From: a virus
Lineage: Duplodnaviria > Heunggongvirae > Uroviricota > Caudoviricetes
IMG/VR virus record: IMGVR_UViG_3300013383_000019
Direction: 5' to 3' (one strand)
Length of the DNA stretch: 64,000 nucleotides
This document shows positions 1 through 64,000 of this stretch, in pieces. The translations under genes and the position numbers were made by a program. The notes beneath the pieces are model-generated. The model did not search any database. It was not told the origin of the DNA and saw only the letters and a program-made list of their open reading frames with translations. Position 1 is the stretch's first letter. Every line of letters starts with the position of its first letter.

Positions 1-74
1 GTAAGCATCTGCTCAACCTTGCCCTCAGCCTTCTCCCAGAACTCGCGCAGTTCACGATCTTCAACCTTTTTCAT
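1..74 (-). CDS. Hypothetical protein, N-terminal fragment. Starts MKKVEDRELREFWEKAEGKVEQML and runs off the window edge.
   Basis: Reverse-complement ATG at 72-74 and an open frame to position 1; belongs to the minus-strand operon with 105..362. Confidence 0.35.
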   Translation of the reverse strand, partial: MKKVEDRELREFWEKAEGKVEQML

Positions 75-104
75 CCTCAAATACCTCCTCTGTTTTATTG
101 TCGC

Positions 105-362
105 TTACTTGTTCTTCTTACCAGCCAGTTCCTTATCGGCCTCGTCCAGCGCCTCGTTCAGCGCTTCCACTTCGGCCTCCAGATCTGCGATCTTATCGTG
201 CAGCGCCTGCTGCCCGCCAAGGTCGTCAATGATCTCCTGTGCGTAGTTGAACAGCAGATTTTTTAGCGTTTCCTTTGCGCCAGCGATACCGTTACCCCGC
301 GCCTTCGCAGACTCGTAAGCAATGCGCGCGCCTGTGAGATTCGTGTAATGTTCCTGTTTCAT
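105..362 (-). CDS. Hypothetical coiled-coil protein, 85 aa.
   Basis: Six-frame track ORF with a TAA stop; co-oriented with the downstream minus-strand genes. Confidence 0.45.
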   Translation of the reverse strand: MKQEHYTNLTGARIAYESAKARGNGIAGAKETLKNLLFNYAQEIIDDLGGQQALHDKIADLEAEVEALNEALDEADKELAGKKNK

Positions 363-504
363 GTGTTTTCCTCCAATAATTCATGATGTTAAATGAGTTC
401 CACCGGCGAGGTAGATAGGTTATACCACCCCGCAGGCATATCTTTCGAACCCTGTAACGTTACAAGGATTCTCAGCAAAAAAGAGATGTTGGAAACGAAA
501 AGAT

Positions 505-515
505 GTGCTATAATG
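505..515 (+). promoter_or_regulatory. Extended -10 promoter (tgtgcTATAAT) for cassette ORF 580..849.
   Basis: TGnTATAAT motif about 65 nt upstream of the RBS gagagg and the ATG at 580. Confidence 0.5.
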
Positions 516-579
516 AACTTGCCGGGTCCGCTCCATAGCATGCCTCACCGATACTTTGAAAAAGAGAGGTATTTTGTCT

Positions 580-849
580 ATGAAGAAGTAGAATTCCTGG
601 CATAAAGACTTATTGATCGTATTCCTTGGCATCACATTGTTTTGCATTGGGATACAGTACGGCACAGCAAACGACATAGCGCTGTTCTGGTCCATCGTAC
701 AAATGGTGGCCTCCGAAACTGTATTGGGCGCAATAGAATTTACCCTATCATGCGCCGGGTGCTCTACGGAAATTGCAAACTGCGCCACATAGGTGCTGCT
801 TGTAATAGAACTGCTCTGTACTCTATTTGCACCGCCACAAAGTCAATAA
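580..849 (+). CDS. Small two-TM membrane protein (cassette copy) with in-frame TAG at codon 4 and one further in-frame TAG. Either an amber-gated gene or a pseudogene.
   Basis: Reads MKK*NSWHKDLLIVFLGITLFCIGIQYG...CAT*VLLVIELL..; RBS gagagg; TAA stop; paralogs at 995 and 1412 share the ATG-AAG-TAG start. Confidence 0.4.
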
Positions 850-930
850 GCCAGAGAGGCAGCTTCCTGGAGGTTGCCTCCTTTCGTTTCCAACGTTACC
901 CACCCCTAACCCTACACAAAGAAGAAAGCA

Positions 931-941
931 TGTGATATACT
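931..941 (+). promoter_or_regulatory. Extended -10 promoter (tgtgaTATACT) for cassette ORF 995..1240.
   Basis: TG-n-TATACT motif; the same motif recurs upstream of the minus-strand cassette at 42384. Confidence 0.45.
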
Positions 942-994
942 GAATACGCTACTTGTAGCACGCCTCGCCAAATATAAACACGGAGGTGTTCGCT

Positions 995-1240
995 ATGAAG
1001 TAGAACATTGAAAAGATTATCGCTTGGGTTTGTCTTGTCGTCTCATGTATCGGTCTGCTGGTCCCCGCCATATCCTTTGTCGGGTTACTCCTGTCTGCGA
1101 TACTCATGATTACGTCAGACGCCACATAGCCAGCTATAGACCTCCTGCTGGCACTCATTGGCTGTCTCATTCCGGCTGTGAGTATATTTGCCCTTATGCT
1201 CACACTATAGGAATGGGCAGTCGCTGTGTCCGATGAGTAA
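995..1240 (+). CDS. Small two-TM membrane protein (cassette copy) with three in-frame TAG codons. Either an amber-gated gene or a pseudogene.
   Basis: Reads MK*NIEKIIAWVCLVVSCIGLLVPAISFVGLLLSAILMITSDAT*PAIDLLLALIGCLIPAVSIFALMLTL*EWAVAVSDE; RBS cggagg; TAA stop. Confidence 0.4.
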
Positions 1241-1341
1241 GCTGTAGTCTTTTCTGAGGCGTGGCACATCCAGTGTCATGCCTTCTTTGTGTCAACCAAT
1301 TATTGATCCCTCCCCTAACCCTACACAAAGCAACGAACGCA

Positions 1342-1350
1342 TGATATAAT
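1342..1350 (+). promoter_or_regulatory. Extended -10 promoter (aTGaTATAAT) for cassette copy 1412.
   Basis: TGnTATAAT motif 60 nt upstream of the RBS aggagg. Confidence 0.45.
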
Positions 1351-1411
1351 GGACTTGAAGGTTCCCACCTCGTAGCAAACCTCGGCAATATATCTCAGGA
1401 GGTAATTGCCT

Positions 1412-1640
1412 ATGTAGTATCTGTAGAATCTTCATAAAGAAAAGATCATTGCCTGTATTTGCCTTGTCCTGTCATGCGTCGGACTGTTTGTCTCCGCCAT
1501 ATCCATTGTCGGAGCGCTTCTGGCCTTAGCTATAATGCTCAGGCATATCTGCGGTTGATTTTCTGCTGGCATTCTTCGGCTGCATTATTCCTATTGTGGG
1601 GGTAATTGGACTATTCTTCACGCTCTAGGAATGGGCAATC
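1412..1640 (+). pseudogene. Third cassette copy, M*YL*NLHKEKIIACICLVLSCVGLFVSAISIVGALLALAIM.., with two early in-frame TAG codons and a frameshift indel relative to copy 995.
   Basis: Homology to 995..1240 breaks frame near 1560 (a 67-nt versus 75-nt aligned block). The conserved 'ctctaggaatgggca' block is kept. Confidence 0.35.
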
Positions 1641-1861
1641 ACGATGTCGAGCAACGAACCGGCATTATCGGTTGCCCCATTTCTACGGCAAGAGTAATCA
1701 AACATTGCTCATGCTTCGGGAATAGGTAATCGTAATACCCAGCAAAGAATAAACCGCCGGTTTCCTGGGAACGGCGCAATCCAGCGTCGCGTGTTGCTTT
1801 GTGTCAACCAAATTGTTATTCAATTTTCAAGGTTTCCCCCACTCCCATCGATTTCGATGGG

Positions 1862-2149
1862 TTATTCCCTTTTAACGCCGCCCTGAATGGCGGCTACAAA
1901 TTCCCCGTTGGATACCGGCAACTTCACCCCCAGCCGGATACAGTTGTAAGCCATCAGCCCCGCATAGCAGGCTGAAAGATCTTCGTCTCCATCCAGTCCT
2001 GCCCCAAATTCCGCCGCCACCTGTAAGACCCCGGCCTTGTGCGCTTCAGTGTCGGCCTTGAACAGCGCAGCGTTCGCGTCATAGAATTCCCGCCACTTCT
2101 GCGCCTGTTCGGCCGCATAAGCTTCATCCATCGGTTTGCATTTCGGCAT
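1862..2149 (-). CDS. Hypothetical protein, 95 aa.
   Basis: Track ORF with a TAA stop; minus-strand operon with the primase. Confidence 0.5.
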   Translation of the reverse strand: MPKCKPMDEAYAAEQAQKWREFYDANAALFKADTEAHKAGVLQVAAEFGAGLDGDEDLSACYAGLMAYNCIRLGVKLPVSNGEFVAAIQGGVKRE

Positions 2150-2166
2150 ACAAAACTCCTCACTTC

Positions 2167-2177
2167 TGTGCTATAAT
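2167..2177 (+). promoter_or_regulatory. Extended -10 promoter (tgtgcTATAAT).
   Basis: TGnTATAAT motif 30 nt upstream of the small ORF 2209. Confidence 0.4.
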
Positions 2178-2208
2178 TTCATTAACGCCGGGCGCAGGAA
2201 AGGATCAT

Positions 2209-2358
2209 TATGAAACCTCTGAATCGCGATGAAATCCAAATGCTGGCCCTCGAATACGCGAAATTGAAATGCTCGTCAACAGATACGGCTGTCAATCTTG
2301 CAAAATTTTATCTGGAGGCATACACTGAGATCTTGAACTATGTTCAAGGTAACACCTA
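2209..2358 (+). CDS. Small hypothetical protein, 49 aa (MKPLNRDEIQMLALEYAKLK...).
   Basis: RBS aggaaagga and the promoter above; overlaps the convergent ORF 2292..2504, so only one of the two may be real. Confidence 0.3.
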
Positions 2359-2504
2359 ACTTCAAGTTCGACTTTCCCAACCTCAGCTAGATATTTTGAA
2401 ACGTCACTAATGTCGTATGCGTCCGGCGATTGTGTAATTTTCCCATAAAGGAACTCCATCCACCCGAGCAGAATCTCTTCCATTCGTTCCAACTTATTCT
2501 CCAT
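2292..2504 (-). CDS. Hypothetical protein, 70 aa, translationally coupled to the primase-polymerase gene.
   Basis: RBS GGAGGA 9 nt upstream; 11-nt overlap with the end of 2494..3942. Confidence 0.4.
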   Translation of the reverse strand: MENKLERMEEILLGWMEFLYGKITQSPDAYDISDVSKYLAEVGKVELEVRCYLEHSSRSQCMPPDKILQD

Positions 2505-3942
2505 TAACCAGTTCCTCCAATTCTTTTTTCCCCATAATCTTTTTCAGCCGCGCCTGCAGCACCATGGCCTGCAGCACCATGCTATATACTTCCATAAAAT
2601 TCTCCTTCGTGGGCTCAGCCAGATGATCCGGCAGCGTGACCTGCTTCGCCTGAAGGCTCCACTCCTCTGGCAATGGCGGCGGTGTGGATCCAACCACATA
2701 ATATTTGTTCGGCTTTCGTTTCAGCTGGCCGTTCTCCATGTATGCGGCTCCATGAACCAGATCGATCTGCCGCTGGCGTACCATCTTCCACGCCGCGTCA
2801 AAGACTGTCTTCCACGTCGTTCCCAGTGCCGCCGCCGCCCAGTCGTAGCTCATCTGGCAGGTAACATGTCGTTTCAGTTTCCACCGCAGCAGGAACATGA
2901 ACTTCCGGCAGGTACGATTCGGCTGTGCCGCCCAATAAGCAATGTCGTCCGCGGTGAACACGGTCGGCTTACCTTTTCCGGGTGACGCCGCCACAAACTG
3001 CTCGCTGTAGACCCAGCGCATAATGTCGTCCGTCTCGCGCTCCAACGCCGCCGGCGACTGAAGTAGGAAATCCTCCGGCTGGTGCGCCGCCCAGGCCAGC
3101 AGTTCCGCGCGGTTGCGCTCCTGGCTTAGCCCGCGCCGCCGGTTATACATCCCAATGGCCAGCATCGTGTTGTGTCGGTGCCCCGGCTCTAACAAATCGG
3201 GATAGCCGTCGCCCTCCATCTGCGCCAGGTCTGCCCGCTTCATCTTCCGCGCGGGGACTGTTTCATTCTCCGGCATATCAAACGGCTTGCGCGGCGGCAG
3301 GATTTCCAACACCTTTTCGAAGTCGGCCACCGCCATCTGCTGAATCTGTAATATATACGCCGGATCCTCGATGGGCTGCAGCGTATCCCGATCCAGATAC
3401 CAGCACACCCGCCCGGTCTTGCAATGCACTGACAGCGGCAGCTTTATGGCCTGCCCGTTGGTCGGCCTGAACTCTATCTTGTGCGGGTCGAAGTTGCCGT
3501 CCACGCATACGCAGTCGTAGAACTTGCGCAGCTGCTCGGTGTACACAAGCCTGTCAAAGAAGATCTCGACATGGTACCCTTTGCCTCCGCTGGTGCTGAC
3601 GTAAATCAGTTCGCGGGGGACGCCATACCCGGTCAGGATCTCGATCAGCTTCTTTACCTCGAACGGATCGGGATAGTCGACGTCAAAGCAGATGAATTTG
3701 CTGCTGTACGCACCGGCGAAGACGCTGATTGCCAGCCTGCGATTCAGATGCTGGCACACCGCCCGGTTGGTCAGCTTCACGGGACCGGAGCTGGACTTGG
3801 GCATGTATATCCGATACCCCGCTTCCAGCTCGGGTGCCGCCTGCATTACCACATAGCGCTGGCGGTATGAGATGTACAGGTCGCAGAGGCGGTTCACGAC
3901 GTCGTAAAAGTTTTCCATGGCAGGTCCCCCTGATTTAATCAA
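2494..3942 (-). CDS. Primase-polymerase of the archaeo-eukaryotic primase (AEP) family; a replication initiation protein.
   Basis: 482 aa with the motifs CFDVDYPD (DxD), SGGKGYHVEIFF and TGYGVPREL, which are typical of Prim-Pol domains. Sits next to a repeat-rich putative origin. Confidence 0.75.
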   Translation of the reverse strand: MIKSGGPAMENFYDVVNRLCDLYISYRQRYVVMQAAPELEAGYRIYMPKSSSGPVKLTNRAVCQHLNRRLAISVFAGAYSSKFICFDVDYPDPFEVKKLIEILTGYGVPRELIYVSTSGGKGYHVEIFFDRLVYTEQLRKFYDCVCVDGNFDPHKIEFRPTNGQAIKLPLSVHCKTGRVCWYLDRDTLQPIEDPAYILQIQQMAVADFEKVLEILPPRKPFDMPENETVPARKMKRADLAQMEGDGYPDLLEPGHRHNTMLAIGMYNRRRGLSQERNRAELLAWAAHQPEDFLLQSPAALERETDDIMRWVYSEQFVAASPGKGKPTVFTADDIAYWAAQPNRTCRKFMFLLRWKLKRHVTCQMSYDWAAAALGTTWKTVFDAAWKMVRQRQIDLVHGAAYMENGQLKRKPNKYYVVGSTPPPLPEEWSLQAKQVTLPDHLAEPTKENFMEVYSMVLQAMVLQARLKKIMGKKELEELVNGE

Positions 3943-3949
3943 TCATTAA

Positions 3950-3968
3950 TAAAGGGAACATTTTAATG
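3950..3968 (-). promoter_or_regulatory. Conserved phage promoter motif AAAATGTTCCCTTTATTA; copy 1 of 5, upstream of the primase gene.
   Basis: Reverse complement of taataaagggaacatttt, about 30 nt upstream of the primase start on the minus strand. Confidence 0.55.
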
Positions 3969-4020
3969 GCCGTTTTTTCAGTTTGGCGAAAAAAATTTTT
4001 GCGGCAGCCGCAGAAGCATT

Positions 4021-4108
4021 GTTAAATATTTCACATTGAAATGAAAAACTTAAGTGAACGAATGGATATGGTCTAGGGAAGAGTAGGGATATATACTTCG
4101 TATATATA
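4021..4108 (+). repeat. Copy A of the 90 bp regulatory repeat module. It contains aaaacttaagtgaac and the palindrome atatatacttcgtatatat.
   Basis: About 85-90% identical to 4231..4317 and to the inverted copy 20645..20735. Confidence 0.8.
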
Positions 4109-4230
4109 AACTGTAATATTTGGGAGCTGCGGTCTTGGCGGTTTGTCTCCGACCTTTGGTCATGACCTTGACCTCAGCCTTCGGCCTTCGGCCTTGGCCA
4201 GACCATGAAATTAGTTATTACGATATACAT

Positions 4231-4317
4231 GTTAAATATTTCACATTGAAACAAAAAACTTAAGTGAACATGAGGATATCGGTCTTGGGAAGAGTAGGAT
4301 ATATACTTCGTATATAT
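4231..4317 (+). repeat. Copy B of the 90 bp regulatory repeat module, a direct tandem of copy A.
   Basis: Sequence identity to 4021..4108. Confidence 0.8.
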
Positions 4318-4481
4318 GGGCTCAGGTTCTGATCTTGAAATAAGGGGAGTTTCTGCACTTCTTCGCAGCTTCGCTCTGCTCAGAAGTACAGAAATGTCAT
4401 CGCTTCGGAACGGCCTGCGGCCTTCGCAGCTTCGGCCTTGGGACCTTGGGGCAGGGGCCTCATACCTTCTTGGAATTATCG

Positions 4482-4505
4482 TTAAATAATTCACATTAAA
4501 ACAAG
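4482..4505 (+). repeat. Partial copy C of the 90 bp module (gttaaataattcacattaaaacaa).
   Basis: Matches the 5' end of copies A and B. Confidence 0.5.
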
Positions 4506-5249
4506 GGGCGCGGCTTCGCAATTTCGTGGCTTCGCGGCTTCGCGGCTTCGGCCGTTGTCTTCGCTCCTGGGGGCTTCAGCTTCAAAGAAAAAATATCTCT
4601 GCAACGGGAAGGTTATGCCCGAAACCCACTCCCAATATATCCGACAACGGTTAAGGCCGAAATTTATTTCGATATTTATCGAAGCAAAATGGCGGGTTTT
4701 GGACGTTTTTCAGGCATTTTTCAGGGGGATTGGCGGAGCATTTGGGCGTCTTTGAAGGCCATTTTATGATATAGTTTAATAACGAATTCACCATGAAATG
4801 AGCGACCAGAGAGTGAACAGCCAGAGAAGCTGGCGCGAGCTGAGGTGAAATGGGTAAAGATTGTGCAAAGTTATGGCTGGGAATGCGAAAATATGTTGAT
4901 ATGTAACAGGCATAGAGGATTTGGAAGGCCGCCACACGCCACAAACGTAAACTATCATAACAGGTCATAATATGCCATTATGTCCTGTTATCTTTTTAAC
5001 AATACACATGCTTTTTCTAATAAATATAATGTGTATCGATATGCAATAAAGCGAATAAAAGCCATGGCAAGGCAATGCCTAGCGTCGAACTAGGTAAACG
5101 AGCGTTTACATCATGACAATAGTTATTTATTTAACAATTAAACACTCATTTAATCGTTCACAACAGTAAACATCTGTTTACCTTTTCGTTAAATATTTAA
5201 CGTAGTCCAGCCCAAAGCGCTTCACTTTGCTGAAGCGTCTGCCTTGGCT

Positions 5250-5435
5250 CTCCACCCCTCCACCCCTCCACCCCTCCACCCCTCGGAGGGAAGCGCTCTA
5301 CCCTGATAAAGCGCTTACCCCCGATGCCCTGCCTTCGCCGTCCTTCGCCGTCCTTCGCCGTCCTTCGCCTTCCTTCCCTTCCTTCCCTTCCTTCCTCCCT
5401 CCCTGCCTTCCCTTCCCTTCCCTTCCCTTCCCTAT
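5250..5435. repeat. Polypyrimidine tract on the plus strand, polypurine on the minus strand, with (CCACCCCT)4, (CCTTCGCCGT)3-4 and (CCTTC/CCCTT)n runs. The minus strand carries G4-capable GGGAAG / GGAGGGGT repeats.
   Basis: Direct reading of the sequence: ccacccctccacccctccacccctccaccc ... ccttcccttcccttcccttccc. Confidence 0.8.
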
Positions 5436-5552
5436 ATAGCACCATAATACCAGTTAGATATATCTAACGCCATCCTTTTTGCTATATAATAGGTAGAAAC
5501 CGCCGCCAAGCAAAAAGTTGCGAAAAAAAGCAAAAAAAATTTGCAGAAGGGG

Positions 5553-5581
5553 TTGACATACACTGCATAGTGTGCTATCAT
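5553..5581 (+). promoter_or_regulatory. Sigma70-type promoter: TTGACA, 17 bp spacer, extended TGcTATCAT.
   Basis: Consensus -35 box, exact 17 bp spacing and an extended -10; about 270 nt upstream of the ATG at 5852. Confidence 0.6.
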
Positions 5582-5589
5582 GCGTCATG

Positions 5590-5850
5590 TCAAGACACTG
5601 TGCAGTGTCTTCCGCACCTTGACAGTCCAATAGCCCCCGCCCCCGTCGCAGGGATTGCGCCCCATGGGTGCGCGCCGTCGGTGTATCCGGCAAGGGCGCG
5701 CGAAAAAGCCCACAAGCGCATGATATGCGATAGAGGACGGGCGCACAAGAGCATTTTTCCGCCGCTTGCAGGATTCCTTCCCTGCCAAAAAGCTTATTAA
5801 GGTTACCCAAAAATAATTTAACAGCGGCGCACGCCGCAGAAGGAGAAAAC
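5590..5850 (+). other. Long GC-rich 5' leader, about 260 nt, with a perfect hairpin (aagacactg-tg-cagtgtctt); possibly a structured regulatory RNA.
   Basis: Lies between the promoter and the RBS aaggaga; an inverted repeat at 5590-5612; C- and G-rich tracts. Confidence 0.3.
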
Positions 5851-5851
5851 C

Positions 5852-6649
5852 ATGGAAAAGACCACCACCATCATCAGCGCGGAAAATGCCAAAACCATCG
5901 CCCAGAAAATGACCGAACGGGCAAGTGCGCCTCAAATTAAGACCGTGCGCGTCAACGTCAATCCGTGCTGTTTCGCGTCCAACTTTGCGGAACAGCTGCG
6001 GGAACGCCAAACCGCGCTGGATAACGCCATTGCTCTGTACAAGTCTACCTATACGGAAAAAGGCGATATCATTAGCGCATGGGCGAACGTCGAAACGGCG
6101 CTAGAGGACTATAACGCCGAATACAAAGCCTTGCAGATTGACGCTTTGCGCAACGCCGGGACGGCTGTATATGTCACGTCTCCGATGTGCAAGGTTTGCA
6201 AGGTTCGCCGCGACAAAGACGGGCTTTATAAGTCTATGGACTTTGTTGACATGCCTGTTTTACCGTCTGAGTTCGACGACCGCGAAAAACCCATGTTTGC
6301 AAGTGCCCACTGGAAAGACGCCTTCCGCAACCTTGCGAACGCTTGCGGTTTTGTGTTCGGCGAAGAATGCGCCTTCGAAAACCGCGAAGGTGCTTCTAGC
6401 CGCGCAAAAATCAAAGACGCGCTTGCGGATTGCATTAAAGCTGTTTTCGGCTCTGAGTGCAAATACAGTCCGCGTTCTAGCGACGTTAGCGCGTTACTGT
6501 ACAGTTTCGCAAGTCGTGACACGCGCAACGTTAACAGCTTTAAGCGTATGGCCGTGAGCATGTTCCGTTGGTGCATTATCGACACTATCGGCGCGGCCAT
6601 GAACGGCGCTAGCTACAAATTTACCGCGACCAAAAAAGACGCCGAATGA
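5852..6649 (+). CDS. Hypothetical protein, 265 aa.
   Basis: Track ORF with RBS aggaga, a strong promoter and a downstream terminator. Confidence 0.6.
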   Translation: MEKTTTIISAENAKTIAQKMTERASAPQIKTVRVNVNPCCFASNFAEQLRERQTALDNAIALYKSTYTEKGDIISAWANVETALEDYNAEYKALQIDALRNAGTAVYVTSPMCKVCKVRRDKDGLYKSMDFVDMPVLPSEFDDREKPMFASAHWKDAFRNLANACGFVFGEECAFENREGASSRAKIKDALADCIKAVFGSECKYSPRSSDVSALLYSFASRDTRNVNSFKRMAVSMFRWCIIDTIGAAMNGASYKFTATKKDAE

Positions 6650-6775
6650 CCCTATACCTATACCCTGCCGTCCTGCGGGCGGCGGAAAAATGCTCTTGTG
6701 TGTGTGCTATGATTTTCGATAAAGGCCACCCCTTTGTGGGGCTGGTCTATTTCTCGTGCCTTAATTTATTTCAAT

Positions 6776-6815
6776 AAAGCGTTTGCTCCGGCCTTTTCAA
6801 ACGCTTTATTTTTGC
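6776..6815 (+). terminator. Rho-independent terminator.
   Basis: Stem aaagcgtttg...caaacgcttt followed by atttttg. Confidence 0.6.
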
Positions 6816-7433
6816 CAAACAAGGCAATCATAGCAATGGGCGTTATAAATTTATGGCAAGGCAAGCCTATAACCATAGCTGTATAGCATAGCATGGCATG
6901 GCTTGCGTGCTCTACCTACCATGGCGGCGGTATGCCTATAAGACGCAGCGGCGTTGTATAAAGGCAGGAATCATCATATCCGACGATAGTGGCGGCGGGG
7001 CTGAAAAAGCCATACCCGGCGTATCCTAGCAGGGACAAAACACGCGTTCGAAAGAGCGCCTGTAGCGCGTCGTACCGTTGCGAAACAGGAACGGCTATAA
7101 GGGGATACGATTCTATTTTTGCGCAGAACTTTGCGGTTTGCAAGGGGCGGTTTATGCGAGACCGTCTCTTGCGACCGCAGCAAAGCGAAAGCGGAATGAT
7201 TGTTTTATTGAATTTACAGGAATGTTATAACTATGGATAGAGGAAATTCTACACCATACGAAGAAAATTCGGCTTCGCCCGCTTTGCCTGCGCAGCCTTC
7301 TGCCTTGCATTTGGCTCCGCCTTCGGCCTTGCCGGCCTTGCCTTTTGGCAACAATTCTGCTTCGCCGGCCTTGCCTTCCGGCGGCAGCTATGTTACAATG
7401 GCGGCAGAATGTGAAGGTAAAGGCGGGAAGAAT

Positions 7434-7664
7434 ATGGCGATCGATATGAAGCGGAAAAAGCAATATGATAATGAATGGCAGCGGCAAAATTGTATTCGAA
7501 TAAATTTTACAATTCGAAATAATACCGATACGGCAAAAGGTGTTATGATGTTGAAAGAACAGAAAATACCTGTTACGCCATACATTGAAAAAGCCCTTCG
7601 TAAACAACTCATCGCCGACGGCTATTTACGGCAATCCATCCAATCCAACGAAACAGAAGAATAA
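7434..7664 (+). CDS. Small ribbon-helix-helix-like DNA-binding protein, 76 aa.
   Basis: MAIDMKRKKQYDNEWQRQNCIRINFTIRNN.. resembles CopG/RHH plasmid and phage regulators. The track ORF 7233..7664 has an N-terminal extension that is a translation of Ala/Pro-coding repeat DNA and is probably not real. Confidence 0.45.
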   Translation: MAIDMKRKKQYDNEWQRQNCIRINFTIRNNTDTAKGVMMLKEQKIPVTPYIEKALRKQLIADGYLRQSIQSNETEE

Positions 7665-7678
7665 CCTGCAAAATTGAG

Positions 7679-7716
7679 AACAGCCCTATGCGCAAGCCGC
7701 GGGGGCTGTTTTTCTA
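7679..7716 (+). terminator. Rho-independent terminator.
   Basis: Stem acagccc...gggctgt followed by ttttc. Confidence 0.5.
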
Positions 7717-7964
7717 TGCCCAAAATTAAGCAAAGGAGGTAATCCTCACCCGGATCCTCATGCCTTATGGTGTGAATTATGCAGTCGTTGGCGAATGGCG
7801 GAATATCATGACGGTGTTTATGTCTGCAAACCGCAGCGGGTTTCATGCCGGTGTGCGCGGCGTTTGAGCCCGGCTTATGAACCGGCGCAGCTGCTTGCGG
7901 CTCAACAGCTCTACGGCTCTGCCTATATGGCAAATAAAGGAGGTGTGCAATTCGAAAATCGTAG

Positions 7965-8112
7965 ATAACGATGCGGGAAATTTGTAAATTCCTGCATCGC
8001 CCATCGCCACATCGCGGAAATTTACAAATTTGTCGGATCGTCTGATTGCGGAAATTCTGGAATAGCCTGATTGCGGAAATTTATATTTAAGACATCGCGG
8101 AAATTTCAAAGG
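7965..8112 (+). promoter_or_regulatory. Array of five GATTGCGGAAAT(TT) / CATCGCGGAAATTT repeats with AAATTTGTAAATT palindromic cores; a putative operator and promoter region for the early operon.
   Basis: Five copies within 150 bp, immediately upstream of the RBS aaaggagga and the ATG at 8123. Confidence 0.55.
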
Positions 8113-8122
8113 AGGAATCCCC

Positions 8123-8269
8123 ATGGACTACATCACCAGCGCAGCATACCTGTACGACGGCGGCTGGCGCAAAGAGGACAAGGAGCAGCTGATTGCGGAA
8201 TATGGCCTTTCAGAAGAGGACGCGCAGAAAATCTGCGCAGAGCTTGCAAGATTTGAAGAGGAGGAATAG
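8123..8269 (+). CDS. Small early protein, 48 aa; the first gene of the early operon.
   Basis: RBS aaaggagga; ends in TAG immediately before the next gene. Confidence 0.5.
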   Translation: MDYITSAAYLYDGGWRKEDKEQLIAEYGLSEEDAQKICAELARFEEEE

Positions 8270-8271
8270 CA

Positions 8272-8505
8272 ATGCGGGACGCTATGCGAAACATCTGGGA
8301 ATCTGCGCAAATTGGGCGCAAAGTCGGAGTGGTGGCGCTGGTGATCGTGCTGATGACCGGCGCATTTTTTGTGGGCGGAATCTGGGCGGTCACGCATATG
8401 CACGTCTACACCCGGCAGGGCGGAGAAGTCCGCGCGGAGGTATTCGGCAATGTGTTCAGCCATAACGCCGGGCAAATTCGCAGTTGGAGGGGGCGGATGG
8501 AATGA
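8272..8505 (+). CDS. Small membrane protein, 77 aa.
   Basis: Track ORF with RBS ggaggaa; hydrophobic core VGVVALVIVLMTGAFFVGGIWAV. Confidence 0.55.
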   Translation: MRDAMRNIWESAQIGRKVGVVALVIVLMTGAFFVGGIWAVTHMHVYTRQGGEVRAEVFGNVFSHNAGQIRSWRGRME

Positions 8506-8699
8506 TTGCGAAACTTGCCGCGCTGTATCTGGCGCTGAGCATGGCCGCGTCGGCGGCCTATAATACCTGCCCGCAGCATGCGTGGGACATCGCGGAACAT
8601 CGCAGCGGGCTGTTAATCGTGTCGGTGGACGAGGACGGAATCTGGCTGTTGAACCCGCTGAGCAATGCGGGAGACGATTGGTTAGGAGGAATAAAATGA
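8502..8699 (+). CDS. Hypothetical protein, 65 aa.
   Basis: ATGA overlap with the previous gene; RBS ggaggg. Confidence 0.5.
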   Translation: MIAKLAALYLALSMAASAAYNTCPQHAWDIAEHRSGLLIVSVDEDGIWLLNPLSNAGDDWLGGIK

Positions 8700-8917
8700 G
8701 CAATCTCAAAACGGCAGACCTTTTCGGGCTGGATAATCGCGAAAATTCCAATAATCGCGGAACCTACGACGTTACCATTGCCGGCGGAGAGCGCAAGCGC
8801 AGCGTGTTCGCGCCGACCCGCAAGGACGCAATTCATCAGGCATGGCGGGAGCGCTGGCTTGACCCGGAACTGGGCAACGATTGGGACGAAATCGAAATTA
8901 AACGGAGGAGGAAATAA
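8696..8917 (+). CDS. Hypothetical protein, 73 aa.
   Basis: ATGA overlap; RBS ggagga. Confidence 0.5.
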   Translation: MSNLKTADLFGLDNRENSNNRGTYDVTIAGGERKRSVFAPTRKDAIHQAWRERWLDPELGNDWDEIEIKRRRK

Positions 8918-8919
8918 CC

Positions 8920-9519
8920 ATGTCCATTTACGGAAATTCCATGTTGGCCACACTGCGCCGGGATTGCGACGGCGAATTCATCGCGCTGAGCACCTGCGCA
9001 AAATTGGACGGGCGGCACGGCCGCTTTTTAATCAACGCAGACCGGCTGGGCAAATGGCTGGCTTCAAATACCGGCGACGAATTCTACGATTCTGATTGCG
9101 GAAACTGGCTGCGCATCACTCCGGCGGGAACCCTGCAGCTGTGCTGGGTGAGCAGTGTCGGCGGCAACAAGGGTATGTGTTTAACGCAGACCCTTCGCGT
9201 AGACCGCGCGGCGCTGAAACAGCTCATCACCGGCGAACAGGAATCCTTGAAGCTGTTCGTCCCGGAGAATCGGAGCGGCAGGGCGCGGATTGAACTGGCG
9301 CAGAGCGCCCATGTTCCTCGGAACCCACACATGCGGCGCGCGTTCAGCAAAGCCTTGGCGCGGGCGTTTGGCTGGGAGGGCGCGACCATTACGCTGTACC
9401 CGGACGGCGCGCAGGATTATTACTTCGTGGAGACGTGTGAGAACGGCAAGCGTGGAATCTGCGGCGGGCTGATCTATTCGGATTATCGCGGACATAGCCA
9501 GTATAACGTGCATACCTGA
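8920..9519 (+). CDS. Hypothetical protein, 199 aa.
   Basis: Track ORF with RBS ggaggagg. Confidence 0.6.
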   Translation: MSIYGNSMLATLRRDCDGEFIALSTCAKLDGRHGRFLINADRLGKWLASNTGDEFYDSDCGNWLRITPAGTLQLCWVSSVGGNKGMCLTQTLRVDRAALKQLITGEQESLKLFVPENRSGRARIELAQSAHVPRNPHMRRAFSKALARAFGWEGATITLYPDGAQDYYFVETCENGKRGICGGLIYSDYRGHSQYNVHT

Positions 9520-9537
9520 CAAAGGGAGGATATCGCA

Positions 9538-9666
9538 ATGATGATTTTTACAACTCGCAAGGAAGCGGAAGAATTCGCCTATGGCGATGAAGTTGTCGTC
9601 AAGGTGGACGGCGGCTGGGCAGTCATGAAGGCGCAGGATTATAACGTGTGGAAGGAGCAGAAATAA
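9538..9666 (+). CDS. Small protein, 42 aa.
   Basis: RBS aaagggagga; coupled to the next gene. Confidence 0.4.
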   Translation: MMIFTTRKEAEEFAYGDEVVVKVDGGWAVMKAQDYNVWKEQK

Positions 9667-9668
9667 CC

Positions 9669-10043
9669 ATGATGTACAATACGATTCGAGAAGCTGCGAC
9701 CGCGTGGGTGAATTCATTTAACGCGGTGCCCACTACGGTAGTTGAAAAGCTGATGCAGCTTGACCTTGACGATGTGCGGGAAATCACGCCCGGCCGCAGG
9801 GACGAGGATGCAGACTATCTTCCCATGTGGGGCACGATGTGGTCGTTCGGCGACTCCGCGGACGATTACTGGCTTGAGGAGGAAGACGGGCTGGAGCTTA
9901 TGGCCGAGTGCGGCTTCCGCATCTACGAGCAGGAGGATTTCGGCTACCTCTTCGGTATCGACGGAGCCGGTTACAGCTTCATGGACAACCATTGGATTCC
10001 GCTGTATAAGGCGCGCGGACTGCAGTGGCATAGGGAGGAATGA
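9669..10043 (+). CDS. Hypothetical acidic protein, 124 aa.
   Basis: RBS ggaaggag; in-frame portion of the track ORF 9648..10043. Confidence 0.55.
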   Translation: MMYNTIREAATAWVNSFNAVPTTVVEKLMQLDLDDVREITPGRRDEDADYLPMWGTMWSFGDSADDYWLEEEDGLELMAECGFRIYEQEDFGYLFGIDGAGYSFMDNHWIPLYKARGLQWHREE

Positions 10044-10046
10044 ACC

Positions 10047-10748
10047 ATGCAGCGCTACAAAACCGAATACGATGCTCAGGCCGGTGAATTCATGCGCAAA
10101 TGGGGCGTGAAGATTCGCCGGCATTTTGTTGGGAAAATGCGGTACTTCCCGTATGACCGCGAACCGCGCAACGTGTGGGAAATTACGCTGGAGCGCGGCG
10201 ACCACGGGTATTCCTTCGCGTTCGGAGACAGCTTTGCCAACACGCAGAAATCCCCGCGCCATGAGCCGTCCGATTACAACATTCTGGCGTGCGCATCGGT
10301 GGATTCCCGCTTTGATTGCGCGGATGTGCGGGACATGATCGATAAATATGGATGTGGCGAACCCGGAGATCAGCGCGAATTTGACATACTCAACCGCATT
10401 TTGCTTACATCTAACGAACACAGTCGAAAACTGCGAGAAATGTTCGCGGATTGTCTCGACGAATTGCGGAGATTCGGTGATATGGCGGACGTGAACCCGA
10501 AACTTCGTCCGGAACTTGAACCGCTGACGGAGAAAATTCAGCGCCATGAGCTCCGGCTCCAGCAGTACGGCGAGCAGTTGCGGGAAAAGGGCGGATACAA
10601 GGATTATGAAACCCAGTTTGCGTGGGACGTGCTGCACAAAGTGATGATGACGTTCGAAATCCACAGATGGTATGACGAATATGGCTGCAACGACCAGGAT
10701 ATCACGGCGCTGGCCATTGCGGCGTGCAAAAAGGCGGGGGTGCTGTGA
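10047..10748 (+). CDS. Hypothetical protein, 233 aa.
   Basis: Track ORF with RBS gggagga. Confidence 0.6.
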   Translation: MQRYKTEYDAQAGEFMRKWGVKIRRHFVGKMRYFPYDREPRNVWEITLERGDHGYSFAFGDSFANTQKSPRHEPSDYNILACASVDSRFDCADVRDMIDKYGCGEPGDQREFDILNRILLTSNEHSRKLREMFADCLDELRRFGDMADVNPKLRPELEPLTEKIQRHELRLQQYGEQLREKGGYKDYETQFAWDVLHKVMMTFEIHRWYDEYGCNDQDITALAIAACKKAGVL

Positions 10749-10943
10749 ATGGTAAAGATCGAATTTGCAACAGGCAACGCGGCCTTCGAGGGCGATTACG
10801 AAATCGCGGAAGTGCTCACTTGTCTCGACCGGCTGAAGGGGCTCATTTATTCCGGCCGCAGGAGCGGCAAGGTTATGGACAGCAACGGGAACTGCGTCGG
10901 CGAATGGACGCTGGATTCGAAAAATGCGAAAGCAGAGGGTTAG
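10749..10943 (+). CDS. Hypothetical protein, 64 aa, ending ..KNAKAEG*(TAG).
   Basis: Track ORF. Its 29-bp 3' junction sequence is repeated at 11158. Confidence 0.5.
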   Translation: MVKIEFATGNAAFEGDYEIAEVLTCLDRLKGLIYSGRRSGKVMDSNGNCVGEWTLDSKNAKAEG

Positions 10944-10945
10944 CG

Positions 10946-11182
10946 ATGGACGATGCGCGTTATGCCTGCAAATATTGCGGCACGGAAATCCTGTGGGAAA
11001 AGTCTGACGAGAATCGCGGCGAGATTTGGTGCTGCGAAAAGTGCGGCGAACCCTTTTGCGCGCAGTGCGCGATCGACCGCATCGGTAAGCAGGCTTATCT
11101 GGATATGATGCAGATGAAGAAGGGCGACGAGTTGATTCTTTGTCCGGACTGTTATGCGAAAAATGCGAAAGCGGAGGGTTAG
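10946..11182 (+). CDS. Zinc-ribbon protein, 78 aa (CxxC ... CxxC ... CxxC), also ending KNAKAEG*(TAG).
   Basis: RBS gagggttagcgATG; four CxxC pairs. Confidence 0.55.
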   Translation: MDDARYACKYCGTEILWEKSDENRGEIWCCEKCGEPFCAQCAIDRIGKQAYLDMMQMKKGDELILCPDCYAKNAKAEG

Positions 11183-11184
11183 CG

Positions 11185-11604
11185 ATGGGACGCGGAAACT
11201 ATCTCGCCTACGGCGGCAATTACGGGGACTGTGGTTATCAGTGGTATGTGGACAACGACGTCTGGAACTGGGACGACGACCCCGAAAACACCCGCGCAAT
11301 GCTCATAGCGCGTTATAAATCCTTCGGCCCCTGCGATAAGTGGCTGGATCGTGAAAGCCATGTATTCGCGCAGAACCGGCTGTTCTATGTGGGCGTGGCC
11401 GATAACGAGAATTCCTGCGCCATTTTTCTCTCGCCCCGCGACGACGGCTTTGTCCGGAATGAGCAGCGGCGGCACTATCCCCGCTATCGGGCGGCGCTTG
11501 AGGGCATGCTGTGCGATCTGGTCGGCGTGGAAAATGTGCGCATACGAACCTCCGCATGGACTTCGCAAAGCCTTGCGGCCAACGACGAAACGAAAGGAGC
11601 CTGA
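11185..11604 (+). CDS. Hypothetical protein, 139 aa.
   Basis: Starts after the duplicated junction; in frame with the end of track ORF 11140..11604. Confidence 0.55.
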   Translation: MGRGNYLAYGGNYGDCGYQWYVDNDVWNWDDDPENTRAMLIARYKSFGPCDKWLDRESHVFAQNRLFYVGVADNENSCAIFLSPRDDGFVRNEQRRHYPRYRAALEGMLCDLVGVENVRIRTSAWTSQSLAANDETKGA

Positions 11605-11607
11605 ACC

Positions 11608-11928
11608 ATGGAAGAACTGAATCGTATCTGCGAAGAACTTGCCCGCATTGCGAAGGCGCTGGGCGCGGACGAACCCGAAATCGAACGCGAAGCCGAGCGG
11701 CGGCTGCGCGAACAGGCCAACCGCGAAGCCTTCATCCGGTCGAGCCGGGATTTCCTGCGCAAGGTCAACCCGCGGCTTGCGCATGTCGGCTATTACTATG
11801 ACGAAGCGGCCGGCGTGGAGCAGGCCGTGCTGCTGTTCCCGAATCGGCTGGTAAATGTGGACGTGGCCGGGATGGATACGCTGGCGCTCACCAAGGAACT
11901 CATGTGGGCGGCGGCGGACGTGGCGTGA
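11608..11928 (+). CDS. Hypothetical protein, 106 aa.
   Basis: Track ORF with RBS aaaggag. Confidence 0.55.
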   Translation: MEELNRICEELARIAKALGADEPEIEREAERRLREQANREAFIRSSRDFLRKVNPRLAHVGYYYDEAAGVEQAVLLFPNRLVNVDVAGMDTLALTKELMWAAADVA

Positions 11929-11942
11929 GCCGGAGGATGCAA

Positions 11943-12200
11943 ATGAGACACGCAGTGATTATTCATTACCCGGAATGCGATACCGAGGACGAAGTGGCCG
12001 TGTTCACCACTACGGCGACCCGCTCTGAACTATTGAACGCGCTGGAGCGCGCAAAAGAAGTCTACCGCAAACCGTACATTTCAGACCGGTTCGACCGCGC
12101 CTACTGGACGTGCAAAATGGCGGCGAAGCTGGTGAACGGAACGTGGGGGTTCGTTGCCCCGGACACCGTTATGATCGACATTGAAGAACCGGAGGGATGA
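11943..12200 (+). CDS. Hypothetical protein, 85 aa.
   Basis: RBS ggagga; in frame with track ORF 11904..12200. Confidence 0.5.
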   Translation: MRHAVIIHYPECDTEDEVAVFTTTATRSELLNALERAKEVYRKPYISDRFDRAYWTCKMAAKLVNGTWGFVAPDTVMIDIEEPEG

Positions 12201-12499
12201 AAATGCTTTCGCAAACTGATCTCTGGAAGCTGCGGCAGGAAATCCCGCTGGGCTCCCTGTATGTTGCAGACTATCGCAATAGCTTTGGAATCGATCCGCA
12301 CAAGGTTTGCGATTTCTTCGACGGATTTCTGGAATTCGTCGGGGAGGAAATGCGGGAGGACCACCCCGGATTTGACGACAAGGATTTCTGGGAGCTGCTC
12401 CCCGATTACGATACCCCGGAACAGTTGCTGGACTGGTATTACTGCTTTGAGGAAGACCCATTGCCGCTAGCGAAGACCGAAGATGATAAGGAGGCTTGA
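12197..12499 (+). CDS. Hypothetical acidic protein, 100 aa.
   Basis: Track ORF with RBS ggaggg. Confidence 0.55.
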   Translation: MKMLSQTDLWKLRQEIPLGSLYVADYRNSFGIDPHKVCDFFDGFLEFVGEEMREDHPGFDDKDFWELLPDYDTPEQLLDWYYCFEEDPLPLAKTEDDKEA

Positions 12500-12501
12500 C
12501 T

Positions 12502-12978
12502 ATGCACGGCAGAATTTATCAGATTGAAACTCACCCACTCGTTCCGGACGAGGCCCTGAGCATAAGCTGGGATTTGGACGATATCAAACCCGAAATCGCG
12601 GATTATGTGGACGACGACCCGAACCCAACCAGCTCCATCTCTTGGCTGAAGAAAAATCTGGCGAATCGCTGCGGCGACACCATCATCATTCTGGACGACG
12701 GATTCATCTTGCGGGAAGGTTTCCGCGAAGCGTACTTTCGGCATGCTCATGAAAGATTTCTCAACGAATTACGCGGACTTGAAAAGTATTCTCTTTCCGA
12801 TTTTGCTACCGGTCAAATCTGGGAGGGCGTATTCAATCTGAATGAAGACTATAACGACAGGTTCGGCGATTACGTTTGGTCGGAGGAGAATGGCCTCGAA
12901 ACCCGCGACGAGTTCATGCGGCGCGCGAAGCCAGGAATCCGCTATTACTTCGGCGGTACGCTGGATTATCACTGGTAA
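12502..12978 (+). CDS. Hypothetical protein, 158 aa.
   Basis: RBS aaggagg. Confidence 0.55.
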   Translation: MHGRIYQIETHPLVPDEALSISWDLDDIKPEIADYVDDDPNPTSSISWLKKNLANRCGDTIIILDDGFILREGFREAYFRHAHERFLNELRGLEKYSLSDFATGQIWEGVFNLNEDYNDRFGDYVWSEENGLETRDEFMRRAKPGIRYYFGGTLDYHW

Positions 12979-12998
12979 ACACGGGAGGAGGAAGAATT

Positions 12999-13268
12999 AT
13001 GGCAAATGGATTTGACAAGCTCGGCTTCTTTGAAATGTCGTGCAAGGAATATTGCTGCGAAGAGGTACCGATGTTCGAGAGACTTATCTGGAACGTCATT
13101 TGCGACGCCTATACCAACCACAACACCAGCAAAGACCAGATAGTGCTGCGTCTGGCGGACATGCTGCCTGATTACTCCTTCGGCGAAGTCGCGCAGTTTG
13201 CAGACGATTCCTGCCTAACCGAATGGGGCAAGGCTGAGAAGCGCGAATGGAAGGAGGCACACAAATGA
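12999..13268 (+). CDS. Hypothetical Cys-containing protein, 89 aa.
   Basis: RBS gggaggagg. Confidence 0.5.
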   Translation: MANGFDKLGFFEMSCKEYCCEEVPMFERLIWNVICDAYTNHNTSKDQIVLRLADMLPDYSFGEVAQFADDSCLTEWGKAEKREWKEAHK

Positions 13269-13579
13269 CCGGCAAGCTCAGCCGGTATGAGATGGAAACC
13301 AGCATCCTCTGGAATGAGGAAGAGAAAACCTGCACCTGCTTCACCTGCTCCCCGGCGCTTCAGCGCAGGCTGGACGGTTTATGTGCAAAATCCTTGTTGA
13401 TTCACAGGGAAGAAATGGGCGACGGTGGTATCCGGTACACTTTCCCCAAGAAGTGGGTGCGTGTCGTTATGCCTTGTGCGCTCACAGAGGAAGAGAAAGA
13501 AAAACGCGCCCTGCGCATTAAGGAAGCGCGCGAACAGCGGCGTATCGCGAAGAAGGAGGAACCGGCGAATGAGAATTGA
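13265..13579 (+). CDS. Hypothetical protein, 104 aa.
   Basis: RBS ggaaggagg; 4-nt overlap. Confidence 0.5.
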   Translation: MTGKLSRYEMETSILWNEEEKTCTCFTCSPALQRRLDGLCAKSLLIHREEMGDGGIRYTFPKKWVRVVMPCALTEEEKEKRALRIKEAREQRRIAKKEEPANEN

Positions 13580-13955
13580 GTGCTGCGTGCCCGTTGCGGG
13601 CGTGGATATCAGTAAGGCGCGCAATGCGCGCATGGTGGATGCCAAGACCAACCGTATCCGGCTCTCCGTGATCTATAATTTGGGCGGAACCAACTGTTTC
13701 ACCTACAAGAACGAACCCCGCGGCTATTACCTGCACGCCACGCCGGAATATGAGTATGGGCACGTGGTAAGTTGTTTCCTCGGCTCAGGCATTAAACATT
13801 TGCTGCTGGAAGTGCCGCGCCAATCCAAGAAGCGGGCGATAGAAGCTTGTGCCAATGCGGAACAGCTCGCCCCGCAGCTGGTGGAATGGTGCTGCAACGA
13901 ATACGGGCTGACCGTAGAGCCGACCGAAATCAAATTCAACGTGGAGGGAAAATAA
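13569..13955 (+). CDS. Hypothetical protein, 128 aa.
   Basis: RBS aggagga. Confidence 0.5.
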   Translation: MRIECCVPVAGVDISKARNARMVDAKTNRIRLSVIYNLGGTNCFTYKNEPRGYYLHATPEYEYGHVVSCFLGSGIKHLLLEVPRQSKKRAIEACANAEQLAPQLVEWCCNEYGLTVEPTEIKFNVEGK

Positions 13956-14290
13956 TGAAGCTCATCACAAAAGAAATCGAACGCCGGCTGGAAAAATATC
14001 CGTTTGGCTCGCAGGACGGCGAAGGCAAAGGCGCACAGGTGCTGGTCAAGTTCTTCGGCGGCGGCACCTGCACATGGCTGGTCACGGAAGCGGAACGTAC
14101 CGACGACGGCGGCTGGGATTTCTACGGCCTTGCCAACATCGGCTACGGCTGGGAGTGGGGCTGGTTCAGCCTGCAGGAGCTGGAAGAAGTGAAGTTCCCG
14201 CCGTTCGGTCTGGGCGTTGAGCGGGATCTATATCTGCCCGCCGGCGCAGTCGTGAAAGACCTGATCGGGGAGGATGCCGTTTTTTGCTGA
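13955..14290 (+). CDS. Conserved phage/ICE-type hypothetical protein, 111 aa (KYPFGSQDGEGKGAQVLVKFFGGGTCTWLVTE...GWEWGWF).
   Basis: RBS ggaggg; the motif pattern recalls conserved mobile-element proteins, but the family name is uncertain. Confidence 0.5.
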   Translation: MKLITKEIERRLEKYPFGSQDGEGKGAQVLVKFFGGGTCTWLVTEAERTDDGGWDFYGLANIGYGWEWGWFSLQELEEVKFPPFGLGVERDLYLPAGAVVKDLIGEDAVFC

Positions 14291-14404
14291 GAATCCTTAA
14301 TGCGGCACAAGCGCGGAGAAGATGTCGCACCGGATAGGGGTTAGGATACACCGCGAACTAGAGCATGAGAAACCCTGTGTCTGCAGGGGCTTGGAGGACA
14401 AAGA

Positions 14405-14755
14405 ATGGGCTATCTGACTTCGTATTCTATGGAGGCGCTGCATGTCGCGGCGCAGGATGTTGAAAAGATAGAAGCGGCTATCGAGGAGCTGAATATGCCG
14501 CTGGGCGACTTCTATTACGACCCGCAGGATCAGGTCTTTAACGCGGAGCCGAATGGAGAATGGCGCTGGTACGGCCATGAGGACGATATGGCTGAGCTCA
14601 GCGAGCGTTTCCCCGGCGCGCTCTTCAAGCTGCACGGCGAGGGAGAGAACCGCGACGATGTGTGGGATAAATACTTCGCCGGCGGCGAGATGATCGAGAA
14701 GGTTTACGCGGTGATGTTTATGCCGGAGCCGAAGAAGGTGAAATGGGAGGCGTAG
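14405..14755 (+). CDS. Hypothetical acidic protein, 116 aa; ends in TAG.
   Basis: Track ORF with RBS ggaggacaaaga. Confidence 0.55.
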   Translation: MGYLTSYSMEALHVAAQDVEKIEAAIEELNMPLGDFYYDPQDQVFNAEPNGEWRWYGHEDDMAELSERFPGALFKLHGEGENRDDVWDKYFAGGEMIEKVYAVMFMPEPKKVKWEA

Positions 14756-14837
14756 GTCGGTACACCGACATACGAAGCAAGGAGGGCAGAATAAATTAAA
14801 CTATCATTCATTCAGCAAGAATAGCGCAGTTAATGTA

Positions 14838-14869
14838 ACCGTCGCAAATACTCTGCGGCGGTTTTTATT
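14838..14869 (+). terminator. Rho-independent terminator at the end of the early operon.
   Basis: Stem accgtcgca / tgcggcggt (one mismatch) followed by ttttatt. Confidence 0.5.
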
Positions 14870-14890
14870 AATCAAACGGAGGTTATAATT

Positions 14891-15868
14891 ATGCAGAAAG
14901 TCAACGTGAACGCGAACGGAACTTCCAAGCCTACCACCCTTGAAGATATCGCGAAAATCGTCGGGTGCAGCGAGAGCCACGCCTATTGCGTTCTTACCGG
15001 CAGGAACAATGGAACAGACGCAGATAAAATTCGCGAAGTCGCCCGGAAGATGAATTATGATCCACGCAAGGCAAAGCTGAAAAGAAGCTGGGATATTGCT
15101 GATTTGGAAAAGATCCAGGCACCTGCCGCCCCTGTGGCGTCCTTCGCCGAGTTGGGAGAGTTGCTTGGCTTCAAGCGCCAAAATGTAAGTAGTTATTACT
15201 ACGGCTCGCAGGGTTCCCCCGCGCTCATCGCTTATGTCCGCGCCGCCGCAGAACGCTTTGGCTATATCCCCGGCCGGAAAAAGAAGCGCAGCAAACCTTC
15301 CGGCTACGTCTCCGCCAAAGACATCGCCCAGCGCACCGGCTATGCGGTCAGCACCGTATACAACGCGCTCGAATCCACCCCGAACAGGCTCCCCGCGGCC
15401 ACCGTTCAGAAAATCCGGGACGCCGCCAAAGAAATGGGCTATAACCCCGCCCGCTATCAGCCGCCGCACACCGGCAAGCAGAACCCGCACGCTTACTTGA
15501 AGCATTCCAATTTCCCCTCTCCGGAGGTCGAGAAGGAACGCATGGAAATCCTGCGCAAGCAGGGCTATACCAATGAAGAAATCGCCCAGAAAATCGGCAA
15601 GTCCTACCTGCACGTGCTCACCAAGCTCGGCGCGCAGCCCAAGGCCATCACGCACATGAGTCTCACCGCCGCGGCCGCAGATCGCCGCTTCCGCAAACAG
15701 CTGCGCGAACGCTATCAGCTGCAGGGCATGCTGGAAGAATACATCGCTGCCGAGGCCGAGCTGGAGCAGATGAAGGCAAAGGAATCCGCGCTCAAGGCCA
15801 AGATCGTCGAGCTCAAGCCGCATGTCGACCGCGCCGGCCAGCTCGATAAGCAAATTTCCGCAAAATAA
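14891..15868 (+). CDS. Regulator with four tandem helix-turn-helix domains (at least two LacI-type HTHs) and a C-terminal coiled coil; no ligand-binding domain.
   Basis: TLEDIAKIVGCSESHAYCVLTG...KIREVARKMNYDP and SAKDIAQRTGYAVSTVYNALES...KIRDAAKEMGYNP are LacI-HTH-like repeats; FAELGELLGFKRQNVSSYY and TNEEIAQKIGKSYLHVLTKLG are two further HTHs. Confidence 0.6.
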   Translation: MQKVNVNANGTSKPTTLEDIAKIVGCSESHAYCVLTGRNNGTDADKIREVARKMNYDPRKAKLKRSWDIADLEKIQAPAAPVASFAELGELLGFKRQNVSSYYYGSQGSPALIAYVRAAAERFGYIPGRKKKRSKPSGYVSAKDIAQRTGYAVSTVYNALESTPNRLPAATVQKIRDAAKEMGYNPARYQPPHTGKQNPHAYLKHSNFPSPEVEKERMEILRKQGYTNEEIAQKIGKSYLHVLTKLGAQPKAITHMSLTAAAADRRFRKQLRERYQLQGMLEEYIAAEAELEQMKAKESALKAKIVELKPHVDRAGQLDKQISAK

Positions 15869-15896
15869 TTTTGCACAGGTGAAAAAACAGGGGCTC

Positions 15897-15916
15897 AAAT
15901 GTTCCCTTTATTATAC
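15897..15916 (+). promoter_or_regulatory. Conserved phage promoter motif AAATGTTCCCTTTATTATA, copy 2 of 5.
   Basis: The same 18-mer as at 3950(-), 29139, 48355 and 53843; about 30 nt upstream of the ATG at 15948. Confidence 0.55.
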
Positions 15917-15947
15917 GAGAAAACAATTTTCCAAGGAGGTCGATCCC

Positions 15948-16229
15948 ATGCCTGAAAACTTCATCGACCTGTGCTACGAACTCATCAAGCAGCTGGAACA
16001 GAACCACGAACTGTTCGAGAAGATCGAGCGCGGCGAAATCACCGATAACGAGGAGGGCCAGCTGATCGTCAACGCCGCGGTCGCGGCCAAAGGGGCGCTC
16101 GAAGCCGAAATCCGCCGCCGCATGAGCGATCCCACCGTGCCCGAAGAGGATAAGGCCGCCGGCGCGATGCTGGTTCTCTCCTATGACGCGGAACGGAAGA
16201 ACGGAAAAGAGGAGGCGCTCGCGGAATGA
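15948..16229 (+). CDS. Hypothetical protein, 93 aa.
   Basis: RBS aaggagg. Confidence 0.5.
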   Translation: MPENFIDLCYELIKQLEQNHELFEKIERGEITDNEEGQLIVNAAVAAKGALEAEIRRRMSDPTVPEEDKAAGAMLVLSYDAERKNGKEEALAE

Positions 16230-16429
16230 CCCACGTAGTCACAGTTGAAATCCGCCGGTTCTACCGGGTGTATGTCGAAGACGAAAACAATTCCCTGACC
16301 GGCAGCGAAATCACCGATAAAGCAAAGGAGGAAGTGCTCGAACATCAGGACGCTGTGCTGACCGACGACCTTGATCTGGAAATCGAACCGCAGGATATCC
16401 TGCACGTCGAATATGAATATTCATTCTAA
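16226..16429 (+). CDS. Hypothetical acidic protein, 67 aa.
   Basis: Track ORF with a 4-nt overlap. Confidence 0.45.
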   Translation: MTHVVTVEIRRFYRVYVEDENNSLTGSEITDKAKEEVLEHQDAVLTDDLDLEIEPQDILHVEYEYSF

Positions 16430-16444
16430 TAGGAGCGTATAATT

Positions 16445-17518
16445 ATGAAGTACGGCCGCACCCTGATGGAACTCGCGCAGGAAATCGAACGCCAGAACAA
16501 TGCTAAGCGCGACTATCTTGTCGATACCGCGCAGCTCACCATGGGGCTTGATGTAACCGATGAAGTCCGCCTGAACATCGATAACAGCGCTTACGCTTTT
16601 CACGTCAACGAAGTCGCCCATCAGCAAATCGGCCAGCAGACGGGCATTCCGCTCCCCTATTATCGCCGGATGCTCAGCGACGCGCCCGGCCTGCTCGCCA
16701 CCAATGTCAACCACTGGATGCGGCACCGGGACGAGGACGCAAAGGAGCGCCGCCGCATGGTGCGCACGCTGGATAACACTGCCCGCGCCTTCCTCTCCGA
16801 TCGTTATCGCCGCATCGATAACTACGAAATCGCCAACATCGTCCTCCCCATCCTCGGCGAAATCAAGGATGTGCAAATCGCCAGCTGCGAGGTCACCGAC
16901 CGCAAGCTGTATATCAAAGCCGTCAACCCGCGCCTTCAGGCGGACGTGACCCCCGGCGACGTCGTGCAGTCCGGTATCTGCATCACCAATTCGGAGGTCG
17001 GCCTCGGCAGTTTCGAAGCCTCCCCGCTCGTCTATCGGCTGGTGTGTTCCAACGGCATGGTTGTAAATGATGCGGCGCAGAAGCGCCGTCATATTGGGGC
17101 CAAAGCCCAGCAGGGCGAAGACTATGCGCTCTATGCGGATGAAACCATTACGGCGGACGACCGCGCGTTCATGCTGAAGGTGCGTGATACCGTGCGCGCT
17201 ATTGTGGATGAGACGCAGTTTGATAAGGTGGTCGCCATGATGCAGGAAGCCCGCGATGCGAAGATCACCGCCGAAAGCATCCCCGCCTTCGTCGAGCTCA
17301 CCGCCAAGGAATATGCCATTGGCAAAAAGGAAAGCGAGAGCGTCCTCAGCTACCTCATTCATGGCGGCGATCTCAGCTTGTACGGCCTGAGCAACGCCGT
17401 CACCCGCTTCAGCCAGGACGTGCCCAGCTATGACCGCGCTTCCGAGCTGGAAAGCATCGGCTATGATGTGCTGTCCATGCCGGCGAAGAAATGGAAGCAG
17501 CTGAACCACTCGGCGTAA
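16445..17518 (+). CDS. DUF932-like phage/plasmid protein, 357 aa.
   Basis: Overall resemblance to the DUF932 family, including a CSNGM-type motif (LVCSNGMVV). Confidence 0.5.
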   Translation: MKYGRTLMELAQEIERQNNAKRDYLVDTAQLTMGLDVTDEVRLNIDNSAYAFHVNEVAHQQIGQQTGIPLPYYRRMLSDAPGLLATNVNHWMRHRDEDAKERRRMVRTLDNTARAFLSDRYRRIDNYEIANIVLPILGEIKDVQIASCEVTDRKLYIKAVNPRLQADVTPGDVVQSGICITNSEVGLGSFEASPLVYRLVCSNGMVVNDAAQKRRHIGAKAQQGEDYALYADETITADDRAFMLKVRDTVRAIVDETQFDKVVAMMQEARDAKITAESIPAFVELTAKEYAIGKKESESVLSYLIHGGDLSLYGLSNAVTRFSQDVPSYDRASELESIGYDVLSMPAKKWKQLNHSA

Positions 17519-17767
17519 TGAGGCTCATTCATTGCAAGGGGTTTCCAAAGTGGAAGACCCTTCCCCATGCGGTGTGCCTTAAAACGGGGTATACCATACC
17601 CCATAGACGGCGGTAATATTGCCCGGCTGGATGATGGGGGTACCGTAGTTTTAACCACGGTATTTGCAGCAATCCGCAAAGGAGGGTACGCAAATGAACA
17701 CCCCTAGCAAAGCGTAGGCGGTAATCATTGTAAAAGAACCTGAACTTTATTCCGAGGAGGAAATTGA

Positions 17768-18526
17768 ATGGAAAACCAGACGCAAATTTTTAACAACGAA
17801 CAGTTTGGAAACGTCAGGATTATCGAGGAAGCCGGGAAATTCTTGTTCTGCGGCAGCGATGTAGCGAAGGCGCTGGGATATGCCCGTCCTAATGACGCGA
17901 TCGCCGCGCATTGCCGGTATACGGCAAAACGCAGTATACCTCACCCGCAGGCCGCGGATAAACAAATCGACATGATTTTCATTCCCGAAGGCGACGTTTA
18001 CCGCCTCATCACCCACAGTAAACTCCCGGATGCAGAAAAATTCGAACGCTGGGTGTTCGACGAAATACTTCCCGCCATCCGCAAAACGGGCGGCTACATC
18101 GCCGGCGAAGAAAACATGACAGACGATGAGCTCGTCGCCAAGGCGCTCATTATCACAACCGAGAAGCTCAAGCAGCGCGAAGCAAGGATTGCCGCGCTCA
18201 GCGCGCAGATCGAGGAAGATCGCCCCTATACTCATTTCGGCAAGTCCATCTCCGCCAGCGACGCCACCATCCTGCTCGGCGATTTCGCCAAGGTCGCCGC
18301 CAACAGCGGCATTCCCATCGGCCGCAACCGGCTCTTCAAGTGGCTGCGCGATAACAAATACCTCATGCCGGATAATAAACCGTATCAGCGGTATGTCGAT
18401 CAGGGCGTGTTCGCTGTCAAGGAAAGCAAGGTCTTCACCGGCTTTGAGGAAACCATCCGGACAACCACGCTCGTCACCGGCAAAGGGCAGAAATATCTCA
18501 TGGAACGATTGGAGGCCGGCGCATAA
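17768..18526 (+). CDS. Phage antirepressor with a Bro-N domain and a KilA-C domain.
   Basis: N-terminal FNNEQFGNVRII..FCGSDVAKALGY (Bro-N); C-terminal KilAC-like region; RBS gaggagg. Confidence 0.7.
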   Translation: MENQTQIFNNEQFGNVRIIEEAGKFLFCGSDVAKALGYARPNDAIAAHCRYTAKRSIPHPQAADKQIDMIFIPEGDVYRLITHSKLPDAEKFERWVFDEILPAIRKTGGYIAGEENMTDDELVAKALIITTEKLKQREARIAALSAQIEEDRPYTHFGKSISASDATILLGDFAKVAANSGIPIGRNRLFKWLRDNKYLMPDNKPYQRYVDQGVFAVKESKVFTGFEETIRTTTLVTGKGQKYLMERLEAGA

Positions 18527-18734
18527 GCCGTGGACAGTTCATGTTCACCGTTGATGGAAGAGGTTCGCCGCGGTCGTGCAGTTCTGCAAAGACAACAAGC
18601 GCTATCGCGATTGCTGCCAGTAACAAGACGCCGAGAGGTGTTGCTCCGGCGGTCGGGAACAAAAATACCAAGCCGCTGTAATTGCTTACAGCTTGTAACA
18701 CGCAGGTTACGCCACGCAAGAGATAAATCATCAA
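18498..18734 (-). CDS. Small membrane protein, 78 aa; paralog of 36590..36871.
   Basis: Shared block NYSGLVFLFPTAGATPLGVLLLAAIAIALVVF; sits antisense within a plus-strand gene array. Confidence 0.45.
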   Translation of the reverse strand: MMIYLLRGVTCVLQAVSNYSGLVFLFPTAGATPLGVLLLAAIAIALVVFAELHDRGEPLPSTVNMNCPRLMRRPPIVP

Positions 18735-18813
18735 TTTGGTTAAAAACTTACGGCTCGGCGTTTTCTTCCATCAACCGTGGACATGAACATTATAACATGC
18801 AAGGAGCCTTGAA

Positions 18814-19350
18814 ATGAAACTTGATATCGACGATACGAAATTTTTCGACGACCCAATCTTCGGCAACCTCTGGGCGATAAAAACAAACGGCGTGTGGTGG
18901 TTTTCCGGGCTGAATATCGCGCACTCGCTCGGATATGAGAATCCGGAAGCCGCCGTGAAAAACCATTGTGCGCCGGCTGGTATTGTCTGGCGGGAAGACA
19001 GGCCGTGCGTCTCGCTCAGCAACGCGCTTCGGCTCACAGCGTTCAGCACATCTCCCAAAGCCACAGCATACGGCGACTGGCTCGGCAACGACGTGGTCCC
19101 CGCGCTCTTCAAAAAAAACAGCATCTATTGCATCCCAAGCAAGGACGAAACCACATGGCGCAGCGCTATGGCACTTCTGATTGTCGCGCTTATCGTCTCC
19201 TTTGGATCGCTCGCAATCCATCTGATCGCTCATTCGGACTTGCATAAAAATTCAATTACGGCAACTAATCCGCCGGCGATTGTGGCAACTGCGATTGCCG
19301 CCCTCCCCCAGGAAGATCTCATCCTCTCAAATCTATCGCGAAAATATTGA
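18814..19350 (+). CDS. Bro-N domain protein with a C-terminal TM segment.
   Basis: FGNLWAIKTNGVWWFSGLNIAHSLGYENP is the Bro-N signature. Confidence 0.6.
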   Translation: MKLDIDDTKFFDDPIFGNLWAIKTNGVWWFSGLNIAHSLGYENPEAAVKNHCAPAGIVWREDRPCVSLSNALRLTAFSTSPKATAYGDWLGNDVVPALFKKNSIYCIPSKDETTWRSAMALLIVALIVSFGSLAIHLIAHSDLHKNSITATNPPAIVATAIAALPQEDLILSNLSRKY

Positions 19351-19532
19351 ACCCCTTCCTCGCTGATATAGTACTGCACCTCGGTTGGGGTGCCGCACTG
19401 AAAATTCAGAAATTTACGAGTTGCAAGTCCTTTTTGATAAAGCGGGAAACCTTCTTCTTGCGTAAGCTTCTCGCCGCGCTTCAATCGAACCAGATCGCGA
19501 TGCTCTTTTTTCGTAAGCTTAAGGGTATCCAT
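19230..19532 (-). CDS. Hypothetical protein with a C-terminal TM segment, 100 aa; its tail overlaps 18814..19350.
   Basis: Track ORF with RBS gaggtgg; the convergent 120-nt overlap lowers confidence. Confidence 0.3.
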   Translation of the reverse strand: MDTLKLTKKEHRDLVRLKRGEKLTQEEGFPLYQKGLATRKFLNFQCGTPTEVQYYISEEGVQYFRDRFERMRSSWGRAAIAVATIAGGLVAVIEFLCKSE

Positions 19533-19610
19533 ACAACCACCTCGCCCTTGATTATATCATATAATCCGGCGTCATAAAATCATGAGCGGAACAAAACAAA
19601 AACGGGACGG

Positions 19611-19892
19611 TTACCCGCCCCATTCCTTCCTTGTCGGCGCGATTGCGGCTAACCATCCCAGCCAGGAAATAACGATTAGTCCAATCGCCAGCCACTCTGC
19701 CGGGATAAACCCGAGCTACGCCAACCCTACCCCGATGTAACCCATCAGGCTGCGCTGAATCATCGCCCCGCGTGCCGCGAGGGCGACCCCAGCTGAATTC
19801 AGCGCAAAGTTTACAGGGAAAGGCGCAAGCGCTCCGGTCTATCCAAGTATGAGTGAAACCGACGCAGAATGTTTATCGAGCAACTTTATCAT
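19611..19892 (-). CDS. Small membrane protein, 93 aa, with two in-frame TAG codons (codons 18 and 59) and its own promoter. Either amber-gated or a pseudogene.
   Basis: Reads MIKLLDKHSASVSLILG*TGALAPFPVNFALNSAGVALAARGAMIQRSLMGYIGVGLA*LGFIPAEWLAIGLIVISWLGWLAAIAPTRKEWGG; RBS gggaggag; extended -10 TGgTATAAT about 50 nt upstream. Confidence 0.4.
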
Positions 19893-20040
19893 TTTCTTTT
19901 CTCCTCCCAAAACAAAATGGCGAAAGGAAAAGAAACGCAAGCGCTCTTATTTGCATTATACCATACGTAGAACAGGTGTGCAACGTTCCGCTCATGATCT
20001 TATGGCGCTGGACGCGCCAAATAAAACAGGAGGTATCCAT

Positions 20041-20307
20041 ATGCAGGATAACAACGACAAAGCGAAAAGAAAACAGGTCAGGGATGTTATCGATTCTATA
20101 AAGCTGCTCGGCTGCGCGGTTTTGTTCACCGGCTGCGGCGCAACGTTGCCCACCCGTGTGCCGGGCGTATCAGTACTGGAAACAGGACCGCTGTGGGCGG
20201 TGCCGGTAATGTGGGTCGGCGCGCTCATCCTTGTAGCTCTCAGTGTCTGGATGAACCACAACAAAGAAAAATGGCAGGAACCCGAAGAGAAAAACGAAAC
20301 CAAGTAA
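20041..20307 (+). CDS. Small membrane or lipoprotein-like protein, 88 aa.
   Basis: RBS aggaggt; sequence LLGCAVLFTGCG and a TM helix. Confidence 0.45.
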   Translation: MQDNNDKAKRKQVRDVIDSIKLLGCAVLFTGCGATLPTRVPGVSVLETGPLWAVPVMWVGALILVALSVWMNHNKEKWQEPEEKNETK

Positions 20308-20331
20308 AGCAAAGCAAAGGAGCGTAAAACC

Positions 20332-20637
20332 ATGACCCTTACAGCCGGTATTCTCAGCGTCCTTTTCGTCCTCGCCCTCGTCACAGCGTCCTTCTTCCTC
20401 GGCATGCGCATTTCGAATCTCTATCACCGGCATGAGCAGGAGGCGATCAGCAGCGCCCTCCGCCGCAATAAGGAAGCCGCGCATGAGAACTATCTCATGT
20501 CCGAGCGGGAACGCTGGTGGAACGCGTACAGCGCGACATCTGCCAAGACAGGTTCAAGCTCCAAAGCGCAGGTAATCCCCGTCGAGTTCACCGATAAGCT
20601 GAGCTCCGAAGGAAAGGCGACGATACGGATTCACTAA
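20332..20637 (+). CDS. Membrane protein, 101 aa.
   Basis: Track ORF with an N-terminal TM helix. Confidence 0.45.
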   Translation: MTLTAGILSVLFVLALVTASFFLGMRISNLYHRHEQEAISSALRRNKEAAHENYLMSERERWWNAYSATSAKTGSSSKAQVIPVEFTDKLSSEGKATIRIH

Positions 20638-20644
20638 GTCCGCT

Positions 20645-20735
20645 ATATACGAAGTATATATCCTACTCTACTCAAGACCATTACCATTCGTTCACTTAAG
20701 TTTTTTGCTTAAATGTGATTGTTTTAACAATTATG
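20645..20735 (-). repeat. Inverted third copy of the 90 bp regulatory repeat module, about 170 bp upstream of antirepressor gene 20890.
   Basis: Its reverse complement aligns at about 85% with 4021..4108, including the palindrome tatatacgaagtatatat and aaaacttaagtgaac. Confidence 0.75.
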
Positions 20736-20889
20736 TGGTAATAATCATCCTGCCCGCCCATTTGACAAACCCGGTTCAATTTTGCTTAACTCTATGCGTG
20801 TCGGGTTTCACGGTCGACGGCGAAAAGGGTGCCGTGAAACGTGACAGGCTTCTCTACTACCACAGATCAGAAACTGAAAGGAGTTCAAG

Positions 20890-22035
20890 ATGGAAAATCA
20901 GATTCAGCTTTTTAAGAACGAACAGTTCGGGGACGTGAGAACGGTACTGCAGAACGGCGAACCATGGTTTGTGGCCGCCGATGTGTGTAGGTGTATTGGT
21001 CTGGGTAATGTTTCCAGCGTTATCAACCGTCTTGATGATGAAGAAAAACGGAAGTATGAAATTGAAACATCCGGTGGAAAGCAGACGCTCAACTTTGTCA
21101 ACAAAAACGGGCTGATTGTTATCGTTTGTGGCAGCCGAAAAGAAATTGCAAAACGCTTCAAGAATTGGATTTCTACTTCTGTTTTCCCGGCGCTTGGTCT
21201 ACGGTGGAGCCTTGACGATATCTATCAGCAGGAAACGGTTTGCGCTTCGTCTGAACTGTCGGTTTACAATAGTGCAGAGTTCGGTTCTGTTCGCGTCCAC
21301 CGAGATGAAAACAATGACCCATGGTTTGTAGCGGCGGATGCTTGCAGAATCCTTTCGCTTTCTGACACGTCGCAGGCAATGGAACGAATTGATGATGAAG
21401 ACAAAAGGGTGTTCAGAGGAATACGCACCGCAAATAATACCCTTTTCGCGTGGTGCGTTAATGAATCCGGGCTTTACTCTTTGATTATCGAATCGAACAA
21501 ACCTGAGGCCAAAGCCTTCCGGCGCTGGATCACCCATGAGGTTATCCCCTCCGTCCGCAAGCATGGCCTTTACGCCGCCGATGAGCTGCTCGCCAACCCT
21601 GATCTGTTCATCAAGGTTCTGCAGGATCTCAAAGAGGAACGCGCCCGCGCCGCTCAGCTGGCCACGCAGAACGCCGTCCAGTCCCAGCAGATCGCGGAAA
21701 TGCAGCCCAAGGTCAGCTACTATGATCTCATCCTGCAAAATCAGTCCGTCATGCCCATCGTGCAGATTGCCAAGGACTACGGGTTCTCTGCGCGGACGAT
21801 GAACCAGAAGCTGCATGAGCTCGGCGTGCAGTATAAGAGCGGCGGCGTGTGGCTGCTGTATCAGAAGTACACCCCGGAGGGATATACGCAGACCAAGACC
21901 TATCTTAACGACGACGGGGCCTGCAACGTTCACACCTACTGGACGCAGAAAGGCCGGCTCTTTCTCTACGACCTGCTGAAACGGAAGGGGATTCTTCCCA
22001 GAATCGAACAGAATAACGAGGAGGTATGCGCGTAA
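20890..22035 (+). CDS. Antirepressor with two tandem Bro-N domains and a KilA-C domain.
   Basis: FKNEQFGDVR..WFVAADVCRCIGL and AEFGSVRVHRDENNDPWFVAADACRILSL are Bro-N repeats; C-terminal KilAC-like region. Confidence 0.7.
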   Translation: MENQIQLFKNEQFGDVRTVLQNGEPWFVAADVCRCIGLGNVSSVINRLDDEEKRKYEIETSGGKQTLNFVNKNGLIVIVCGSRKEIAKRFKNWISTSVFPALGLRWSLDDIYQQETVCASSELSVYNSAEFGSVRVHRDENNDPWFVAADACRILSLSDTSQAMERIDDEDKRVFRGIRTANNTLFAWCVNESGLYSLIIESNKPEAKAFRRWITHEVIPSVRKHGLYAADELLANPDLFIKVLQDLKEERARAAQLATQNAVQSQQIAEMQPKVSYYDLILQNQSVMPIVQIAKDYGFSARTMNQKLHELGVQYKSGGVWLLYQKYTPEGYTQTKTYLNDDGACNVHTYWTQKGRLFLYDLLKRKGILPRIEQNNEEVCA

Positions 22036-22331
22036 TGGAACATCTTGTAACCGTCGGCGTTGTTCTTGAGGATGATGCCGTTCAAAGGAGCGTGGTCAAC
22101 GCGCTCCGGGATAAGCTTTACGGTCAAATTGAGGATGCGCTCTGCGCCGAGTATTACCGCTACCGTAATCCGAAATCCGCGCTGACAGTCCTCGTCGAAC
22201 ATAGCACTGAGAAATTCCTTGAAGACCATAAGGCGGAAATTGTGGCGGCGACCGCGTCGTTGCTGGCCGAAAAGCTGCGGAACACCAAAGCCGTGAAGGA
22301 TATGGTAAAGGGGCTGGCTGATGACGCGTGA
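22026..22331 (+). CDS. Hypothetical protein, 101 aa.
   Basis: Track ORF. Confidence 0.45.
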   Translation: MRVMEHLVTVGVVLEDDAVQRSVVNALRDKLYGQIEDALCAEYYRYRNPKSALTVLVEHSTEKFLEDHKAEIVAATASLLAEKLRNTKAVKDMVKGLADDA

Positions 22332-22683
22332 AAAGGTTATAAGGTTGTTGCGGCAGTTTATCCACCAGTTTGATGGACGGGATGTGGAGGATGAATTTGT
22401 TGAGGACGTGCTTGAAGCAGCTGCTGACATGCTGGAGCAGGACACGCAGACTTGGATAAGCGTCAAGGACAGAATGCCGCCCGAAAAACATTATGGGCCC
22501 ACGCCCGGCATTGGTTTTACTTGTTCTGACGCTTGTCTTGTCGCGGTAGATATCAACGGGATCGACCGCACCGTAGCGCAAGATTGGACTGTCGATGGAT
22601 CTTGGCGGCGTTATGCCGGCTATGTCGCCCACTGGATGCCCATGCCCTGCGCGCCAGAACCGTTAAAGGAGGAACAGACATGA
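22321..22683 (+). CDS. DUF551-like phage protein.
   Basis: WISVKDRMPPE motif. Confidence 0.45.
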   Translation: MTREKVIRLLRQFIHQFDGRDVEDEFVEDVLEAAADMLEQDTQTWISVKDRMPPEKHYGPTPGIGFTCSDACLVAVDINGIDRTVAQDWTVDGSWRRYAGYVAHWMPMPCAPEPLKEEQT

Positions 22684-22859
22684 CGACGGCGACCGTCACA
22701 ATTCCCATTCTGCCGACAATTATGGGGCTTGTAGGCTACTTTGCACTTGCCGCAGTCAGCCGGGACGATAGGTGGTGGGTAGAATTTACAGCATTGGCGT
22801 TTGGCGTGACAATGTTTTTCGCAATACTCGGAATGCAAACAGCAATACTGGGAGGATAA
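22680..22859 (+). CDS. Small membrane protein, 59 aa.
   Basis: RBS ggaggaa; two TM helices. Confidence 0.4.
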   Translation: MTTATVTIPILPTIMGLVGYFALAAVSRDDRWWVEFTALAFGVTMFFAILGMQTAILGG

Positions 22860-22862
22860 AGA

Positions 22863-23075
22863 ATGAAACGTATCAGCTTGGATAACGGTCACACTTTCCT
22901 GTCTGTCCGCGAAGCATTCCTTGAAATCGCTCAGCGAAAGCTCTGGGATGTTGTCGTCGCGGCGATGGACGATGAAACCCGCGAACGTACGCACGCCGCC
23001 GTCGTTCCCTGCAGCAACGAGGAATTTCTCGAAGAATATCTTGCCCGCGCCAATGAAGATCTGATCATCGGCTGA
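22863..23075 (+). CDS. Hypothetical protein, 70 aa.
   Basis: Track ORF. Confidence 0.4.
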   Translation: MKRISLDNGHTFLSVREAFLEIAQRKLWDVVVAAMDDETRERTHAAVVPCSNEEFLEEYLARANEDLIIG

Positions 23076-23097
23076 ATGGGAGGAGGTGACCGGCTGA

Positions 23098-23403
23098 ATG
23101 GAACCCGAAAAAATCCTCTGCCCCGGCTGCGGCGAAGCGATGTCCCTGCGTCCGCTGGGCTATTCCGAATATGGTCGGAGCGGTTATTGCTATCACTGCA
23201 ACTATTGCGGCTGGGATTCCCCGCCGGATGAAACTGCGCTCGGCGCGCATTACAGGGCCTCCGTCCGCGCCGGCTTCGTTCCGTATGAATACCATGAACG
23301 CTGTATGGAGCTGGAAATTGAGAAACGAATCGCTCTTGAAAAACGACTGAAGGAATTGGAGGAACGGCTAAAACCTGATTGCCGCCGCGGCGGCTCATAT
23401 TGA
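23098..23403 (+). CDS. Zinc-ribbon protein, 101 aa.
   Basis: CPGCGE ... CYHCNYCG motifs. Confidence 0.45.
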   Translation: MEPEKILCPGCGEAMSLRPLGYSEYGRSGYCYHCNYCGWDSPPDETALGAHYRASVRAGFVPYEYHERCMELEIEKRIALEKRLKELEERLKPDCRRGGSY

Positions 23404-23419
23404 TGTTTGCCCCGACATA

Positions 23420-23428
23420 TGCTATGAT
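23420..23428 (+). promoter_or_regulatory. Extended -10 promoter (TGcTATGAT) for the defence cassette.
   Basis: TGnTATGAT about 90 nt upstream of 23517. Confidence 0.35.
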
Positions 23429-23516
23429 AAATACAACAGGTTTGCCTTCCGCCGCGTTTGGTAACGGAGCAAACACAATGGGCGCTTTGCAGGCCGCCGG
23501 AAGGGAGTAACGCGCA

Positions 23517-24527
23517 TTGGCGATTACCAAAATTCAGTTAAACAATATCACGGTCTTCAGTTCTCTTGATTTGCCGCTTTCCAAAGGGATAAACGTTTTT
23601 ATCGGCGAAAACGGCGTCGGGAAAACGCATATCATGAAGTTGCTGTACAGCGCCTGCAGAGCGGTGAGGCATGATGTTTCTTTCGCGCAGAAAGTCGTAA
23701 AGGTCTTTATGCCCGACGGTGCCTGCATCCATCGCCTGATCAGCCGCAAGAAAAACATCAAGACAGGTTCTGTCAGCATTTTTTCAGACGCCGCGAAGCT
23801 CTCAATGAATATTACTTCCCAAACCAAAAAATGGGATGCGGATGTGCGCGGCGAAGAGAGGTGGGAGCGTCAGTTCCCGGAACTGAACAGCACCTTTATT
23901 CCCGCAAAGGAAATTCTCTCCAACGGCTGGCATTTTGAAGCCGCTGTCCATGTCGGCAACGTAGAGTTTGATGAAACCTATGTCGACGTGGTAAGCGCGG
24001 CTAAGATTGACATCAATACCGGCCGCGATCCGGAGAGTAGAAAGAAGTATCTCGATATTCTTTATCGGGCAACCAAGGGCAAGGTTTTGCTTGAAGAGGA
24101 TCGGTTTTATCTCCGTCCGGGCAATCAGGCAAAAATCGAGTTCAGTCTGGTTGCGGAAGGGATTCGAAAGCTTGCTCTCCTGTGGCAGCTGATAAAGAAC
24201 GGAACGCTGGAAAACGGAGCTGTTCTTTTCTGGGATGAGCCCGAAGCGAATCTGAATCCAAAGTATATTCCCGTCGTTGCAGAAACGCTGCTTGCTCTGC
24301 AGCGCGATGGAGTACAGGTATTCGTTTCTACGCACGACTATTTCCTGACGAATTATCTCGAAATCAAACGCAAGGCAGAGGATGAAATCCTTTACCATTC
24401 GCTTTATTGGGAAGATTCGGAAGTGGTTTGCGAAACGCAGAAGTCTCTCGCCGCGCTCCAGCATAATGCAATTTCTGAAACCTTCCGGCAAATGTACGAA
24501 GATGAAATCAGGAAAGCGATGGGTTGA
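23517..24527 (+). CDS. ABC/AAA_21-type ATPase, 336 aa; a candidate defence-system ATPase.
   Basis: Walker A GENGVGKT, Walker B LFWDEPEANL and an H-loop STHDYF. Confidence 0.65.
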   Translation: MAITKIQLNNITVFSSLDLPLSKGINVFIGENGVGKTHIMKLLYSACRAVRHDVSFAQKVVKVFMPDGACIHRLISRKKNIKTGSVSIFSDAAKLSMNITSQTKKWDADVRGEERWERQFPELNSTFIPAKEILSNGWHFEAAVHVGNVEFDETYVDVVSAAKIDINTGRDPESRKKYLDILYRATKGKVLLEEDRFYLRPGNQAKIEFSLVAEGIRKLALLWQLIKNGTLENGAVLFWDEPEANLNPKYIPVVAETLLALQRDGVQVFVSTHDYFLTNYLEIKRKAEDEILYHSLYWEDSEVVCETQKSLAALQHNAISETFRQMYEDEIRKAMG

Positions 24528-24533
24528 GCGCCT

Positions 24534-25052
24534 ATGAGTCTGTCAGTTCGTGAGTCTGGCATCACGTTCGGTCCGTTCGACGAAGCACGCTTTTATCATG
24601 TCGAGAAATCCGGTTCATATAATCGTCTTGGCAAAAATTTTTCAACCGTTGAATTTATTTTTATGAACCGGAAAAATCAGCTCTGCTTTGTCGAAGTGAA
24701 GTCCTCTTCTCCAAGACAGAATGGAAGTCCGGGACAATTTGAGACATGGATAACGAAAGTCGTCTCGAAGTTCTGCGATTCGCTTCAGCTTTTCCTGGCA
24801 GTTTATACGGAGAGGCGCGCTGAACCGTGCCTTGGCGGTGCTATCCGGCATGCCGATATAAAAACATTGCCGATGAAATTTATACTCATTATCCCCAATC
24901 ATCGTCCGGAATGGCTTGCGCTGATACAAAATGAGTTGAAACAGCGCCTATATAAAACCACCGCGATGTGGAATATCGACGTGGCGGTCATGAATCAAAA
25001 CCTCGCAAAAGAATACGGCATGATCTGCCGCGAAAAATCAACTTCAACTTAA
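24534..25052 (+). CDS. Small partner of the ATPase, 172 aa, with a PD-(D/E)xK-like motif (..FVEVKSS..); a putative nuclease effector.
   Basis: 6-nt gap after the ATPase; E-V-K motif after a hydrophobic strand. Confidence 0.45.
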   Translation: MSLSVRESGITFGPFDEARFYHVEKSGSYNRLGKNFSTVEFIFMNRKNQLCFVEVKSSSPRQNGSPGQFETWITKVVSKFCDSLQLFLAVYTERRAEPCLGGAIRHADIKTLPMKFILIIPNHRPEWLALIQNELKQRLYKTTAMWNIDVAVMNQNLAKEYGMICREKSTST

Positions 25053-25067
25053 CAGAAGGAGCGCCCC

Positions 25068-25337
25068 ATGTATTATTATCTCATTCGCGCAACCGGCAAC
25101 CGCAACAAACTTCTCTGCTGGGATACCGACCCCATGGCCATCGCCTCCCGTCTCAAGCTCCTCTATGATAACGAGGACTGCGACGGCAAAGCCCTCCCCG
25201 CCAGCGGGAATTCAGAACTGACAGATATCCTCCCGCCCGATACCATTACCGCCTTCCGCAAGCCGGACGGCACCATGTACGCCATGATTATGATGGAACA
25301 CGCGCCGGACGAGAATATTCTGAATAAAATGAAGTAA
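25068..25337 (+). CDS. Hypothetical protein, 89 aa.
   Basis: Track ORF. Confidence 0.4.
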   Translation: MYYYLIRATGNRNKLLCWDTDPMAIASRLKLLYDNEDCDGKALPASGNSELTDILPPDTITAFRKPDGTMYAMIMMEHAPDENILNKMK

Positions 25338-25409
25338 TTATAATAAAGTTGACGCTCCGCAGAAAATGTATTATAATTTTTAAGGAAACCAAGCGGAAGG
25401 AGGATCTGC

Positions 25410-26030
25410 ATGGAAGCGTTTTATGATTATCTTTTGAAGAAATACGGGAAGAACGTTCCAATTTTTTTCGATGACGTATCATTTGAAAATTATTCCCGTC
25501 CATGGGTCAGTAGCCAGCTTGCTGCTCTTTGCAAGTGCGGGAAACTAAAACGTTTCCAAAAAGGGGTGTATTACATCCCCTCCGAGACGATTTTCGGCCC
25601 CAGCGTTCTGAATCCGCGCGATGTCATCGAAAGAAAATATATCAAACGGAATGGAGCGGTAATCGGATTTTACGCCGGCGCGACGCTCATAAATAACTTA
25701 GGGCTCTCGACACAGATGCCAAATGGCGTTGAAATCTTTACAAACGCCGTTTCTTCCCGTTCCAGAATTGTTTCCGTCGGTGGGCAGCAGGTTGTGCTGA
25801 AACGGCCTCCGGCGCGCGTCACTTCGAAAAATGTTTCGACGATGATGCTCTTTGAGGTGCTGGATGCTTTGCCGCCCAACGCATTATCGCAAGAACGTCG
25901 GGATGCGCTGCGCAAATTTATAAAAGCAAACGGTGTTACAAAGGAAAATATATCTCAGCTTTGCGGCTTTTTCCCCGATAAGCCGATTCGAACTCTTGTT
26001 GAAAGCGGGGTGATTTACGATGCTACATGA
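25410..26030 (+). CDS. AbiEi-family antitoxin or transcriptional regulator (type IV TA / abortive infection).
   Basis: Located immediately upstream of the AbiEii-like gene, overlapping it by 11 nt; size and composition are typical of AbiEi. Confidence 0.5.
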   Translation: MEAFYDYLLKKYGKNVPIFFDDVSFENYSRPWVSSQLAALCKCGKLKRFQKGVYYIPSETIFGPSVLNPRDVIERKYIKRNGAVIGFYAGATLINNLGLSTQMPNGVEIFTNAVSSRSRIVSVGGQQVVLKRPPARVTSKNVSTMMLFEVLDALPPNALSQERRDALRKFIKANGVTKENISQLCGFFPDKPIRTLVESGVIYDAT

Positions 26031-26925
26031 GGATAGAGAGTTCTTTGCGCAGCTGGTGCTTCGAACAGCCGAAGCGAAAGCGATTCTGCCCAGTATTATT
26101 GAAAAGGATTACTATGTGACGGAATACCTGCGTGCGTTTTTTCTGTCGCAGCCTAACGCTGTGTTTAAGGGTGGCACCTCGCTCTCCAAATGCTATCATG
26201 TAATCGATCGTTTTTCAGAGGATATCGACTTGAATATCGATTGCGATGCCCGCCTCTCGGAGGGCCAACGGAAACAGTTGAAACGTAATATTGTGTCTGC
26301 CTTTGCGAAAATCAGTGCCATTCCCACTAATCTTGGAGAAACCCGCAGCCGCAGAGATTTTAATCGTTACCTTGCAGATTATTCTTCTGTTATTGAAGAT
26401 GATTTTCTTCGCCGCAGGCTCATGGTGGAAACGATGGTTTCCATGCGTTCTTTTCCGTGTGAGACAAAGCCGGTTTCCAGTTTTGTCAGCGATTATTTGC
26501 TGGGAAACGGTTTTGAGAACATCGTCTGTCAGCATGGGGCGGGTTCATTTCCAGTGAAGGTACAGGCGATAGAAAGAACCTTTGTCGATAAGACATTCGC
26601 TCTGTGTGATTACTATCTTACCGACCGGGTAGCCGAGCATTCCCGGCATCTTTATGATCTTTATAAGATTTTACCGCTCATACGGTTTGACGATACGTTT
26701 TACACGCTTGTAGAACAGGTAAGAATGGAACGTGCGCCGCACACTGTACGCCCCTCCGCCGCCGTTCGAGGAAGCGCTATCTCTGTCATAAAGGAAATTA
26801 TCGCAAACGCGGCTTATCGTGAAGATTACGAAAAAATAACCATACCACTTCTTTTTACACCTGTTCCCTATGATCTTGCTGTTTCCGTTCTTTCTGACAT
26901 CGTTTCGTCGCATATGTTCTCCTGA
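26020..26925 (+). CDS. AbiEii/AbiGii-family nucleotidyltransferase toxin (DUF1814).
   Basis: KGGTSLSKCYHVIDRFSEDIDL matches the AbiEii signature (KGGTAL..R.SEDlD). Confidence 0.65.
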   Translation: MLHEDREFFAQLVLRTAEAKAILPSIIEKDYYVTEYLRAFFLSQPNAVFKGGTSLSKCYHVIDRFSEDIDLNIDCDARLSEGQRKQLKRNIVSAFAKISAIPTNLGETRSRRDFNRYLADYSSVIEDDFLRRRLMVETMVSMRSFPCETKPVSSFVSDYLLGNGFENIVCQHGAGSFPVKVQAIERTFVDKTFALCDYYLTDRVAEHSRHLYDLYKILPLIRFDDTFYTLVEQVRMERAPHTVRPSAAVRGSAISVIKEIIANAAYREDYEKITIPLLFTPVPYDLAVSVLSDIVSSHMFS

Positions 26926-26926
26926 C

Positions 26927-26950
26927 AGCCCCTCCGGGGCTTTTCTTTTG
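26927..26950 (+). terminator. Rho-independent terminator.
   Basis: agcccc-tcc-ggggct followed by tttctttt. Confidence 0.6.
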
Positions 26951-27015
26951 CCCTCAGTTCAAAAAGAAAGGAGGTTCACTCTTCCCTTATTTCAACCCAT
27001 AAGGAGTCCTGACAA

Positions 27016-27630
27016 ATGAATAAACTTCCCGTGCATATCAGCGCCGGCAACACGAAGATGGGAGCGATCCCGTCTTTTTCTTTACCCTCCGGCGCGTCCT
27101 GTTCCTCTTCCGCCTGCAAAACCTGCTTCTGCGAAGGCTGCTATGCCCGCAAGCTGGAACGCCTCCGCCCCAGCGTCCGCAACGCCTATGCGGAAAACTT
27201 CTCCCTCGCTCAAGAGGATCTCCCCGCCCTTGAAGCCTATCTCGCCTGGTATTTTGATTCCCCTAACGCCCCGCGTATGTTCCGTATTCATGTCTCCGGC
27301 GATTTCTTCTCCCGCGAATATCTCGATATGTGGCTGCGCGTTATTCGTTCTCATCCCGGCACCAAGTTTCTTGCCTTCACTAAGCGGTACGACCTCTTCG
27401 CCGCAATCGATCGCGAAACCCTCCCCGAAAATTTCCGTCTCGTGCTCAGCGCGTGGCCGGGCGTCGAAATGCCTAGTGCATTGCTGGGTTATTATCCCGT
27501 CGCCTTTATGCAGGATGGGCGCGAAACCCGCGTCACCGCTGACGCCATGCCCTGCAGCGGCAATTGTTCCGCCTGTGCCAAGTGCTGGGATCTTGCCGGC
27601 GGCCAGTCCGTCGTCTTCCATAAGCACTGA
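27016..27630 (+). CDS. Cys-rich hypothetical protein, 204 aa (CSSSACKTCFCEGCYA; C-terminal CSGNCSACAKC).
   Basis: Track ORF with RBS aaggag. Confidence 0.5.
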   Translation: MNKLPVHISAGNTKMGAIPSFSLPSGASCSSSACKTCFCEGCYARKLERLRPSVRNAYAENFSLAQEDLPALEAYLAWYFDSPNAPRMFRIHVSGDFFSREYLDMWLRVIRSHPGTKFLAFTKRYDLFAAIDRETLPENFRLVLSAWPGVEMPSALLGYYPVAFMQDGRETRVTADAMPCSGNCSACAKCWDLAGGQSVVFHKH

Positions 27631-27714
27631 GCAAAACTGTCAAAAATAGCCCGTCCCCGCCGCGAATTTTTGACGCGGCGTTAAATAAATAAGAACGTTC
27701 GTTCGCATTTCCTC

Positions 27715-27743
27715 TTGACAATTCCTTCCGCGTCGGGTATCAT
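27715..27743 (+). promoter_or_regulatory. Sigma70-type promoter: TTGACA, 17 bp spacer, TATCAT.
   Basis: Consensus boxes 27 nt upstream of the ATG at 27770. Confidence 0.55.
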
Positions 27744-27769
27744 ATGTCGCAGAAACGAGGTGTTTAATT

Positions 27770-28015
27770 ATGTGTGACAAAATCAAAAACCCACGCGGTG
27801 CCGGCCGCAAAACCCTTGGGGCGGAACCCCGCAGCGAACGCGTTCATCTCCGGCTCGAGCCCTGGATTGTTCATCGCGTCGATTCCCTCTGCCGGCAGGC
27901 GGGGGTTACCAGATCGGAAGCAATCCGGCAGGCAATTCTCTTCTATCTTTCCGAAACCGAAAAACAATTAGGAGGACAAAATTATTATGATGAATCAGAA
28001 TCCCGAAATCTTTGA
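27770..28015 (+). CDS. Ribbon-helix-helix (CopG/Arc-like) DNA-binding protein, 81 aa.
   Basis: RGAGRK..RVHLRLEPWIVHRVDSLCRQAGVTRSEAIRQAI. Confidence 0.55.
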   Translation: MCDKIKNPRGAGRKTLGAEPRSERVHLRLEPWIVHRVDSLCRQAGVTRSEAIRQAILFYLSETEKQLGGQNYYDESESRNL

Positions 28016-28208
28016 AACGAATAACTTCGCCCTCGAAACCTTCATCCACGTCCACGATATTCGCTATGAGAACTCCTATAAGGATGAGTTCGGCACGCGT
28101 TACTGGCGCTATCTGCGCACGCCCCGGCTGAATGAGGTCGTTGAGGAATATAAACAGATCGTCGCCGCGCGCAGAAGGAGGGAGCAGGGAAATGTACAGG
28201 CTGGTTGA
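27987..28208 (+). CDS. Hypothetical protein, 73 aa.
   Basis: RBS ggaggacaaaattatt; overlaps its neighbours. Confidence 0.4.
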   Translation: MMNQNPEIFETNNFALETFIHVHDIRYENSYKDEFGTRYWRYLRTPRLNEVVEEYKQIVAARRRREQGNVQAG

Positions 28209-29088
28209 ACGCTATGCCGCGAGCTATAAGGCCGGCGGCGCTTCGGACGTTTCAGCGGCGCATTGCGCCGAGGTTCTGAACCGTATCCTCCGGCAGCTGG
28301 AGCGGGATTACGGCGTGCAGGTCGGGGAAAATAAGCTCTCCGGCCTTACGCCCGCCGTGCTGGATGATTATTATAATCAGCTTGCCGCCCGCTGCAAGAT
28401 GACCACGCGTAACAATTACGTTTGCATGCTCAACCCGTTCTTCCGCTGGGCGTGGAAGGTCGCGCAGGCCATCCCGGAAGATCTCAGCGGCGTGCTGACT
28501 ACGCATAAGCTTCCGAACGAGAAGGCCGTCCCAAAGTGGGAGCGCAAGGAAAAGTACATGACCGTCCAGCAGACATGCAAGCTGCTCGGCGATATGCCCG
28601 GCCGCAATAAACTGCGCGATCGCGCCATCTGCACGCTTATTCTGGAATCCGGCATGCGCGTGAGCGAGCTGTGCGCCCTGACCATCGGCGATGTGCTCGA
28701 CGGCGAGCGCGGCAAAATCTACTGCAAACGCAAGGGCGGCAACTGGGAGGATGTTTACGTCAAGGATTCGTTTTACGATGTGCTCGACGCGTATCTTCAA
28801 ACCCGCTCCGACGCGGGCGATCATTCCCGCCCGCTCTTTCTTTCCACGCACGGCCGGCCGATGAACCGGAAGACTGTTTACGGCGCGCTCGCCTTCAAGC
28901 AGAAGCAGCTCAGCCTCGCCACAGGGCCTCATTGCTTGCGGCATACCTTCATCTCCGAGGTCGAAAAGCGCAACGGCGCAGGCGTGGCGAGGGATTGCGC
29001 TAATCATTCCTCCCTGCGCGTTACGAATCGGTATGATCACTCCCATCCCGAGCAGCTCGCGAGGGCTGTGAATACGCTGCCGTGGTGA
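28192..29088 (+). CDS. Tyrosine site-specific recombinase (phage integrase or XerC/D-like).
   Basis: RDRAICTLILESGMRVSELCALTIGDV, HCLRHTF and RVTNRYDH are the Arg-His-Arg-Tyr catalytic motifs; RBS agaaggaggg. Confidence 0.8.
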   Translation: MYRLVERYAASYKAGGASDVSAAHCAEVLNRILRQLERDYGVQVGENKLSGLTPAVLDDYYNQLAARCKMTTRNNYVCMLNPFFRWAWKVAQAIPEDLSGVLTTHKLPNEKAVPKWERKEKYMTVQQTCKLLGDMPGRNKLRDRAICTLILESGMRVSELCALTIGDVLDGERGKIYCKRKGGNWEDVYVKDSFYDVLDAYLQTRSDAGDHSRPLFLSTHGRPMNRKTVYGALAFKQKQLSLATGPHCLRHTFISEVEKRNGAGVARDCANHSSLRVTNRYDHSHPEQLARAVNTLPW

Positions 29089-29138
29089 AATAAAAATTTT
29101 TTCAAAGAAAATTTTCGAAAACTGAAAAAACAGCGCCA

Positions 29139-29158
29139 AAAATGTTCCCTTTATTATT
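29139..29158 (+). promoter_or_regulatory. Conserved phage promoter motif, copy 3 of 5.
   Basis: aaaatgttccctttattatt about 35 nt upstream of the TTG start at 29192. Confidence 0.55.
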
Positions 29159-29191
29159 GAAAAACAAAATTCGAGAAGGGGGTATTTTACC

Positions 29192-30226
29192 TTGGCAATC
29201 AGTAAAGCGAGAAAATCGCAGGTGCGCATCAAGCTTGGCATCGGCGGCATCTCCGGCAGCGGCAAAACGATGAGCTCTCTCCTGCTCGCCTATGGTCTTG
29301 TCCACGCCGATCATCCCGATTGGCCGGACGCGCAGGTTTGGGATAGAATCTGCGTCGTCGATACCGAAAACCGCTCCGCCAATCTGTTCGTCGATGAGCA
29401 GGTCGGCAATGTGCGAATCGGAGAGTTCTGCAAAATCGATATCACTCCGCCCTTCGGGCCTCAGAAATACATTGACGCGATTGACGAAGCGCAGCGCGCC
29501 GGCATGGAATTTCTCATCATTGATTCGCTCACCCATGCATGGACAGGCGAAGGCGGCTTGCTTGAAATGCAGGCCAACGCGGCAAAGCGCAGCGGCAACA
29601 GCTACACCGCCTGGCGGGATGTCACTCCGCTGCATAATAAACTCATTGATAAAATCCTTCAGTGCGATATGCACGTCATCATCACTGCGCGTTCCAAGAA
29701 AGAGTACGCCATGGAAGAAGAGAATGGCCGCAAGAAGGTCGTCCAGAAAGGTATGGGCATTCAATTCCGCGATGGGCTGGAATATGAAGTCACCACCTTC
29801 TTCGAGCTTGATCAGGCGCATCAGGCATGCGCCACGAAGGATCGTACCCGCCTGTTCGACGGCCAGTATTTCGTCATCACGCCCGAAGTCGGCGCGAAGA
29901 TTCATGGTTGGCTGGCCGGCGCAAAGCCGGAAGCTGTAACGGCACCCATTGAGCGTGCTGTGAAGGCTCCCGTTTCCGAACCGATGCCCGCCGCCGCATC
30001 CCCAATGGATGAATCGCAGCTCCCCTTCAGCGAGCCGCCCGCCCCCATCCCCGCTTCGGCTGTCACGCCGGAAATGGTAGATGCTGTCATCAAGGCCGCT
30101 TCAAAAACGATGGAACGCGCCGATTTGCTGGCAAAAGTCAAATCGATCACCGGCGGCACCGCGAATTATCGTACCATTAAAGATCAGGCTACGCTCGACG
30201 CGCTTTACGCCGCGTTTGCCGCCTGA
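29192..30226 (+). CDS. Sak4-like RecA-fold single-strand annealing or recombination ATPase.
   Basis: Walker A GISGSGKT; Sak4-like size; followed by an SSB gene; TTG start with RBS gagaaggggg. Confidence 0.6.
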   Translation: MAISKARKSQVRIKLGIGGISGSGKTMSSLLLAYGLVHADHPDWPDAQVWDRICVVDTENRSANLFVDEQVGNVRIGEFCKIDITPPFGPQKYIDAIDEAQRAGMEFLIIDSLTHAWTGEGGLLEMQANAAKRSGNSYTAWRDVTPLHNKLIDKILQCDMHVIITARSKKEYAMEEENGRKKVVQKGMGIQFRDGLEYEVTTFFELDQAHQACATKDRTRLFDGQYFVITPEVGAKIHGWLAGAKPEAVTAPIERAVKAPVSEPMPAAASPMDESQLPFSEPPAPIPASAVTPEMVDAVIKAASKTMERADLLAKVKSITGGTANYRTIKDQATLDALYAAFAA

Positions 30227-30243
30227 GAAAGGGAGGAAAAGCA

Positions 30244-30747
30244 TTGAGTCTTCATAGAACTGAAATCATCGGCCGTCTTACGGCTGATCCTGAAAACCGC
30301 ATGGTCGGCGAAAATATGGTCACCAACTTTAACGTGGCCGTCGACCCCGATTATCAGCCCCGCAACGGCGAAGAAAAAGCCGCGACCTTTTATCGCGTCG
30401 CCGTCTGGGGCAAGCAGGCCGACGCCTGTGCTAAGTATCTCCATAAAGGCGATCCCGTCTATTGTGATGGCGAGCCGAGCGTCCGTTCCTATCAGGGGCG
30501 AGATGGCACAATGAAATTCTCCCTCGAGCTCCGCGCCGGCAAGGTGCAGTTCCTCTCATCTAAGAAGGATGCGCAGGCCGCCGCACCAGTTCAGCCTCAG
30601 CCCCAGCCTTACGGATACGCTCCGCCCGCTCCGGCTTATGCCCCCGCTCAGCCTGTCCCCGCTTATAATAATTACGCTGTGCAGCCTCCTGTCGCGCCCG
30701 CTGCCGCTTCCGCCAATCGTTTCAATGAGGATGATCTTCCCTTTTAA
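30244..30747 (+). CDS. ssb: Single-stranded DNA-binding protein.
   Basis: OB-fold N-terminus, a Gln/Pro-rich linker and the C-terminal acidic tail EDDLPF; TTG start with RBS gggagg. Confidence 0.8.
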   Translation: MSLHRTEIIGRLTADPENRMVGENMVTNFNVAVDPDYQPRNGEEKAATFYRVAVWGKQADACAKYLHKGDPVYCDGEPSVRSYQGRDGTMKFSLELRAGKVQFLSSKKDAQAAAPVQPQPQPYGYAPPAPAYAPAQPVPAYNNYAVQPPVAPAAASANRFNEDDLPF

Positions 30748-30825
30748 CTTTTCTCCTCATCCCGTAATTTCGTAAATCGCCCATAGAAAACGTTTATATC
30801 AGGCTGCTGGCAGAAAGGATGCCGA

Positions 30826-31377
30826 ATGAATCTTTCTCCCAGCCAGGAAGATCAGATTTTTCGTTCCTGTATAAATCTGGTCTGGTCAGCTGTCCATCAG
30901 TTTAGACGCCGCAATGATAAAAATTATAGCGCCTGCGCGGAGGATCTCTTTCAGGAAGCGTCCATTGTTATGCTGGAGCATATCCGCCGCAGCCCCGATA
31001 TTGAAACGGCGCGCAAAGCCCCGCTTCTTGATATGACGAACGCAATGTGCCGCTACCTGATGGAGATGAATGTCGTCCATATCCCCAAGCGCACGACTGA
31101 TTTCACAAAAACCATTTCCTATCCCGTTGATTCGTCGATTATGTTCGATGGGCTGGATTATTATGCCAAAGAAGGCTCTACTGCGGAAGATATCGAGACA
31201 CAGGCTGATTTCGATATCTTCCTCGGCACCCTTTCCAAGCCTGAAAGAATACTTGTCCAGCAGAAAATGAACGGTGCCACCACGCGCGATGCGGGGCGTG
31301 CCGCCGGCTTTGGCGATGCTACGGCCATGCGCACCCTGCAGCGTATCCGAAAAAAATATGCGGCGTTCGCCGCCTGA
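30826..31377 (+). CDS. Sigma-70-family (region 2 and region 4) sigma-factor-like protein.
   Basis: Region 2-like NLVWSAVHQF and a region 4 HTH ERILVQQKMNGATTRDAGRAAGFGDATAMRTLQRIRKK. Confidence 0.55.
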   Translation: MNLSPSQEDQIFRSCINLVWSAVHQFRRRNDKNYSACAEDLFQEASIVMLEHIRRSPDIETARKAPLLDMTNAMCRYLMEMNVVHIPKRTTDFTKTISYPVDSSIMFDGLDYYAKEGSTAEDIETQADFDIFLGTLSKPERILVQQKMNGATTRDAGRAAGFGDATAMRTLQRIRKKYAAFAA

Positions 31378-31388
31378 AAGAGGTTTCA

Positions 31389-32903
31389 ATGGCTGTTAAT
31401 TTTTATGATAAGATGAATGAAACGCTCGTGAATGGTTCGGCGAACGTTTCTTATACCGATAACGGCGCGAAGGTTTATCGCACCAGCGGCCATGCCCTGC
31501 TTGATCTGAATTTTGCCGTCTCCTCTCTGCGGGAAGCGCCTGAAGAGAAGATCGAAACGATGTTTGCCGCCGCCTGTGCGGAAGATATAGCCGCGGCGAT
31601 CGTCTGGCTCTTCTTTGCCCGCGATTGCCGGCAGGGTATGGGAGAACGGCGGCTCTTTCGCGTCTGCGCCCGCTATCTGGCGCGCGAGTTTCCTTATGCC
31701 CTGATGCGCCTGCTCCCGCTTTTCGCGGAGTATGGCCGCTGGGACGATTTGTTTACCCTGCTCGATACGCAGCTCGCTTCTTCCGTTCTCGATATCCTTG
31801 CCGATCAGATGCGGCAGGATACGGCGGATATGCTGCAAAAGCGGCCGATTTCGCTCCTTGCCAAATGGCTTCCATCCGAAAAGAGCCGCGTCCCCTCCCA
31901 TCGCGAAGCCGCAAAATTGCTGGCCGCAAAGTTTCACGTCACGCCGCGCAATTATCGCCGCGCCGTCGCAAAGCTGCGCCGCTATCTGGATGTTATCGAG
32001 CTGAAAATATCAGCCGGCGAGTGGGGGCAAATCAATTATAATACCGTCCCCTCCCGCGCGAATTTGATTTATCGCAAGGCGTTCCTTAAGCATGATGAAG
32101 ATCGCCGGCAGCAATATCTGGAAGATCTCAAGGCTGGCGTGAAGGATGTCAAGATTAATTCCTCCGTCCTCATGCCGCATGAAATCGCCGCAAAATATGA
32201 CGAAGGTGAACGGCGTGTGGACGACGCGCTTGAAGCGCTCTGGCGGGCGCTCCCTGATACCGTCCCCGATGGAGCGGAAACCATCGTCGTCGCCGATGGC
32301 AGCGGCAGTATGACGTGCGGTTTGAAAGCCGGCGGTGTTCAGCCGCTCGATATCGCGCACGGTCTGGCGATTTATTTTGCCGAACGGCTGCATGGCGTTT
32401 ACCGTAATCGCTATATCACCTTCTCCGTGCGTCCTCAGCTGGTCGATCTTTCCGGCGCGAGCACGCTGCTGTCCAAGCTGCGCATTGCCCGCCGGCATGA
32501 TGAATGTTCGAATACGAATATCGAGGCTGTGTTTGATCTTATCCTTGATACGGCGGTTCAAAATAAGCTCAGGCAGGAAGAGCTTCCGAAAAATATCCTC
32601 ATCATTTCCGATATGCAGTTCGACGCCGGGTGTTATCCGCACTTCAATCGCAGTCTGTTCGATGAGGTGAAGGAGAAGTACGATTTTTATGGTTATTCCC
32701 TGCCCCGCCTGGTCTTTTGGAATGTTTGCGGCCGCACCGATACCATTCCCGTCAGGGAAAATGATTTCGGCGTCGCGCTCGTTTCCGGTTTCTCGCCTAA
32801 CATTGCAAAGATGGTCATGTCCGGCACGCTCGATCCCTATCAGTGCCTCATGGAGCAGCTGCGCAGCGATCGTTACCTGCTTGTTTGGGAGGCGCTCAAG
32901 TGA
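31389..32903 (+). CDS. Large DUF2828-like (vWA/TROVE-like) phage protein, 504 aa.
   Basis: Size and N-terminal pattern (..NGA..Y..SG.ALLDL..) are typical of DUF2828 phage proteins; the family assignment is tentative. Confidence 0.45.
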   Translation: MAVNFYDKMNETLVNGSANVSYTDNGAKVYRTSGHALLDLNFAVSSLREAPEEKIETMFAAACAEDIAAAIVWLFFARDCRQGMGERRLFRVCARYLAREFPYALMRLLPLFAEYGRWDDLFTLLDTQLASSVLDILADQMRQDTADMLQKRPISLLAKWLPSEKSRVPSHREAAKLLAAKFHVTPRNYRRAVAKLRRYLDVIELKISAGEWGQINYNTVPSRANLIYRKAFLKHDEDRRQQYLEDLKAGVKDVKINSSVLMPHEIAAKYDEGERRVDDALEALWRALPDTVPDGAETIVVADGSGSMTCGLKAGGVQPLDIAHGLAIYFAERLHGVYRNRYITFSVRPQLVDLSGASTLLSKLRIARRHDECSNTNIEAVFDLILDTAVQNKLRQEELPKNILIISDMQFDAGCYPHFNRSLFDEVKEKYDFYGYSLPRLVFWNVCGRTDTIPVRENDFGVALVSGFSPNIAKMVMSGTLDPYQCLMEQLRSDRYLLVWEALK

Positions 32904-32904
32904 T

Positions 32905-33414
32905 ATGGGGAAAAAGCTCAAATATAAACCGCTTTCGCAGCGGATTGTGAAGGATATCCTGAATTCAAACCCGGAGCAGCCGCCGTCAGCTTCCGCATCC
33001 CCCGCTCCTGCCCCCGTGCTCAGGTTATATCGCAAGCAGGAGTACGATACCCTCCAACCGGTCGATCAGATTCGCGCCTTTCTCGATTTCGCCCGCTCCG
33101 CCGTCACCCGCTATGAGGAAAACGAGCGCCGCTGGCAGGAGTTCGATCAGGAAACGCAGGATCTTCTCCATGTTATCGAGCTGTCTGATAATCTGAACGC
33201 CTCCAAAGGCTATGATATGTATAGGCGGCTGGCCGCTGTCCGCCGGGAACGCCGGCAGTGTAAAAACGAAATGGACCTGCTCAAGCCGGTTTATGATTTC
33301 TTCGCCGATAAGCAGGCCATTAACCAGCTTGCGCAGGTGCAGGGCAAATGCCGCGCCTGTAAAGAGTTGGTCGATAGCCGCAGCTATACTCTCCGAACGA
33401 ATGTGATGGATTGA
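32905..33414 (+). CDS. Hypothetical protein, 169 aa.
   Basis: In frame with the end of track ORF 32689..33414. Confidence 0.45.
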   Translation: MGKKLKYKPLSQRIVKDILNSNPEQPPSASASPAPAPVLRLYRKQEYDTLQPVDQIRAFLDFARSAVTRYEENERRWQEFDQETQDLLHVIELSDNLNASKGYDMYRRLAAVRRERRQCKNEMDLLKPVYDFFADKQAINQLAQVQGKCRACKELVDSRSYTLRTNVMD

Positions 33415-33415
33415 T

Positions 33416-35245
33416 ATGAATAACAGAGATCAGATGATCCGGTTCGCGGATCAGTATCTCGGCAATTTTAAGGTGAAACCCAAGCAGGATGGGGGCGAAG
33501 AAATCGTCCCGGAGTATTGCCCCTTCTGTCACGGCGGGGATAACGGGGATAAGGAAACCTTCGCGCTTTCCATCGATAAAGGGGTGTTTGTCTGCAAGCG
33601 CGGCACCTGCGGCAAGCGCGGGCACTTTGACGAGCTGGCCGAATTCTTCGGCGATACCAATGCCGCCCGCTCCGCTCGCTCCTCCAGCTTCGCCAAGCAA
33701 AAGCCTAAAGCGTGGAAACTCCCCGATACGCATCTCAACCCGCCCACGGAAGCGATCTATCAGTATTTTGAGAAGCGCTGCATCAGCCGCGAAACGGTCG
33801 ACGCCTTCAAAATTCAGTCCGACGACGCCGGCATGATCGTCTTCCCTTTTTATGAAAACGGCGTCAATGTCTTTGAGAAGTTCCGCCGGCCGTGGAAGCC
33901 GAAAGAGGGTGAAAAAGGAAAGGAGTGGCGCGCCCCCGGCACAAAGGCTGTTCTCTTCGGGATGGATATGTGCTCCTTCGCCCAGCCGCTCGTCATCACG
34001 GAAGGCCAGCTGGACGCCATGTCGCTTTATGAGGCCGGCGTCACCAACGTCGTTTCCGTCCCCTCCGGCTGCGAGGATTTCAGCTGGATTGAAAACTGCT
34101 GGGACTGGCTGGAAAAATTCAAGCGAATCGTTCTCTTTGGTGATAACGATGATCCCGGCCGCAAGATGGTTCAGCAGGTGGCCAAGCGGCTGGACGAGTC
34201 GCGGTGCGCTATCGTTGAGGATTATCCCTACTGGGAAGACCGCGGCAAGGAATGTAAGGATGCGAACGAAATTCTCTTTGCGTTGGGTCCATTCGAACTG
34301 GTCGATATGGTCGAGAACGCCCGACAGGTTCCCATCAAGGGTTTGCTCGATCTCGGCACCGTCACCCCGTATGACCCGACGACCGTTCCCCGAATCAAGA
34401 CGATGATCCCCGCGTTGGACGCGGCGATTGGTGGCTTGGTTGAGGGCGGGCTTACGGTTTTTACAGGTGACGCGGGCGGCGGAAAATCCACGCTAACGGG
34501 CTTGCTTCTTCTCAATGCAATCGAGCAAGGACACAATGTCTGCGCTTATTCGGGGGAGCTCCGTAAAGAAAAATTTCAGGAATGGATCAACCTCCAGTGC
34601 GCCGGTTCCGATTATATCGGTCTGAAATATGATTCCGTCCGCAGCAAACAGGTGCCTTCTCTCAGCTGGCAGGTTCAGCAGCGGCTTTCGGAATATTACG
34701 GCGGCAAGTTTTTTCTCTTCGATAATAACGAAATCTTCGAGCATAATCAGGCGGAATCCATTCTCGAAGTGTTTACCATGGCGGTTCGCCGCTATGGCTG
34801 CAAGCTTTTTCTTGTCGATAACCTGATGACTTCTCTCTCTGACGTCGATGAGGAAACCCGTGCGCAGGGCAAGTTTATCGGCGCGCTCAAAAAGTTTGCC
34901 GTTCGTTTTTCAGTCCATGTGCTGGCCGTTTGTCACCCGCGCAAGCGTAAAGCGGGCGAACAATTTGGGAAATTTGATGTCGCCGGTTCTTCACAGATCG
35001 TCAACCTTGCAGATTCCGCCATCGTTGTTGAGCGCCCGAATTTGCGCATCATCAAAAACCGCGAAGGCGGCATCGAAAAACTCATCGAGTGCTGTTATTG
35101 CGGCGATAGCCGCCGCATCTATCAGGCCGATAAAGGCGATCTGAATAATTTCAGCTGGAATAAGGAGGGAGTGCAGAAGCCTGACCCGCGCGCCGATTCC
35201 ATGCCGGAGTATGGCATCATGCTGGCTCAGACATTGCCGTTCTAA
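33416..35245 (+). CDS. Bifunctional DNA primase-helicase (Zn-ribbon, Toprim and DnaB/RepA-like helicase).
   Basis: CPFCHGGDNGDK..CKRGTCGKRGH zinc ribbon; Toprim VITEGQLDAMS..LFGDNDDPGRK; Walker A GDAGGGKST and Walker B LFLVDNLM. Confidence 0.8.
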   Translation: MNNRDQMIRFADQYLGNFKVKPKQDGGEEIVPEYCPFCHGGDNGDKETFALSIDKGVFVCKRGTCGKRGHFDELAEFFGDTNAARSARSSSFAKQKPKAWKLPDTHLNPPTEAIYQYFEKRCISRETVDAFKIQSDDAGMIVFPFYENGVNVFEKFRRPWKPKEGEKGKEWRAPGTKAVLFGMDMCSFAQPLVITEGQLDAMSLYEAGVTNVVSVPSGCEDFSWIENCWDWLEKFKRIVLFGDNDDPGRKMVQQVAKRLDESRCAIVEDYPYWEDRGKECKDANEILFALGPFELVDMVENARQVPIKGLLDLGTVTPYDPTTVPRIKTMIPALDAAIGGLVEGGLTVFTGDAGGGKSTLTGLLLLNAIEQGHNVCAYSGELRKEKFQEWINLQCAGSDYIGLKYDSVRSKQVPSLSWQVQQRLSEYYGGKFFLFDNNEIFEHNQAESILEVFTMAVRRYGCKLFLVDNLMTSLSDVDEETRAQGKFIGALKKFAVRFSVHVLAVCHPRKRKAGEQFGKFDVAGSSQIVNLADSAIVVERPNLRIIKNREGGIEKLIECCYCGDSRRIYQADKGDLNNFSWNKEGVQKPDPRADSMPEYGIMLAQTLPF

Positions 35246-35847
35246 TGAGAAAGAAAATTCGTCCGCCGCTCACTGATGCGCAGCGCGCCTTCCTCGAGCG
35301 GAATTATGGGCTGCTTGTCCTCTATGCTTCAAAGCTCGCACGCTACCGGCGGGATTTGGGGTTCGATGATTCGCTTGGGCTCGTCCATCTTGTTGCGGTT
35401 TACGCCGTGCAGAGCTATGTCCCCGGCAAATGCGCCTGGTCGACTTATCTCTGGCATCAGGTTCGCAGCGAGCTCTCCCATCTTAACGCGCACAATAACA
35501 CGCAGTCCCGTAAACCAGAGAGTGGCGTCGGTTTTCTTTCCGATATGATGATCGACTATTATCTCCCCGGCGATCAGCGCTGTATCACCGATGCAGACGC
35601 CTTTATGGATGCGCAGCGCATCGTTTCTTATATGAAATCCATTGTCGGCGAGGATGCGGCACGGCTATATCTGCGTTATCATATAGCCGGCAAAACCTGT
35701 CAGTCGCTCGGTGACGAGCTCGGGCTCAGCCGCCAACGCGTTCAGCAGCGCGTCGCGGAAACGGGCGCGCGAATTCGGACAAAATTAATGGAGGGAAAAC
35801 AATGGCTAGGTATCGCAGATGGGATCGTGGGGTCGTCTCCACATTGA
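35245..35847 (+). CDS. Second sigma-70-family sigma-factor-like protein.
   Basis: Region 2-like LGLVHLVAVYAVQSY and a region 4 HTH SLGDELGLSRQRVQQRVAETGARIRTKL. Confidence 0.55.
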   Translation: MRKKIRPPLTDAQRAFLERNYGLLVLYASKLARYRRDLGFDDSLGLVHLVAVYAVQSYVPGKCAWSTYLWHQVRSELSHLNAHNNTQSRKPESGVGFLSDMMIDYYLPGDQRCITDADAFMDAQRIVSYMKSIVGEDAARLYLRYHIAGKTCQSLGDELGLSRQRVQQRVAETGARIRTKLMEGKQWLGIADGIVGSSPH

Positions 35848-46800: not shown

Positions 46801-48354
46801 GCTTTTATCGACGGGGCGACAGCGGATCGATACGGATATCTAAAAAACGATCTTCTTTCCGTCACCGTCGTCAACATCAACACCGCCGCCTACAAGGCCG
46901 CCAATATCCCCCTCCCCTCTGTTAACGAACTGCTCGCCATGTGCCCGCCGGATGATCCAGTCTGGGATATGTACGCCAAAGGCTACACCATGGGGCTCAA
47001 TCAGGTTGAGCGCGAGAAGGCCACTGAAAAGGTCGCCCGCTATAAGCCGCGCAATATTACCGAGCTGGCCGCGTTCGTCGCCGCCATCCGCCCGGGCTTC
47101 AAGTCGATGATCGATACATTCCTCGCCCGCCGGCATTTCGATTATGGTATCCCCTCGCTGGATAACCTGCTTCAGACGAAAGAAATTCCCGACAGCTTCC
47201 TCATGTTTCAGGAGCAGATCATGAAGGTCCTCCAGCATGGCGGTTTCACCGGGGCCGAATCCTACGCCGCCATCAAGGCCATCTCGAAGAAGCATCCCGA
47301 AAAGGTGCTCGCTCTCAAGGAAAAGTTCCGCGCCACGTTCTCTCAGCGCATCGTGGAGGAGGAGCATGTCACTGAGGCCGAAGCTCTCGCCACCACCGAT
47401 AAAATCTGGCAGATCATCAACGATTCCTGCTCCTATCTTTTTAATGCATCGCATGCCACCTGCGTCGCGCTGGATAGTCTTTACGGCGCATGGCTCAAGG
47501 CGCACTATCCTTATCAGTATTACACCACCCTGCTTCGCGCCTACGCCGCCAAGAAGGATAAAGACCGCATCGCCAAAGCCAAGGAGGAAATGCGTCGGGC
47601 GTTCGGCATCCGCGTCGTCGCTTGCAAGTTCGGGCAGGATAACCGCGATTTCTTTATCGATGAAAGCGCGCACACCATCGCCGACGCGCTCACCTCCGTC
47701 AAGCACGTCAGTAGAAAAGTCGCCGACGCGCTCTATAAAATGCGCGATACGCTGTATCTTTACTTCACCGATCTGCTTTACGATATGGATATGTCTCCGG
47801 CCTTCGACGCTACAAGCATCACCGCGCTCATCAAGATGGGATACTTCAGCGATTTCGGCGGCTCCGCCAAACTGCTCAAGCTCTTTCAGGAGTTCAAGTC
47901 CGGCGAGAACCGGTTCTATAAAGGGCTCGTTGAGAAGACACAGCAGAAACGCCTCGTCGCCCTGCGCGATCTGGAAGCAGCTTTGCCGGATGAGGATCTC
48001 CCCATGGAAGAAATCATCCCCTTCGAGTGCGATTATTTCGGTGCCCCCCTCAGCGTCTATCCCGAAAAGAAGGGCTGCTACGCCGTCATCGATGTGGATG
48101 AAAAATACAGCCCCAAGCTGAAGCTCTATAGCGTCTCCACCGGAGACACCGGTGTGATGAAAATTCGCAAGCCCGATTTTGCTAAAAATCCCGTCAAGGC
48201 TGGCGACGTCATCAAGCTCCTTGGCTGGCAGAAGAAGCCCGCTTATCAGTATCAGGACGGCAAACGTTCTATCAAACCCGGCGTGACCGAGCTTTGGATG
48301 GACGGCTACAAAAAAATTTCCGTTTCGCCCGCTCAAACTGAAAAAGCGGGGTGA
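43843..48354 (+). CDS. dnaE: DNA polymerase III alpha-subunit-like (DnaE-type, N-terminal PHP domain) replicative polymerase interrupted by an intein.
   Basis: PHP motifs HKHDHISN and ATDSHF; polymerase core; RBS aaggggtggagg; the track ORF 43438..48354 carries an unsupported 5' extension. Confidence 0.75.
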   Translation: MYVNYHKHDHISNIMLADSVATMEDYAKRAVELNQTVLSSCNHGTQGNYWECAELAEKYGLKWRYVTEAYFVKDRFEKDKSNCHLILAAKTCKGVGDLNYALSEANITGYYYRPRIDLELLMALDPKDVFVTTACVGGIWKYGAEEAERLVTLLNDHFRGSFMLEVQAHNVDKQKDVNRFVLDLYRKYNIPLIAATDSHFIYPEDSKLRDQLLESHHLKYEDEEGWDMDYPSEKHLLDRFKAQGVLSVAQINEAMENTNVFLDFEDVSFDKRRKLPAAYPGMTQEERNQKYLDLVHQAWDRYKAEVPQERWPEYEEAIRYETDAVTGTNTSDYFLIDNRIVDTAKREGGVLTQSGRGCFTDTARVPTLTGLKQISQVVPGDVVIDKDGDYQKVIETFSYDIDEPLVEIQAPANKMFGSYPTCTLDHRVLVCRLNGSYDWVEASRLKKGDLLCVPKIVQPASQTAEVVDLSKYISRASMFDGDHIFELRKDMMREAFGWEILMKKFHISRSALYNFVVGRTSAEVRRGPGVYLNKAKREILDYYGVDTQEALTQKYKDTCFRLMSRWVVKDALYYEFLGMMYGDGWVRHRNDGSYVCGIAINAENEKNIYNRKIFETMASRVGGTIYEAKAKNKKLVQLTLHASSFAKYLGCTYFISKKGNDKVVPDEILLLDNEKSKAFLSGLMRTDGCFAESDRKCFDNTSPSLMNAFNILCMKAGEKPPRLTVRDRWFDKRGYNCKTSYKWVIPVYSTPYGMSRKISENDKYWLIPVTGINLLPRQKCKVYDLHIENSHSYLLNHMVVHNSGVSFLTNMLLGFSSVDRLKMPVTMYPDRFISKERLSTGQMPDLDLNCGNVEVFEKAQAEVMGEWHSAQMVAFGTLKRLSAWKMYCRSTNVAFETANAISDSLKKYELDVKYAEDDEDREAIDPFDYVPKEYHEQLRMSNKYLGMVDSISPSPCSYLLTDQDIRREIGLYRINSKTGKKGTIYAAFIDGATADRYGYLKNDLLSVTVVNINTAAYKAANIPLPSVNELLAMCPPDDPVWDMYAKGYTMGLNQVEREKATEKVARYKPRNITELAAFVAAIRPGFKSMIDTFLARRHFDYGIPSLDNLLQTKEIPDSFLMFQEQIMKVLQHGGFTGAESYAAIKAISKKHPEKVLALKEKFRATFSQRIVEEEHVTEAEALATTDKIWQIINDSCSYLFNASHATCVALDSLYGAWLKAHYPYQYYTTLLRAYAAKKDKDRIAKAKEEMRRAFGIRVVACKFGQDNRDFFIDESAHTIADALTSVKHVSRKVADALYKMRDTLYLYFTDLLYDMDMSPAFDATSITALIKMGYFSDFGGSAKLLKLFQEFKSGENRFYKGLVEKTQQKRLVALRDLEAALPDEDLPMEEIIPFECDYFGAPLSVYPEKKGCYAVIDVDEKYSPKLKLYSVSTGDTGVMKIRKPDFAKNPVKAGDVIKLLGWQKKPAYQYQDGKRSIKPGVTELWMDGYKKISVSPAQTEKAG
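44914..46248 (+). mobile_element. Intein of 445 aa with a LAGLIDADG homing endonuclease, inside the DnaE-like gene.
   Basis: N-terminal splice block G|CFTDTARV; C-terminal VVHN|S; two LAGLIDADG motifs, LGMMYGDGWV and LSGLMRTDGCF. Confidence 0.7.
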
Positions 48355-48375
48355 AAAATGTTCCCTTTATTATAT
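48355..48375 (+). promoter_or_regulatory. Conserved phage promoter motif, copy 4 of 5.
   Basis: aaaatgttccctttattatat 30 nt upstream of the ATG at 48405. Confidence 0.55.
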
Positions 48376-48404
48376 GAAAAGAAAACTTTGAAAGGGGTTC
48401 TGTT

Positions 48405-49487
48405 ATGGAAACAAGAGATTGGCGCAAAACGGTGGAAGATATGGCCGCCGAGCGTGAGCGCATCCGATCTCAACGTATCAAAAAAATAATCCTTATCGCC
48501 GCCTGCGCGCTTCTTGTGCTTGTACTTAGCGTCAACGCAGTGGGAGTCGTTCCGTATAACCATACCGGCGTACTGCGTCGGGCGGGAGTTGTCCAGAAGG
48601 AAGGCGTGTCAGAAGGCTGGTTTCTTAAAATCCCGTTTGTCGATTCGCTTGATCTAATCTCCAATCAGGTCCAGACGCTGCGTATCGCCAGCGGCACTTC
48701 GAAGCCAACCACGTCTGATACCGCCGAAACAAAAGATCGTCAGCTCGTGCCTGTCTTTGAGTTCGAGATTCAGCATCAGCTCGCGCCGGAAAAGTCTTAC
48801 GATGTGTATACCAACTACGGTAAGAATTACACCGGTGTCCTGGTCGAGTCCAACGCTCTGGCGATTATCAAACAGGTCTTCTCTCTTTATGATAGCGAAG
48901 ATATCGTCAATAATAAGGAAGCAATTCCCGCGCAGATCGCCGAGCGGCTGGATGAGATCACGAAACCGTACGGTATCAATATTCTCCGCGTCAACATGAA
49001 GACGTACGATTTTACGCCGGAGTATACTGCCATCCTTGAGGAGCGTGCCCGCCTCAGCGCTGAACTCACCAACACCGAACTGCGCCAACAGAAAGAAAAA
49101 ATTTCCGCGCAAACCGAATACGACGTCGCCGTCAAACAGGCCGAACAGAAAGCCGAGCAGGAACGCATCAAGGCGGAAAGCGATCAAGCCGTCGCGCTGA
49201 TCAACGCACAGGCGTCCGCCGAGGCTGAAAAGATCCGTGTGGATAACGAAGCCTATGTGATCAAGACCCGTGCCGCGGCTGATAAGCAGGCCAGGCTGGA
49301 TGCCGCCGAAGCTACCAAGGCTGAATTGGAAGCCAGCAAGGCCGGCTTGAGCGAGCTTGTAATCCAACAGCAGATGATCGAAAAATGGAACGGCCAGCTG
49401 ATGCCCAACTTCGGCAGCGGCAGCGGTTTCAATTTTGCGAATCTGACCAATGTTCTCGAACAATATCTCCTTGGAGGTGAAGAATAA
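48405..49487 (+). CDS. SPFH/band-7 (prohibitin or HflK-like) membrane protein.
   Basis: N-terminal TM helix; SPFH-like core; long Ala/Glu/Lys coiled coil. Confidence 0.55.
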   Translation: METRDWRKTVEDMAAERERIRSQRIKKIILIAACALLVLVLSVNAVGVVPYNHTGVLRRAGVVQKEGVSEGWFLKIPFVDSLDLISNQVQTLRIASGTSKPTTSDTAETKDRQLVPVFEFEIQHQLAPEKSYDVYTNYGKNYTGVLVESNALAIIKQVFSLYDSEDIVNNKEAIPAQIAERLDEITKPYGINILRVNMKTYDFTPEYTAILEERARLSAELTNTELRQQKEKISAQTEYDVAVKQAEQKAEQERIKAESDQAVALINAQASAEAEKIRVDNEAYVIKTRAAADKQARLDAAEATKAELEASKAGLSELVIQQQMIEKWNGQLMPNFGSGSGFNFANLTNVLEQYLLGGEE

Positions 49488-49865
49488 ATGGAAGAACTGC
49501 GCTTTGTAAACGCCGGCTTGAAGCATGCCGTCTGCGCGAATCATGTCATCGCCGTTCTTAACCCGCGCACCATGACCTCGAAAGAATAGGTGAAAGCCGC
49601 CAAAGGCCGTAAGCATCTGCTTGATGCGACGGTCGGGCGCAAAATCCGCTCCGTCATTCTCTTTAACGAGGGCACCGTTATGCTCTCCTCTCTCCGGTTT
49701 GAAACGCTGCTCATGCGCCTCAACGGCGATATGCGCGGCAACCTCTATGATCGGGATAGCGAATACGCTGAAACCGATCCTGAAAACACGGACGGCGTCG
49801 AGGCGGATTCCCTCATTAATAATGAAGAAGGAAAGGAGGAATCAACCTTCGATGAAGGTAATTGA
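49488..49865 (+). CDS. RemA/DUF370-like protein with an in-frame TAG at codon 34 (49587-49589) and an acidic C-terminal extension.
   Basis: MEELRFVNAGLKHAVCANHVIAVLNPRTMTSKE*VKAAKGRKHLLDATVGRKIRSVILFNEGTVMLSSL aligns with B. subtilis RemA (..[46 protein letters not shown]..) on both sides of the TAG. Confidence 0.55.
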
Positions 49866-50520
49866 CCAGTCTTTTAAGATTCTCTCGCCGTCCACGCCGG
49901 AGCGCGCACTGGAAACGCTGCGCCTTATCGAATACGCCGCCCGTAATTGCTATCGCTCGCATGATAAAATCACGGCCGATAGCTGGCGCAAGTTTCTTGG
50001 CGGGCTTATAAAGCGGGGGCATGAAGCCCCTATTGAGTTTGGCGACGCCATGGTTGAGCTCGTCACCGGGCGCGATGTCCTGGCCGAGATCACACGGCAC
50101 CGGCTCCCCAGTTTCTGCGTTCAGAGCCAGCGCTATGTCGAAGATGATAAGACCGGAGATATCAGCTTCATCCGGCCGGATATCTATCTTCCAGCCGAAG
50201 GCCCCGATCTGGATGCGAAAACATGGTGCGCTTCCCGCGGCTGGGATGCGTCCATGGAGCATGCCGAAACTTATTACCGGTATCTCAGGCATGAGTGCGG
50301 CATGAAGGCGGAGGACGCACGTAAAGTACTCCCCAATTCCACCGCCTGCATCATCGTCATGAAGGCGAATCTGCGGGAATGGCGGCATATTTTTCAGCTG
50401 CGCACCTCGTCGGCCGCTTATCCGGAAATGCGCTCGCTCATGCGCCCGTTGCTTTGCGAATTCCAGAAACTGTTTCCCGTTATTTTTGATGATATCACAT
50501 GGGAGGAAAAGAATGCTTGA
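49852..50520 (+). CDS. thyX: Flavin-dependent thymidylate synthase ThyX.
   Basis: ThyX signature ITRHRLPSFCVQSQRY (RHR..S....S.RY); RBS gaaaggagga. Confidence 0.85.
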   Translation: MKVIDQSFKILSPSTPERALETLRLIEYAARNCYRSHDKITADSWRKFLGGLIKRGHEAPIEFGDAMVELVTGRDVLAEITRHRLPSFCVQSQRYVEDDKTGDISFIRPDIYLPAEGPDLDAKTWCASRGWDASMEHAETYYRYLRHECGMKAEDARKVLPNSTACIIVMKANLREWRHIFQLRTSSAAYPEMRSLMRPLLCEFQKLFPVIFDDITWEEKNA

Positions 50521-50731
50521 TGGGTTTATCAAGAATCCAGACTCTGAATTTCTTTGGAACCTTCGGAAACGAATCAAGGCCAACTCGGGTTTCTGCCCCT
50601 GCAAGAGGGAAAAGACGAAGGATACGAAGTGCCCCTGTAAAGACTTCCGCGAGCATGGCGATTGCGCCTGCGGCATGTATATCCGCAATCCGAACGTGGA
50701 TGAAGAATTTGTAAACGAGGGGTATGTCTGA
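50513..50731 (+). CDS. Small Cys-rich protein resembling the ferredoxin-thioredoxin reductase catalytic chain (CPC..CPC..C.C).
   Basis: GFCPCKREKTKDTKCPCKDFREHGDCACGMY; paralog at 56391. Confidence 0.5.
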   Translation: MLDGFIKNPDSEFLWNLRKRIKANSGFCPCKREKTKDTKCPCKDFREHGDCACGMYIRNPNVDEEFVNEGYV

Positions 50732-51240
50732 TGAATACCGACGAAATCTATTTTGAAAAGGTTTCCTTTGACGAGTTCCGGGAGACGTTCGAAAAAGGAA
50801 GGCAAATCGCCCCTTTGGGCGTAGCCGAAATGCGTAAGATCTGGGAGGCGATTCCGCTTCCCTGCCGCGCAACGGCCGGTTCGGCGGGCTATGATTTCTT
50901 CCTTCCCTATGAAATTGAAGTCCTCCCCGAGTATCCGCTCACTCTGCCGACAGGTATCCGCTGCCATATGCCGCCCGGCGTAGTCCTCGCGATCGTTCCC
51001 AAATCCGGGCTCGGTTTCAAATATGGCCTGCGCCTGCGCAACAGCACCGGGATCGTCGACAGCGATTATTACTATTCGTCTAATGAGGGGCATATTCAGG
51101 CCAAGCTCACCGCCGAAGAGCCCGTTCGTCTGCCGGGCTGCGCGAAGTTTATGCAGGGCATTTTCCTCCCTTATCTGACGGCCGCGAACGATACCGCGTC
51201 CGGCGTGCGCAACGGGGGATTTGGCAGCACAGGTGTCTGA
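50731..51240 (+). CDS. dut: dUTP diphosphatase.
   Basis: Motifs RATAGSAGYDF, GIVDSDYYY and RNGGFGSTG. Confidence 0.8.
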   Translation: MNTDEIYFEKVSFDEFRETFEKGRQIAPLGVAEMRKIWEAIPLPCRATAGSAGYDFFLPYEIEVLPEYPLTLPTGIRCHMPPGVVLAIVPKSGLGFKYGLRLRNSTGIVDSDYYYSSNEGHIQAKLTAEEPVRLPGCAKFMQGIFLPYLTAANDTASGVRNGGFGSTGV

Positions 51241-51409
51241 TATGTTCTTTGTTGGCTGCATGTTTGGAATCTCCACCGTTTCGCTGTTTGCCAGCCTCGT
51301 GCGTCTGGGGGTTCCTTTATGGGTGTTAGTTGCCATTCTTGCTGTTTTTCTGGTTGTCATTGTCTCTTGTGATGATGACGATGATAATCATTCTCTTCCG
51401 AGGCGGTGA
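51221..51409 (+). CDS. Small membrane protein with a poly-Asp tail.
   Basis: Track ORF; TM helices then DDDDD. Confidence 0.4.
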   Translation: MAAQVSDMFFVGCMFGISTVSLFASLVRLGVPLWVLVAILAVFLVVIVSCDDDDDNHSLPRR

Positions 51410-51419
51410 TGTAATGTAG

Positions 51420-51767
51420 ATGTTGATTGATTTCCTTGGCGTTTTTCTTGGGGCGGCGGTACTTACCGCGCTCATCTGGATATTGACGCACTGGGTTTCC
51501 TATGTGGCCGCGTGGGTGCTGGCCGTCACGGTCTGCGTTGCAGGCACGTTCCTGCGCGCATGGATTGATATTAAATATGGTGAAAGGATTCGAAATTATG
51601 GCAAACGAAATGAAAGAACTGTGGGATCTGCTCAACTTTCTTGCGGAGAAGGAGGAGCCGAAAACAGACTCTTCCCTGAAGACGGAGAAACCGGCAAAGC
51701 CGGAGGGAGTGAAGGAATTCCCGAAGCCGAAGGAAGACCTGCCGGAGGAAATGAAGCAGGCGATTAA
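51420..51767 (+). CDS. Hypothetical membrane protein; its true 3' end is uncertain because it overlaps 51598..51879.
   Basis: Track ORF with N-terminal TM helices; the C-terminus looks like out-of-frame read-over. Confidence 0.3.
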   Translation: MLIDFLGVFLGAAVLTALIWILTHWVSYVAAWVLAVTVCVAGTFLRAWIDIKYGERIRNYGKRNERTVGSAQLSCGEGGAENRLFPEDGETGKAGGSEGIPEAEGRPAGGNEAGD

Positions 51768-51879
51768 CGCCGGCCGCACGCGCGCCGCTTATTTCGCCGC
51801 TCTTTACAAGATGCTTCTCTCGCTGGAGATCCCGGACGACGTCGCTTATGACGTGACGCTCGCCGATGCCCGCAGATGA
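51598..51879 (+). CDS. Hypothetical protein, 93 aa.
   Basis: RBS aaagga. Confidence 0.4.
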   Translation: MANEMKELWDLLNFLAEKEEPKTDSSLKTEKPAKPEGVKEFPKPKEDLPEEMKQAINAGRTRAAYFAALYKMLLSLEIPDDVAYDVTLADARR

Positions 51880-52241
51880 CGCTTTCTCAGCTAAACGAAG
51901 CTGTGCGCCAGGCGGTTGCGGGTACGCTGTGTGACCCTGACAAGGTGGAAGTCCTCATTTCCCTGGGCTTCCCCTCGTTGGGGCCTCCGGCGGGTGTCGA
52001 AGTTTCCCATGGTTATCTCGGCTTTGACTGGGAGGGCGAAGGGTTCCGACTGGTTCCCGCCAGCGAGCTGGTTGAATGGCGCAAGAACCGGGATAACCCC
52101 CTCCCTCCGCTGGAACAAACCATGGATGATGGGCGGCGCAAGCTTCATACGCTGCGCTGCCCCGCCTGCCCCAACGAAGTTAAACGAACCGATCGATATT
52201 GCCCGCAATGCGGGCAGAGATTAAAAAGGAGCACGCAATGA
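51876..52241 (+). CDS. Hypothetical protein with a C-terminal zinc ribbon.
   Basis: CPACPNE..CPQCGQ. Confidence 0.5.
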   Translation: MTLSQLNEAVRQAVAGTLCDPDKVEVLISLGFPSLGPPAGVEVSHGYLGFDWEGEGFRLVPASELVEWRKNRDNPLPPLEQTMDDGRRKLHTLRCPACPNEVKRTDRYCPQCGQRLKRSTQ

Positions 52242-52960
52242 TTTGGCTTACCGGCGATAAACACGGCGATTATAGTTCCGTCGAACTTTTCTGCGAGTCC
52301 CATGACGTCGGTAAAGACGCAGGCGGAGATATCATGGTTGTGCTTGGCGATAACGGGGTGAATTACTTTGGCGGCAAACGGGATAGAAAACTCAAGGCCG
52401 AGCTCACCACTTTGCCGCTGACCTTCTTTATGGTTCGCGGCAATCATGATCAGCGCCCCAGCCGCAAGGTCTGCCGCGAGGAAGACTATGTCAGTTCTTA
52501 TCTTTCAGGCCCCGTGCTCGTCGAGGATGAGTTTCCAAATATTCTCTATGCGAAAGACGGCGGCCTGTATGATTTCAGCGGCATGAGCGTCATGGTGATC
52601 GGCGGTGCTTACAGCATCGATAAATTTATCCGGCTCGAGCGTCAGGCGCAGGGATTCCCGCAATATCGCTGGTTCCCCGATGAACAGCTTTCGAAATCTG
52701 AAAGAGATTCTATTCTGGAAACCGCGCGCGTCCATCGCCCCGATGTTATCCTCTCTCATACCTGCCCCCAGAGCATGATCCCCTGGGATCGATGCGCTCC
52801 CAATATTTATGGAGGCCCTCCCGATTATACCATGGAACGCTGGATGGACGAGGTAGACGCCGCCGCGCTCGAGCCTGAATGGTTTTGCGGGCACTGGCAT
52901 CTTGATCGCCGCGTGCCGCCCCGCACCCGTTTTCTGTATCATGATTTTATTGATTTCTGA
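52238..52960 (+). CDS. Calcineurin-like metallophosphoesterase (lambda-PPase-type Ser/Thr phosphatase).
   Basis: Motifs LTGDKHGD, VLGDNGVNYFG and VRGNHDQ; RBS aaaaggag. Confidence 0.7.
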   Translation: MIWLTGDKHGDYSSVELFCESHDVGKDAGGDIMVVLGDNGVNYFGGKRDRKLKAELTTLPLTFFMVRGNHDQRPSRKVCREEDYVSSYLSGPVLVEDEFPNILYAKDGGLYDFSGMSVMVIGGAYSIDKFIRLERQAQGFPQYRWFPDEQLSKSERDSILETARVHRPDVILSHTCPQSMIPWDRCAPNIYGGPPDYTMERWMDEVDAAALEPEWFCGHWHLDRRVPPRTRFLYHDFIDF

Positions 52961-52969
52961 GGTGATAAA

Positions 52970-53326
52970 ATGCTTGGCGATAATGTAATCTTCGGGGTCG
53001 GTAAAGACGTCCCCGTCGTCGTGAACAGCGAAGGCGGCAAGCAAAGCCGCAGCCCTTATGCTTTCCAGCTTCTGCCCGTGCATGCAATGTTTGCCGCGGC
53101 TGAAGTCGCGAAGGCCGGTGCTGAGAAATACGGCGAAACCTTCGCCTGCCGTAACTATACAAAAATCCCGCCCGAGGAGCATATCGGGCATTGCATCCAA
53201 CATCTGTACGCTTATCTTGCCGGCGATATCAGCGATGATCATCTGGCGCACGCCATTGTCCGCGCGCTCTTCGCTTATGAGACAGATAAGCTGGCGCGTG
53301 AAAGCGAGGGGACGCCCTGTGCCTGA
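52970..53326 (+). CDS. Hypothetical protein, 118 aa.
   Basis: Track ORF. Confidence 0.45.
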   Translation: MLGDNVIFGVGKDVPVVVNSEGGKQSRSPYAFQLLPVHAMFAAAEVAKAGAEKYGETFACRNYTKIPPEEHIGHCIQHLYAYLAGDISDDHLAHAIVRALFAYETDKLARESEGTPCA

Positions 53327-53828
53327 AACCGCCGTCGATGTCTTCGCCTGCGATCTCTCGCTCCATCGCCCCGGCTTTGCGCTGCTTCATTGTGAGAATA
53401 ATACGATCACCGTGCGCGAGCTCAGCAATGTCAACAACAAGTATGCCCGCAAGAAAACGCATGGCCAGATGCTTCTGGAGATTGCGCGCGAATAGAAGCG
53501 ATATATGACCACCTACCCAAACGCCATATTAGTTCGCGAGAAAGCAATTTACCCCGGCCGCTATCAGATGAAGACCATCGGGGTTTTGCATAAGGTTGTC
53601 GGCGTGGCCGATCTTTATGCCTGGCATTTGACAGGCAGAGAGTTTGAAGAGATCGATCCTCGCATGACCAAGCGCATCGTCACCGGCGATGCTAACGCGG
53701 AGAAAGATCGTGTCGCCGAAATGCTGGATGATTACGTTGGCGCTCAGCGCTATGCCTGCGACGACGAATCTGATGCGGTAGCGGTAGGCGTCGCGTGGCT
53801 TATTCAAAATAAAATTTTTCAAATGTGA
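53319..53828 (+). CDS. RuvC-like Holliday-junction resolvase with an in-frame TAG at 53493-53495.
   Basis: GTG start. N-terminal VDVFACDLSLHRPGFALL (RuvC D-x-G/S-type motif); C-terminal DESDAVAVGVAW matches the RuvC D.ADA.A.A motif. Track ORFs 53058..53495 and 53505..53828 are in frame and are separated by TAG-AAG-CGA-TAT. Confidence 0.55.
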
Positions 53829-53842
53829 AAAAGGGGGCATGA

Positions 53843-53863
53843 AAATGTTCCCTTTATTATATG
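53843..53863 (+). promoter_or_regulatory. Conserved phage promoter motif, copy 5 of 5.
   Basis: aaaatgttccctttattatat 20 nt upstream of the ATG at 53883. Confidence 0.55.
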
Positions 53864-53882
53864 AAAGGAGTTTGATTCCGAA

Positions 53883-54095
53883 ATGACGCTTTATACTCTT
53901 CCCGGCTGCCCCATGTGCGACCTGCTTGCCGAGCGGCTCGCGCAGCTTTAGATCCCATGCAATATTGTTTCCGATGCGGAGCAGCTGAAGGCAAAAGGCA
54001 TTCAGGTTGTCCCCGCCCTCGAAGACAAGGACGGCAATCTCATGAACTTTGCGCAGGCTATGAAATATCTCAGCAAAGGAGTATCTGTTGAATGA
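53883..54095 (+). CDS. nrdH: NrdH/glutaredoxin-like redoxin with an in-frame TAG at codon 23 (53949-53951).
   Basis: MTLYTLPGCPMCDLLAERLAQL*IPCNIVSDAEQLKAKGIQVVPALEDKDGNLMNFAQAMKYL has the CPxC redox motif and NrdH/Grx-like spacing on both sides of the TAG; ATGA overlap with nrdD. Confidence 0.55.
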
Positions 54096-56413
54096 TCCCC
54101 GACAAATATGCGCGCTATCGTCCGGAAGCAAATTTCATCAGACGTTATATGGATGAAAAATGCGCCGCCGAAAGCAGCGACTATGATCCAAACTCCAATG
54201 TCAGTTCAAAGAATCTGGCCACCCTCGCGTCCGAAAGCGGTAAGCGCGGCCGCATCTATACCAGCCGGTTGATGATGCACGATATGCTCACCGCCATGTA
54301 CGGCGAGGAAGAGGCCGACAGCTACATTGACAACCTCGAAACCCATCGTGTCTATTGCCATGATGAAACCGGCCAAACCCCGCAGATCTATTGCGCCAGC
54401 ATCACCATGTACCCGTTCCTACTGCACGGCTTGAAGGGGCTGGGCGGCACGTCGGATGCTCCCAAGACGCTGCAAAGTTTCGCCGGCGGGTTTGTCAATC
54501 TGGTGTTCGCCGCCTCCGCTCAGGTGCTCGGCGCGATTGCCACTCCAGAGTTTCTCGCCTATATGAACTATTTCCTCGTCAAGGAATACGGCGAAGATTA
54601 TTATCTGAAGCCTGATACGCAGGCCGAGCTCTTTGGCCGCAAGCGCACCATTGATAACGTGATCACCGATACCTTCGCGCAGGTTGTCTACTCGGTCAAT
54701 CAACCGGCGGCGGCGCGCGGCAATCAGGCCGTCTTCTGGAATATTTCCTATTTTGATGAGCCGTATTTCCGCGGGCTGTTCGAAGGTTTCGCCTTCCCGG
54801 ACGGCACAGTAATGACCGATCTCTGGGAGTCCCTCTGGTGGCTGCAGGTTCGGTTTATGAAGTGGTTTAATCAGGAGCGGCTCCGCAAGATCATCACCTT
54901 CCCGGTCGAAACGTTCTCTCTCCTGAACAACGGCAAGACGGCTGTTGACCAGCGGGCACTGAAGCATATCGCCGAGATGTATGCCGAAGGGCACAGTTTT
55001 TTCACTTATACCAGCGATAGCGTGGATAGCTTGAGTTCGTGCTGCTTTGCGCCGGATACACTGTTCTCCGTCTGGGACCAGCATAACACATTGCTTGTCG
55101 GGGCTGCAGAGCGTCTTTACCAGATGCTTGAACAGGAACAGGATTTTCGTGTTCGGGTTATGCTCGGTGAGGAAGTGGTTCCCGCGACTCTCATTCGTCT
55201 CCCCGGCCGTCAGATGTATTTTATCACAATCGACGTCAAGCCGAACGCCCGCCGTATGTATGAGGTGACGGATAACCATCTTTTCCCCACCCGGCGCGGA
55301 GACGTCCAGGCGAAGGAGCTCGTCGAGGGGGATGAAGTCCAGTGTTGGGATCCCGAAAGCAGGATGTATACATACCGCCCGGTATCTGAGGTGATCGAGA
55401 GCGCCAATACATACGATTATGTTTACTGCCTCGAGGTTGATGATGGGTGCGAGCCCTACTTCATGCTTCCCTCCGGAGTAATTACGCATAACTGCCGCCT
55501 GAAAAACAACATCGTTGAAAACCAGTTCACTTACAGCCTTGGCGCGGGCGGCATCGCGACCGGCTCCAAGCGCGTCATGACCATCAATATCAACCGGCTC
55601 GTTCAGGGCTGCGGCGGCGATCTGGCCAAGGTCAAAGCCTCGCTTGACGATCTGACCGCGCATGTCCATCGCTATTTGAAAGCGTATAACGCGATGGTGA
55701 AGGATGCGCAGGCCAAGCATATGATCCCGCTTTATGACGCAGGGTTCGTTTCGCCGGAGAAGCAGTATCTTACCGTTGGCATCAACGGTCTGGTCGAGGC
55801 GGCGGAGTATCTGGGCATTCCGGTCGGTGACAACAAGGCTTACGGCGAGTTCACTGATCTCATCCTTGATACGATTCACCGGCGGAACGTGGCCGATGCC
55901 GAGCCGGGCGTTATGTTTAACACGGAGTACGTGCCAGCCGAAAGCTTAGGCGTGAAGAACGCCAAATGGGATAAAGCCGACGGGCTCTCCGTCCCGAGAG
56001 CGTGTTATAACAGCTATTTCTTCGTGGTTGAAGATCCTAAAACAACGGTTCTTGATAAGATTCGGCTGCATGGCGATCGTTATATCCGCAATCTCGACGG
56101 CGGCAGCGCCTGCCATATCAACCTCGAAGAACACCTCACCGCTCGCCAGTACGAGCTGCTCATTCTCAACGCGATTCATGAAGGCTGCTCGTATTTTACC
56201 TTCAACGTTCCCAATACCATCTGCAACGACTGCGGGTATATCAGCAAGCACAAGCTGGAGAAGTGCCCAAAGTGCAGCAGTGAAAATCTGGATTATGCCA
56301 CGCGCATCATCGGCTATCTGACCCGCGTGTCGAAGTGGTCGGCCGAGCGCAAGAATGAATATGACCGGAGGTATTTCGGTGGACAGGAATATGAAAATCA
56401 AACTGAATCCTGA
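54092..56413 (+). CDS. nrdD: Anaerobic ribonucleoside-triphosphate reductase NrdD (class III), containing a mini-intein.
   Basis: C-terminal zinc ribbon CNDCGY..CPKCSS plus the glycyl-radical motif RIIGYL; large catalytic core. Confidence 0.8.
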   Translation: MIPDKYARYRPEANFIRRYMDEKCAAESSDYDPNSNVSSKNLATLASESGKRGRIYTSRLMMHDMLTAMYGEEEADSYIDNLETHRVYCHDETGQTPQIYCASITMYPFLLHGLKGLGGTSDAPKTLQSFAGGFVNLVFAASAQVLGAIATPEFLAYMNYFLVKEYGEDYYLKPDTQAELFGRKRTIDNVITDTFAQVVYSVNQPAAARGNQAVFWNISYFDEPYFRGLFEGFAFPDGTVMTDLWESLWWLQVRFMKWFNQERLRKIITFPVETFSLLNNGKTAVDQRALKHIAEMYAEGHSFFTYTSDSVDSLSSCCFAPDTLFSVWDQHNTLLVGAAERLYQMLEQEQDFRVRVMLGEEVVPATLIRLPGRQMYFITIDVKPNARRMYEVTDNHLFPTRRGDVQAKELVEGDEVQCWDPESRMYTYRPVSEVIESANTYDYVYCLEVDDGCEPYFMLPSGVITHNCRLKNNIVENQFTYSLGAGGIATGSKRVMTININRLVQGCGGDLAKVKASLDDLTAHVHRYLKAYNAMVKDAQAKHMIPLYDAGFVSPEKQYLTVGINGLVEAAEYLGIPVGDNKAYGEFTDLILDTIHRRNVADAEPGVMFNTEYVPAESLGVKNAKWDKADGLSVPRACYNSYFFVVEDPKTTVLDKIRLHGDRYIRNLDGGSACHINLEEHLTARQYELLILNAIHEGCSYFTFNVPNTICNDCGYISKHKLEKCPKCSSENLDYATRIIGYLTRVSKWSAERKNEYDRRYFGGQEYENQTES
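55043..55492 (+). mobile_element. Mini-intein of 150 aa without an endonuclease domain, inside nrdD.
   Basis: N-terminal block C|CFAPDTLF; C-terminal VITHN|C; Hint-domain length; the flanks rejoin to a ..SSC-CRL.. extein. Confidence 0.6.
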
Positions 56414-56576
56414 TAAGGATTTCGTCGCGATGCTCAGGGGGAGAATAGCCGCTAACAACGGCTATTGCCCCTGCCGGGTCGAGAAGACTGATGATAACAA
56501 ATGTCCGTGCCTTGCGTTCCGGACGACAAAGGAATGTTGCTGCGGCCTCTATGTGCAGGTACCGGCCGATGATTAA
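56391..56576 (+). CDS. Second FTR-catalytic-chain-like small Cys protein.
   Basis: GYCPCRVEKTDDNKCPCLAFRTTKECCCGLY; paralog of 50513..50731. Confidence 0.45.
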   Translation: MKIKLNPDKDFVAMLRGRIAANNGYCPCRVEKTDDNKCPCLAFRTTKECCCGLYVQVPADD

Positions 56577-57045
56577 ATACACCGGTTACAGCGTCGTCCT
56601 GCAGGAAGTCCCTGATGAAATCAGTCTCGCGGTGGAGGTTTCAAACTGCCCGCATCGCTGCCCCGGCTGTCACTCGCCGGAGCTGCAGCAGGATGTCGGC
56701 TATGATCTTGAGCACGATCTTCCAACTTTACTCAAGGAGTATGCGGGCCGAATTACCTGCGTCTGCTTTATGGGTGAGGGGAATGACCGAGACGCGCTGG
56801 CGCGATGCCTGATGTCGGTGCGGAAGGCGGGACTTAAAACCTGCCTCTATTCCGGCTCGCAGGTGTTCGATCTCTCCCTTCAGTGCTGGGTTGATTACTA
56901 CAAAATCGGCCCCTACATTGAAGAGCGCGGTGGGCTCGACTCACCGAACACCAATCAGTCCATGTGGCTGCTGTCATCCGGCAAAAACGGTATGGCAATG
57001 AACTACTCCAATATCACTTATAAATTCCAACATAGAAAGGTTTGA
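56569..57045 (+). CDS. nrdG: Anaerobic RNR activating protein NrdG (radical SAM).
   Basis: CPHRCPGCHS cluster; about 158 aa; immediately downstream of nrdD. Confidence 0.7.
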   Translation: MIKYTGYSVVLQEVPDEISLAVEVSNCPHRCPGCHSPELQQDVGYDLEHDLPTLLKEYAGRITCVCFMGEGNDRDALARCLMSVRKAGLKTCLYSGSQVFDLSLQCWVDYYKIGPYIEERGGLDSPNTNQSMWLLSSGKNGMAMNYSNITYKFQHRKV

Positions 57046-57049
57046 TGTG

Positions 57050-57226
57050 ATGGGTGCTCCTCAAATTATTGTAATTATTCTGTATTCGCTTTCTTTCCTT
57101 GTGAATTTGCTAAACGCTCTTAAAGAGAAAGACCCGACTAAAATAGCAGCCGGCTGTATCGGGTCGGTTGTAGGAACAGGAATGATGGTCGGCCTGCTCC
57201 TCTGGGGCGGTTTCTTTGGAGGTTAA
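57050..57226 (+). CDS. Small two-TM membrane protein, 58 aa.
   Basis: MGAPQIIVIILYSLSFLVNLL...GMMVGLLLWGGFFGG. Confidence 0.35.
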   Translation: MGAPQIIVIILYSLSFLVNLLNALKEKDPTKIAAGCIGSVVGTGMMVGLLLWGGFFGG

Positions 57227-57230
57227 TATT

Positions 57231-57458
57231 ATGGGCGAAGTAAAACGCGTCTGCTCCTGTAAAAAAGGCGGCTGTGCGGTGAGGTATAAAACGCTCGTTC
57301 GAGATTACGAGCACACGCTTGTCCGCTGTCAGAACCTGAATCTGTATTGCGACTATTTGCTGAAACACTTTCTAGGTCAGTCGCAGCGCGACGCCGTCAT
57401 GGAACGCTTCAGCGGGATGCCTGGCTATAGCGAAGCGGAGGCGCTCGGAGTCGAATGA
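57231..57458 (+). CDS. Cys-rich small protein, 75 aa.
   Basis: RBS ggaggt; CSCKKGGC..C..C. Confidence 0.45.
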   Translation: MGEVKRVCSCKKGGCAVRYKTLVRDYEHTLVRCQNLNLYCDYLLKHFLGQSQRDAVMERFSGMPGYSEAEALGVE

Positions 57459-57652
57459 CCAACTCCTTCATTGTTTCCGCGCTCCACACAGGCCGGAACG
57501 TCGAAGTTTATGCTGTTCGTAACGATAAGAACGGCTACCCGCAATTCCTCGTCTATGAAAATCGTCAATGGTGTTGGCGTTCTGCAAAAAACTACGAGCC
57601 GCTGTCTGCGGCCGGAAAGGAAATGCCTGTAAACGGATATGAAATTGAGTGA
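57455..57652 (+). CDS. Hypothetical protein, 65 aa.
   Basis: Track ORF with a 4-nt overlap. Confidence 0.4.
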
Positions 57653-58880
57653 ACTGGAAACGATCGAGCAGACTGACCCGCAAGTGTCTGCCCTAATTCG
57701 TAAAGAATATCTGCGTCAGACGGGCGGAATCGAACTGATCGCCTCGGAGAATTATCCAAGTCCCGCCGTGCTGGCCGCGGCCGGTTCTATTCTGACCTGT
57801 AAATACGCCGAAGGGTATCCCGGCAGGCGCTATTATGGCGGTTGTGAGTATATTGACGAAATCGAGCGTCTGGCCATTGAGCGCGCGAAGCAGCTCTTCG
57901 GGGCCGAACATGCTAATGTGCAGCCGCATTGCGGCACCACGACCAACAACGCCGTCTACGCTGCGGTGCTCAAACCGGGCGATAAGGTGCTGGGGATGTC
58001 GCTCAGCGGCGGCGGCCACCTGAGCCATTGCAATCCGCAAGGCCAGGGCGGTCGGCTTTACGACGCGGTGCTCTACGGGGTTAATGAAGAAACCGGCCTG
58101 ATCGACTACGACAGGGTTTATGACCTCGCTCAGCAGCATCGGCCGAAGCTCATCGTCTGCGGCGCTTCCGCTTATTCCCGTGTGATCGATTTCAAAAAGT
58201 TCCGCGAGATTGCCGATAGCGTCGGCGCTTATCTTCTGGCCGATATCGCGCATATCGCAGGTCTGGTCGCGACGGGGCTTCATCCTTCTCCTGTCCCCTA
58301 CGCTGATTTTGTAACGACTACCACACATAAAACGTTACGCGGTCCTCGCGCCGGGTTGATTCTGTGCAAAGCCGAGTATGCCAGGCAGATTGATCTTGCG
58401 GTGTTCCCCCGCCTGCAGGGCGGCCCCTTGGAACATATCATCGCAGCCAAAGCTATTGCCTTTAAGGAAGCGCTAGAACCCGGCTTTAAGCAGTATCAGA
58501 AGCACGTGCTAAAAAACGCGAAGACGTTCGAGCGGGTTCTTACCGAACGCGGCGTCCGTCTTGTCACCGGCGGCACCGATAATCATCTGCTTCTGCTCAA
58601 TGTCTCCCATGCGGGCAAGACAGGCAAGGAAATTGAGGCCGCTCTCGGCGCGTGTCATATCACGGTTAACAAGAATACCATTCCCGGCGAGAAGCTAAGC
58701 CCCAACGTGGCAAGCGGTATCCGCATCGGCTCTCCCGCCATTACGACGCGCGGCATGCGTGAGCCGGAAGTAAAATTTATTGCTAACACAATCGCCGATA
58801 TTCTTGAAGGCGCGAACCCGTCGGATTATGCGAAAGACGTTCGCGATCTTGCCCTTAATTTCCCGCTGTTTATGAGGTGA
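57639..58880 (+). CDS. glyA: Serine hydroxymethyltransferase.
   Basis: IELIASENY; PLP-binding motif [14 protein letters not shown]; 413 aa. Confidence 0.85.
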
Positions 58881-58883
58881 AGC

Positions 58884-59156
58884 ATGAAAACATTGAATGA
58901 AATTATCGATGGACTTTCCGCTCTCCGCGACCAGGACCATGAGCTGATTGACGATGCGATTACCACATTGATCTATCTGGATGAGGTTGCCGCCGCAATG
59001 GGATGGGACGTTCTCAAGCGGGTTTCTAAAGCCTATGCCGGCGGGGACCTGTACTTGTATGGGCGCAACGGGATGATTTACAGCCGCGTATCGGGCAAAG
59101 CAATGCCTGTTGAAGACGCGATTGATGAATTCGTGGCGAAGGTAGAATCCGACTAA
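58884..59156 (+). CDS. Hypothetical protein, 90 aa.
   Basis: Track ORF. Confidence 0.45.
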   Translation: MKTLNEIIDGLSALRDQDHELIDDAITTLIYLDEVAAAMGWDVLKRVSKAYAGGDLYLYGRNGMIYSRVSGKAMPVEDAIDEFVAKVESD

Positions 59157-59218
59157 CTTCGCATATTGCCGGCCTGCGCCGTGCAATGAGTGCGGAAGCC
59201 GCCCGGAGCCCATTACAG

Positions 59219-59449
59219 CTAACACCGAATGGGCAATCCGGACTGTTTCTCGATACTAACCTAAGTACCGATTCGTATCGACTCCCGGCCTGTGGGGACT
59301 TTTACGTGTGACGTCTAGCCCTGTTTAACAAAGATAGTGTCTCCGCCCGTCCTCCGGCGTTTGTCTTCTACGAATCCGTGCTCTTTGAGTATTGAGATAA
59401 CTTCCCGAGAAGATATGTTCTTCTTCAAGAAAATCACCTCCGCACTCAT
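59219..59449 (-). CDS. hicA: HicA-family mRNA-interferase toxin (orphan) with two in-frame TAG codons; it ends in TAG followed by one codon and a TAA.
   Basis: MSAEVIFLKKNISSREVISILKEHGFVEDKRRRTGGDTIFVKQG*TSHVKVPTGRESIRIGT*VSIEKQSGLPIRC aligns with the HicA consensus ..LIKLLEK.GF..VRQKGSH.IF.HP.G...TVP.H.GKDLK.GTLRSILKQAGL; the second TAG sits at the conserved GT-L position. Confidence 0.55.
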
Positions 59450-59504
59450 TATACGGCACGGGGCGACAATATACAACCATTAAAAGCAAAGGTGATGATA
59501 CGGT

Positions 59505-60215
59505 TTGGCAAAACGAAAAACTATCGATTATTCTAACCCGCCGGAGACACTGGACGATCATCCGTTCTTCGGCCTCCAGCTTGACGGCGAACAGAGGGCG
59601 TTTCGCGACGCGATCTGGGACCCCGAAAAGCTGATCGTTCTCTGCGATGCGAAAGCCGGCTGCGGCAAAACAACCATCGCAGTTATGACGGCCGAACTGC
59701 TCGTCAAATATGGGCGTTATGAGGGCATCGTTTACGTCACTTCCCCTGTACAGGAACAGAAGATCGGGTTTCTCCCCGGCACCGTGCAGGATAAGCTCTC
59801 TGTTTATAACGAGCCGTTTTATCAGGCGGCGCTCAAGGCCGGCATCGATGTAATGCACGCTGTCAAGCAGGAGAACATGATGAACGTAAAGGAGGATACC
59901 GCGTATATCGACTGTGTGTCCCACACCTTCTTCCGCGGGCAAAACATCGAAAATAAGGTCGTTATCATCGATGAAGCGCAGAACTATTACTTCGATGAGC
60001 TCAAGAAAACCCTGACCCGCATCCATGACAGCTGCAAAACAATCGTCATCGGTCATACCGGCCAGTGCGATCTGTATCACCGGCCTGAACATTCCGGCTT
60101 TGTGGATTATCTGGCCGAGGCGAGATATGAACCTTTTGCCGCCGTCTGTAAACTGACCCATAACTATCGCGGTGTTGTGTCCAACTGGGCTGACAGCGTA
60201 GAACATAGATCCTGA
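59505..60215 (+). CDS. phoH: PhoH-like ATPase.
   Basis: Walker A DAKAGCGKTTIA; PhoH-like size and conservation; probable TTG start. Confidence 0.7.
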   Translation: MAKRKTIDYSNPPETLDDHPFFGLQLDGEQRAFRDAIWDPEKLIVLCDAKAGCGKTTIAVMTAELLVKYGRYEGIVYVTSPVQEQKIGFLPGTVQDKLSVYNEPFYQAALKAGIDVMHAVKQENMMNVKEDTAYIDCVSHTFFRGQNIENKVVIIDEAQNYYFDELKKTLTRIHDSCKTIVIGHTGQCDLYHRPEHSGFVDYLAEARYEPFAAVCKLTHNYRGVVSNWADSVEHRS

Positions 60216-60226
60216 GAGGAGAACAT

Positions 60227-60844
60227 ATGGACGGACTTGTACTTCCTATTCTTTCTGATAACGTTGGCAATTATCAGTTGCCAGATCCTGAACTGGTATC
60301 CTATTACACGCTGGAAAAAGAGCGCAAACTCTGGCTCGACGGCGAAGTCGATATCAACATGCTCGAGTATGAGCGGCTGATCCTCCGCTGGAACATTGAA
60401 GACGCGGGCAAGCCGGTCAATGAGCGCAAACCGATCTGGCTGTATCTGATGAATTACGGCGGCGACGCCGATATGATGTGGTCTTTCATTGATACAATCG
60501 AATCCTCTGTGACGCCGGTTTATACGGTTAACATGGGCGTGTGCGCTTCAGCGGCTGGTATCATCTTCCTCAGCGGTCATAAGCGTTTCATGCTTCCCCG
60601 CGCTCGCGTTGTAATCCACGAGGGCAGCGCCTCCCTTTCCGGCGACAGCACCAAGGTGTTCGACGCGGCCGACAGCTACAAAAGTTCCCTAAAAGCCATG
60701 AAGGAACATATCCTCAAGAAGACCAACATTCCTGCTAAGCTGCTGAATAAAAAGCGCAACAATGACTGGGAACTGGATTCCGTTTTTTGCCTTGAGCACG
60801 GAGTCTGCGACATCATTGTGAAAACAATGGACGAAATTATTTAA
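60227..60844 (+). CDS. ClpP-family serine peptidase.
   Basis: PIWLYLMNYGGDADMMWSFIDTIE..VNMGVCASAAGIIFLSG..RVVIHEGS is a ClpP-like fold with Ser and His. Confidence 0.65.
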   Translation: MDGLVLPILSDNVGNYQLPDPELVSYYTLEKERKLWLDGEVDINMLEYERLILRWNIEDAGKPVNERKPIWLYLMNYGGDADMMWSFIDTIESSVTPVYTVNMGVCASAAGIIFLSGHKRFMLPRARVVIHEGSASLSGDSTKVFDAADSYKSSLKAMKEHILKKTNIPAKLLNKKRNNDWELDSVFCLEHGVCDIIVKTMDEII

Positions 60845-60877
60845 CCCACCCCATCATTGCGGTCTGCCGTTTACAAA

Positions 60878-60915
60878 CAAAAATGGACATGCCCAGTAGA
60901 AGGCCGTCCATTTTG
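60878..60915. terminator. Bidirectional rho-independent terminator.
   Basis: Stem aaaatggac / gtccatttt with T-runs on both strands. Confidence 0.55.
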
Positions 60916-60926
60916 AAGCGAGGTCG

Positions 60927-61139
60927 CTCACCGGTGATCATCAAAATTCACACCGGTTTGCCGCCCGATACTCTTCTAGGTTCCCGCTGGGAGTTCTTTG
61001 CTGCGGGGTACCGTAACGTGGAGCCCGTTCTCAGGGTTCTCAAGAACCGTATGGCTTCCCTTACCACGGTTTTTGAGCTTGCGCCACTGCTACTTTTCGA
61101 GTATCGAGATAACCTCTTTGCTACCTAACGGCTTATGCA
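60927..61139 (-). CDS. hicA: Second HicA-family toxin paralog with two in-frame TAG codons (codons 17 and 55).
   Basis: MHKPLGSKEVISILEK*QWRKLKNRGKGSHTVLENPENGLHVTVPRSKELPAGT*KSIGRQTGVNFDDHR; GSH, TVP and GT-[TAG] align with the HicA consensus. Confidence 0.55.
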
Positions 61140-61266
61140 TTGAAGCCACCTCCTGTGGCTATTATACACAAACACGCGGCAGACTGCAATGTTTTCTTTT
61201 GTGAACGGGGAGATGGAGCGGTACAGCAATATTAAGGGGCGATCGCGTTAACCCCGCCGGTTTCTA

Positions 61267-61431
61267 TTACCGGCAATGCTGCTCCCAAGTACAAATAGTG
61301 TACTTAGGCTCAGGTTTGTTTTTCCTGGCCTTTTCGAGTTGCCCCGTCAGCCAGGTTTTCATCTATGAGATCACCTTTTTGACGACGTACTCAAGAAACA
61401 GTTCGATCATAACGTCACAAACATGTTCCAT
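61267..61431 (-). CDS. Small protein upstream of hicA-2, MEHVCDVMIELFLEYVVKKVIS*MKTWLTGQLEKARKNKPEPKYTICTWEQHCR. It is either read through at the TAG or is two coupled mini-ORFs joined TAG-ATG.
   Basis: RBS aaaggag; the TAG is immediately followed by ATG. Confidence 0.3.
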
Positions 61432-61549
61432 TGGCACATCGCTCCTTTCACATAGCGCTACGCATCCCGATGCATCAGGTGCGGCTATGTAAACGCGATC
61501 GCCTCCGCTCCTCTCCCCGCCGACACAATTATATCATAAGGAGAACACA

Positions 61550-61867
61550 ATGACATTTGACTTATTCGATGAAATTCTGCACCGATTGATGGAATGGAAC
61601 GACTTCTGCGAAAAGGTTTCGGATGCAACAGACGACGCCATACGCCTTCCTGAACTGTGCCAGCTGGACGATCCCATTGTAAACCTGCTGGAAATTATTA
61701 TGAAAGATAAAGAAAACGACTGGACCGGCTACTTCTGTTGGGAGCTTAACTTCGGCCGGCGATATAAACCTGGCATGATAACGGACGGGGACAAAGACAT
61801 TCCGCTCGCCACCACACGCGATCTGTATAACCTGCTGCTTGAAAACATGAAGGAGGATAAGGTTTAA
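61550..61867 (+). CDS. Hypothetical protein, 105 aa.
   Basis: Track ORF with RBS aaggaga. Confidence 0.5.
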   Translation: MTFDLFDEILHRLMEWNDFCEKVSDATDDAIRLPELCQLDDPIVNLLEIIMKDKENDWTGYFCWELNFGRRYKPGMITDGDKDIPLATTRDLYNLLLENMKEDKV

Positions 61868-62298
61868 TGGAAAACTATCTGCGCATCACCGGCACAAAAG
61901 AGCAGCTCGATGAAGCCGTCCTGAAACTGTGCGGCAAGAAAGGCGTCGTTAAATTTAAGCCCAGCGGCGCTTATCTTAAACAGCATCCCGCAATTCCTGA
62001 AACCGGCGTGAAGGAGAAATCTCCCGTTACATTCGATCCAGGGTTTAATGATGAGCGGCTGCTTGCCTTCAAAACGGTTTATATGCCGCCCTTTATGCTT
62101 TATAAAGGCATTACAAAGCAGCTTCCGGATATTGAAATGGAATATGCCTATATGGACCGCTCTCGGTATCATGAAGTCGGTCATGGTTTTTATAAAGCCG
62201 GTAAGACGCATAATTGCGAACAGAAAAAATTCAAAGCGTCCTCACCGCAGCTGGAACCCCTATACAGAAGCCTTCTTCAAAAAATGAAATATAATTAA
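61867..62298 (+). CDS. Hypothetical protein, 143 aa.
   Basis: Track ORF with a 1-nt overlap. Confidence 0.5.
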   Translation: MENYLRITGTKEQLDEAVLKLCGKKGVVKFKPSGAYLKQHPAIPETGVKEKSPVTFDPGFNDERLLAFKTVYMPPFMLYKGITKQLPDIEMEYAYMDRSRYHEVGHGFYKAGKTHNCEQKKFKASSPQLEPLYRSLLQKMKYN

Positions 62299-62313
62299 AA
62301 GGAGATAAATACA

Positions 62314-62502
62314 ATGCAATATATTTTTAACGCCCCTGAACCAGAGGAAATGAGCAAAGCCTTAAAGCGTCTTCTTGCCGCTCAAAAAGAATATGATGCG
62401 GCCATGAAGGAAATGAGGCGCGTTACTTTTGTCCCGTGCTTTGCAGAAATTGAAGCTACCAATGAACAGTTTTCCTCAGAGAAAAATGGGGCGGCAGAAT
62501 AA
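62314..62502 (+). CDS. Hypothetical protein, 62 aa.
   Basis: Track ORF with RBS aaggagataaataca. Confidence 0.4.
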   Translation: MQYIFNAPEPEEMSKALKRLLAAQKEYDAAMKEMRRVTFVPCFAEIEATNEQFSSEKNGAAE

Positions 62503-62505
62503 TTA

Positions 62506-62670
62506 CTGCCACCCTTCCTCGGATATAATTTTCTCCAGCAGATTATAAATTGCTTCAAGCGCATCTTTGAGCCCTGGTACATCGGCGGATTCTTGGATCT
62601 TCTCTACAGCTTCACTCAGCTTATCAAGTTCTGCGCCTATTTTCTTTTTCTCGTTGTCTGTCACATGCGC
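62506..62670 (-). CDS. Small coiled-coil protein, 54 aa, with a GTG start.
   Basis: RBS ggaggtgg; convergent with 62314..62502. Confidence 0.3.
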
Positions 62671-62721
62671 CACCTCCACTTACATTGTAACACATCGCAT
62701 TTTAGAAAGGAATATTAAAAT

Positions 62722-63045
62722 ATGAAGAAGGCAATGTTATCTCAGCCGATGGCTGGCAAAACCGAACAGGAAATTATTGAAACCCGCAACCGTGCCATTA
62801 AGGCGCTGGAGAACATGGGCTATGTTGTCGTCAATACACCCTTTACCGATGAATGGTACAACAAGGAGGCGATGACCGAGCGCGGCGTCGTTCAGATTCC
62901 CTTGTCTTTTCTCGCAAAGAGCCTTGAAAATATGAGCCTGTGTCATGCCGCTTACTTTTGCAATGGTTGGGAGCAGGCACGCGGCTGCCGGCTTGAACAT
63001 GAGGCGGCTAAGGCTTATGGGGTCGAAATTCTTTATGGGGAATGA
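62722..63045 (+). CDS. DUF4406-like protein (nucleoside deoxyribosyltransferase-like fold).
   Basis: N-terminal ..QPMAGKTEQEI and C-terminal ..GWEQARGCRLEHEAAKAYGVEI resemble DUF4406. Confidence 0.45.
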   Translation: MKKAMLSQPMAGKTEQEIIETRNRAIKALENMGYVVVNTPFTDEWYNKEAMTERGVVQIPLSFLAKSLENMSLCHAAYFCNGWEQARGCRLEHEAAKAYGVEILYGE

Positions 63046-63361
63046 TCTACCTGTCTCGTCAAAGGAGGGACTGCTTTGTATTGCTGTATGTGTGGCCGTG
63101 ATCTGACCAACGTCTTCTATGAACCGGCTGGATTATTTTCGCACGAATACATTTGCCTGGACTGTTTGAGAAAAATTAAAGGAGAATGCCATGTTCGGAA
63201 TCGCAGAGAAGAATATACTATTGACTGAACAAAAATGCTTTGACGCCGGCAAAGTGAAAATTCTTATAACAGAACATTTCGCTGCGGACGGCCAACCATT
63301 CGCCGACCTCTTCAAAGAATTCATCCTTCGCAATCTTAAAATTGCGTCTTAATTCCACTTA

Positions 63362-63370
63362 TGCTATAAT
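63362..63370 (+). promoter_or_regulatory. Extended -10 promoter (TGcTATAAT) for the serine recombinase gene.
   Basis: TGnTATAAT 50 nt upstream of the ATG at 63420; a hairpin aacccgcat-gcaa-atgtgggtt lies in the leader. Confidence 0.4.
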
Positions 63371-63419
63371 CAACCCGCATGCAAATGTGGGTTGTTTCTC
63401 TATCGAAAGGAGGATGGGA

Positions 63420-64000
63420 ATGAAACAACCCTGGGTAGCCGCTCTTTACATGCGGCTAAGCAACGATGACGGAGAGCCGGGCGACAGTGGCAGCATTGAA
63501 ACGCAGCGCCGGATTCTTCATCAATATTGCGAAGACAACAACATTGCGATTTATGATGAATACGTCGACGATGGATGGTCTGGTACAAATTTTGACCGAC
63601 CGGCGTTTCAACGTATGATGGCGGACATTGACAAAGGCGCGTTGAATTGCGTTATCACAAAAGACCTCTCCCGGTTGGGGCGCGAACACATTCAGGTGGA
63701 TCGCTACTTGGAATACGTGTTCCCTGAGAAGCGCGTCCGCTATGTGGCGGTAAACGACGGCGAAGACTCCGAGAAAGGTATGAGCGACTTCTCCCCTTTT
63801 AAGAACCTCTTCAACGAGTGGTACGCCAAAGACACCAGCCGGAAAGTAAAGGCCGCGCTAAAAGCGAAATATGAAAAAGGCGAACGCCTAGGCCCCACAC
63901 CGCCGCTCGGTTATATATGGAGTCCGAAAGAAAAAGGCAAACTCCTCATCGACGAAGACACCCGCTGGATCATCGAAAAGATATACGCGCTTGCGCTGGA
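63420..64000 (+). CDS. Large serine recombinase (resolvase/invertase N-terminal catalytic domain), N-terminal 193 codons; continues past the window end.
   Basis: AALYMRLSNDDGEPGDSGSIETQ (catalytic Ser-containing motif) and VITKDLSRLGRE; RBS aaaggagg. Confidence 0.75.
   Translation, partial: MKQPWVAALYMRLSNDDGEPGDSGSIETQRRILHQYCEDNNIAIYDEYVDDGWSGTNFDRPAFQRMMADIDKGALNCVITKDLSRLGREHIQVDRYLEYVFPEKRVRYVAVNDGEDSEKGMSDFSPFKNLFNEWYAKDTSRKVKAALKAKYEKGERLGPTPPLGYIWSPKEKGKLLIDEDTRWIIEKIYALAL

What the first reader, a model, noticed from the sequence alone, without database searches (positions are those of the whole stretch)
59219..61139. Candidate identity of the TAG-encoded residue: Leu or another aliphatic residue, inferred from conserved-position alignments
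Several alignments put the TAG at a position that is normally Leu or another hydrophobic residue.
- Both HicA paralogs have a TAG exactly at the conserved GT-L position of the C-terminal HicA motif (..KPGTLRSILKQAGL..). The sites are RIGT*VSIEKQSGL and PAGT*KSIGRQTGV.
- In the two minus-strand membrane paralogs, the second TAG of 42127..42384 (IVGL*GMSF) aligns with a TTA Leu codon in 42511..42756 (IVSLLGMYS).
- In the RemA-like protein the TAG aligns with Met or Ile of B. subtilis RemA (KRMIQDA).
- In the RuvC-like protein it aligns with Ile or Thr.
- Every cassette ORF starts M-K-(K)-TAG-N, which reads as a plausible MK(K)LN.. membrane-protein N-terminus.

A CUA-anticodon derivative of tRNA-Leu(CAA or UAA) is a one-step suppressor. 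TAG to Leu is not, to my knowledge, a described recoding in phages, where TAG to Gln and TGA to Trp dominate. If real, it would therefore be novel. TAG to Gln remains possible, because the NrdH and HicA first-TAG positions are hydrophilic.
Basis: inference. Interest (0 to 1): 0.8.

Follow-up and report, generated by a model that had tools for sequence, protein, structure and literature searches.

The report
Phage amber codon read as leucine
This roughly 117 kb gut phage has in-frame TAG "stop" codons in about ten genes and carries its own leucine-type suppressor tRNA, so TAG is most likely read as leucine, whereas the phage recoding studies I found report only TAG to glutamine.

Summary

**Read-through is real.**
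- In-frame TAGs interrupt five Pfam domains: HicA (two genes), RemA-like, RuvC, and PAPS_reduct.
- They are kept in a relative with about 81% nucleotide identity. Purifying selection acts on both sides of the TAG.

**The suppressor tRNA.** The window has no tRNA. About 4.7 kb left of the window, on the same phage genome, lies a 77-nt tRNA(CUA).
- Its D-arm is 19/20 identical to phage tRNA-Leu genes.
- Of 103 viral tRNAs with that D-arm motif, 99 have Leu anticodons.
- It has A73, U8:A14, A15/U48, G18G19 and A20a, the E. coli Leu identity set.
- It lacks the long variable arm. About twenty short-arm phage tRNA-Leu genes with sense anticodons also lack it.
- It has no Gln identity features.

**TAG-aligned columns.**

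| Protein | Residues at the TAG column |
|---|---|
| RuvC | L 48/65 |
| HicA GT-x | L 33/45 |
| RemA | I 27, M 13, L 3 (of 47) |

A Codetta-like posterior gives Leu 0.87-0.99 and Gln at most 7e-5.

**Independent control.** An unrelated, heavily TAG-recoded viral contig has a long-arm Leu-type tRNA(CUA). At 12 of its 15 TAG sites, at least one ortholog lineage in relatives with almost no in-frame TAG has Leu.

**Limits.**
- Recoding here is partial, because TAG still ends some genes.
- Charging with Leu is inferred, not shown.
- I found no report of TAG→Leu in phages.

The parts
59213..59449 (-). HicA-like gene 1. In-frame TAGs start at 59317, 59263 (the GT-x site) and 59221. The last is followed by TTA TAA, so it may be the real stop.
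   Evidence: Translation. Pfam HicA_toxin positions 1-58/58 span two of the TAGs. All three TAGs are kept in relative L012. The GT-x column is L33/45.
60928..61140 (-). HicA-like gene 2 (GSH motif present). In-frame TAGs start at 61092 (a variable column) and 60978 (the GT-x site).
   Evidence: The ortholog in L012 has decayed, with a 24-nt deletion and a 2-nt frameshift.
53319..53828 (+). RuvC-like resolvase with one in-frame TAG at 53493..53495.
   Evidence: Pfam RuvC positions 7-146/148 span the TAG. The homolog column is L48 I5 M5 F5 V1 Q1. Against L012, pN/pS is 0.03 upstream and 0.07 downstream of the TAG.
53883..54095 (+). Glutaredoxin/NrdH-like gene (CPxC motif) with one in-frame TAG at 53949..53951.
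   Evidence: weak Glrx-like match. The TAG is kept in L012, with pN/pS 0.20 upstream and 0.13 downstream. Relatives have E or G at this site.
49488..49865 (+). RemA-like gene with one in-frame TAG at 49587..49589.
   Evidence: Pfam RemA-like positions 1-73/73 span the TAG. The PDB alignment gives I. Related phages have I. Bacterial RemA sequences give I27 M13 L3 V2 T1 A1.
37870..38730 (+). PAPS-reductase-like gene with one in-frame TAG at 38215..38217.
   Evidence: Pfam PAPS_reduct positions 3-173/175 span the TAG. The viral homolog column is M5 F5 S3 I3 E1 L1 P1 R1.
42127..42384 (-). Small membrane protein B, with in-frame TAGs starting at 42288 and 42210.
   Evidence: The second TAG aligns with a TTA (Leu) codon in paralog A.
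42511..42756 (-). Small membrane protein A, a paralog of B. It has two in-frame TAGs, and a TTA codon at the site where B has TAG.
580..1558 (+). Three small hydrophobic ORFs (580..849, 995..1240, 1412..1558) that start MKK#N, MK#N and M#YL#N. The last two lie in tandem units of about 410-430 bp.
   Evidence: No Pfam match.
10749..11182 (+). Two small genes (10749..10943 and 10946..11182) that end in TAG used as a real stop. The next gene's ATG follows 2 nt later, in another frame.
   Evidence: Read-through would add 54 and 145 residues of non-coding frame.

Best explanation
The window is 64 kb of a phage genome of about 117 kb. The phage appears temperate, because it encodes a large serine recombinase.

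**What the phage has**
- Most genes are written in the standard code.
- About ten genes carry one to three in-frame TAG codons: two HicA-like toxins, a RuvC-like resolvase, a RemA-like protein, an NrdH-like redoxin, a PAPS-reductase-like enzyme and several small membrane proteins.
- A cluster of six tRNA genes lies just outside the window. One is a 77-nt tRNA with anticodon CUA.
- This tRNA has the body of a tRNA-Leu. It has the Leu-type D-arm and D-loop, A73 and the A15/U48 pair, but only a 5-nt variable loop.

**Proposed mechanism**
- The tRNA is a one-step CAA→CUA derivative of a class of short-arm tRNA-Leu genes found in gut phages.
- Bacterial LeuRS reads neither the anticodon nor, in E. 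coli, the long arm. The host enzyme should therefore charge this tRNA with leucine.
- The charged tRNA competes with release factor 1 at UAG and inserts Leu.
- Full-length products of the TAG-bearing genes are then made only when the phage tRNA is expressed. This acts as a gate on a small set of genes.
- TAG still ends some other genes.

**Shown**
- In-frame TAGs lie inside conserved domains and are under purifying selection.
- The tRNA(CUA) is on the same genome.
- It resembles tRNA-Leu and carries the Leu identity elements.
- Leu or aliphatic residues dominate the conserved TAG-aligned columns.

**Inferred**
- The tRNA is actually charged with Leu.
- Suppression efficiency.
- The regulatory purpose.
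For: **The tRNA**
- It is found in six near-identical contigs. One contig also carries the other end of the window, so the tRNA is on the same genome.
- It scores 39.9 bits against Rfam tRNA, above the gathering score of 29.
- In a blastn search, every hit on an annotated tRNA was a tRNA-Leu.
- Positions 8-26, TGGTGCAATTGGCAGACACA, are 19/20 identical to tRNA-Leu genes of Stenotrophomonas, Enterococcus and gut phages.
- Of 103 viral tRNAs with that D-arm motif, 99 carry Leu anticodons. About 20 of them are 75-79 nt, with no long arm.
- A review (PMC9976931) gives the E. coli Leu identity set as A73, A15-U48, G18G19, A20a and D/T tertiary pairs. It says the anticodon and long arm are not needed. 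All of these are present in the sequence.

**Protein columns**
- RuvC: L 48/65.
- HicA GT-x: L 33/45.
- RemA: I27 M13 L3.
- PAPS-reductase-like: mostly M, F or I.
- Membrane paralog: TTA.
- Codetta-like posterior: Leu 0.87-0.99, Ile 0.005-0.12, Gln at most 7e-5.

**Read-through**
- Pfam domains span the TAGs.
- The TAGs are kept in relative L012, with pN/pS of 0.03-0.2 on both sides.

**Independent control**
- Contig L018 has an 83-nt long-arm Leu-type tRNA(CUA) and many in-frame TAGs.
- Relatives of L018 have almost no in-frame TAG. At 12 of its 15 TAG sites at least one of the two relative lineages has Leu. At 8 of the 15 both have Leu. At 14 of the 15 the residues are Leu or other hydrophobic residues (I, V, M, A).
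- PDB alignments put its TAGs at the DnaB 'AKEL' Leu and the DnaE 'SLLDG' Leu.
Against: - Aminoacylation was not tested.
- E. coli LeuRS does not charge the natural type I tRNA-Leu(CAA) of Streptomyces (PMC6614811). Charging of a short-arm tRNA therefore depends on a host LeuRS that is unknown here.
- The tRNA has a C31·C39 mismatch at the base of the anticodon stem and a C13·A22 mismatch.
- Only about eight columns are available.
- Three or four sites are polar or variable, where Leu is uncommon. These are NrdH (E or G), the first HicA2 site (mostly A, D, E or N) and the first HicA1 site (mostly K).
- The closest PAPS-reductase relatives have Ser at the TAG column.
- The RemA column favours Ile or Met over Leu.
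- With log-odds against background instead of raw emissions, columns alone do not separate L, I and M.
- The HicA2 ortholog has decayed in a relative, so some TAG-bearing genes may be dying rather than gated.
- TAG still ends several genes.
Confidence: 0.8

Rival explanations
1. TAG is read as glutamine, the usual phage code 15, by this or another suppressor.
For: - It is the only TAG recoding reported for phages whose code differs from the host's.
- The anticodon loop UUCUAAU equals the E. coli tRNA-Gln(CUG) loop with G36→A (from my own knowledge, compared).
- Some TAG sites are polar: NrdH has E or G, and the first HicA2 site is variable.
Against: - The tRNA has G1-C72 and A73, not U1-A72 and G73. 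Its D-arm is Leu-type.
- Gln appears once in 65, once in 45 and never in 47 sequences at the three conserved columns.
- lnL(Leu) minus lnL(Gln) is 9.5 to 16.5.
Confidence: 0.03
2. TAG is read as another hydrophobic residue (Ile, Met or Val), or ambiguously as a mixture. This could happen if the short-arm tRNA is charged by a synthetase other than LeuRS, or by several.
For: - The RemA column is I or M. The PAPS-reductase column is M, F or I.
- With log-odds scoring, L, I and M are nearly tied.
- E. coli LeuRS rejects a natural type I tRNA-Leu.
- A survey predicted an Ile isotype for 10% of phage suppressor tRNAs.
Against: - IleRS and MetRS depend strongly on the anticodon, which here is CUA (established knowledge, not tested here).
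- The D-arm is specific to Leu tRNAs in 99 of 103 cases.
- The RuvC and HicA columns are 73-74% Leu.
- The L018 control shows mainly Leu.
Confidence: 0.09
3. TAG is not decoded. The interrupted genes are pseudogenes, or are expressed as separate fragments, and the tRNA(CUA) is unrelated or inactive.
For: - HicA2 is deleted and frameshifted in relative L012.
- A statistical scan of coding potential across TAGs is no stronger than for TAA or TGA.
- TAG ends other genes.
- An ATG lies 4 codons after the RuvC TAG, and gene callers call the downstream part as a separate ORF.
Against: - Five single-domain Pfam matches run across the TAGs.
- Both halves of RuvC and NrdH are under strong purifying selection in one frame, with synonymous sites near saturation, and the TAG is kept.
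- A tRNA(CUA) with an encoded CCA end is conserved in all six variants.
- TAG columns are non-random, being Leu or aliphatic.
Confidence: 0.04
4. TAG encodes pyrrolysine. ARAGORN labels the tRNA 'Pyl'.
For: Only the ARAGORN label, which is given to any CUA anticodon.
Against: The tRNA has a normal D-loop with G18G19, a TTCGAA T-loop, a 5-nt variable loop and a 5-bp anticodon stem, unlike tRNA-Pyl (compared with established knowledge). No pyl gene was seen in the roughly 84 kb inspected, although Pfam was run on only about 20 of its proteins and the precomputed annotations of the two flanks were read.
Confidence: 0.005

Closest known systems
Stop-codon recoding in gut phages through phage-encoded suppressor tRNAs (code 15, TAG→Gln; Borges et al. 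preprint 10.1101/2021.08.26.457843; Peters et al. PMC9523058)
   Same: - The phage encodes a tRNA(CUA).
- In-frame TAGs occur in phage genes while the host presumably uses the standard code.
- The integrase or recombinase gene has no internal TAG.
- TAG is depleted as a stop.
- A gating role in the lytic or lysogenic programme is plausible.
   Different: - The inferred amino acid is Leu, not Gln, and the tRNA body is Leu-type.
- Recoding is sparse, with about ten genes affected. The structural, terminase and lysis genes inspected have no in-frame TAG.
- TAG still ends several genes.
- GC content is about 52%, not low.
Classical leucine-inserting amber suppressors, such as E. coli supP, a tRNA-Leu(CAA)→CUA mutant (from my own knowledge)
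   Same: - A one-step anticodon change of a tRNA-Leu.
- It works because LeuRS ignores the anticodon (PMC9976931).
   Different: - This one is a natural, conserved, phage-borne gene.
- It is paired with a set of genes that need it.
- It has a short (type I) variable loop.
Type I (short variable loop) tRNA-Leu: Streptomyces coelicolor tRNA-Leu(CAA) (PMC6614811) and human mitochondrial tRNA-Leu(UUR)
   Same: A Leu tRNA without the long arm. These tRNAs are leucylated by bacterial-type LeuRS enzymes.
   Different: - This tRNA is phage-encoded and has a nonsense anticodon.
- Which host LeuRS accepts it is unknown. E. coli LeuRS rejects the Streptomyces type I tRNA.
TAG→Leu in organelle codes (NCBI tables 16 and 22, chlorophycean and Scenedesmus mitochondria; from my own knowledge)
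   Same: The same codon is assigned to the same amino acid.
   Different: Those are whole-genome reassignments in mitochondria. This one is partial and tRNA-dependent, in a bacteriophage.

Membership tests
Bacterial tRNA-Leu (identity set for LeuRS) | Discriminator base A73 | tested here: met
   The sequence ends ..ACCGCTC-A-CCA. The identity rule comes from PMC9976931.
Bacterial tRNA-Leu (identity set for LeuRS) | Leu-type D-arm and D-loop: U8:A14, A15, G18G19 in the AAUUGG register, A20a, and a 3-bp D-stem with a non-Watson-Crick 13·22 pair | tested here: met
   TG GTGC AATTGGCAG ACAC. It is 19/20 identical to annotated phage tRNA-Leu genes. Of 103 viral tRNAs with this motif, 99 have Leu anticodons.
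Bacterial tRNA-Leu (identity set for LeuRS) | A15-U48 Levitt pair and D/T-loop tertiary pairs (G18:U55, G19:C56, U54:A58) | tested here: met
   The variable loop GAGTT ends in U48 and the T-loop is TTCGAAC. The bases are present. The fold itself was not tested.
Bacterial tRNA-Leu (identity set for LeuRS) | Long variable arm (class II architecture) | tested here: not met
   The variable loop is 5 nt and the whole tRNA is 77 nt. The long arm is not required by E. coli LeuRS. About 20 phage tRNA-Leu genes with sense anticodons also lack it. E. coli LeuRS does reject a natural type I tRNA-Leu.
Bacterial tRNA-Leu (identity set for LeuRS) | Charged with leucine by LeuRS | not testable with these tools
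   This needs an aminoacylation assay or mass spectrometry.
tRNA-Gln-derived amber suppressor (code 15 phages) | Gln identity: weak U1-A72 pair, G73, G2-C71 and G3-C70 | tested here: not met
   The tRNA has G1-C72, G2·U71, G3-C70 and A73. The Gln identity rules are from my own knowledge.
tRNA-Gln-derived amber suppressor (code 15 phages) | TAG aligns with Gln in conserved proteins | tested here: not met
   Gln is seen at 1/65, 1/45 and 0/47 of the RuvC, HicA and RemA columns. The posterior for Gln is at most 7e-5.
Fully stop-codon-recoded phage (alternative genetic code) | The codon no longer serves as a stop, and in-frame use is widespread, especially in late genes | tested here: not met
   Of 95 called ORFs, 7 end at TAG. 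Two of these are the in-frame read-through sites in the PAPS-reductase and RuvC genes, which leaves 5 apparent TAG stops. At least two are real stops with out-of-frame continuations. The terminase, structural and lysis genes in the flanks have no in-frame TAG.
Pyrrolysine decoding | tRNA-Pyl architecture (short D-loop without GG, 3-nt variable loop, 6-bp anticodon stem) and pyl genes | tested here: not met
   The tRNA is a canonical cloverleaf with G18G19 and a TTCGAA T-loop. No pyl gene was seen among the Pfam results or the precomputed annotations, which cover only part of the roughly 84 kb inspected.
HicA toxin (Pfam PF07927) | Full-length match to the family profile above the gathering score | tested here: met
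   HicA2 scores 52.6 bits and HicA1 33.2 bits against a cut-off of 27, both over profile positions 1-58/58. No HicB partner was looked for.

The most novel reading that the evidence does not exclude
TAG→Leu is a real phage genetic-code variant that the recoding studies I searched do not report.
- It is carried out by Leu-type suppressor tRNAs, which work because LeuRS ignores the anticodon.
- It occurs in at least two unrelated lineages.
  - In this ~117 kb phage, a short-arm (type I) tRNA-Leu(CUA) gates about ten genes, including two HicA toxins and a RuvC resolvase.
  - In the lineage of contig L018, and in metagenome contigs L250-L253, a long-arm Leu-type tRNA(CUA) is present. L018 has many in-frame TAGs in its replication genes.
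- If so, pipelines that assume TAG = Gln (code 15) mistranslate these phages.
Probability: 0.7. Interest if true: 0.85.

Novelty: new variant of a known kind. Interest (0 to 1): 0.8.

Why it matters
- **Current assumption.** Phage stop-codon recoding is treated as TAG→Gln or TGA→Trp, and annotation tools hard-code these. A Leu-inserting amber code would add a third amino acid to the phage repertoire.
- **Mechanism.** It would show that a synthetase that ignores the anticodon (LeuRS) offers an easy route to recoding.
- **Annotation.** It would change how such genomes should be translated.
- **tRNA biology.** The short-arm tRNA-Leu genes in phages are of interest in themselves, and could serve as parts for genetic-code engineering.
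- **Intermediate state.** Recoding here is partial. TAG acts as both stop and sense, and only a small set of genes depends on the tRNA. This looks like an early or regulatory stage of codon reassignment, and it could be tested directly.

Tried and rejected
- **Coding density.** ORF coverage under TAG, TGA or TAA read-through did not discriminate, because at about 52% GC spurious ORFs are common.
- **Coding-potential scan.** Only 4 TAGs had both flanks coding over 40 codons, no more than for TAA or TGA. The window was too long for the short genes.
- **Megablast of 24 kb against GenBank phages.** No match.
- **The search for homologous proteins with the 70-aa HicA2.** One hit only, because the word index is poor for short queries. 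That hit did lead to the divergent relative L012.
- **The search for related loci for the RuvC fragment in IMG/VR.** No relatives.
- **PDB searches.** They were uninformative at the TAG site for the PAPS-reductase and NrdH-like proteins, and marginal for RuvC (E = 1.3, TAG opposite Leu).
- **Log-odds scoring of columns.** Scoring against background does not separate L, I and M. I therefore also report raw-emission (Codetta-style) likelihoods and rely on the tRNA to separate them.
- **Covariation in the suppressor tRNA.** It could not be assessed, because the six copies are identical.
- **Conservation of TAG compared with Leu codons.** This is suggestive only. All alignable TAGs are kept, whereas 49% of Leu codons are identical, but there are few independent sites.
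- **Pyrrolysine and Gln readings.** Both were considered and rejected on tRNA features.
- **Ribozyme check.** No ribozyme family appeared among the Rfam matches around the tRNA cluster at E ≤ 0.1. I did not check whether theta ribozymes are in this Rfam release.
Full report
**What the window is**

The 64 kb window is about 52% GC and encodes phage replication and nucleotide-metabolism genes. These include DnaE with an intein, a primase-helicase, NrdD, SHMT, PhoH and ClpP. Exact-protein look-ups place it on metagenome contigs of 110-119 kb. One of them, ERZ27300206 k119_58561, is 100% identical over the overlap. The flanks hold a large serine recombinase, lysis genes, structural genes and a terminase. 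It is therefore a phage of about 117 kb, probably temperate. It has no close match among GenBank phages, and its RuvC-like protein found no relative in IMG/VR.

**Checking the observation**

Both HicA-like genes lie on the minus strand.
- HicA1 (59213..59449) reads ..KQG#TSH..RIGT#VSIEKQSGLPIRC#L*.
- HicA2 (60928..61140) reads ..ILEK#QWR..PAGT#KSIGRQTGV...
- Each matches Pfam HicA_toxin over the whole profile, across the TAGs.

The other cited cases are also present.
- Membrane paralogs: CTT TAG GGG aligns with CTT TTA GGA.
- RemA-like, RuvC-like, NrdH-like and PAPS-reductase-like genes each have one in-frame TAG.
- Three small hydrophobic ORFs start MKK#N, MK#N and M#YL#N. The last two lie in tandem cassettes.

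Single Pfam domains run across the TAG in four families.

| Family | Profile positions matched |
|---|---|
| RemA-like | 1-73 of 73 |
| RuvC | 7-146 of 148 |
| PAPS_reduct | 3-173 of 175 |
| HicA (both genes) | 1-58 of 58 |

**Is TAG translated?**

A relative with about 81% nucleotide identity (L012, a 123 kb contig) keeps the TAGs in RuvC, NrdH and HicA1 (all three), and the second TAG of HicA2.
- Between the two genomes, the RuvC gene has pS of about 0.67. Its pN/pS is 0.03 upstream and 0.07 downstream of the TAG.
- For NrdH the values are 0.20 and 0.13.
- Both halves are therefore maintained as coding sequence in one frame.
- Only 49% of Leu codons are identical between the genomes, yet every alignable in-frame TAG is kept. 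This is suggestive only, because there are few sites.

Two things argue against a clean story.
- The HicA2 ortholog in L012 has a 24-nt deletion and a 2-nt frameshift, so that gene is decaying there.
- TAG is also a real stop. Of 95 called ORFs, 54 end in TGA, 34 in TAA and 7 in TAG, and two of the 7 are the in-frame read-through sites in the PAPS-reductase and RuvC genes. For 10749..10943 and 10946..11182 the downstream frame is non-coding, and read-through would add 54 and 145 residues. The serine recombinase also ends in TAG.
- The terminase, structural and lysis genes in the flanks have no in-frame TAG.

So this is sparse, tRNA-dependent read-through, not a full reassignment.

**The suppressor tRNA**

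The window holds no tRNA. About 4.7 kb to the left of window position 1, on the minus strand, six contig variants carry a tRNA cluster: Ser(GCU), Met, Gly(UCC), Thr(UGU), Ala(UGC) and a 77-nt tRNA with anticodon CUA. Contig SRR29834450_5863 carries both this cluster and the right end of the window, so the tRNA is on the same genome. The tRNA is identical in all six variants. It scores 39.9 bits against Rfam tRNA, above the gathering score of 29.

Its sequence is GGGCGGT TG GTGC AATTGGCAG ACAC A GCGAC TTCTAAT CTCGC GAGTT GAGGA TTCGAAC TCCTC ACCGCTC A CCA.

Features read from the sequence:
- G1-C72, G2·U71, G3-C70 and A73.
- A 5-nt variable loop that ends in U48.
- An encoded CCA end.
- C13·A22 and C31·C39 mismatches.

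It is not Gln-like, because it lacks U1-A72 and G73. It is not Pyl-like either, because it has a normal D-loop and T-loop.

Evidence that its body is Leu-type:
- In a blastn search against GenBank phages, every hit on an annotated tRNA was a tRNA-Leu.
- Positions 8-26 differ at one base (position 13) from tRNA-Leu genes of Stenotrophomonas phage IME-SM1, Enterococcus phage H1 and a gut phage.
- I scanned IMG/VR for the motif TGGTGNAATTGGCAGACAC. Of 103 tRNAs that carry it, 99 have Leu anticodons (UAA 32, UAG 31, CAA 30, CAG 4, AAG 1, GAG 1). One has CUA, and three are long, oddly parsed genes.
- About twenty of these are only 75-79 nt, with no long arm. Most have anticodon CAA. One (L084) has exactly the same D-arm, including C13.

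The suppressor is therefore a one-step CAA→CUA derivative of a short-arm class of phage tRNA-Leu.

The literature bears on charging as follows.
- A review of tRNA identity states that E. coli Leu identity rests on A73, A15-U48, G18G19, A20a and D/T tertiary pairs. It also states that neither the anticodon nor the long arm is needed (PMC9976931). All of these elements are present here.
- Streptomyces has a natural type I tRNA-Leu(CAA) that its LeuRS charges.
- However, E. coli LeuRS does not charge that Streptomyces tRNA (PMC6614811). Acceptance therefore depends on the host enzyme, which is unknown.

**Residues at TAG-aligned columns**

| Site | Column composition | Source |
|---|---|---|
| RuvC-like | L48 I5 M5 F5 V1 Q1 (65 full-length homologs) | |
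| HicA GT-x | L33 V4 A2 I2 F1 K1 Q1 Y1 (45 diverse homologs) | |
| HicA GT-x, solved structures | V, L, F, E | |
| RemA | I27 M13 L3 V2 T1 A1 (47 bacterial sequences); I in two related phages | |
| PAPS-reductase-like | M5 F5 S3 I3 E1 L1 P1 R1 | |
| HicA2, first TAG | A17 E5 N5 D5 and others (variable) | |
| HicA1, first TAG | K12 T6 G4 and others (loop) | |
| NrdH-like | E or G in two relatives | |
| Membrane paralog | Leu (TTA) | |

I counted the shared HicA GT-x site once.
- Raw-emission (Codetta-style) likelihoods with pseudocounts of 5 or 20 give posteriors of Leu 0.87-0.99, Ile 0.005-0.12 and Gln at most 7e-5.
- lnL(Leu) minus lnL(Gln) ranges from 9.5 to 16.5.
- With log-odds against background, L, I and M are nearly tied, and Gln is about 5.5 to 9 natural-log units below Leu.
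- The proteins therefore point to an aliphatic residue and strongly exclude Gln. The tRNA identifies it as Leu.
- The polar sites fit single-step changes into TAG at tolerant positions: GAG (Glu), AAG (Lys) or TCG (Ser). This last point is inference.

**An independent control**

The D-arm-plus-CUA pattern also hit IMG/VR contig IMGVR_UViG_3300021400_001544 (locus L018; contig 35.5 kb; the locus is 44% GC). This contig has an 83-nt, long-arm Leu-type tRNA(CUA). Its replication genes are full of in-frame TAGs.

| L018 gene | In-frame TAGs |
|---|---|
| DnaB-like | 6 |
| Primase | 5 |
| Nuclease | 3 |
| DnaE | 2 |

Two lineages of relatives, at 61-67% protein identity, have almost no in-frame TAG. 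At the 15 TAG sites compared (the 14 in DnaB-like, primase and nuclease, plus one in a 196-aa ORF) they have:
- Leu in both lineages at 8 sites.
- Leu in one lineage at 4 sites (L/M, A/L, L/I, V/L).
- Val at 1 site and Ile at 1 site.
- Q/K at 1 site, three codons from the end of the primase gene, which is probably a true stop.

PDB alignments agree. In DnaB the TAGs fall on L, M and the 'AKEL' Leu. In DnaE they fall on the 'SLLDG' Leu and a Val.

A natural Leu-type tRNA(CUA) therefore goes together with TAG at Leu positions in an unrelated phage. Three more metagenome contigs carry a further long-arm Leu-type tRNA(CUA), and a fourth carries the L018 type.

**Mechanism proposed**

The phage tRNA is charged by the host LeuRS, which does not read the anticodon. 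It then competes with release factor 1 at UAG. Genes with in-frame TAG yield full-length protein only when the tRNA is present. TAGs at codons 2-5 of the small membrane ORFs would block them almost completely otherwise.

The gated genes are two apparently orphan HicA toxins, a resolvase, a redoxin, a RemA-like regulator, a PAPS-reductase-like enzyme and the small membrane proteins. I did not search for a HicB partner. This resembles the gating idea proposed for code-15 phages. Here, however, the structural and lysis genes that I inspected are not gated. The regulatory purpose is inference.

**Comparison with what is known**

- Borges et al. state that they see only TAG→Gln and TGA→Trp in phages whose code differs from the host's.
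- A survey of 180 phage suppressor tRNAs predicted Gln, Trp, Ile and Tyr isotypes, with no Leu (PMC10879173).
- Recent annotation papers consider Gln, Trp and Gly.
- Five full-text searches found no report of TAG→Leu in phages.
- From my own knowledge, TAG→Leu is known in some algal mitochondria, and laboratory Leu amber suppressors are classical.

I therefore rate this a new variant of a known kind.

**Verdict**

- The Leu interpretation is supported, with confidence of about 0.8.
- The main gap is direct evidence of charging and of the inserted residue.

Noticed in passing
L018 (IMGVR_UViG_3300021400_001544): tRNA at 484-566, genes at 1319-11713: This unrelated viral contig (locus 44% GC) has an 83-nt long-arm Leu-type tRNA(CUA) and many in-frame TAGs in its DnaB-like, primase, nuclease and DnaE genes. 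Orthologs in relatives with almost no in-frame TAG have Leu at most of these sites.
   Followed up: yes
L250 2710-2794, L251 1981-2065 (-), L253 799-883 (-), L252 1148-1230 (-): Metagenome contigs carry further long-arm Leu-type tRNA(CUA) genes. L250, L251 and L253 share an 85-nt type with A73 and an encoded CCA end. L252 carries the 83-nt L018 type. Long read-through ORFs in L250 contain in-frame TAGs, but I did not check which of them are real genes.
   Followed up: partly
IMG/VR loci L045, L049, L077, L084, L089, L096, L121 and others: About twenty phage tRNA genes of 75-79 nt have Leu anticodons (CAA, TAG, TAA), a Leu-type D-arm and A73, but no long variable arm. They form a short-arm (type I) tRNA-Leu class in gut viral contigs.
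   Followed up: partly
window 899-1650: Two tandem units of about 410-430 bp (71-80% identical). Each has a TATAAT-like element and a small hydrophobic ORF with TAG at codons 2-5 and further TAGs. The second copy's ORF stops early at a TGA, although homology continues beyond it.
   Followed up: partly
window 10749-11182, 8123-8269, 14405-14755; L003 10699-12306: TAG is used as an ordinary stop in several small genes and in the serine recombinase. The codon therefore has two meanings in one genome.
   Followed up: partly
L012 10001-10198, compared with window 60928-61140: The HicA2 ortholog in the ~81%-identity relative has a 24-nt in-frame deletion that removes the first TAG. It also has a 2-nt deletion just after the second TAG, so it is probably a pseudogene there.
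   Followed up: yes
L012 6263-7555, compared with L001 10699-12306: At the equivalent position right of the window, the divergent relative has a tyrosine integrase (PF00589). The window-type genomes have a large serine recombinase there. This looks like an integration-module swap.
   Followed up: no
L006 15041-15117 (about 4.7 kb left of window position 1, minus strand): The suppressor tRNA has a C31·C39 mismatch closing the anticodon stem, and a C13·A22 mismatch. The first is unusual and might affect decoding efficiency.
   Followed up: no
window 43438-48354: The DnaE-type polymerase carries an intein. Many related NrdD proteins also carry intein domains, although the window's NrdD does not.
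   Followed up: no
window 59213-59449: HicA1 has GGD where HicA2 and most family members have the GSH motif containing the catalytic His. It may not be an active RNase.
   Followed up: no

What the first reader, a model, noticed from the sequence alone, without database searches (positions are those of the whole stretch)
59219..61431. Two orphan HicA toxin paralogs without recognisable HicB partners, both amber-interrupted, flanking phoH-clpP
Two HicA-family toxin genes sit on the minus strand around the PhoH and ClpP-like genes: HicA-1 at 59219..59449 and HicA-2 at 60927..61139. HicA-1 is convergent with the gene at 58884 and has no upstream partner. HicA-2 is preceded only by a 54-codon ORF (61267..61431) that also contains a TAG and does not resemble HicB. 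HicA-2 is followed by a bidirectional terminator.

Phage-borne toxin genes whose translation depends on an amber suppressor would be inert in the lysogen and become active only when suppression is available.
Basis: partly seen in the sequence, partly recalled or inferred. Interest (0 to 1): 0.6.

Follow-up and report, generated by a model that had tools for sequence, protein, structure and literature searches.

The report
Antitoxin-less HicA genes gated by amber codons
A roughly 118-kb gut phage carries two stand-alone HicA toxin-family genes with no HicB antitoxin, each packed with in-frame TAG codons that only the phage's own amber-suppressor tRNA can read (most likely as leucine), so the stop codon itself seems to act as the safety catch.

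Summary
HicA-1 is 59213..59428 (or ..59449) on the minus strand and has 3 in-frame TAGs. HicA-2 is 60928..61140 on the minus strand and has 2. Both match Pfam HicA_toxin over its full length, above the cut-off.

The window is the replication module of a ~118-kb phage that carries an integrase. TAG is not used as a terminator there and is a very rare sense codon: 19 in 24,068 codons. The two HicAs hold 5 TAGs in 141 codons, about 45-fold more (P about 1e-7).

About 4.7 kb beyond the window start the phage encodes a tRNA with anticodon CUA. A related phage has one too.

All TAGs and both reading frames are kept in 5-6 other variants that are 89-96% identical, and substitution patterns are coding-like downstream of the first TAG. 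HicA-2 is broken in two relatives. HicA-1 lacks the catalytic His.

No HicB was found by Pfam, NCBIfam, PHROG, tblastn or a fold model, whereas canonical phage and bacterial relatives have one adjacent. Each cassette has its own promoter-like site and Shine-Dalgarno sequence, and its mRNA is predicted to pair 5' to 3' across the ribosome-binding site.

Unexpectedly, TAG appears to encode Leu rather than the Gln reported for phages.

Verdict: real, a new variant of known kinds, function inferred.

The parts
59213..59428 (-). HicA-1 coding sequence. Likely start is TTG 59428 (alternative ATG 59449); stop is TAA 59213-59215. Has GGD in place of the catalytic GSH.
   Evidence: PF07927 at 33.2-35.9 bits over the full profile. 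PHROG 353. Intact in 7 of 7 variants, pN/pS 0.10-0.25. His replaced by Asp in alignments.
59315..59317 (-). HicA-1 in-frame TAG no. 1.
   Evidence: Sequence. Conserved in all 7 variants.
59261..59263 (-). HicA-1 in-frame TAG no. 2, at the conserved 'GT-L' position.
   Evidence: Aligns with Leu in 'IGTLVSIEKQSGL' of the closest bacterial HicA and with V/L/F in solved HicAs. Conserved in 7 of 7 variants.
59219..59221 (-).
   Evidence: Conserved in 7 of 7 variants.
59435..59453 (-). HicA-1 -10 box TATAAT (59453-59448) and Shine-Dalgarno GGAGGTG (59441-59435).
   Evidence: Read from the sequence. TATAAT and the SD are conserved in related loci. Function not tested.
59163..59196 (.). Distal arm of the 34-nt inverted repeat bracketing HicA-1. 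In the mRNA its inner part pairs with the 5' end and SD.
   Evidence: the repeat finder. Score 19 against a shuffle mean of 8.2, sd 1.0, 0 of 200 shuffles as high. Fold z = -8.9. Consensus fold has 2 compensatory pairs.
59439..59472 (.). Proximal arm of the same inverted repeat. It overlaps the promoter and SD of HicA-1.
60928..61140 (-). HicA-2 coding sequence (ATG 61140, TGA 60930-60928). Keeps the GKGSH motif.
   Evidence: PF07927 at 52.6-57.6 bits. Aligns with solved HicAs at E 2.5e-5. Intact in 6 variants, pN/pS 0.30-0.39. Broken in L079 and L088.
61090..61092 (-). HicA-2 in-frame TAG no. 1 (codon 17).
   Evidence: Conserved in the 6 intact variants.
60976..60978 (-). HicA-2 in-frame TAG no. 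2 (codon 55), at the same 'GT-L' position as in HicA-1.
61149..61189 (-). HicA-2 promoter-like site: TTGCAG (61189-61184), 17 nt, TG-extended TATAAT (61166-61161). SD is AGGAGG (61154-61149).
   Evidence: Read from the sequence. TATAAT and the SD are invariant in 6 variants. Function not tested.
60880..60914 (.). Hairpin with U/T runs on both sides: a bidirectional terminator shared by ClpP (+) and HicA-2 (-).
   Evidence: Predicted as the terminal 14-bp hairpin followed by UUUUUGUUUGU in the HicA-2 transcript fold. Sequence.
61267..61431 (-). orf54: a small amphipathic, basic-tailed protein with one TAG (61363-61365). Not HicB-like.
   Evidence: Two sequence types, both 54 codons, with the TAG at codon 23 kept. 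No family hit. Transcript fold z = -9.8. Flanking inverted repeats 61238-61259/61482-61503 and 61197-61213/61512-61528.
61528..61556 (-). Promoter-like site upstream of orf54: ATGTCA, 17 nt, TG-TATAAT.
   Evidence: Consensus scan, 10 of 12 matches.
58884..59156 (+). orf90, convergent neighbour of HicA-1. Not HicB-like.
   Evidence: No Pfam, NCBIfam, PHROG or PADLOC hit. AF2 model pLDDT 65.7 with helix-helix-helix-strand-strand-helix. No fold match.
59505..60844 (+). PhoH-like (59505-60215) and ClpP-like (60227-60844) genes of the plus-strand operon that the two HicA cassettes flank in antisense.
   Evidence: PF02562 at 104 bits; PF00574 at 67.7 bits.

Best explanation
The window is the replication and nucleotide-metabolism module of a ~118-kb gut phage that carries an integrase. 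In this phage TAG is a rare sense codon, read by the phage's own tRNA(CUA).

HicA-1 and HicA-2 are stand-alone gene cassettes set antisense to the early operon. Each has its own sigma-70-like promoter and a strong Shine-Dalgarno sequence; HicA-2 also has a terminator. Neither has a HicB partner.

The proposed mechanism has these steps.
1. In a cell without the suppressor tRNA, host release factor 1 stops translation after 37 residues of HicA-1 and 16 residues of HicA-2. No functional protein is made, so no antitoxin is needed.
2. Predicted 5'-3' pairing of each mRNA, which covers the ribosome-binding site, adds a second block.
3. When tRNA(CUA) is expressed, the TAGs are read, most likely as Leu. 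The tRNA sits in the tRNA array next to the lysis and structural genes, on the same strand as the HicAs.
4. Full-length HicA proteins then appear. HicA-2 keeps the catalytic His and would cleave RNA late in infection or on induction. HicA-1 has Asp in place of that His and more likely only binds RNA.

Shown here: the ORFs, the family match, the lack of HicB, the TAG enrichment and conservation, the suppressor tRNA, and the predicted RNA folds.

Inferred: the timing, the toxicity, the role of release factor 1, and the benefit to the phage.
For: **Family**
- Both ORFs match PF07927 over its full length, above the cut-off, and match PHROG 353.
- HicA-2 aligns with solved HicAs, with its GSH on the catalytic motif.

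**TAG is a sense codon in this phage**
- Single in-frame TAGs sit in conserved genes: RuvC-like, RemA-like, glutaredoxin-like and PAPS-reductase-like.
- All 116 predicted genes end in TGA (68) or TAA (48).

**Suppressor tRNA**
- tRNA(CUA) lies at L083 12562-12638, in a locus that joins the window through 100%-identical overlaps (L083 > L048 > window).
- A 123-kb relative has one at L084 12574-12650.
- The two differ by a compensatory A30-U40 to G30-C40 change in the anticodon stem.

**TAG enrichment**
- 5 TAGs in 141 HicA codons against 19 in 24,068 codons elsewhere; Fisher P = 2e-7.

**Conservation**
- All three HicA-1 TAGs are kept in 7 of 7 variants, and both HicA-2 TAGs in all 6 intact variants.
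- pN/pS is 0.10-0.25 for HicA-1 and 0.30-0.39 for HicA-2.
- Substitutions downstream of the first TAG are still biased to synonymous changes: ratios 0.24 and 0.40.

**No HicB**
- Pfam, NCBIfam, PHROG and PADLOC are negative for the neighbouring ORFs.
- tblastn with two phage HicBs finds nothing in 86 kb.
- The orf90 model is not HicB-like.
- Positive controls: phi105, AM106 and two bacterial relatives all have HicB adjacent.

**mRNA structure**
- HicA-1 transcript fold z = -8.9, with the SD paired to the 3' end. The fold is kept in 6 variants with 2 compensatory pairs.
- HicA-2 transcript fold z = -3.7, with the SD paired just before the terminator.

**Precedent**
- Recoded stop codons are preferentially placed in lysis and transmembrane genes and in a homing endonuclease of other recoded phages (10.1101/2021.08.26.457843, section 8).
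Against: - HicA-2 carries a 21-nt deletion plus a frameshift in the 123-kb relative, and a frameshift in L088. It is dispensable and may be on its way out.
- HicA-1 lacks the catalytic His.
- About 33 kb of the phage genome was not seen, so a HicB encoded in trans cannot be excluded.
- There are no expression data. Promoters and transcript ends are read from sequence only. If the HicA-1 transcript starts at about 59441, only 6-7 bp of the 5'-3' pairing lie within the RNA.
- TAG enrichment could be inherited from a more heavily recoded donor phage rather than selected for gating. The cassettes show lower synonymous divergence than their neighbours (pS 0.09-0.24 against 0.34-0.57), which is compatible with recent transfer.
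- Gene prediction used my own codon-usage scorer.
Confidence: 0.6

Rival explanations
1. The cassettes are decaying remnants of former hicAB modules: pseudogenes whose TAGs are ordinary nonsense mutations and which make no functional product.
For: - HicA-2 is clearly damaged in two relatives.
- HicA-1 lost the catalytic His.
- There is no HicB partner.
- The codon-usage score of the HicA ORFs was too low for my predictor to call them.
Against: - All five internal stops are TAG, with none TAA or TGA and no frameshift, whereas the other frames carry mixed stops.
- Every TAG is kept in 5-6 other variants that differ at 4-11% of bases.
- pN/pS is 0.1-0.4, including downstream of the first TAG.
- Promoter, SD and reading-frame length are conserved.
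- The phage reads TAG as sense in essential genes and encodes tRNA(CUA).
Confidence: 0.1
2. An unrecognised antitoxin is present. Candidates are orf54 (for HicA-2), orf90 (for HicA-1), or antisense RNA made by read-through of the plus-strand SHMT-orf90-PhoH-ClpP operon. On this reading the TAGs are just the phage's code.
For: - orf54 lies directly upstream of HicA-2 on the same strand. It is a genuine conserved-length ORF that diversifies between variants.
- orf90, SHMT and HicA-1 are present or absent together relative to L088.
- Both HicA genes lie antisense within a plus-strand operon, so any read-through gives fully complementary RNA.
Against: - orf54 and orf90 give no HicB or other antitoxin hit in four libraries.
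- The orf90 model has helix-helix-helix-strand-strand-helix, unlike the HicB N-terminal fold, and finds no structural match.
- orf54 stays intact where HicA-2 is broken.
- orf54 is replaced by a type only about 40% identical while HicA-2 stays about 86% identical.
- None of this explains the 45-fold TAG enrichment.
Confidence: 0.2
3. The proteins are not toxins. They are HicA-fold (double-stranded-RNA-binding-like) RNA-binding regulators used by the phage late in infection, so no antitoxin is needed. This applies above all to HicA-1.
For: - HicA-1 has Asp where the catalytic His sits, yet it is the better conserved of the two: pN/pS 0.10-0.25, intact in 7 of 7 variants.
- HicA-2 also lacks the second His of the common 'VPxH' stretch.
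Against: - HicA-2 keeps G-S-H and scores 52.6-57.6 bits against the toxin family.
- The heavy layering of translational blocks (TAGs plus an occluded SD) is what one expects for a harmful product.
- The same design is found on small hydrophobic ORFs of the phage.
Confidence: 0.25

Closest known systems
Canonical phage hicAB type II toxin-antitoxin modules, for example Bacillus phage phi105 gp49/gp48 and Acinetobacter phage AM106 orf40/orf41
   Same: The toxin family is the same: 37-52% identity to HicA-2, with the same size and motifs (GSH, VTVP, GT[VL]KSI). Both are carried as accessory cassettes in temperate phages.
   Different: Those modules have a ~135-aa HicB about 60 nt downstream on the same strand and no in-frame stops. 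Here there is no HicB, there are 2-3 in-frame TAGs per gene, and HicA-1 lacks the catalytic His.
Stop-codon-recoded gut phages in which recoded codons are concentrated in lysis genes (Borges et al., preprint 10.1101/2021.08.26.457843; crAss-like, Agate, Garnet and Topaz clades)
   Same: - The phage encodes a suppressor tRNA.
- Early and replication genes and the integrase are compatible with the standard code.
- The recoded codon is preferentially placed in products that would be harmful if made early.
   Different: - Only about 15% of genes here carry a TAG, against 26-71% in those clades.
- The most TAG-dense genes here are HicA toxin homologues and small hydrophobic ORFs, not structural genes.
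- TAG appears to be Leu here. That paper states that only TAG to Gln and TGA to Trp were seen.
Type I toxin mRNAs such as hok, with 5'-3' fold-back inhibition (from my own knowledge of the hok/sok system)
   Same: The mRNAs are predicted to be unusually stable end to end, with the 5' end and SD paired to the 3' end.
   Different: The product is a HicA-fold protein, not a small membrane peptide. No antisense sRNA was identified. Transcript ends are unknown.
E. coli supP (leuX) amber suppressor and the TAG = Leu codes of chlorophycean mitochondria, NCBI tables 16 and 22 (from my own knowledge)
   Same: A CUA-anticodon tRNA with tRNA-Leu features inserts Leu at UAG. LeuRS does not need the anticodon.
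   Different: Here the tRNA is phage-encoded and has only a 5-nt variable loop and a 4-bp anticodon stem. Charging with Leu is inferred, not shown.

Membership tests
HicA toxin family (Pfam PF07927 / PHROG 353) | Full-length match to the family profile above the curated cut-off. | tested here: met
   HicA-1 scores 33.2-35.9 bits and HicA-2 52.6-57.6 bits, both over profile positions 1-58 of 58; cut-off 27. PHROG 353 gives E 5.8e-9 and 3.1e-14.
HicA toxin family (Pfam PF07927 / PHROG 353) | Catalytic Gly-Ser-His motif (His24 of Burkholderia pseudomallei HicA; the numbering is from my own knowledge). | tested here: inconclusive
   HicA-2 meets it: GKGSH aligns with the GS(H/A)H of chain 4c26_A. 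HicA-1 does not: TGGDT is in that position, whereas its closest bacterial relatives have TGSH and EGSH.
HicA toxin family (Pfam PF07927 / PHROG 353) | Ribosome-independent mRNA cleavage and growth arrest on expression. | not testable with these tools
   Needs an expression assay of the TAG-to-sense alleles.
hicAB type II toxin-antitoxin module | An adjacent, co-oriented HicB antitoxin gene (usually downstream of hicA). | tested here: not met
   - Downstream of both genes lie convergent plus-strand genes or a terminator.
- orf54 and orf90 give no HicB hit in Pfam, NCBIfam, PHROG or PADLOC.
- tblastn with the phi105 and AM106 HicBs gives E > 0.5 across 86 kb and the relatives.
- Controls have HicB adjacent.
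- About 33 kb of the genome was not examined.
Amber-recoded phages, genetic code 15 (TAG = Gln) | In-frame TAG in conserved genes, and TAG avoided as a terminator. | tested here: met
   RuvC-like, RemA-like, glutaredoxin-like and PAPS-reductase-like genes each carry one TAG. Stops are 68 TGA, 48 TAA and 0 TAG in 116 genes.
Amber-recoded phages, genetic code 15 (TAG = Gln) | A phage-encoded suppressor tRNA with anticodon CUA. | tested here: met
   L083 12562-12638: ARAGORN call, Rfam tRNA 39.9 bits. An orthologue is present in the related phage, with a compensatory stem change.
Amber-recoded phages, genetic code 15 (TAG = Gln) | TAG decoded as glutamine. | tested here: not met
   **For Leu**
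- Where one phage has TAG and its relative a sense codon in 83-91% identical orthologues, that codon is TTG (Leu) at 3 of 3 sites.
- It is CTN (Leu) at the two positions of the tail-fibre paralogue motif.
- HicA-1 'IGT#VSIEKQSGL' matches bacterial 'IGTLVSIEKQSGL'.
- Pfam scores are higher with L than with Q: by 2.5, 5.9 and 2.9 bits.
- The tRNA has a tRNA-Leu-like D arm and A73.

**Against Leu**
- One CAG-TAG and two AAG-TAG polymorphisms at variable sites.

This is computational inference only.
Amber-recoded phages, genetic code 15 (TAG = Gln) | The recoded codon is concentrated in late, lytic or harmful genes. | tested here: met
   HicAs have 35.5 TAG per 1000 codons against 0.79 elsewhere. 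Genes of 140 aa or fewer have 15 TAG in 5,188 codons; longer genes have 4 in 18,880. The TAG-bearing set includes holin-like and small hydrophobic ORFs.
Type I toxin-like mRNA control (fold-back inhibition) | Long-range 5'-3' pairing that occludes the ribosome-binding site. | tested here: inconclusive
   Predicted for HicA-1 (z = -8.9), HicA-2 (z = -3.7) and orf54 (z = -9.8). The HicA-1 inverted repeat is far above chance. Two compensatory pairs in 6 variants. Transcript ends are unknown.
Type I toxin-like mRNA control (fold-back inhibition) | A cis-encoded antisense RNA antitoxin. | not tested
   No Rfam match in 58800-61700. No transcript data.

The most novel reading that the evidence does not exclude
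A temperate gut phage runs a natural amber-to-leucine code through a tRNA-Leu-derived suppressor with a truncated variable arm. It uses TAG density in place of an antitoxin. The stand-alone HicA genes, and several small hydrophobic ORFs built the same way, are silent while host release factor 1 reads TAG as stop. They are unlocked only when a CUA suppressor tRNA appears. That could happen during the phage's own late phase, or when another amber-recoded phage superinfects a lysogen. In the second case the cassettes would act as suppressor-sensing abortive-infection traps.
Probability: 0.3. Interest if true: 0.85.

Novelty: new variant of a known kind. Interest (0 to 1): 0.68.

Why it matters
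Toxin-antitoxin biology assumes that a toxin gene needs a neutralising partner. Here the genetic code itself seems to do that job. This would be a compact, testable example of 'code-gated' gene expression.

It would extend the idea that recoded phages use stop codons to time lysis to a classical ribonuclease toxin family.

If TAG is confirmed to be Leu, this would be an amber reassignment in phages beyond the reported Gln. Current annotation tools, which assume table 15, would then mistranslate such genomes. It would also supply a naturally evolved, compact Leu-type amber suppressor tRNA.

Finally, it shows that gene callers using the standard code miss these toxins altogether. The public records called an antisense ORF instead.

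Tried and rejected
- **Close relatives in phage GenBank records:** megablast of 52000-64000 found none.
- **IMG/VR:** it holds only distant relatives, with PhoH 53-66% identical, ClpP-PhoH in the reverse order and no HicA. The lysin is at most 59% identical.
- **Word-indexed protein search with HicA-2:** it returned only one TAG-truncated fragment. That fragment did lead to the related 123-kb phage.
- **Walking the contig with a non-window protein:** I got round this with a homologue search on the lysin.
- **GTDB genome scan with HicA-1:** no prophage copy, only two distant bacterial HicAs. The host therefore remains unknown; Firmicutes is a guess from the SpoIID/SH3 lysin.
- **Suppressor tRNA isotype from similarity alone:** the best hits are annotated tRNA-Leu, but with E about 2. 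I treat this as supportive only.
- **GCGATCGC palindromes flanking orf54:** not enriched in the window, 4 against 3.9 expected. Idea dropped.
- **Inverted repeats around HicA-2 and orf54:** only marginally above chance, since a control region in PhoH reached a similar level. Only the HicA-1 repeat is solid.
- **orf90 structure model:** low confidence, and the fold search was uninformative.
- **Rfam:** nothing in the cassette region.
- **SNPs among near-identical contigs (99.4-99.5%):** too few to be informative.


Full report
**1. What is in the sequence**

On the minus strand there are two short ORFs that are readable only if TAG is read through.

- HicA-1 runs from 59449 (ATG) or, more likely, 59428 (TTG) down to TAA at 59213-59215. 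It has in-frame TAGs at 59315-17, 59261-63 and 59219-21.
- HicA-2 runs from ATG 61140 to TGA 60930-60928, with TAGs at 61090-92 and 60976-78.
- With X at the TAGs, both ORFs match Pfam HicA_toxin PF07927 over the whole profile: 33.2 and 52.6 bits against a cut-off of 27. Both match PHROG 353 'toxin'.
- HicA-2 aligns with solved HicA structures, with its GKGSH on the catalytic GSH. HicA-1 has TGGDT there.
- The five internal stops are all TAG. The other two frames of the same stretches carry mixed stops.

**2. What the window is**

- Nearly all genes are on the plus strand and form a phage replication and nucleotide-metabolism module. It includes a DnaE-like polymerase, primase-helicase, ligase, NrdD, SHMT, PhoH and a ClpP-like gene.
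- Exact-protein look-ups place the window on 112-119-kb metagenomic contigs from gut samples, including Hadza samples.
- By joining loci that are 100% identical in their overlaps I assembled 85,951 bp of the phage.
- Just past the window end lie a large serine recombinase and then the lysis and tail genes on the minus strand.
- Before the window start lie a lysin, a tRNA array and the terminase and portal genes.

**3. TAG is a sense codon, and the phage brings the suppressor**

- An ad hoc codon-usage gene finder that treats TAG as sense gives 116 genes. All end in TGA (68) or TAA (48). They carry only 19 in-frame TAGs in 24,068 codons.
- Some of those TAGs sit inside conserved domains: RuvC-like, RemA-like, glutaredoxin-like and PAPS-reductase-like.
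- The window itself has no tRNA.
- The tRNA array about 4.7 kb upstream of window position 1, on the minus strand, reads Ser(GCU), Met, Gly, Thr, Ala and a tRNA with anticodon CUA. The last is at L083 12562-12638, has an encoded CCA end, and scores 39.9 bits against the Rfam tRNA model.
- A related 123-kb phage (L079/L084; about 85% nucleotide identity here, with a tyrosine integrase in place of the serine recombinase) has the orthologous tRNA. It differs by a compensatory A30-U40 to G30-C40 change.

**4. TAG enrichment and conservation in the HicA genes**

- The HicAs hold 5 TAGs in 141 codons (35.5 per 1000). The rest of the phage has 0.79 per 1000. Fisher P = 2e-7.
- More generally, TAGs concentrate in small genes: 15 in 5,188 codons for genes of 140 aa or fewer, against 4 in 18,880 for longer genes. 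Several of these small genes are hydrophobic, holin-like or oriented against their neighbours.
- A PhoH homologue search gave further variants of the phage.
- HicA-1 is intact in 7 of 7 variants (93.5-96% nucleotide identity), with all three TAGs.
- HicA-2 is intact with both TAGs in 6 variants.
- pN/pS is 0.10-0.25 for HicA-1 and 0.30-0.39 for HicA-2. Downstream of the first TAG, substitutions remain biased to synonymous changes, with ratios of 0.24 and 0.40. The reading frames are therefore under selection beyond the 'stops'.
- Against this, HicA-2 has a 21-nt deletion plus a frameshift in the 123-kb relative and is frameshifted in L088.
- The more distant relatives L088 and L089 lack HicA-1.
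- Both genes are thus accessory cassettes, and HicA-2 is dispensable.

**5. No HicB**

- Canonical relatives have HicB next door. In phi105 and AM106 it lies 60 nt downstream. A Terracidiphilus HicA has it downstream, and a deltaproteobacterial one has a short HicB upstream.
- Downstream of HicA-1 here is the convergent orf90. Downstream of HicA-2 is a bidirectional terminator (60880-60914) and then ClpP.
- orf90, orf54 and the other small neighbours give no HicB or antitoxin hit in Pfam, NCBIfam, PHROG or PADLOC.
- tblastn with two phage HicBs finds nothing in 86 kb or in the relatives.
- A low-confidence AF2 model of orf90 is helix-helix-helix-strand-strand-helix and finds no structural match.
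- orf54 is a real gene. It occurs in two sequence types of identical length with the TAG at codon 23 conserved. But it stays intact where HicA-2 is broken and diverges independently of HicA-2.
- About 33 kb of the genome was not seen.

**6. Cassette architecture**

- HicA-1: TATAAT at 59453-59448, GGAGGTG, six bases, then TTG.
- HicA-2: TTGCAG, 17 nt, TG-extended TATAAT, AGGAGG, then ATG, followed by the terminator.
- A 34-nt inverted repeat brackets HicA-1. Its score is 19 against 8.2 +/- 1.0 in shuffles.
- The predicted HicA-1 mRNA is unusually stable (z = -8.9), with the SD paired to the 3' end. The fold is retained in six variants with two compensatory pairs.
- The HicA-2 transcript (z = -3.7) and the orf54 transcript (z = -9.8) are predicted to close in the same way.
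- Another TAG-bearing small ORF (995-1240) has nested flanking repeats.
- Transcript ends are unknown, so this layer is a prediction.

**7. Which amino acid?**

Published phage cases are TAG to Gln. The Borges et al. preprint states that only Gln and Trp reassignments were seen. Neither it nor three later phage papers I searched by term mention leucine.

Evidence here that points to Leu:

- At three sites in 83-91% identical orthologues, including the terminase, the relative has TAG where this phage has TTG.
- In a tail-fibre paralogue motif, 'YT[L]YKITGSGT[L]', TAG replaces CTN Leu at both Leu positions.
- Both HicAs have TAG at the family's 'GT-L' position. HicA-1 'IGT#VSIEKQSGL' equals 'IGTLVSIEKQSGL' in the closest bacterial HicA.
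- The RemA-like TAG aligns with Ile.
- Many other TAGs lie in hydrophobic segments.
- Pfam scores favour L over Q by 2.5, 5.9 and 2.9 bits.
- The suppressor has A73 and a D arm that matches annotated phage tRNA-Leu genes, though it has only a 5-nt variable loop.

Evidence against:

- One CAG-TAG and two AAG-TAG polymorphisms at variable sites.

I put TAG = Leu at about 0.75.

**8. Interpretation**

The best reading is that these are antitoxin-less HicA-family genes whose translation is gated by the amber codons, with mRNA structure probably adding a second block. In a standard-code cell they yield only 16- and 37-residue stubs. With the phage tRNA(CUA) they yield full-length proteins. HicA-2 is a plausible RNase. 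HicA-1 has His replaced by Asp and is more likely an RNA binder.

This fits the published idea that recoding keeps harmful late products off until the code switch. It extends that idea to a classical toxin family.

Rival readings are decay, an unrecognised antitoxin or antisense control, and non-toxic RNA-binding proteins. They are weighed in the rival-explanations section of this report, and none explains the TAG enrichment together with its conservation.

Timing, toxicity and benefit remain untested.

Noticed in passing
L084 within 16074-17750 (terminase) and 19433-20614; L079 5672-5869; L046 about 18621-19436; window 49488-49865: TAG appears to encode leucine in this phage group, not the glutamine reported for phages.
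- TTG (Leu) in this phage corresponds to TAG in the relative at 3 of 3 orthologous sites.
- CTN Leu corresponds to TAG in a tail-fibre motif.
- Family profiles favour L over Q.
- Counter-evidence: one CAG-TAG and two AAG-TAG polymorphisms.
   Followed up: partly
L083 12562-12638 (about 4.7 kb before window position 1, minus strand); L084 12574-12650: The amber-suppressor tRNA(CUA) has a tRNA-Leu-like D arm, A73, an encoded CCA end and only a 5-nt variable loop. Positions 31 and 39 are mismatched (C-C in one phage, C-U in the other), so the anticodon stem has only 4 base pairs.
   Followed up: partly
L048 949-1072, minus strand (just before the window start): A tRNA-like gene has intact acceptor, D and T arms but a 52-nt insertion in the anticodon loop. 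ARAGORN finds it only in intron mode and calls it Val(GAC). The insertion carries the motif GCGCTGACAGCAA, which recurs nearby.
   Followed up: no
window 995-1240 (+), 38810-38968 (-), 42127-42384 (-), 63176-63358 (-); L045 12738-13052 and 13976-14479 (-): Small, mostly hydrophobic ORFs with no family match carry 1-3 in-frame TAGs. Several have their own promoter-like site, a hairpin over the SD or flanking inverted repeats, and a terminator. This is the same design as the HicA cassettes.
   Followed up: partly
window 37870-38730, 49488-49865, 53319-53828, 53883-54095 (+): Four plus-strand genes each carry exactly one in-frame TAG: PAPS-reductase-like, RemA-like, RuvC-like and glutaredoxin-like. 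The RuvC-like and glutaredoxin-like TAGs were compared with relatives and are conserved there; the other two lie outside the loci fetched.
   Followed up: partly
window 59200-59450 and 61200-61450 compared with flanks: The HicA-1 cassette and the orf54 region are 92-98% identical to the 123-kb relative, while the flanking genes are 68-88% identical. Synonymous divergence of the HicAs is 0.09-0.24 against 0.34-0.57 for their neighbours. This suggests either recent cassette exchange or constraint at the nucleotide (RNA-structure) level.
   Followed up: partly
window 63420-64000 and beyond (L045 10699-12306) compared with L079 6263-7555: At the same position, this phage has a large serine recombinase and the 123-kb relative has a tyrosine integrase. 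The serine recombinase has a TAG five codons before its TAA, so it would be five residues longer when suppression is on.
   Followed up: no
L090 6204-6434 (inside the NrdD orthologue of window 54092-56413): One variant has an insertion of about 230 nt that splits NrdD into 617-aa and 160-aa calls. It could be a small intron or a mobile element.
   Followed up: no
L088 933-1111 compared with window 57455-59505: A relative whose PhoH is 88% identical lacks the whole SHMT-orf90-HicA-1 block. The gene before SHMT abuts PhoH there. SHMT, an auxiliary metabolic gene, therefore comes and goes together with HicA-1.
   Followed up: partly
window 60883-61128 (+); L043-L047 8192/8213-8407: Public gene calls made with the standard code annotate an ORF antisense to HicA-2 (64-71 aa) and miss both HicA genes.
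   Followed up: yes
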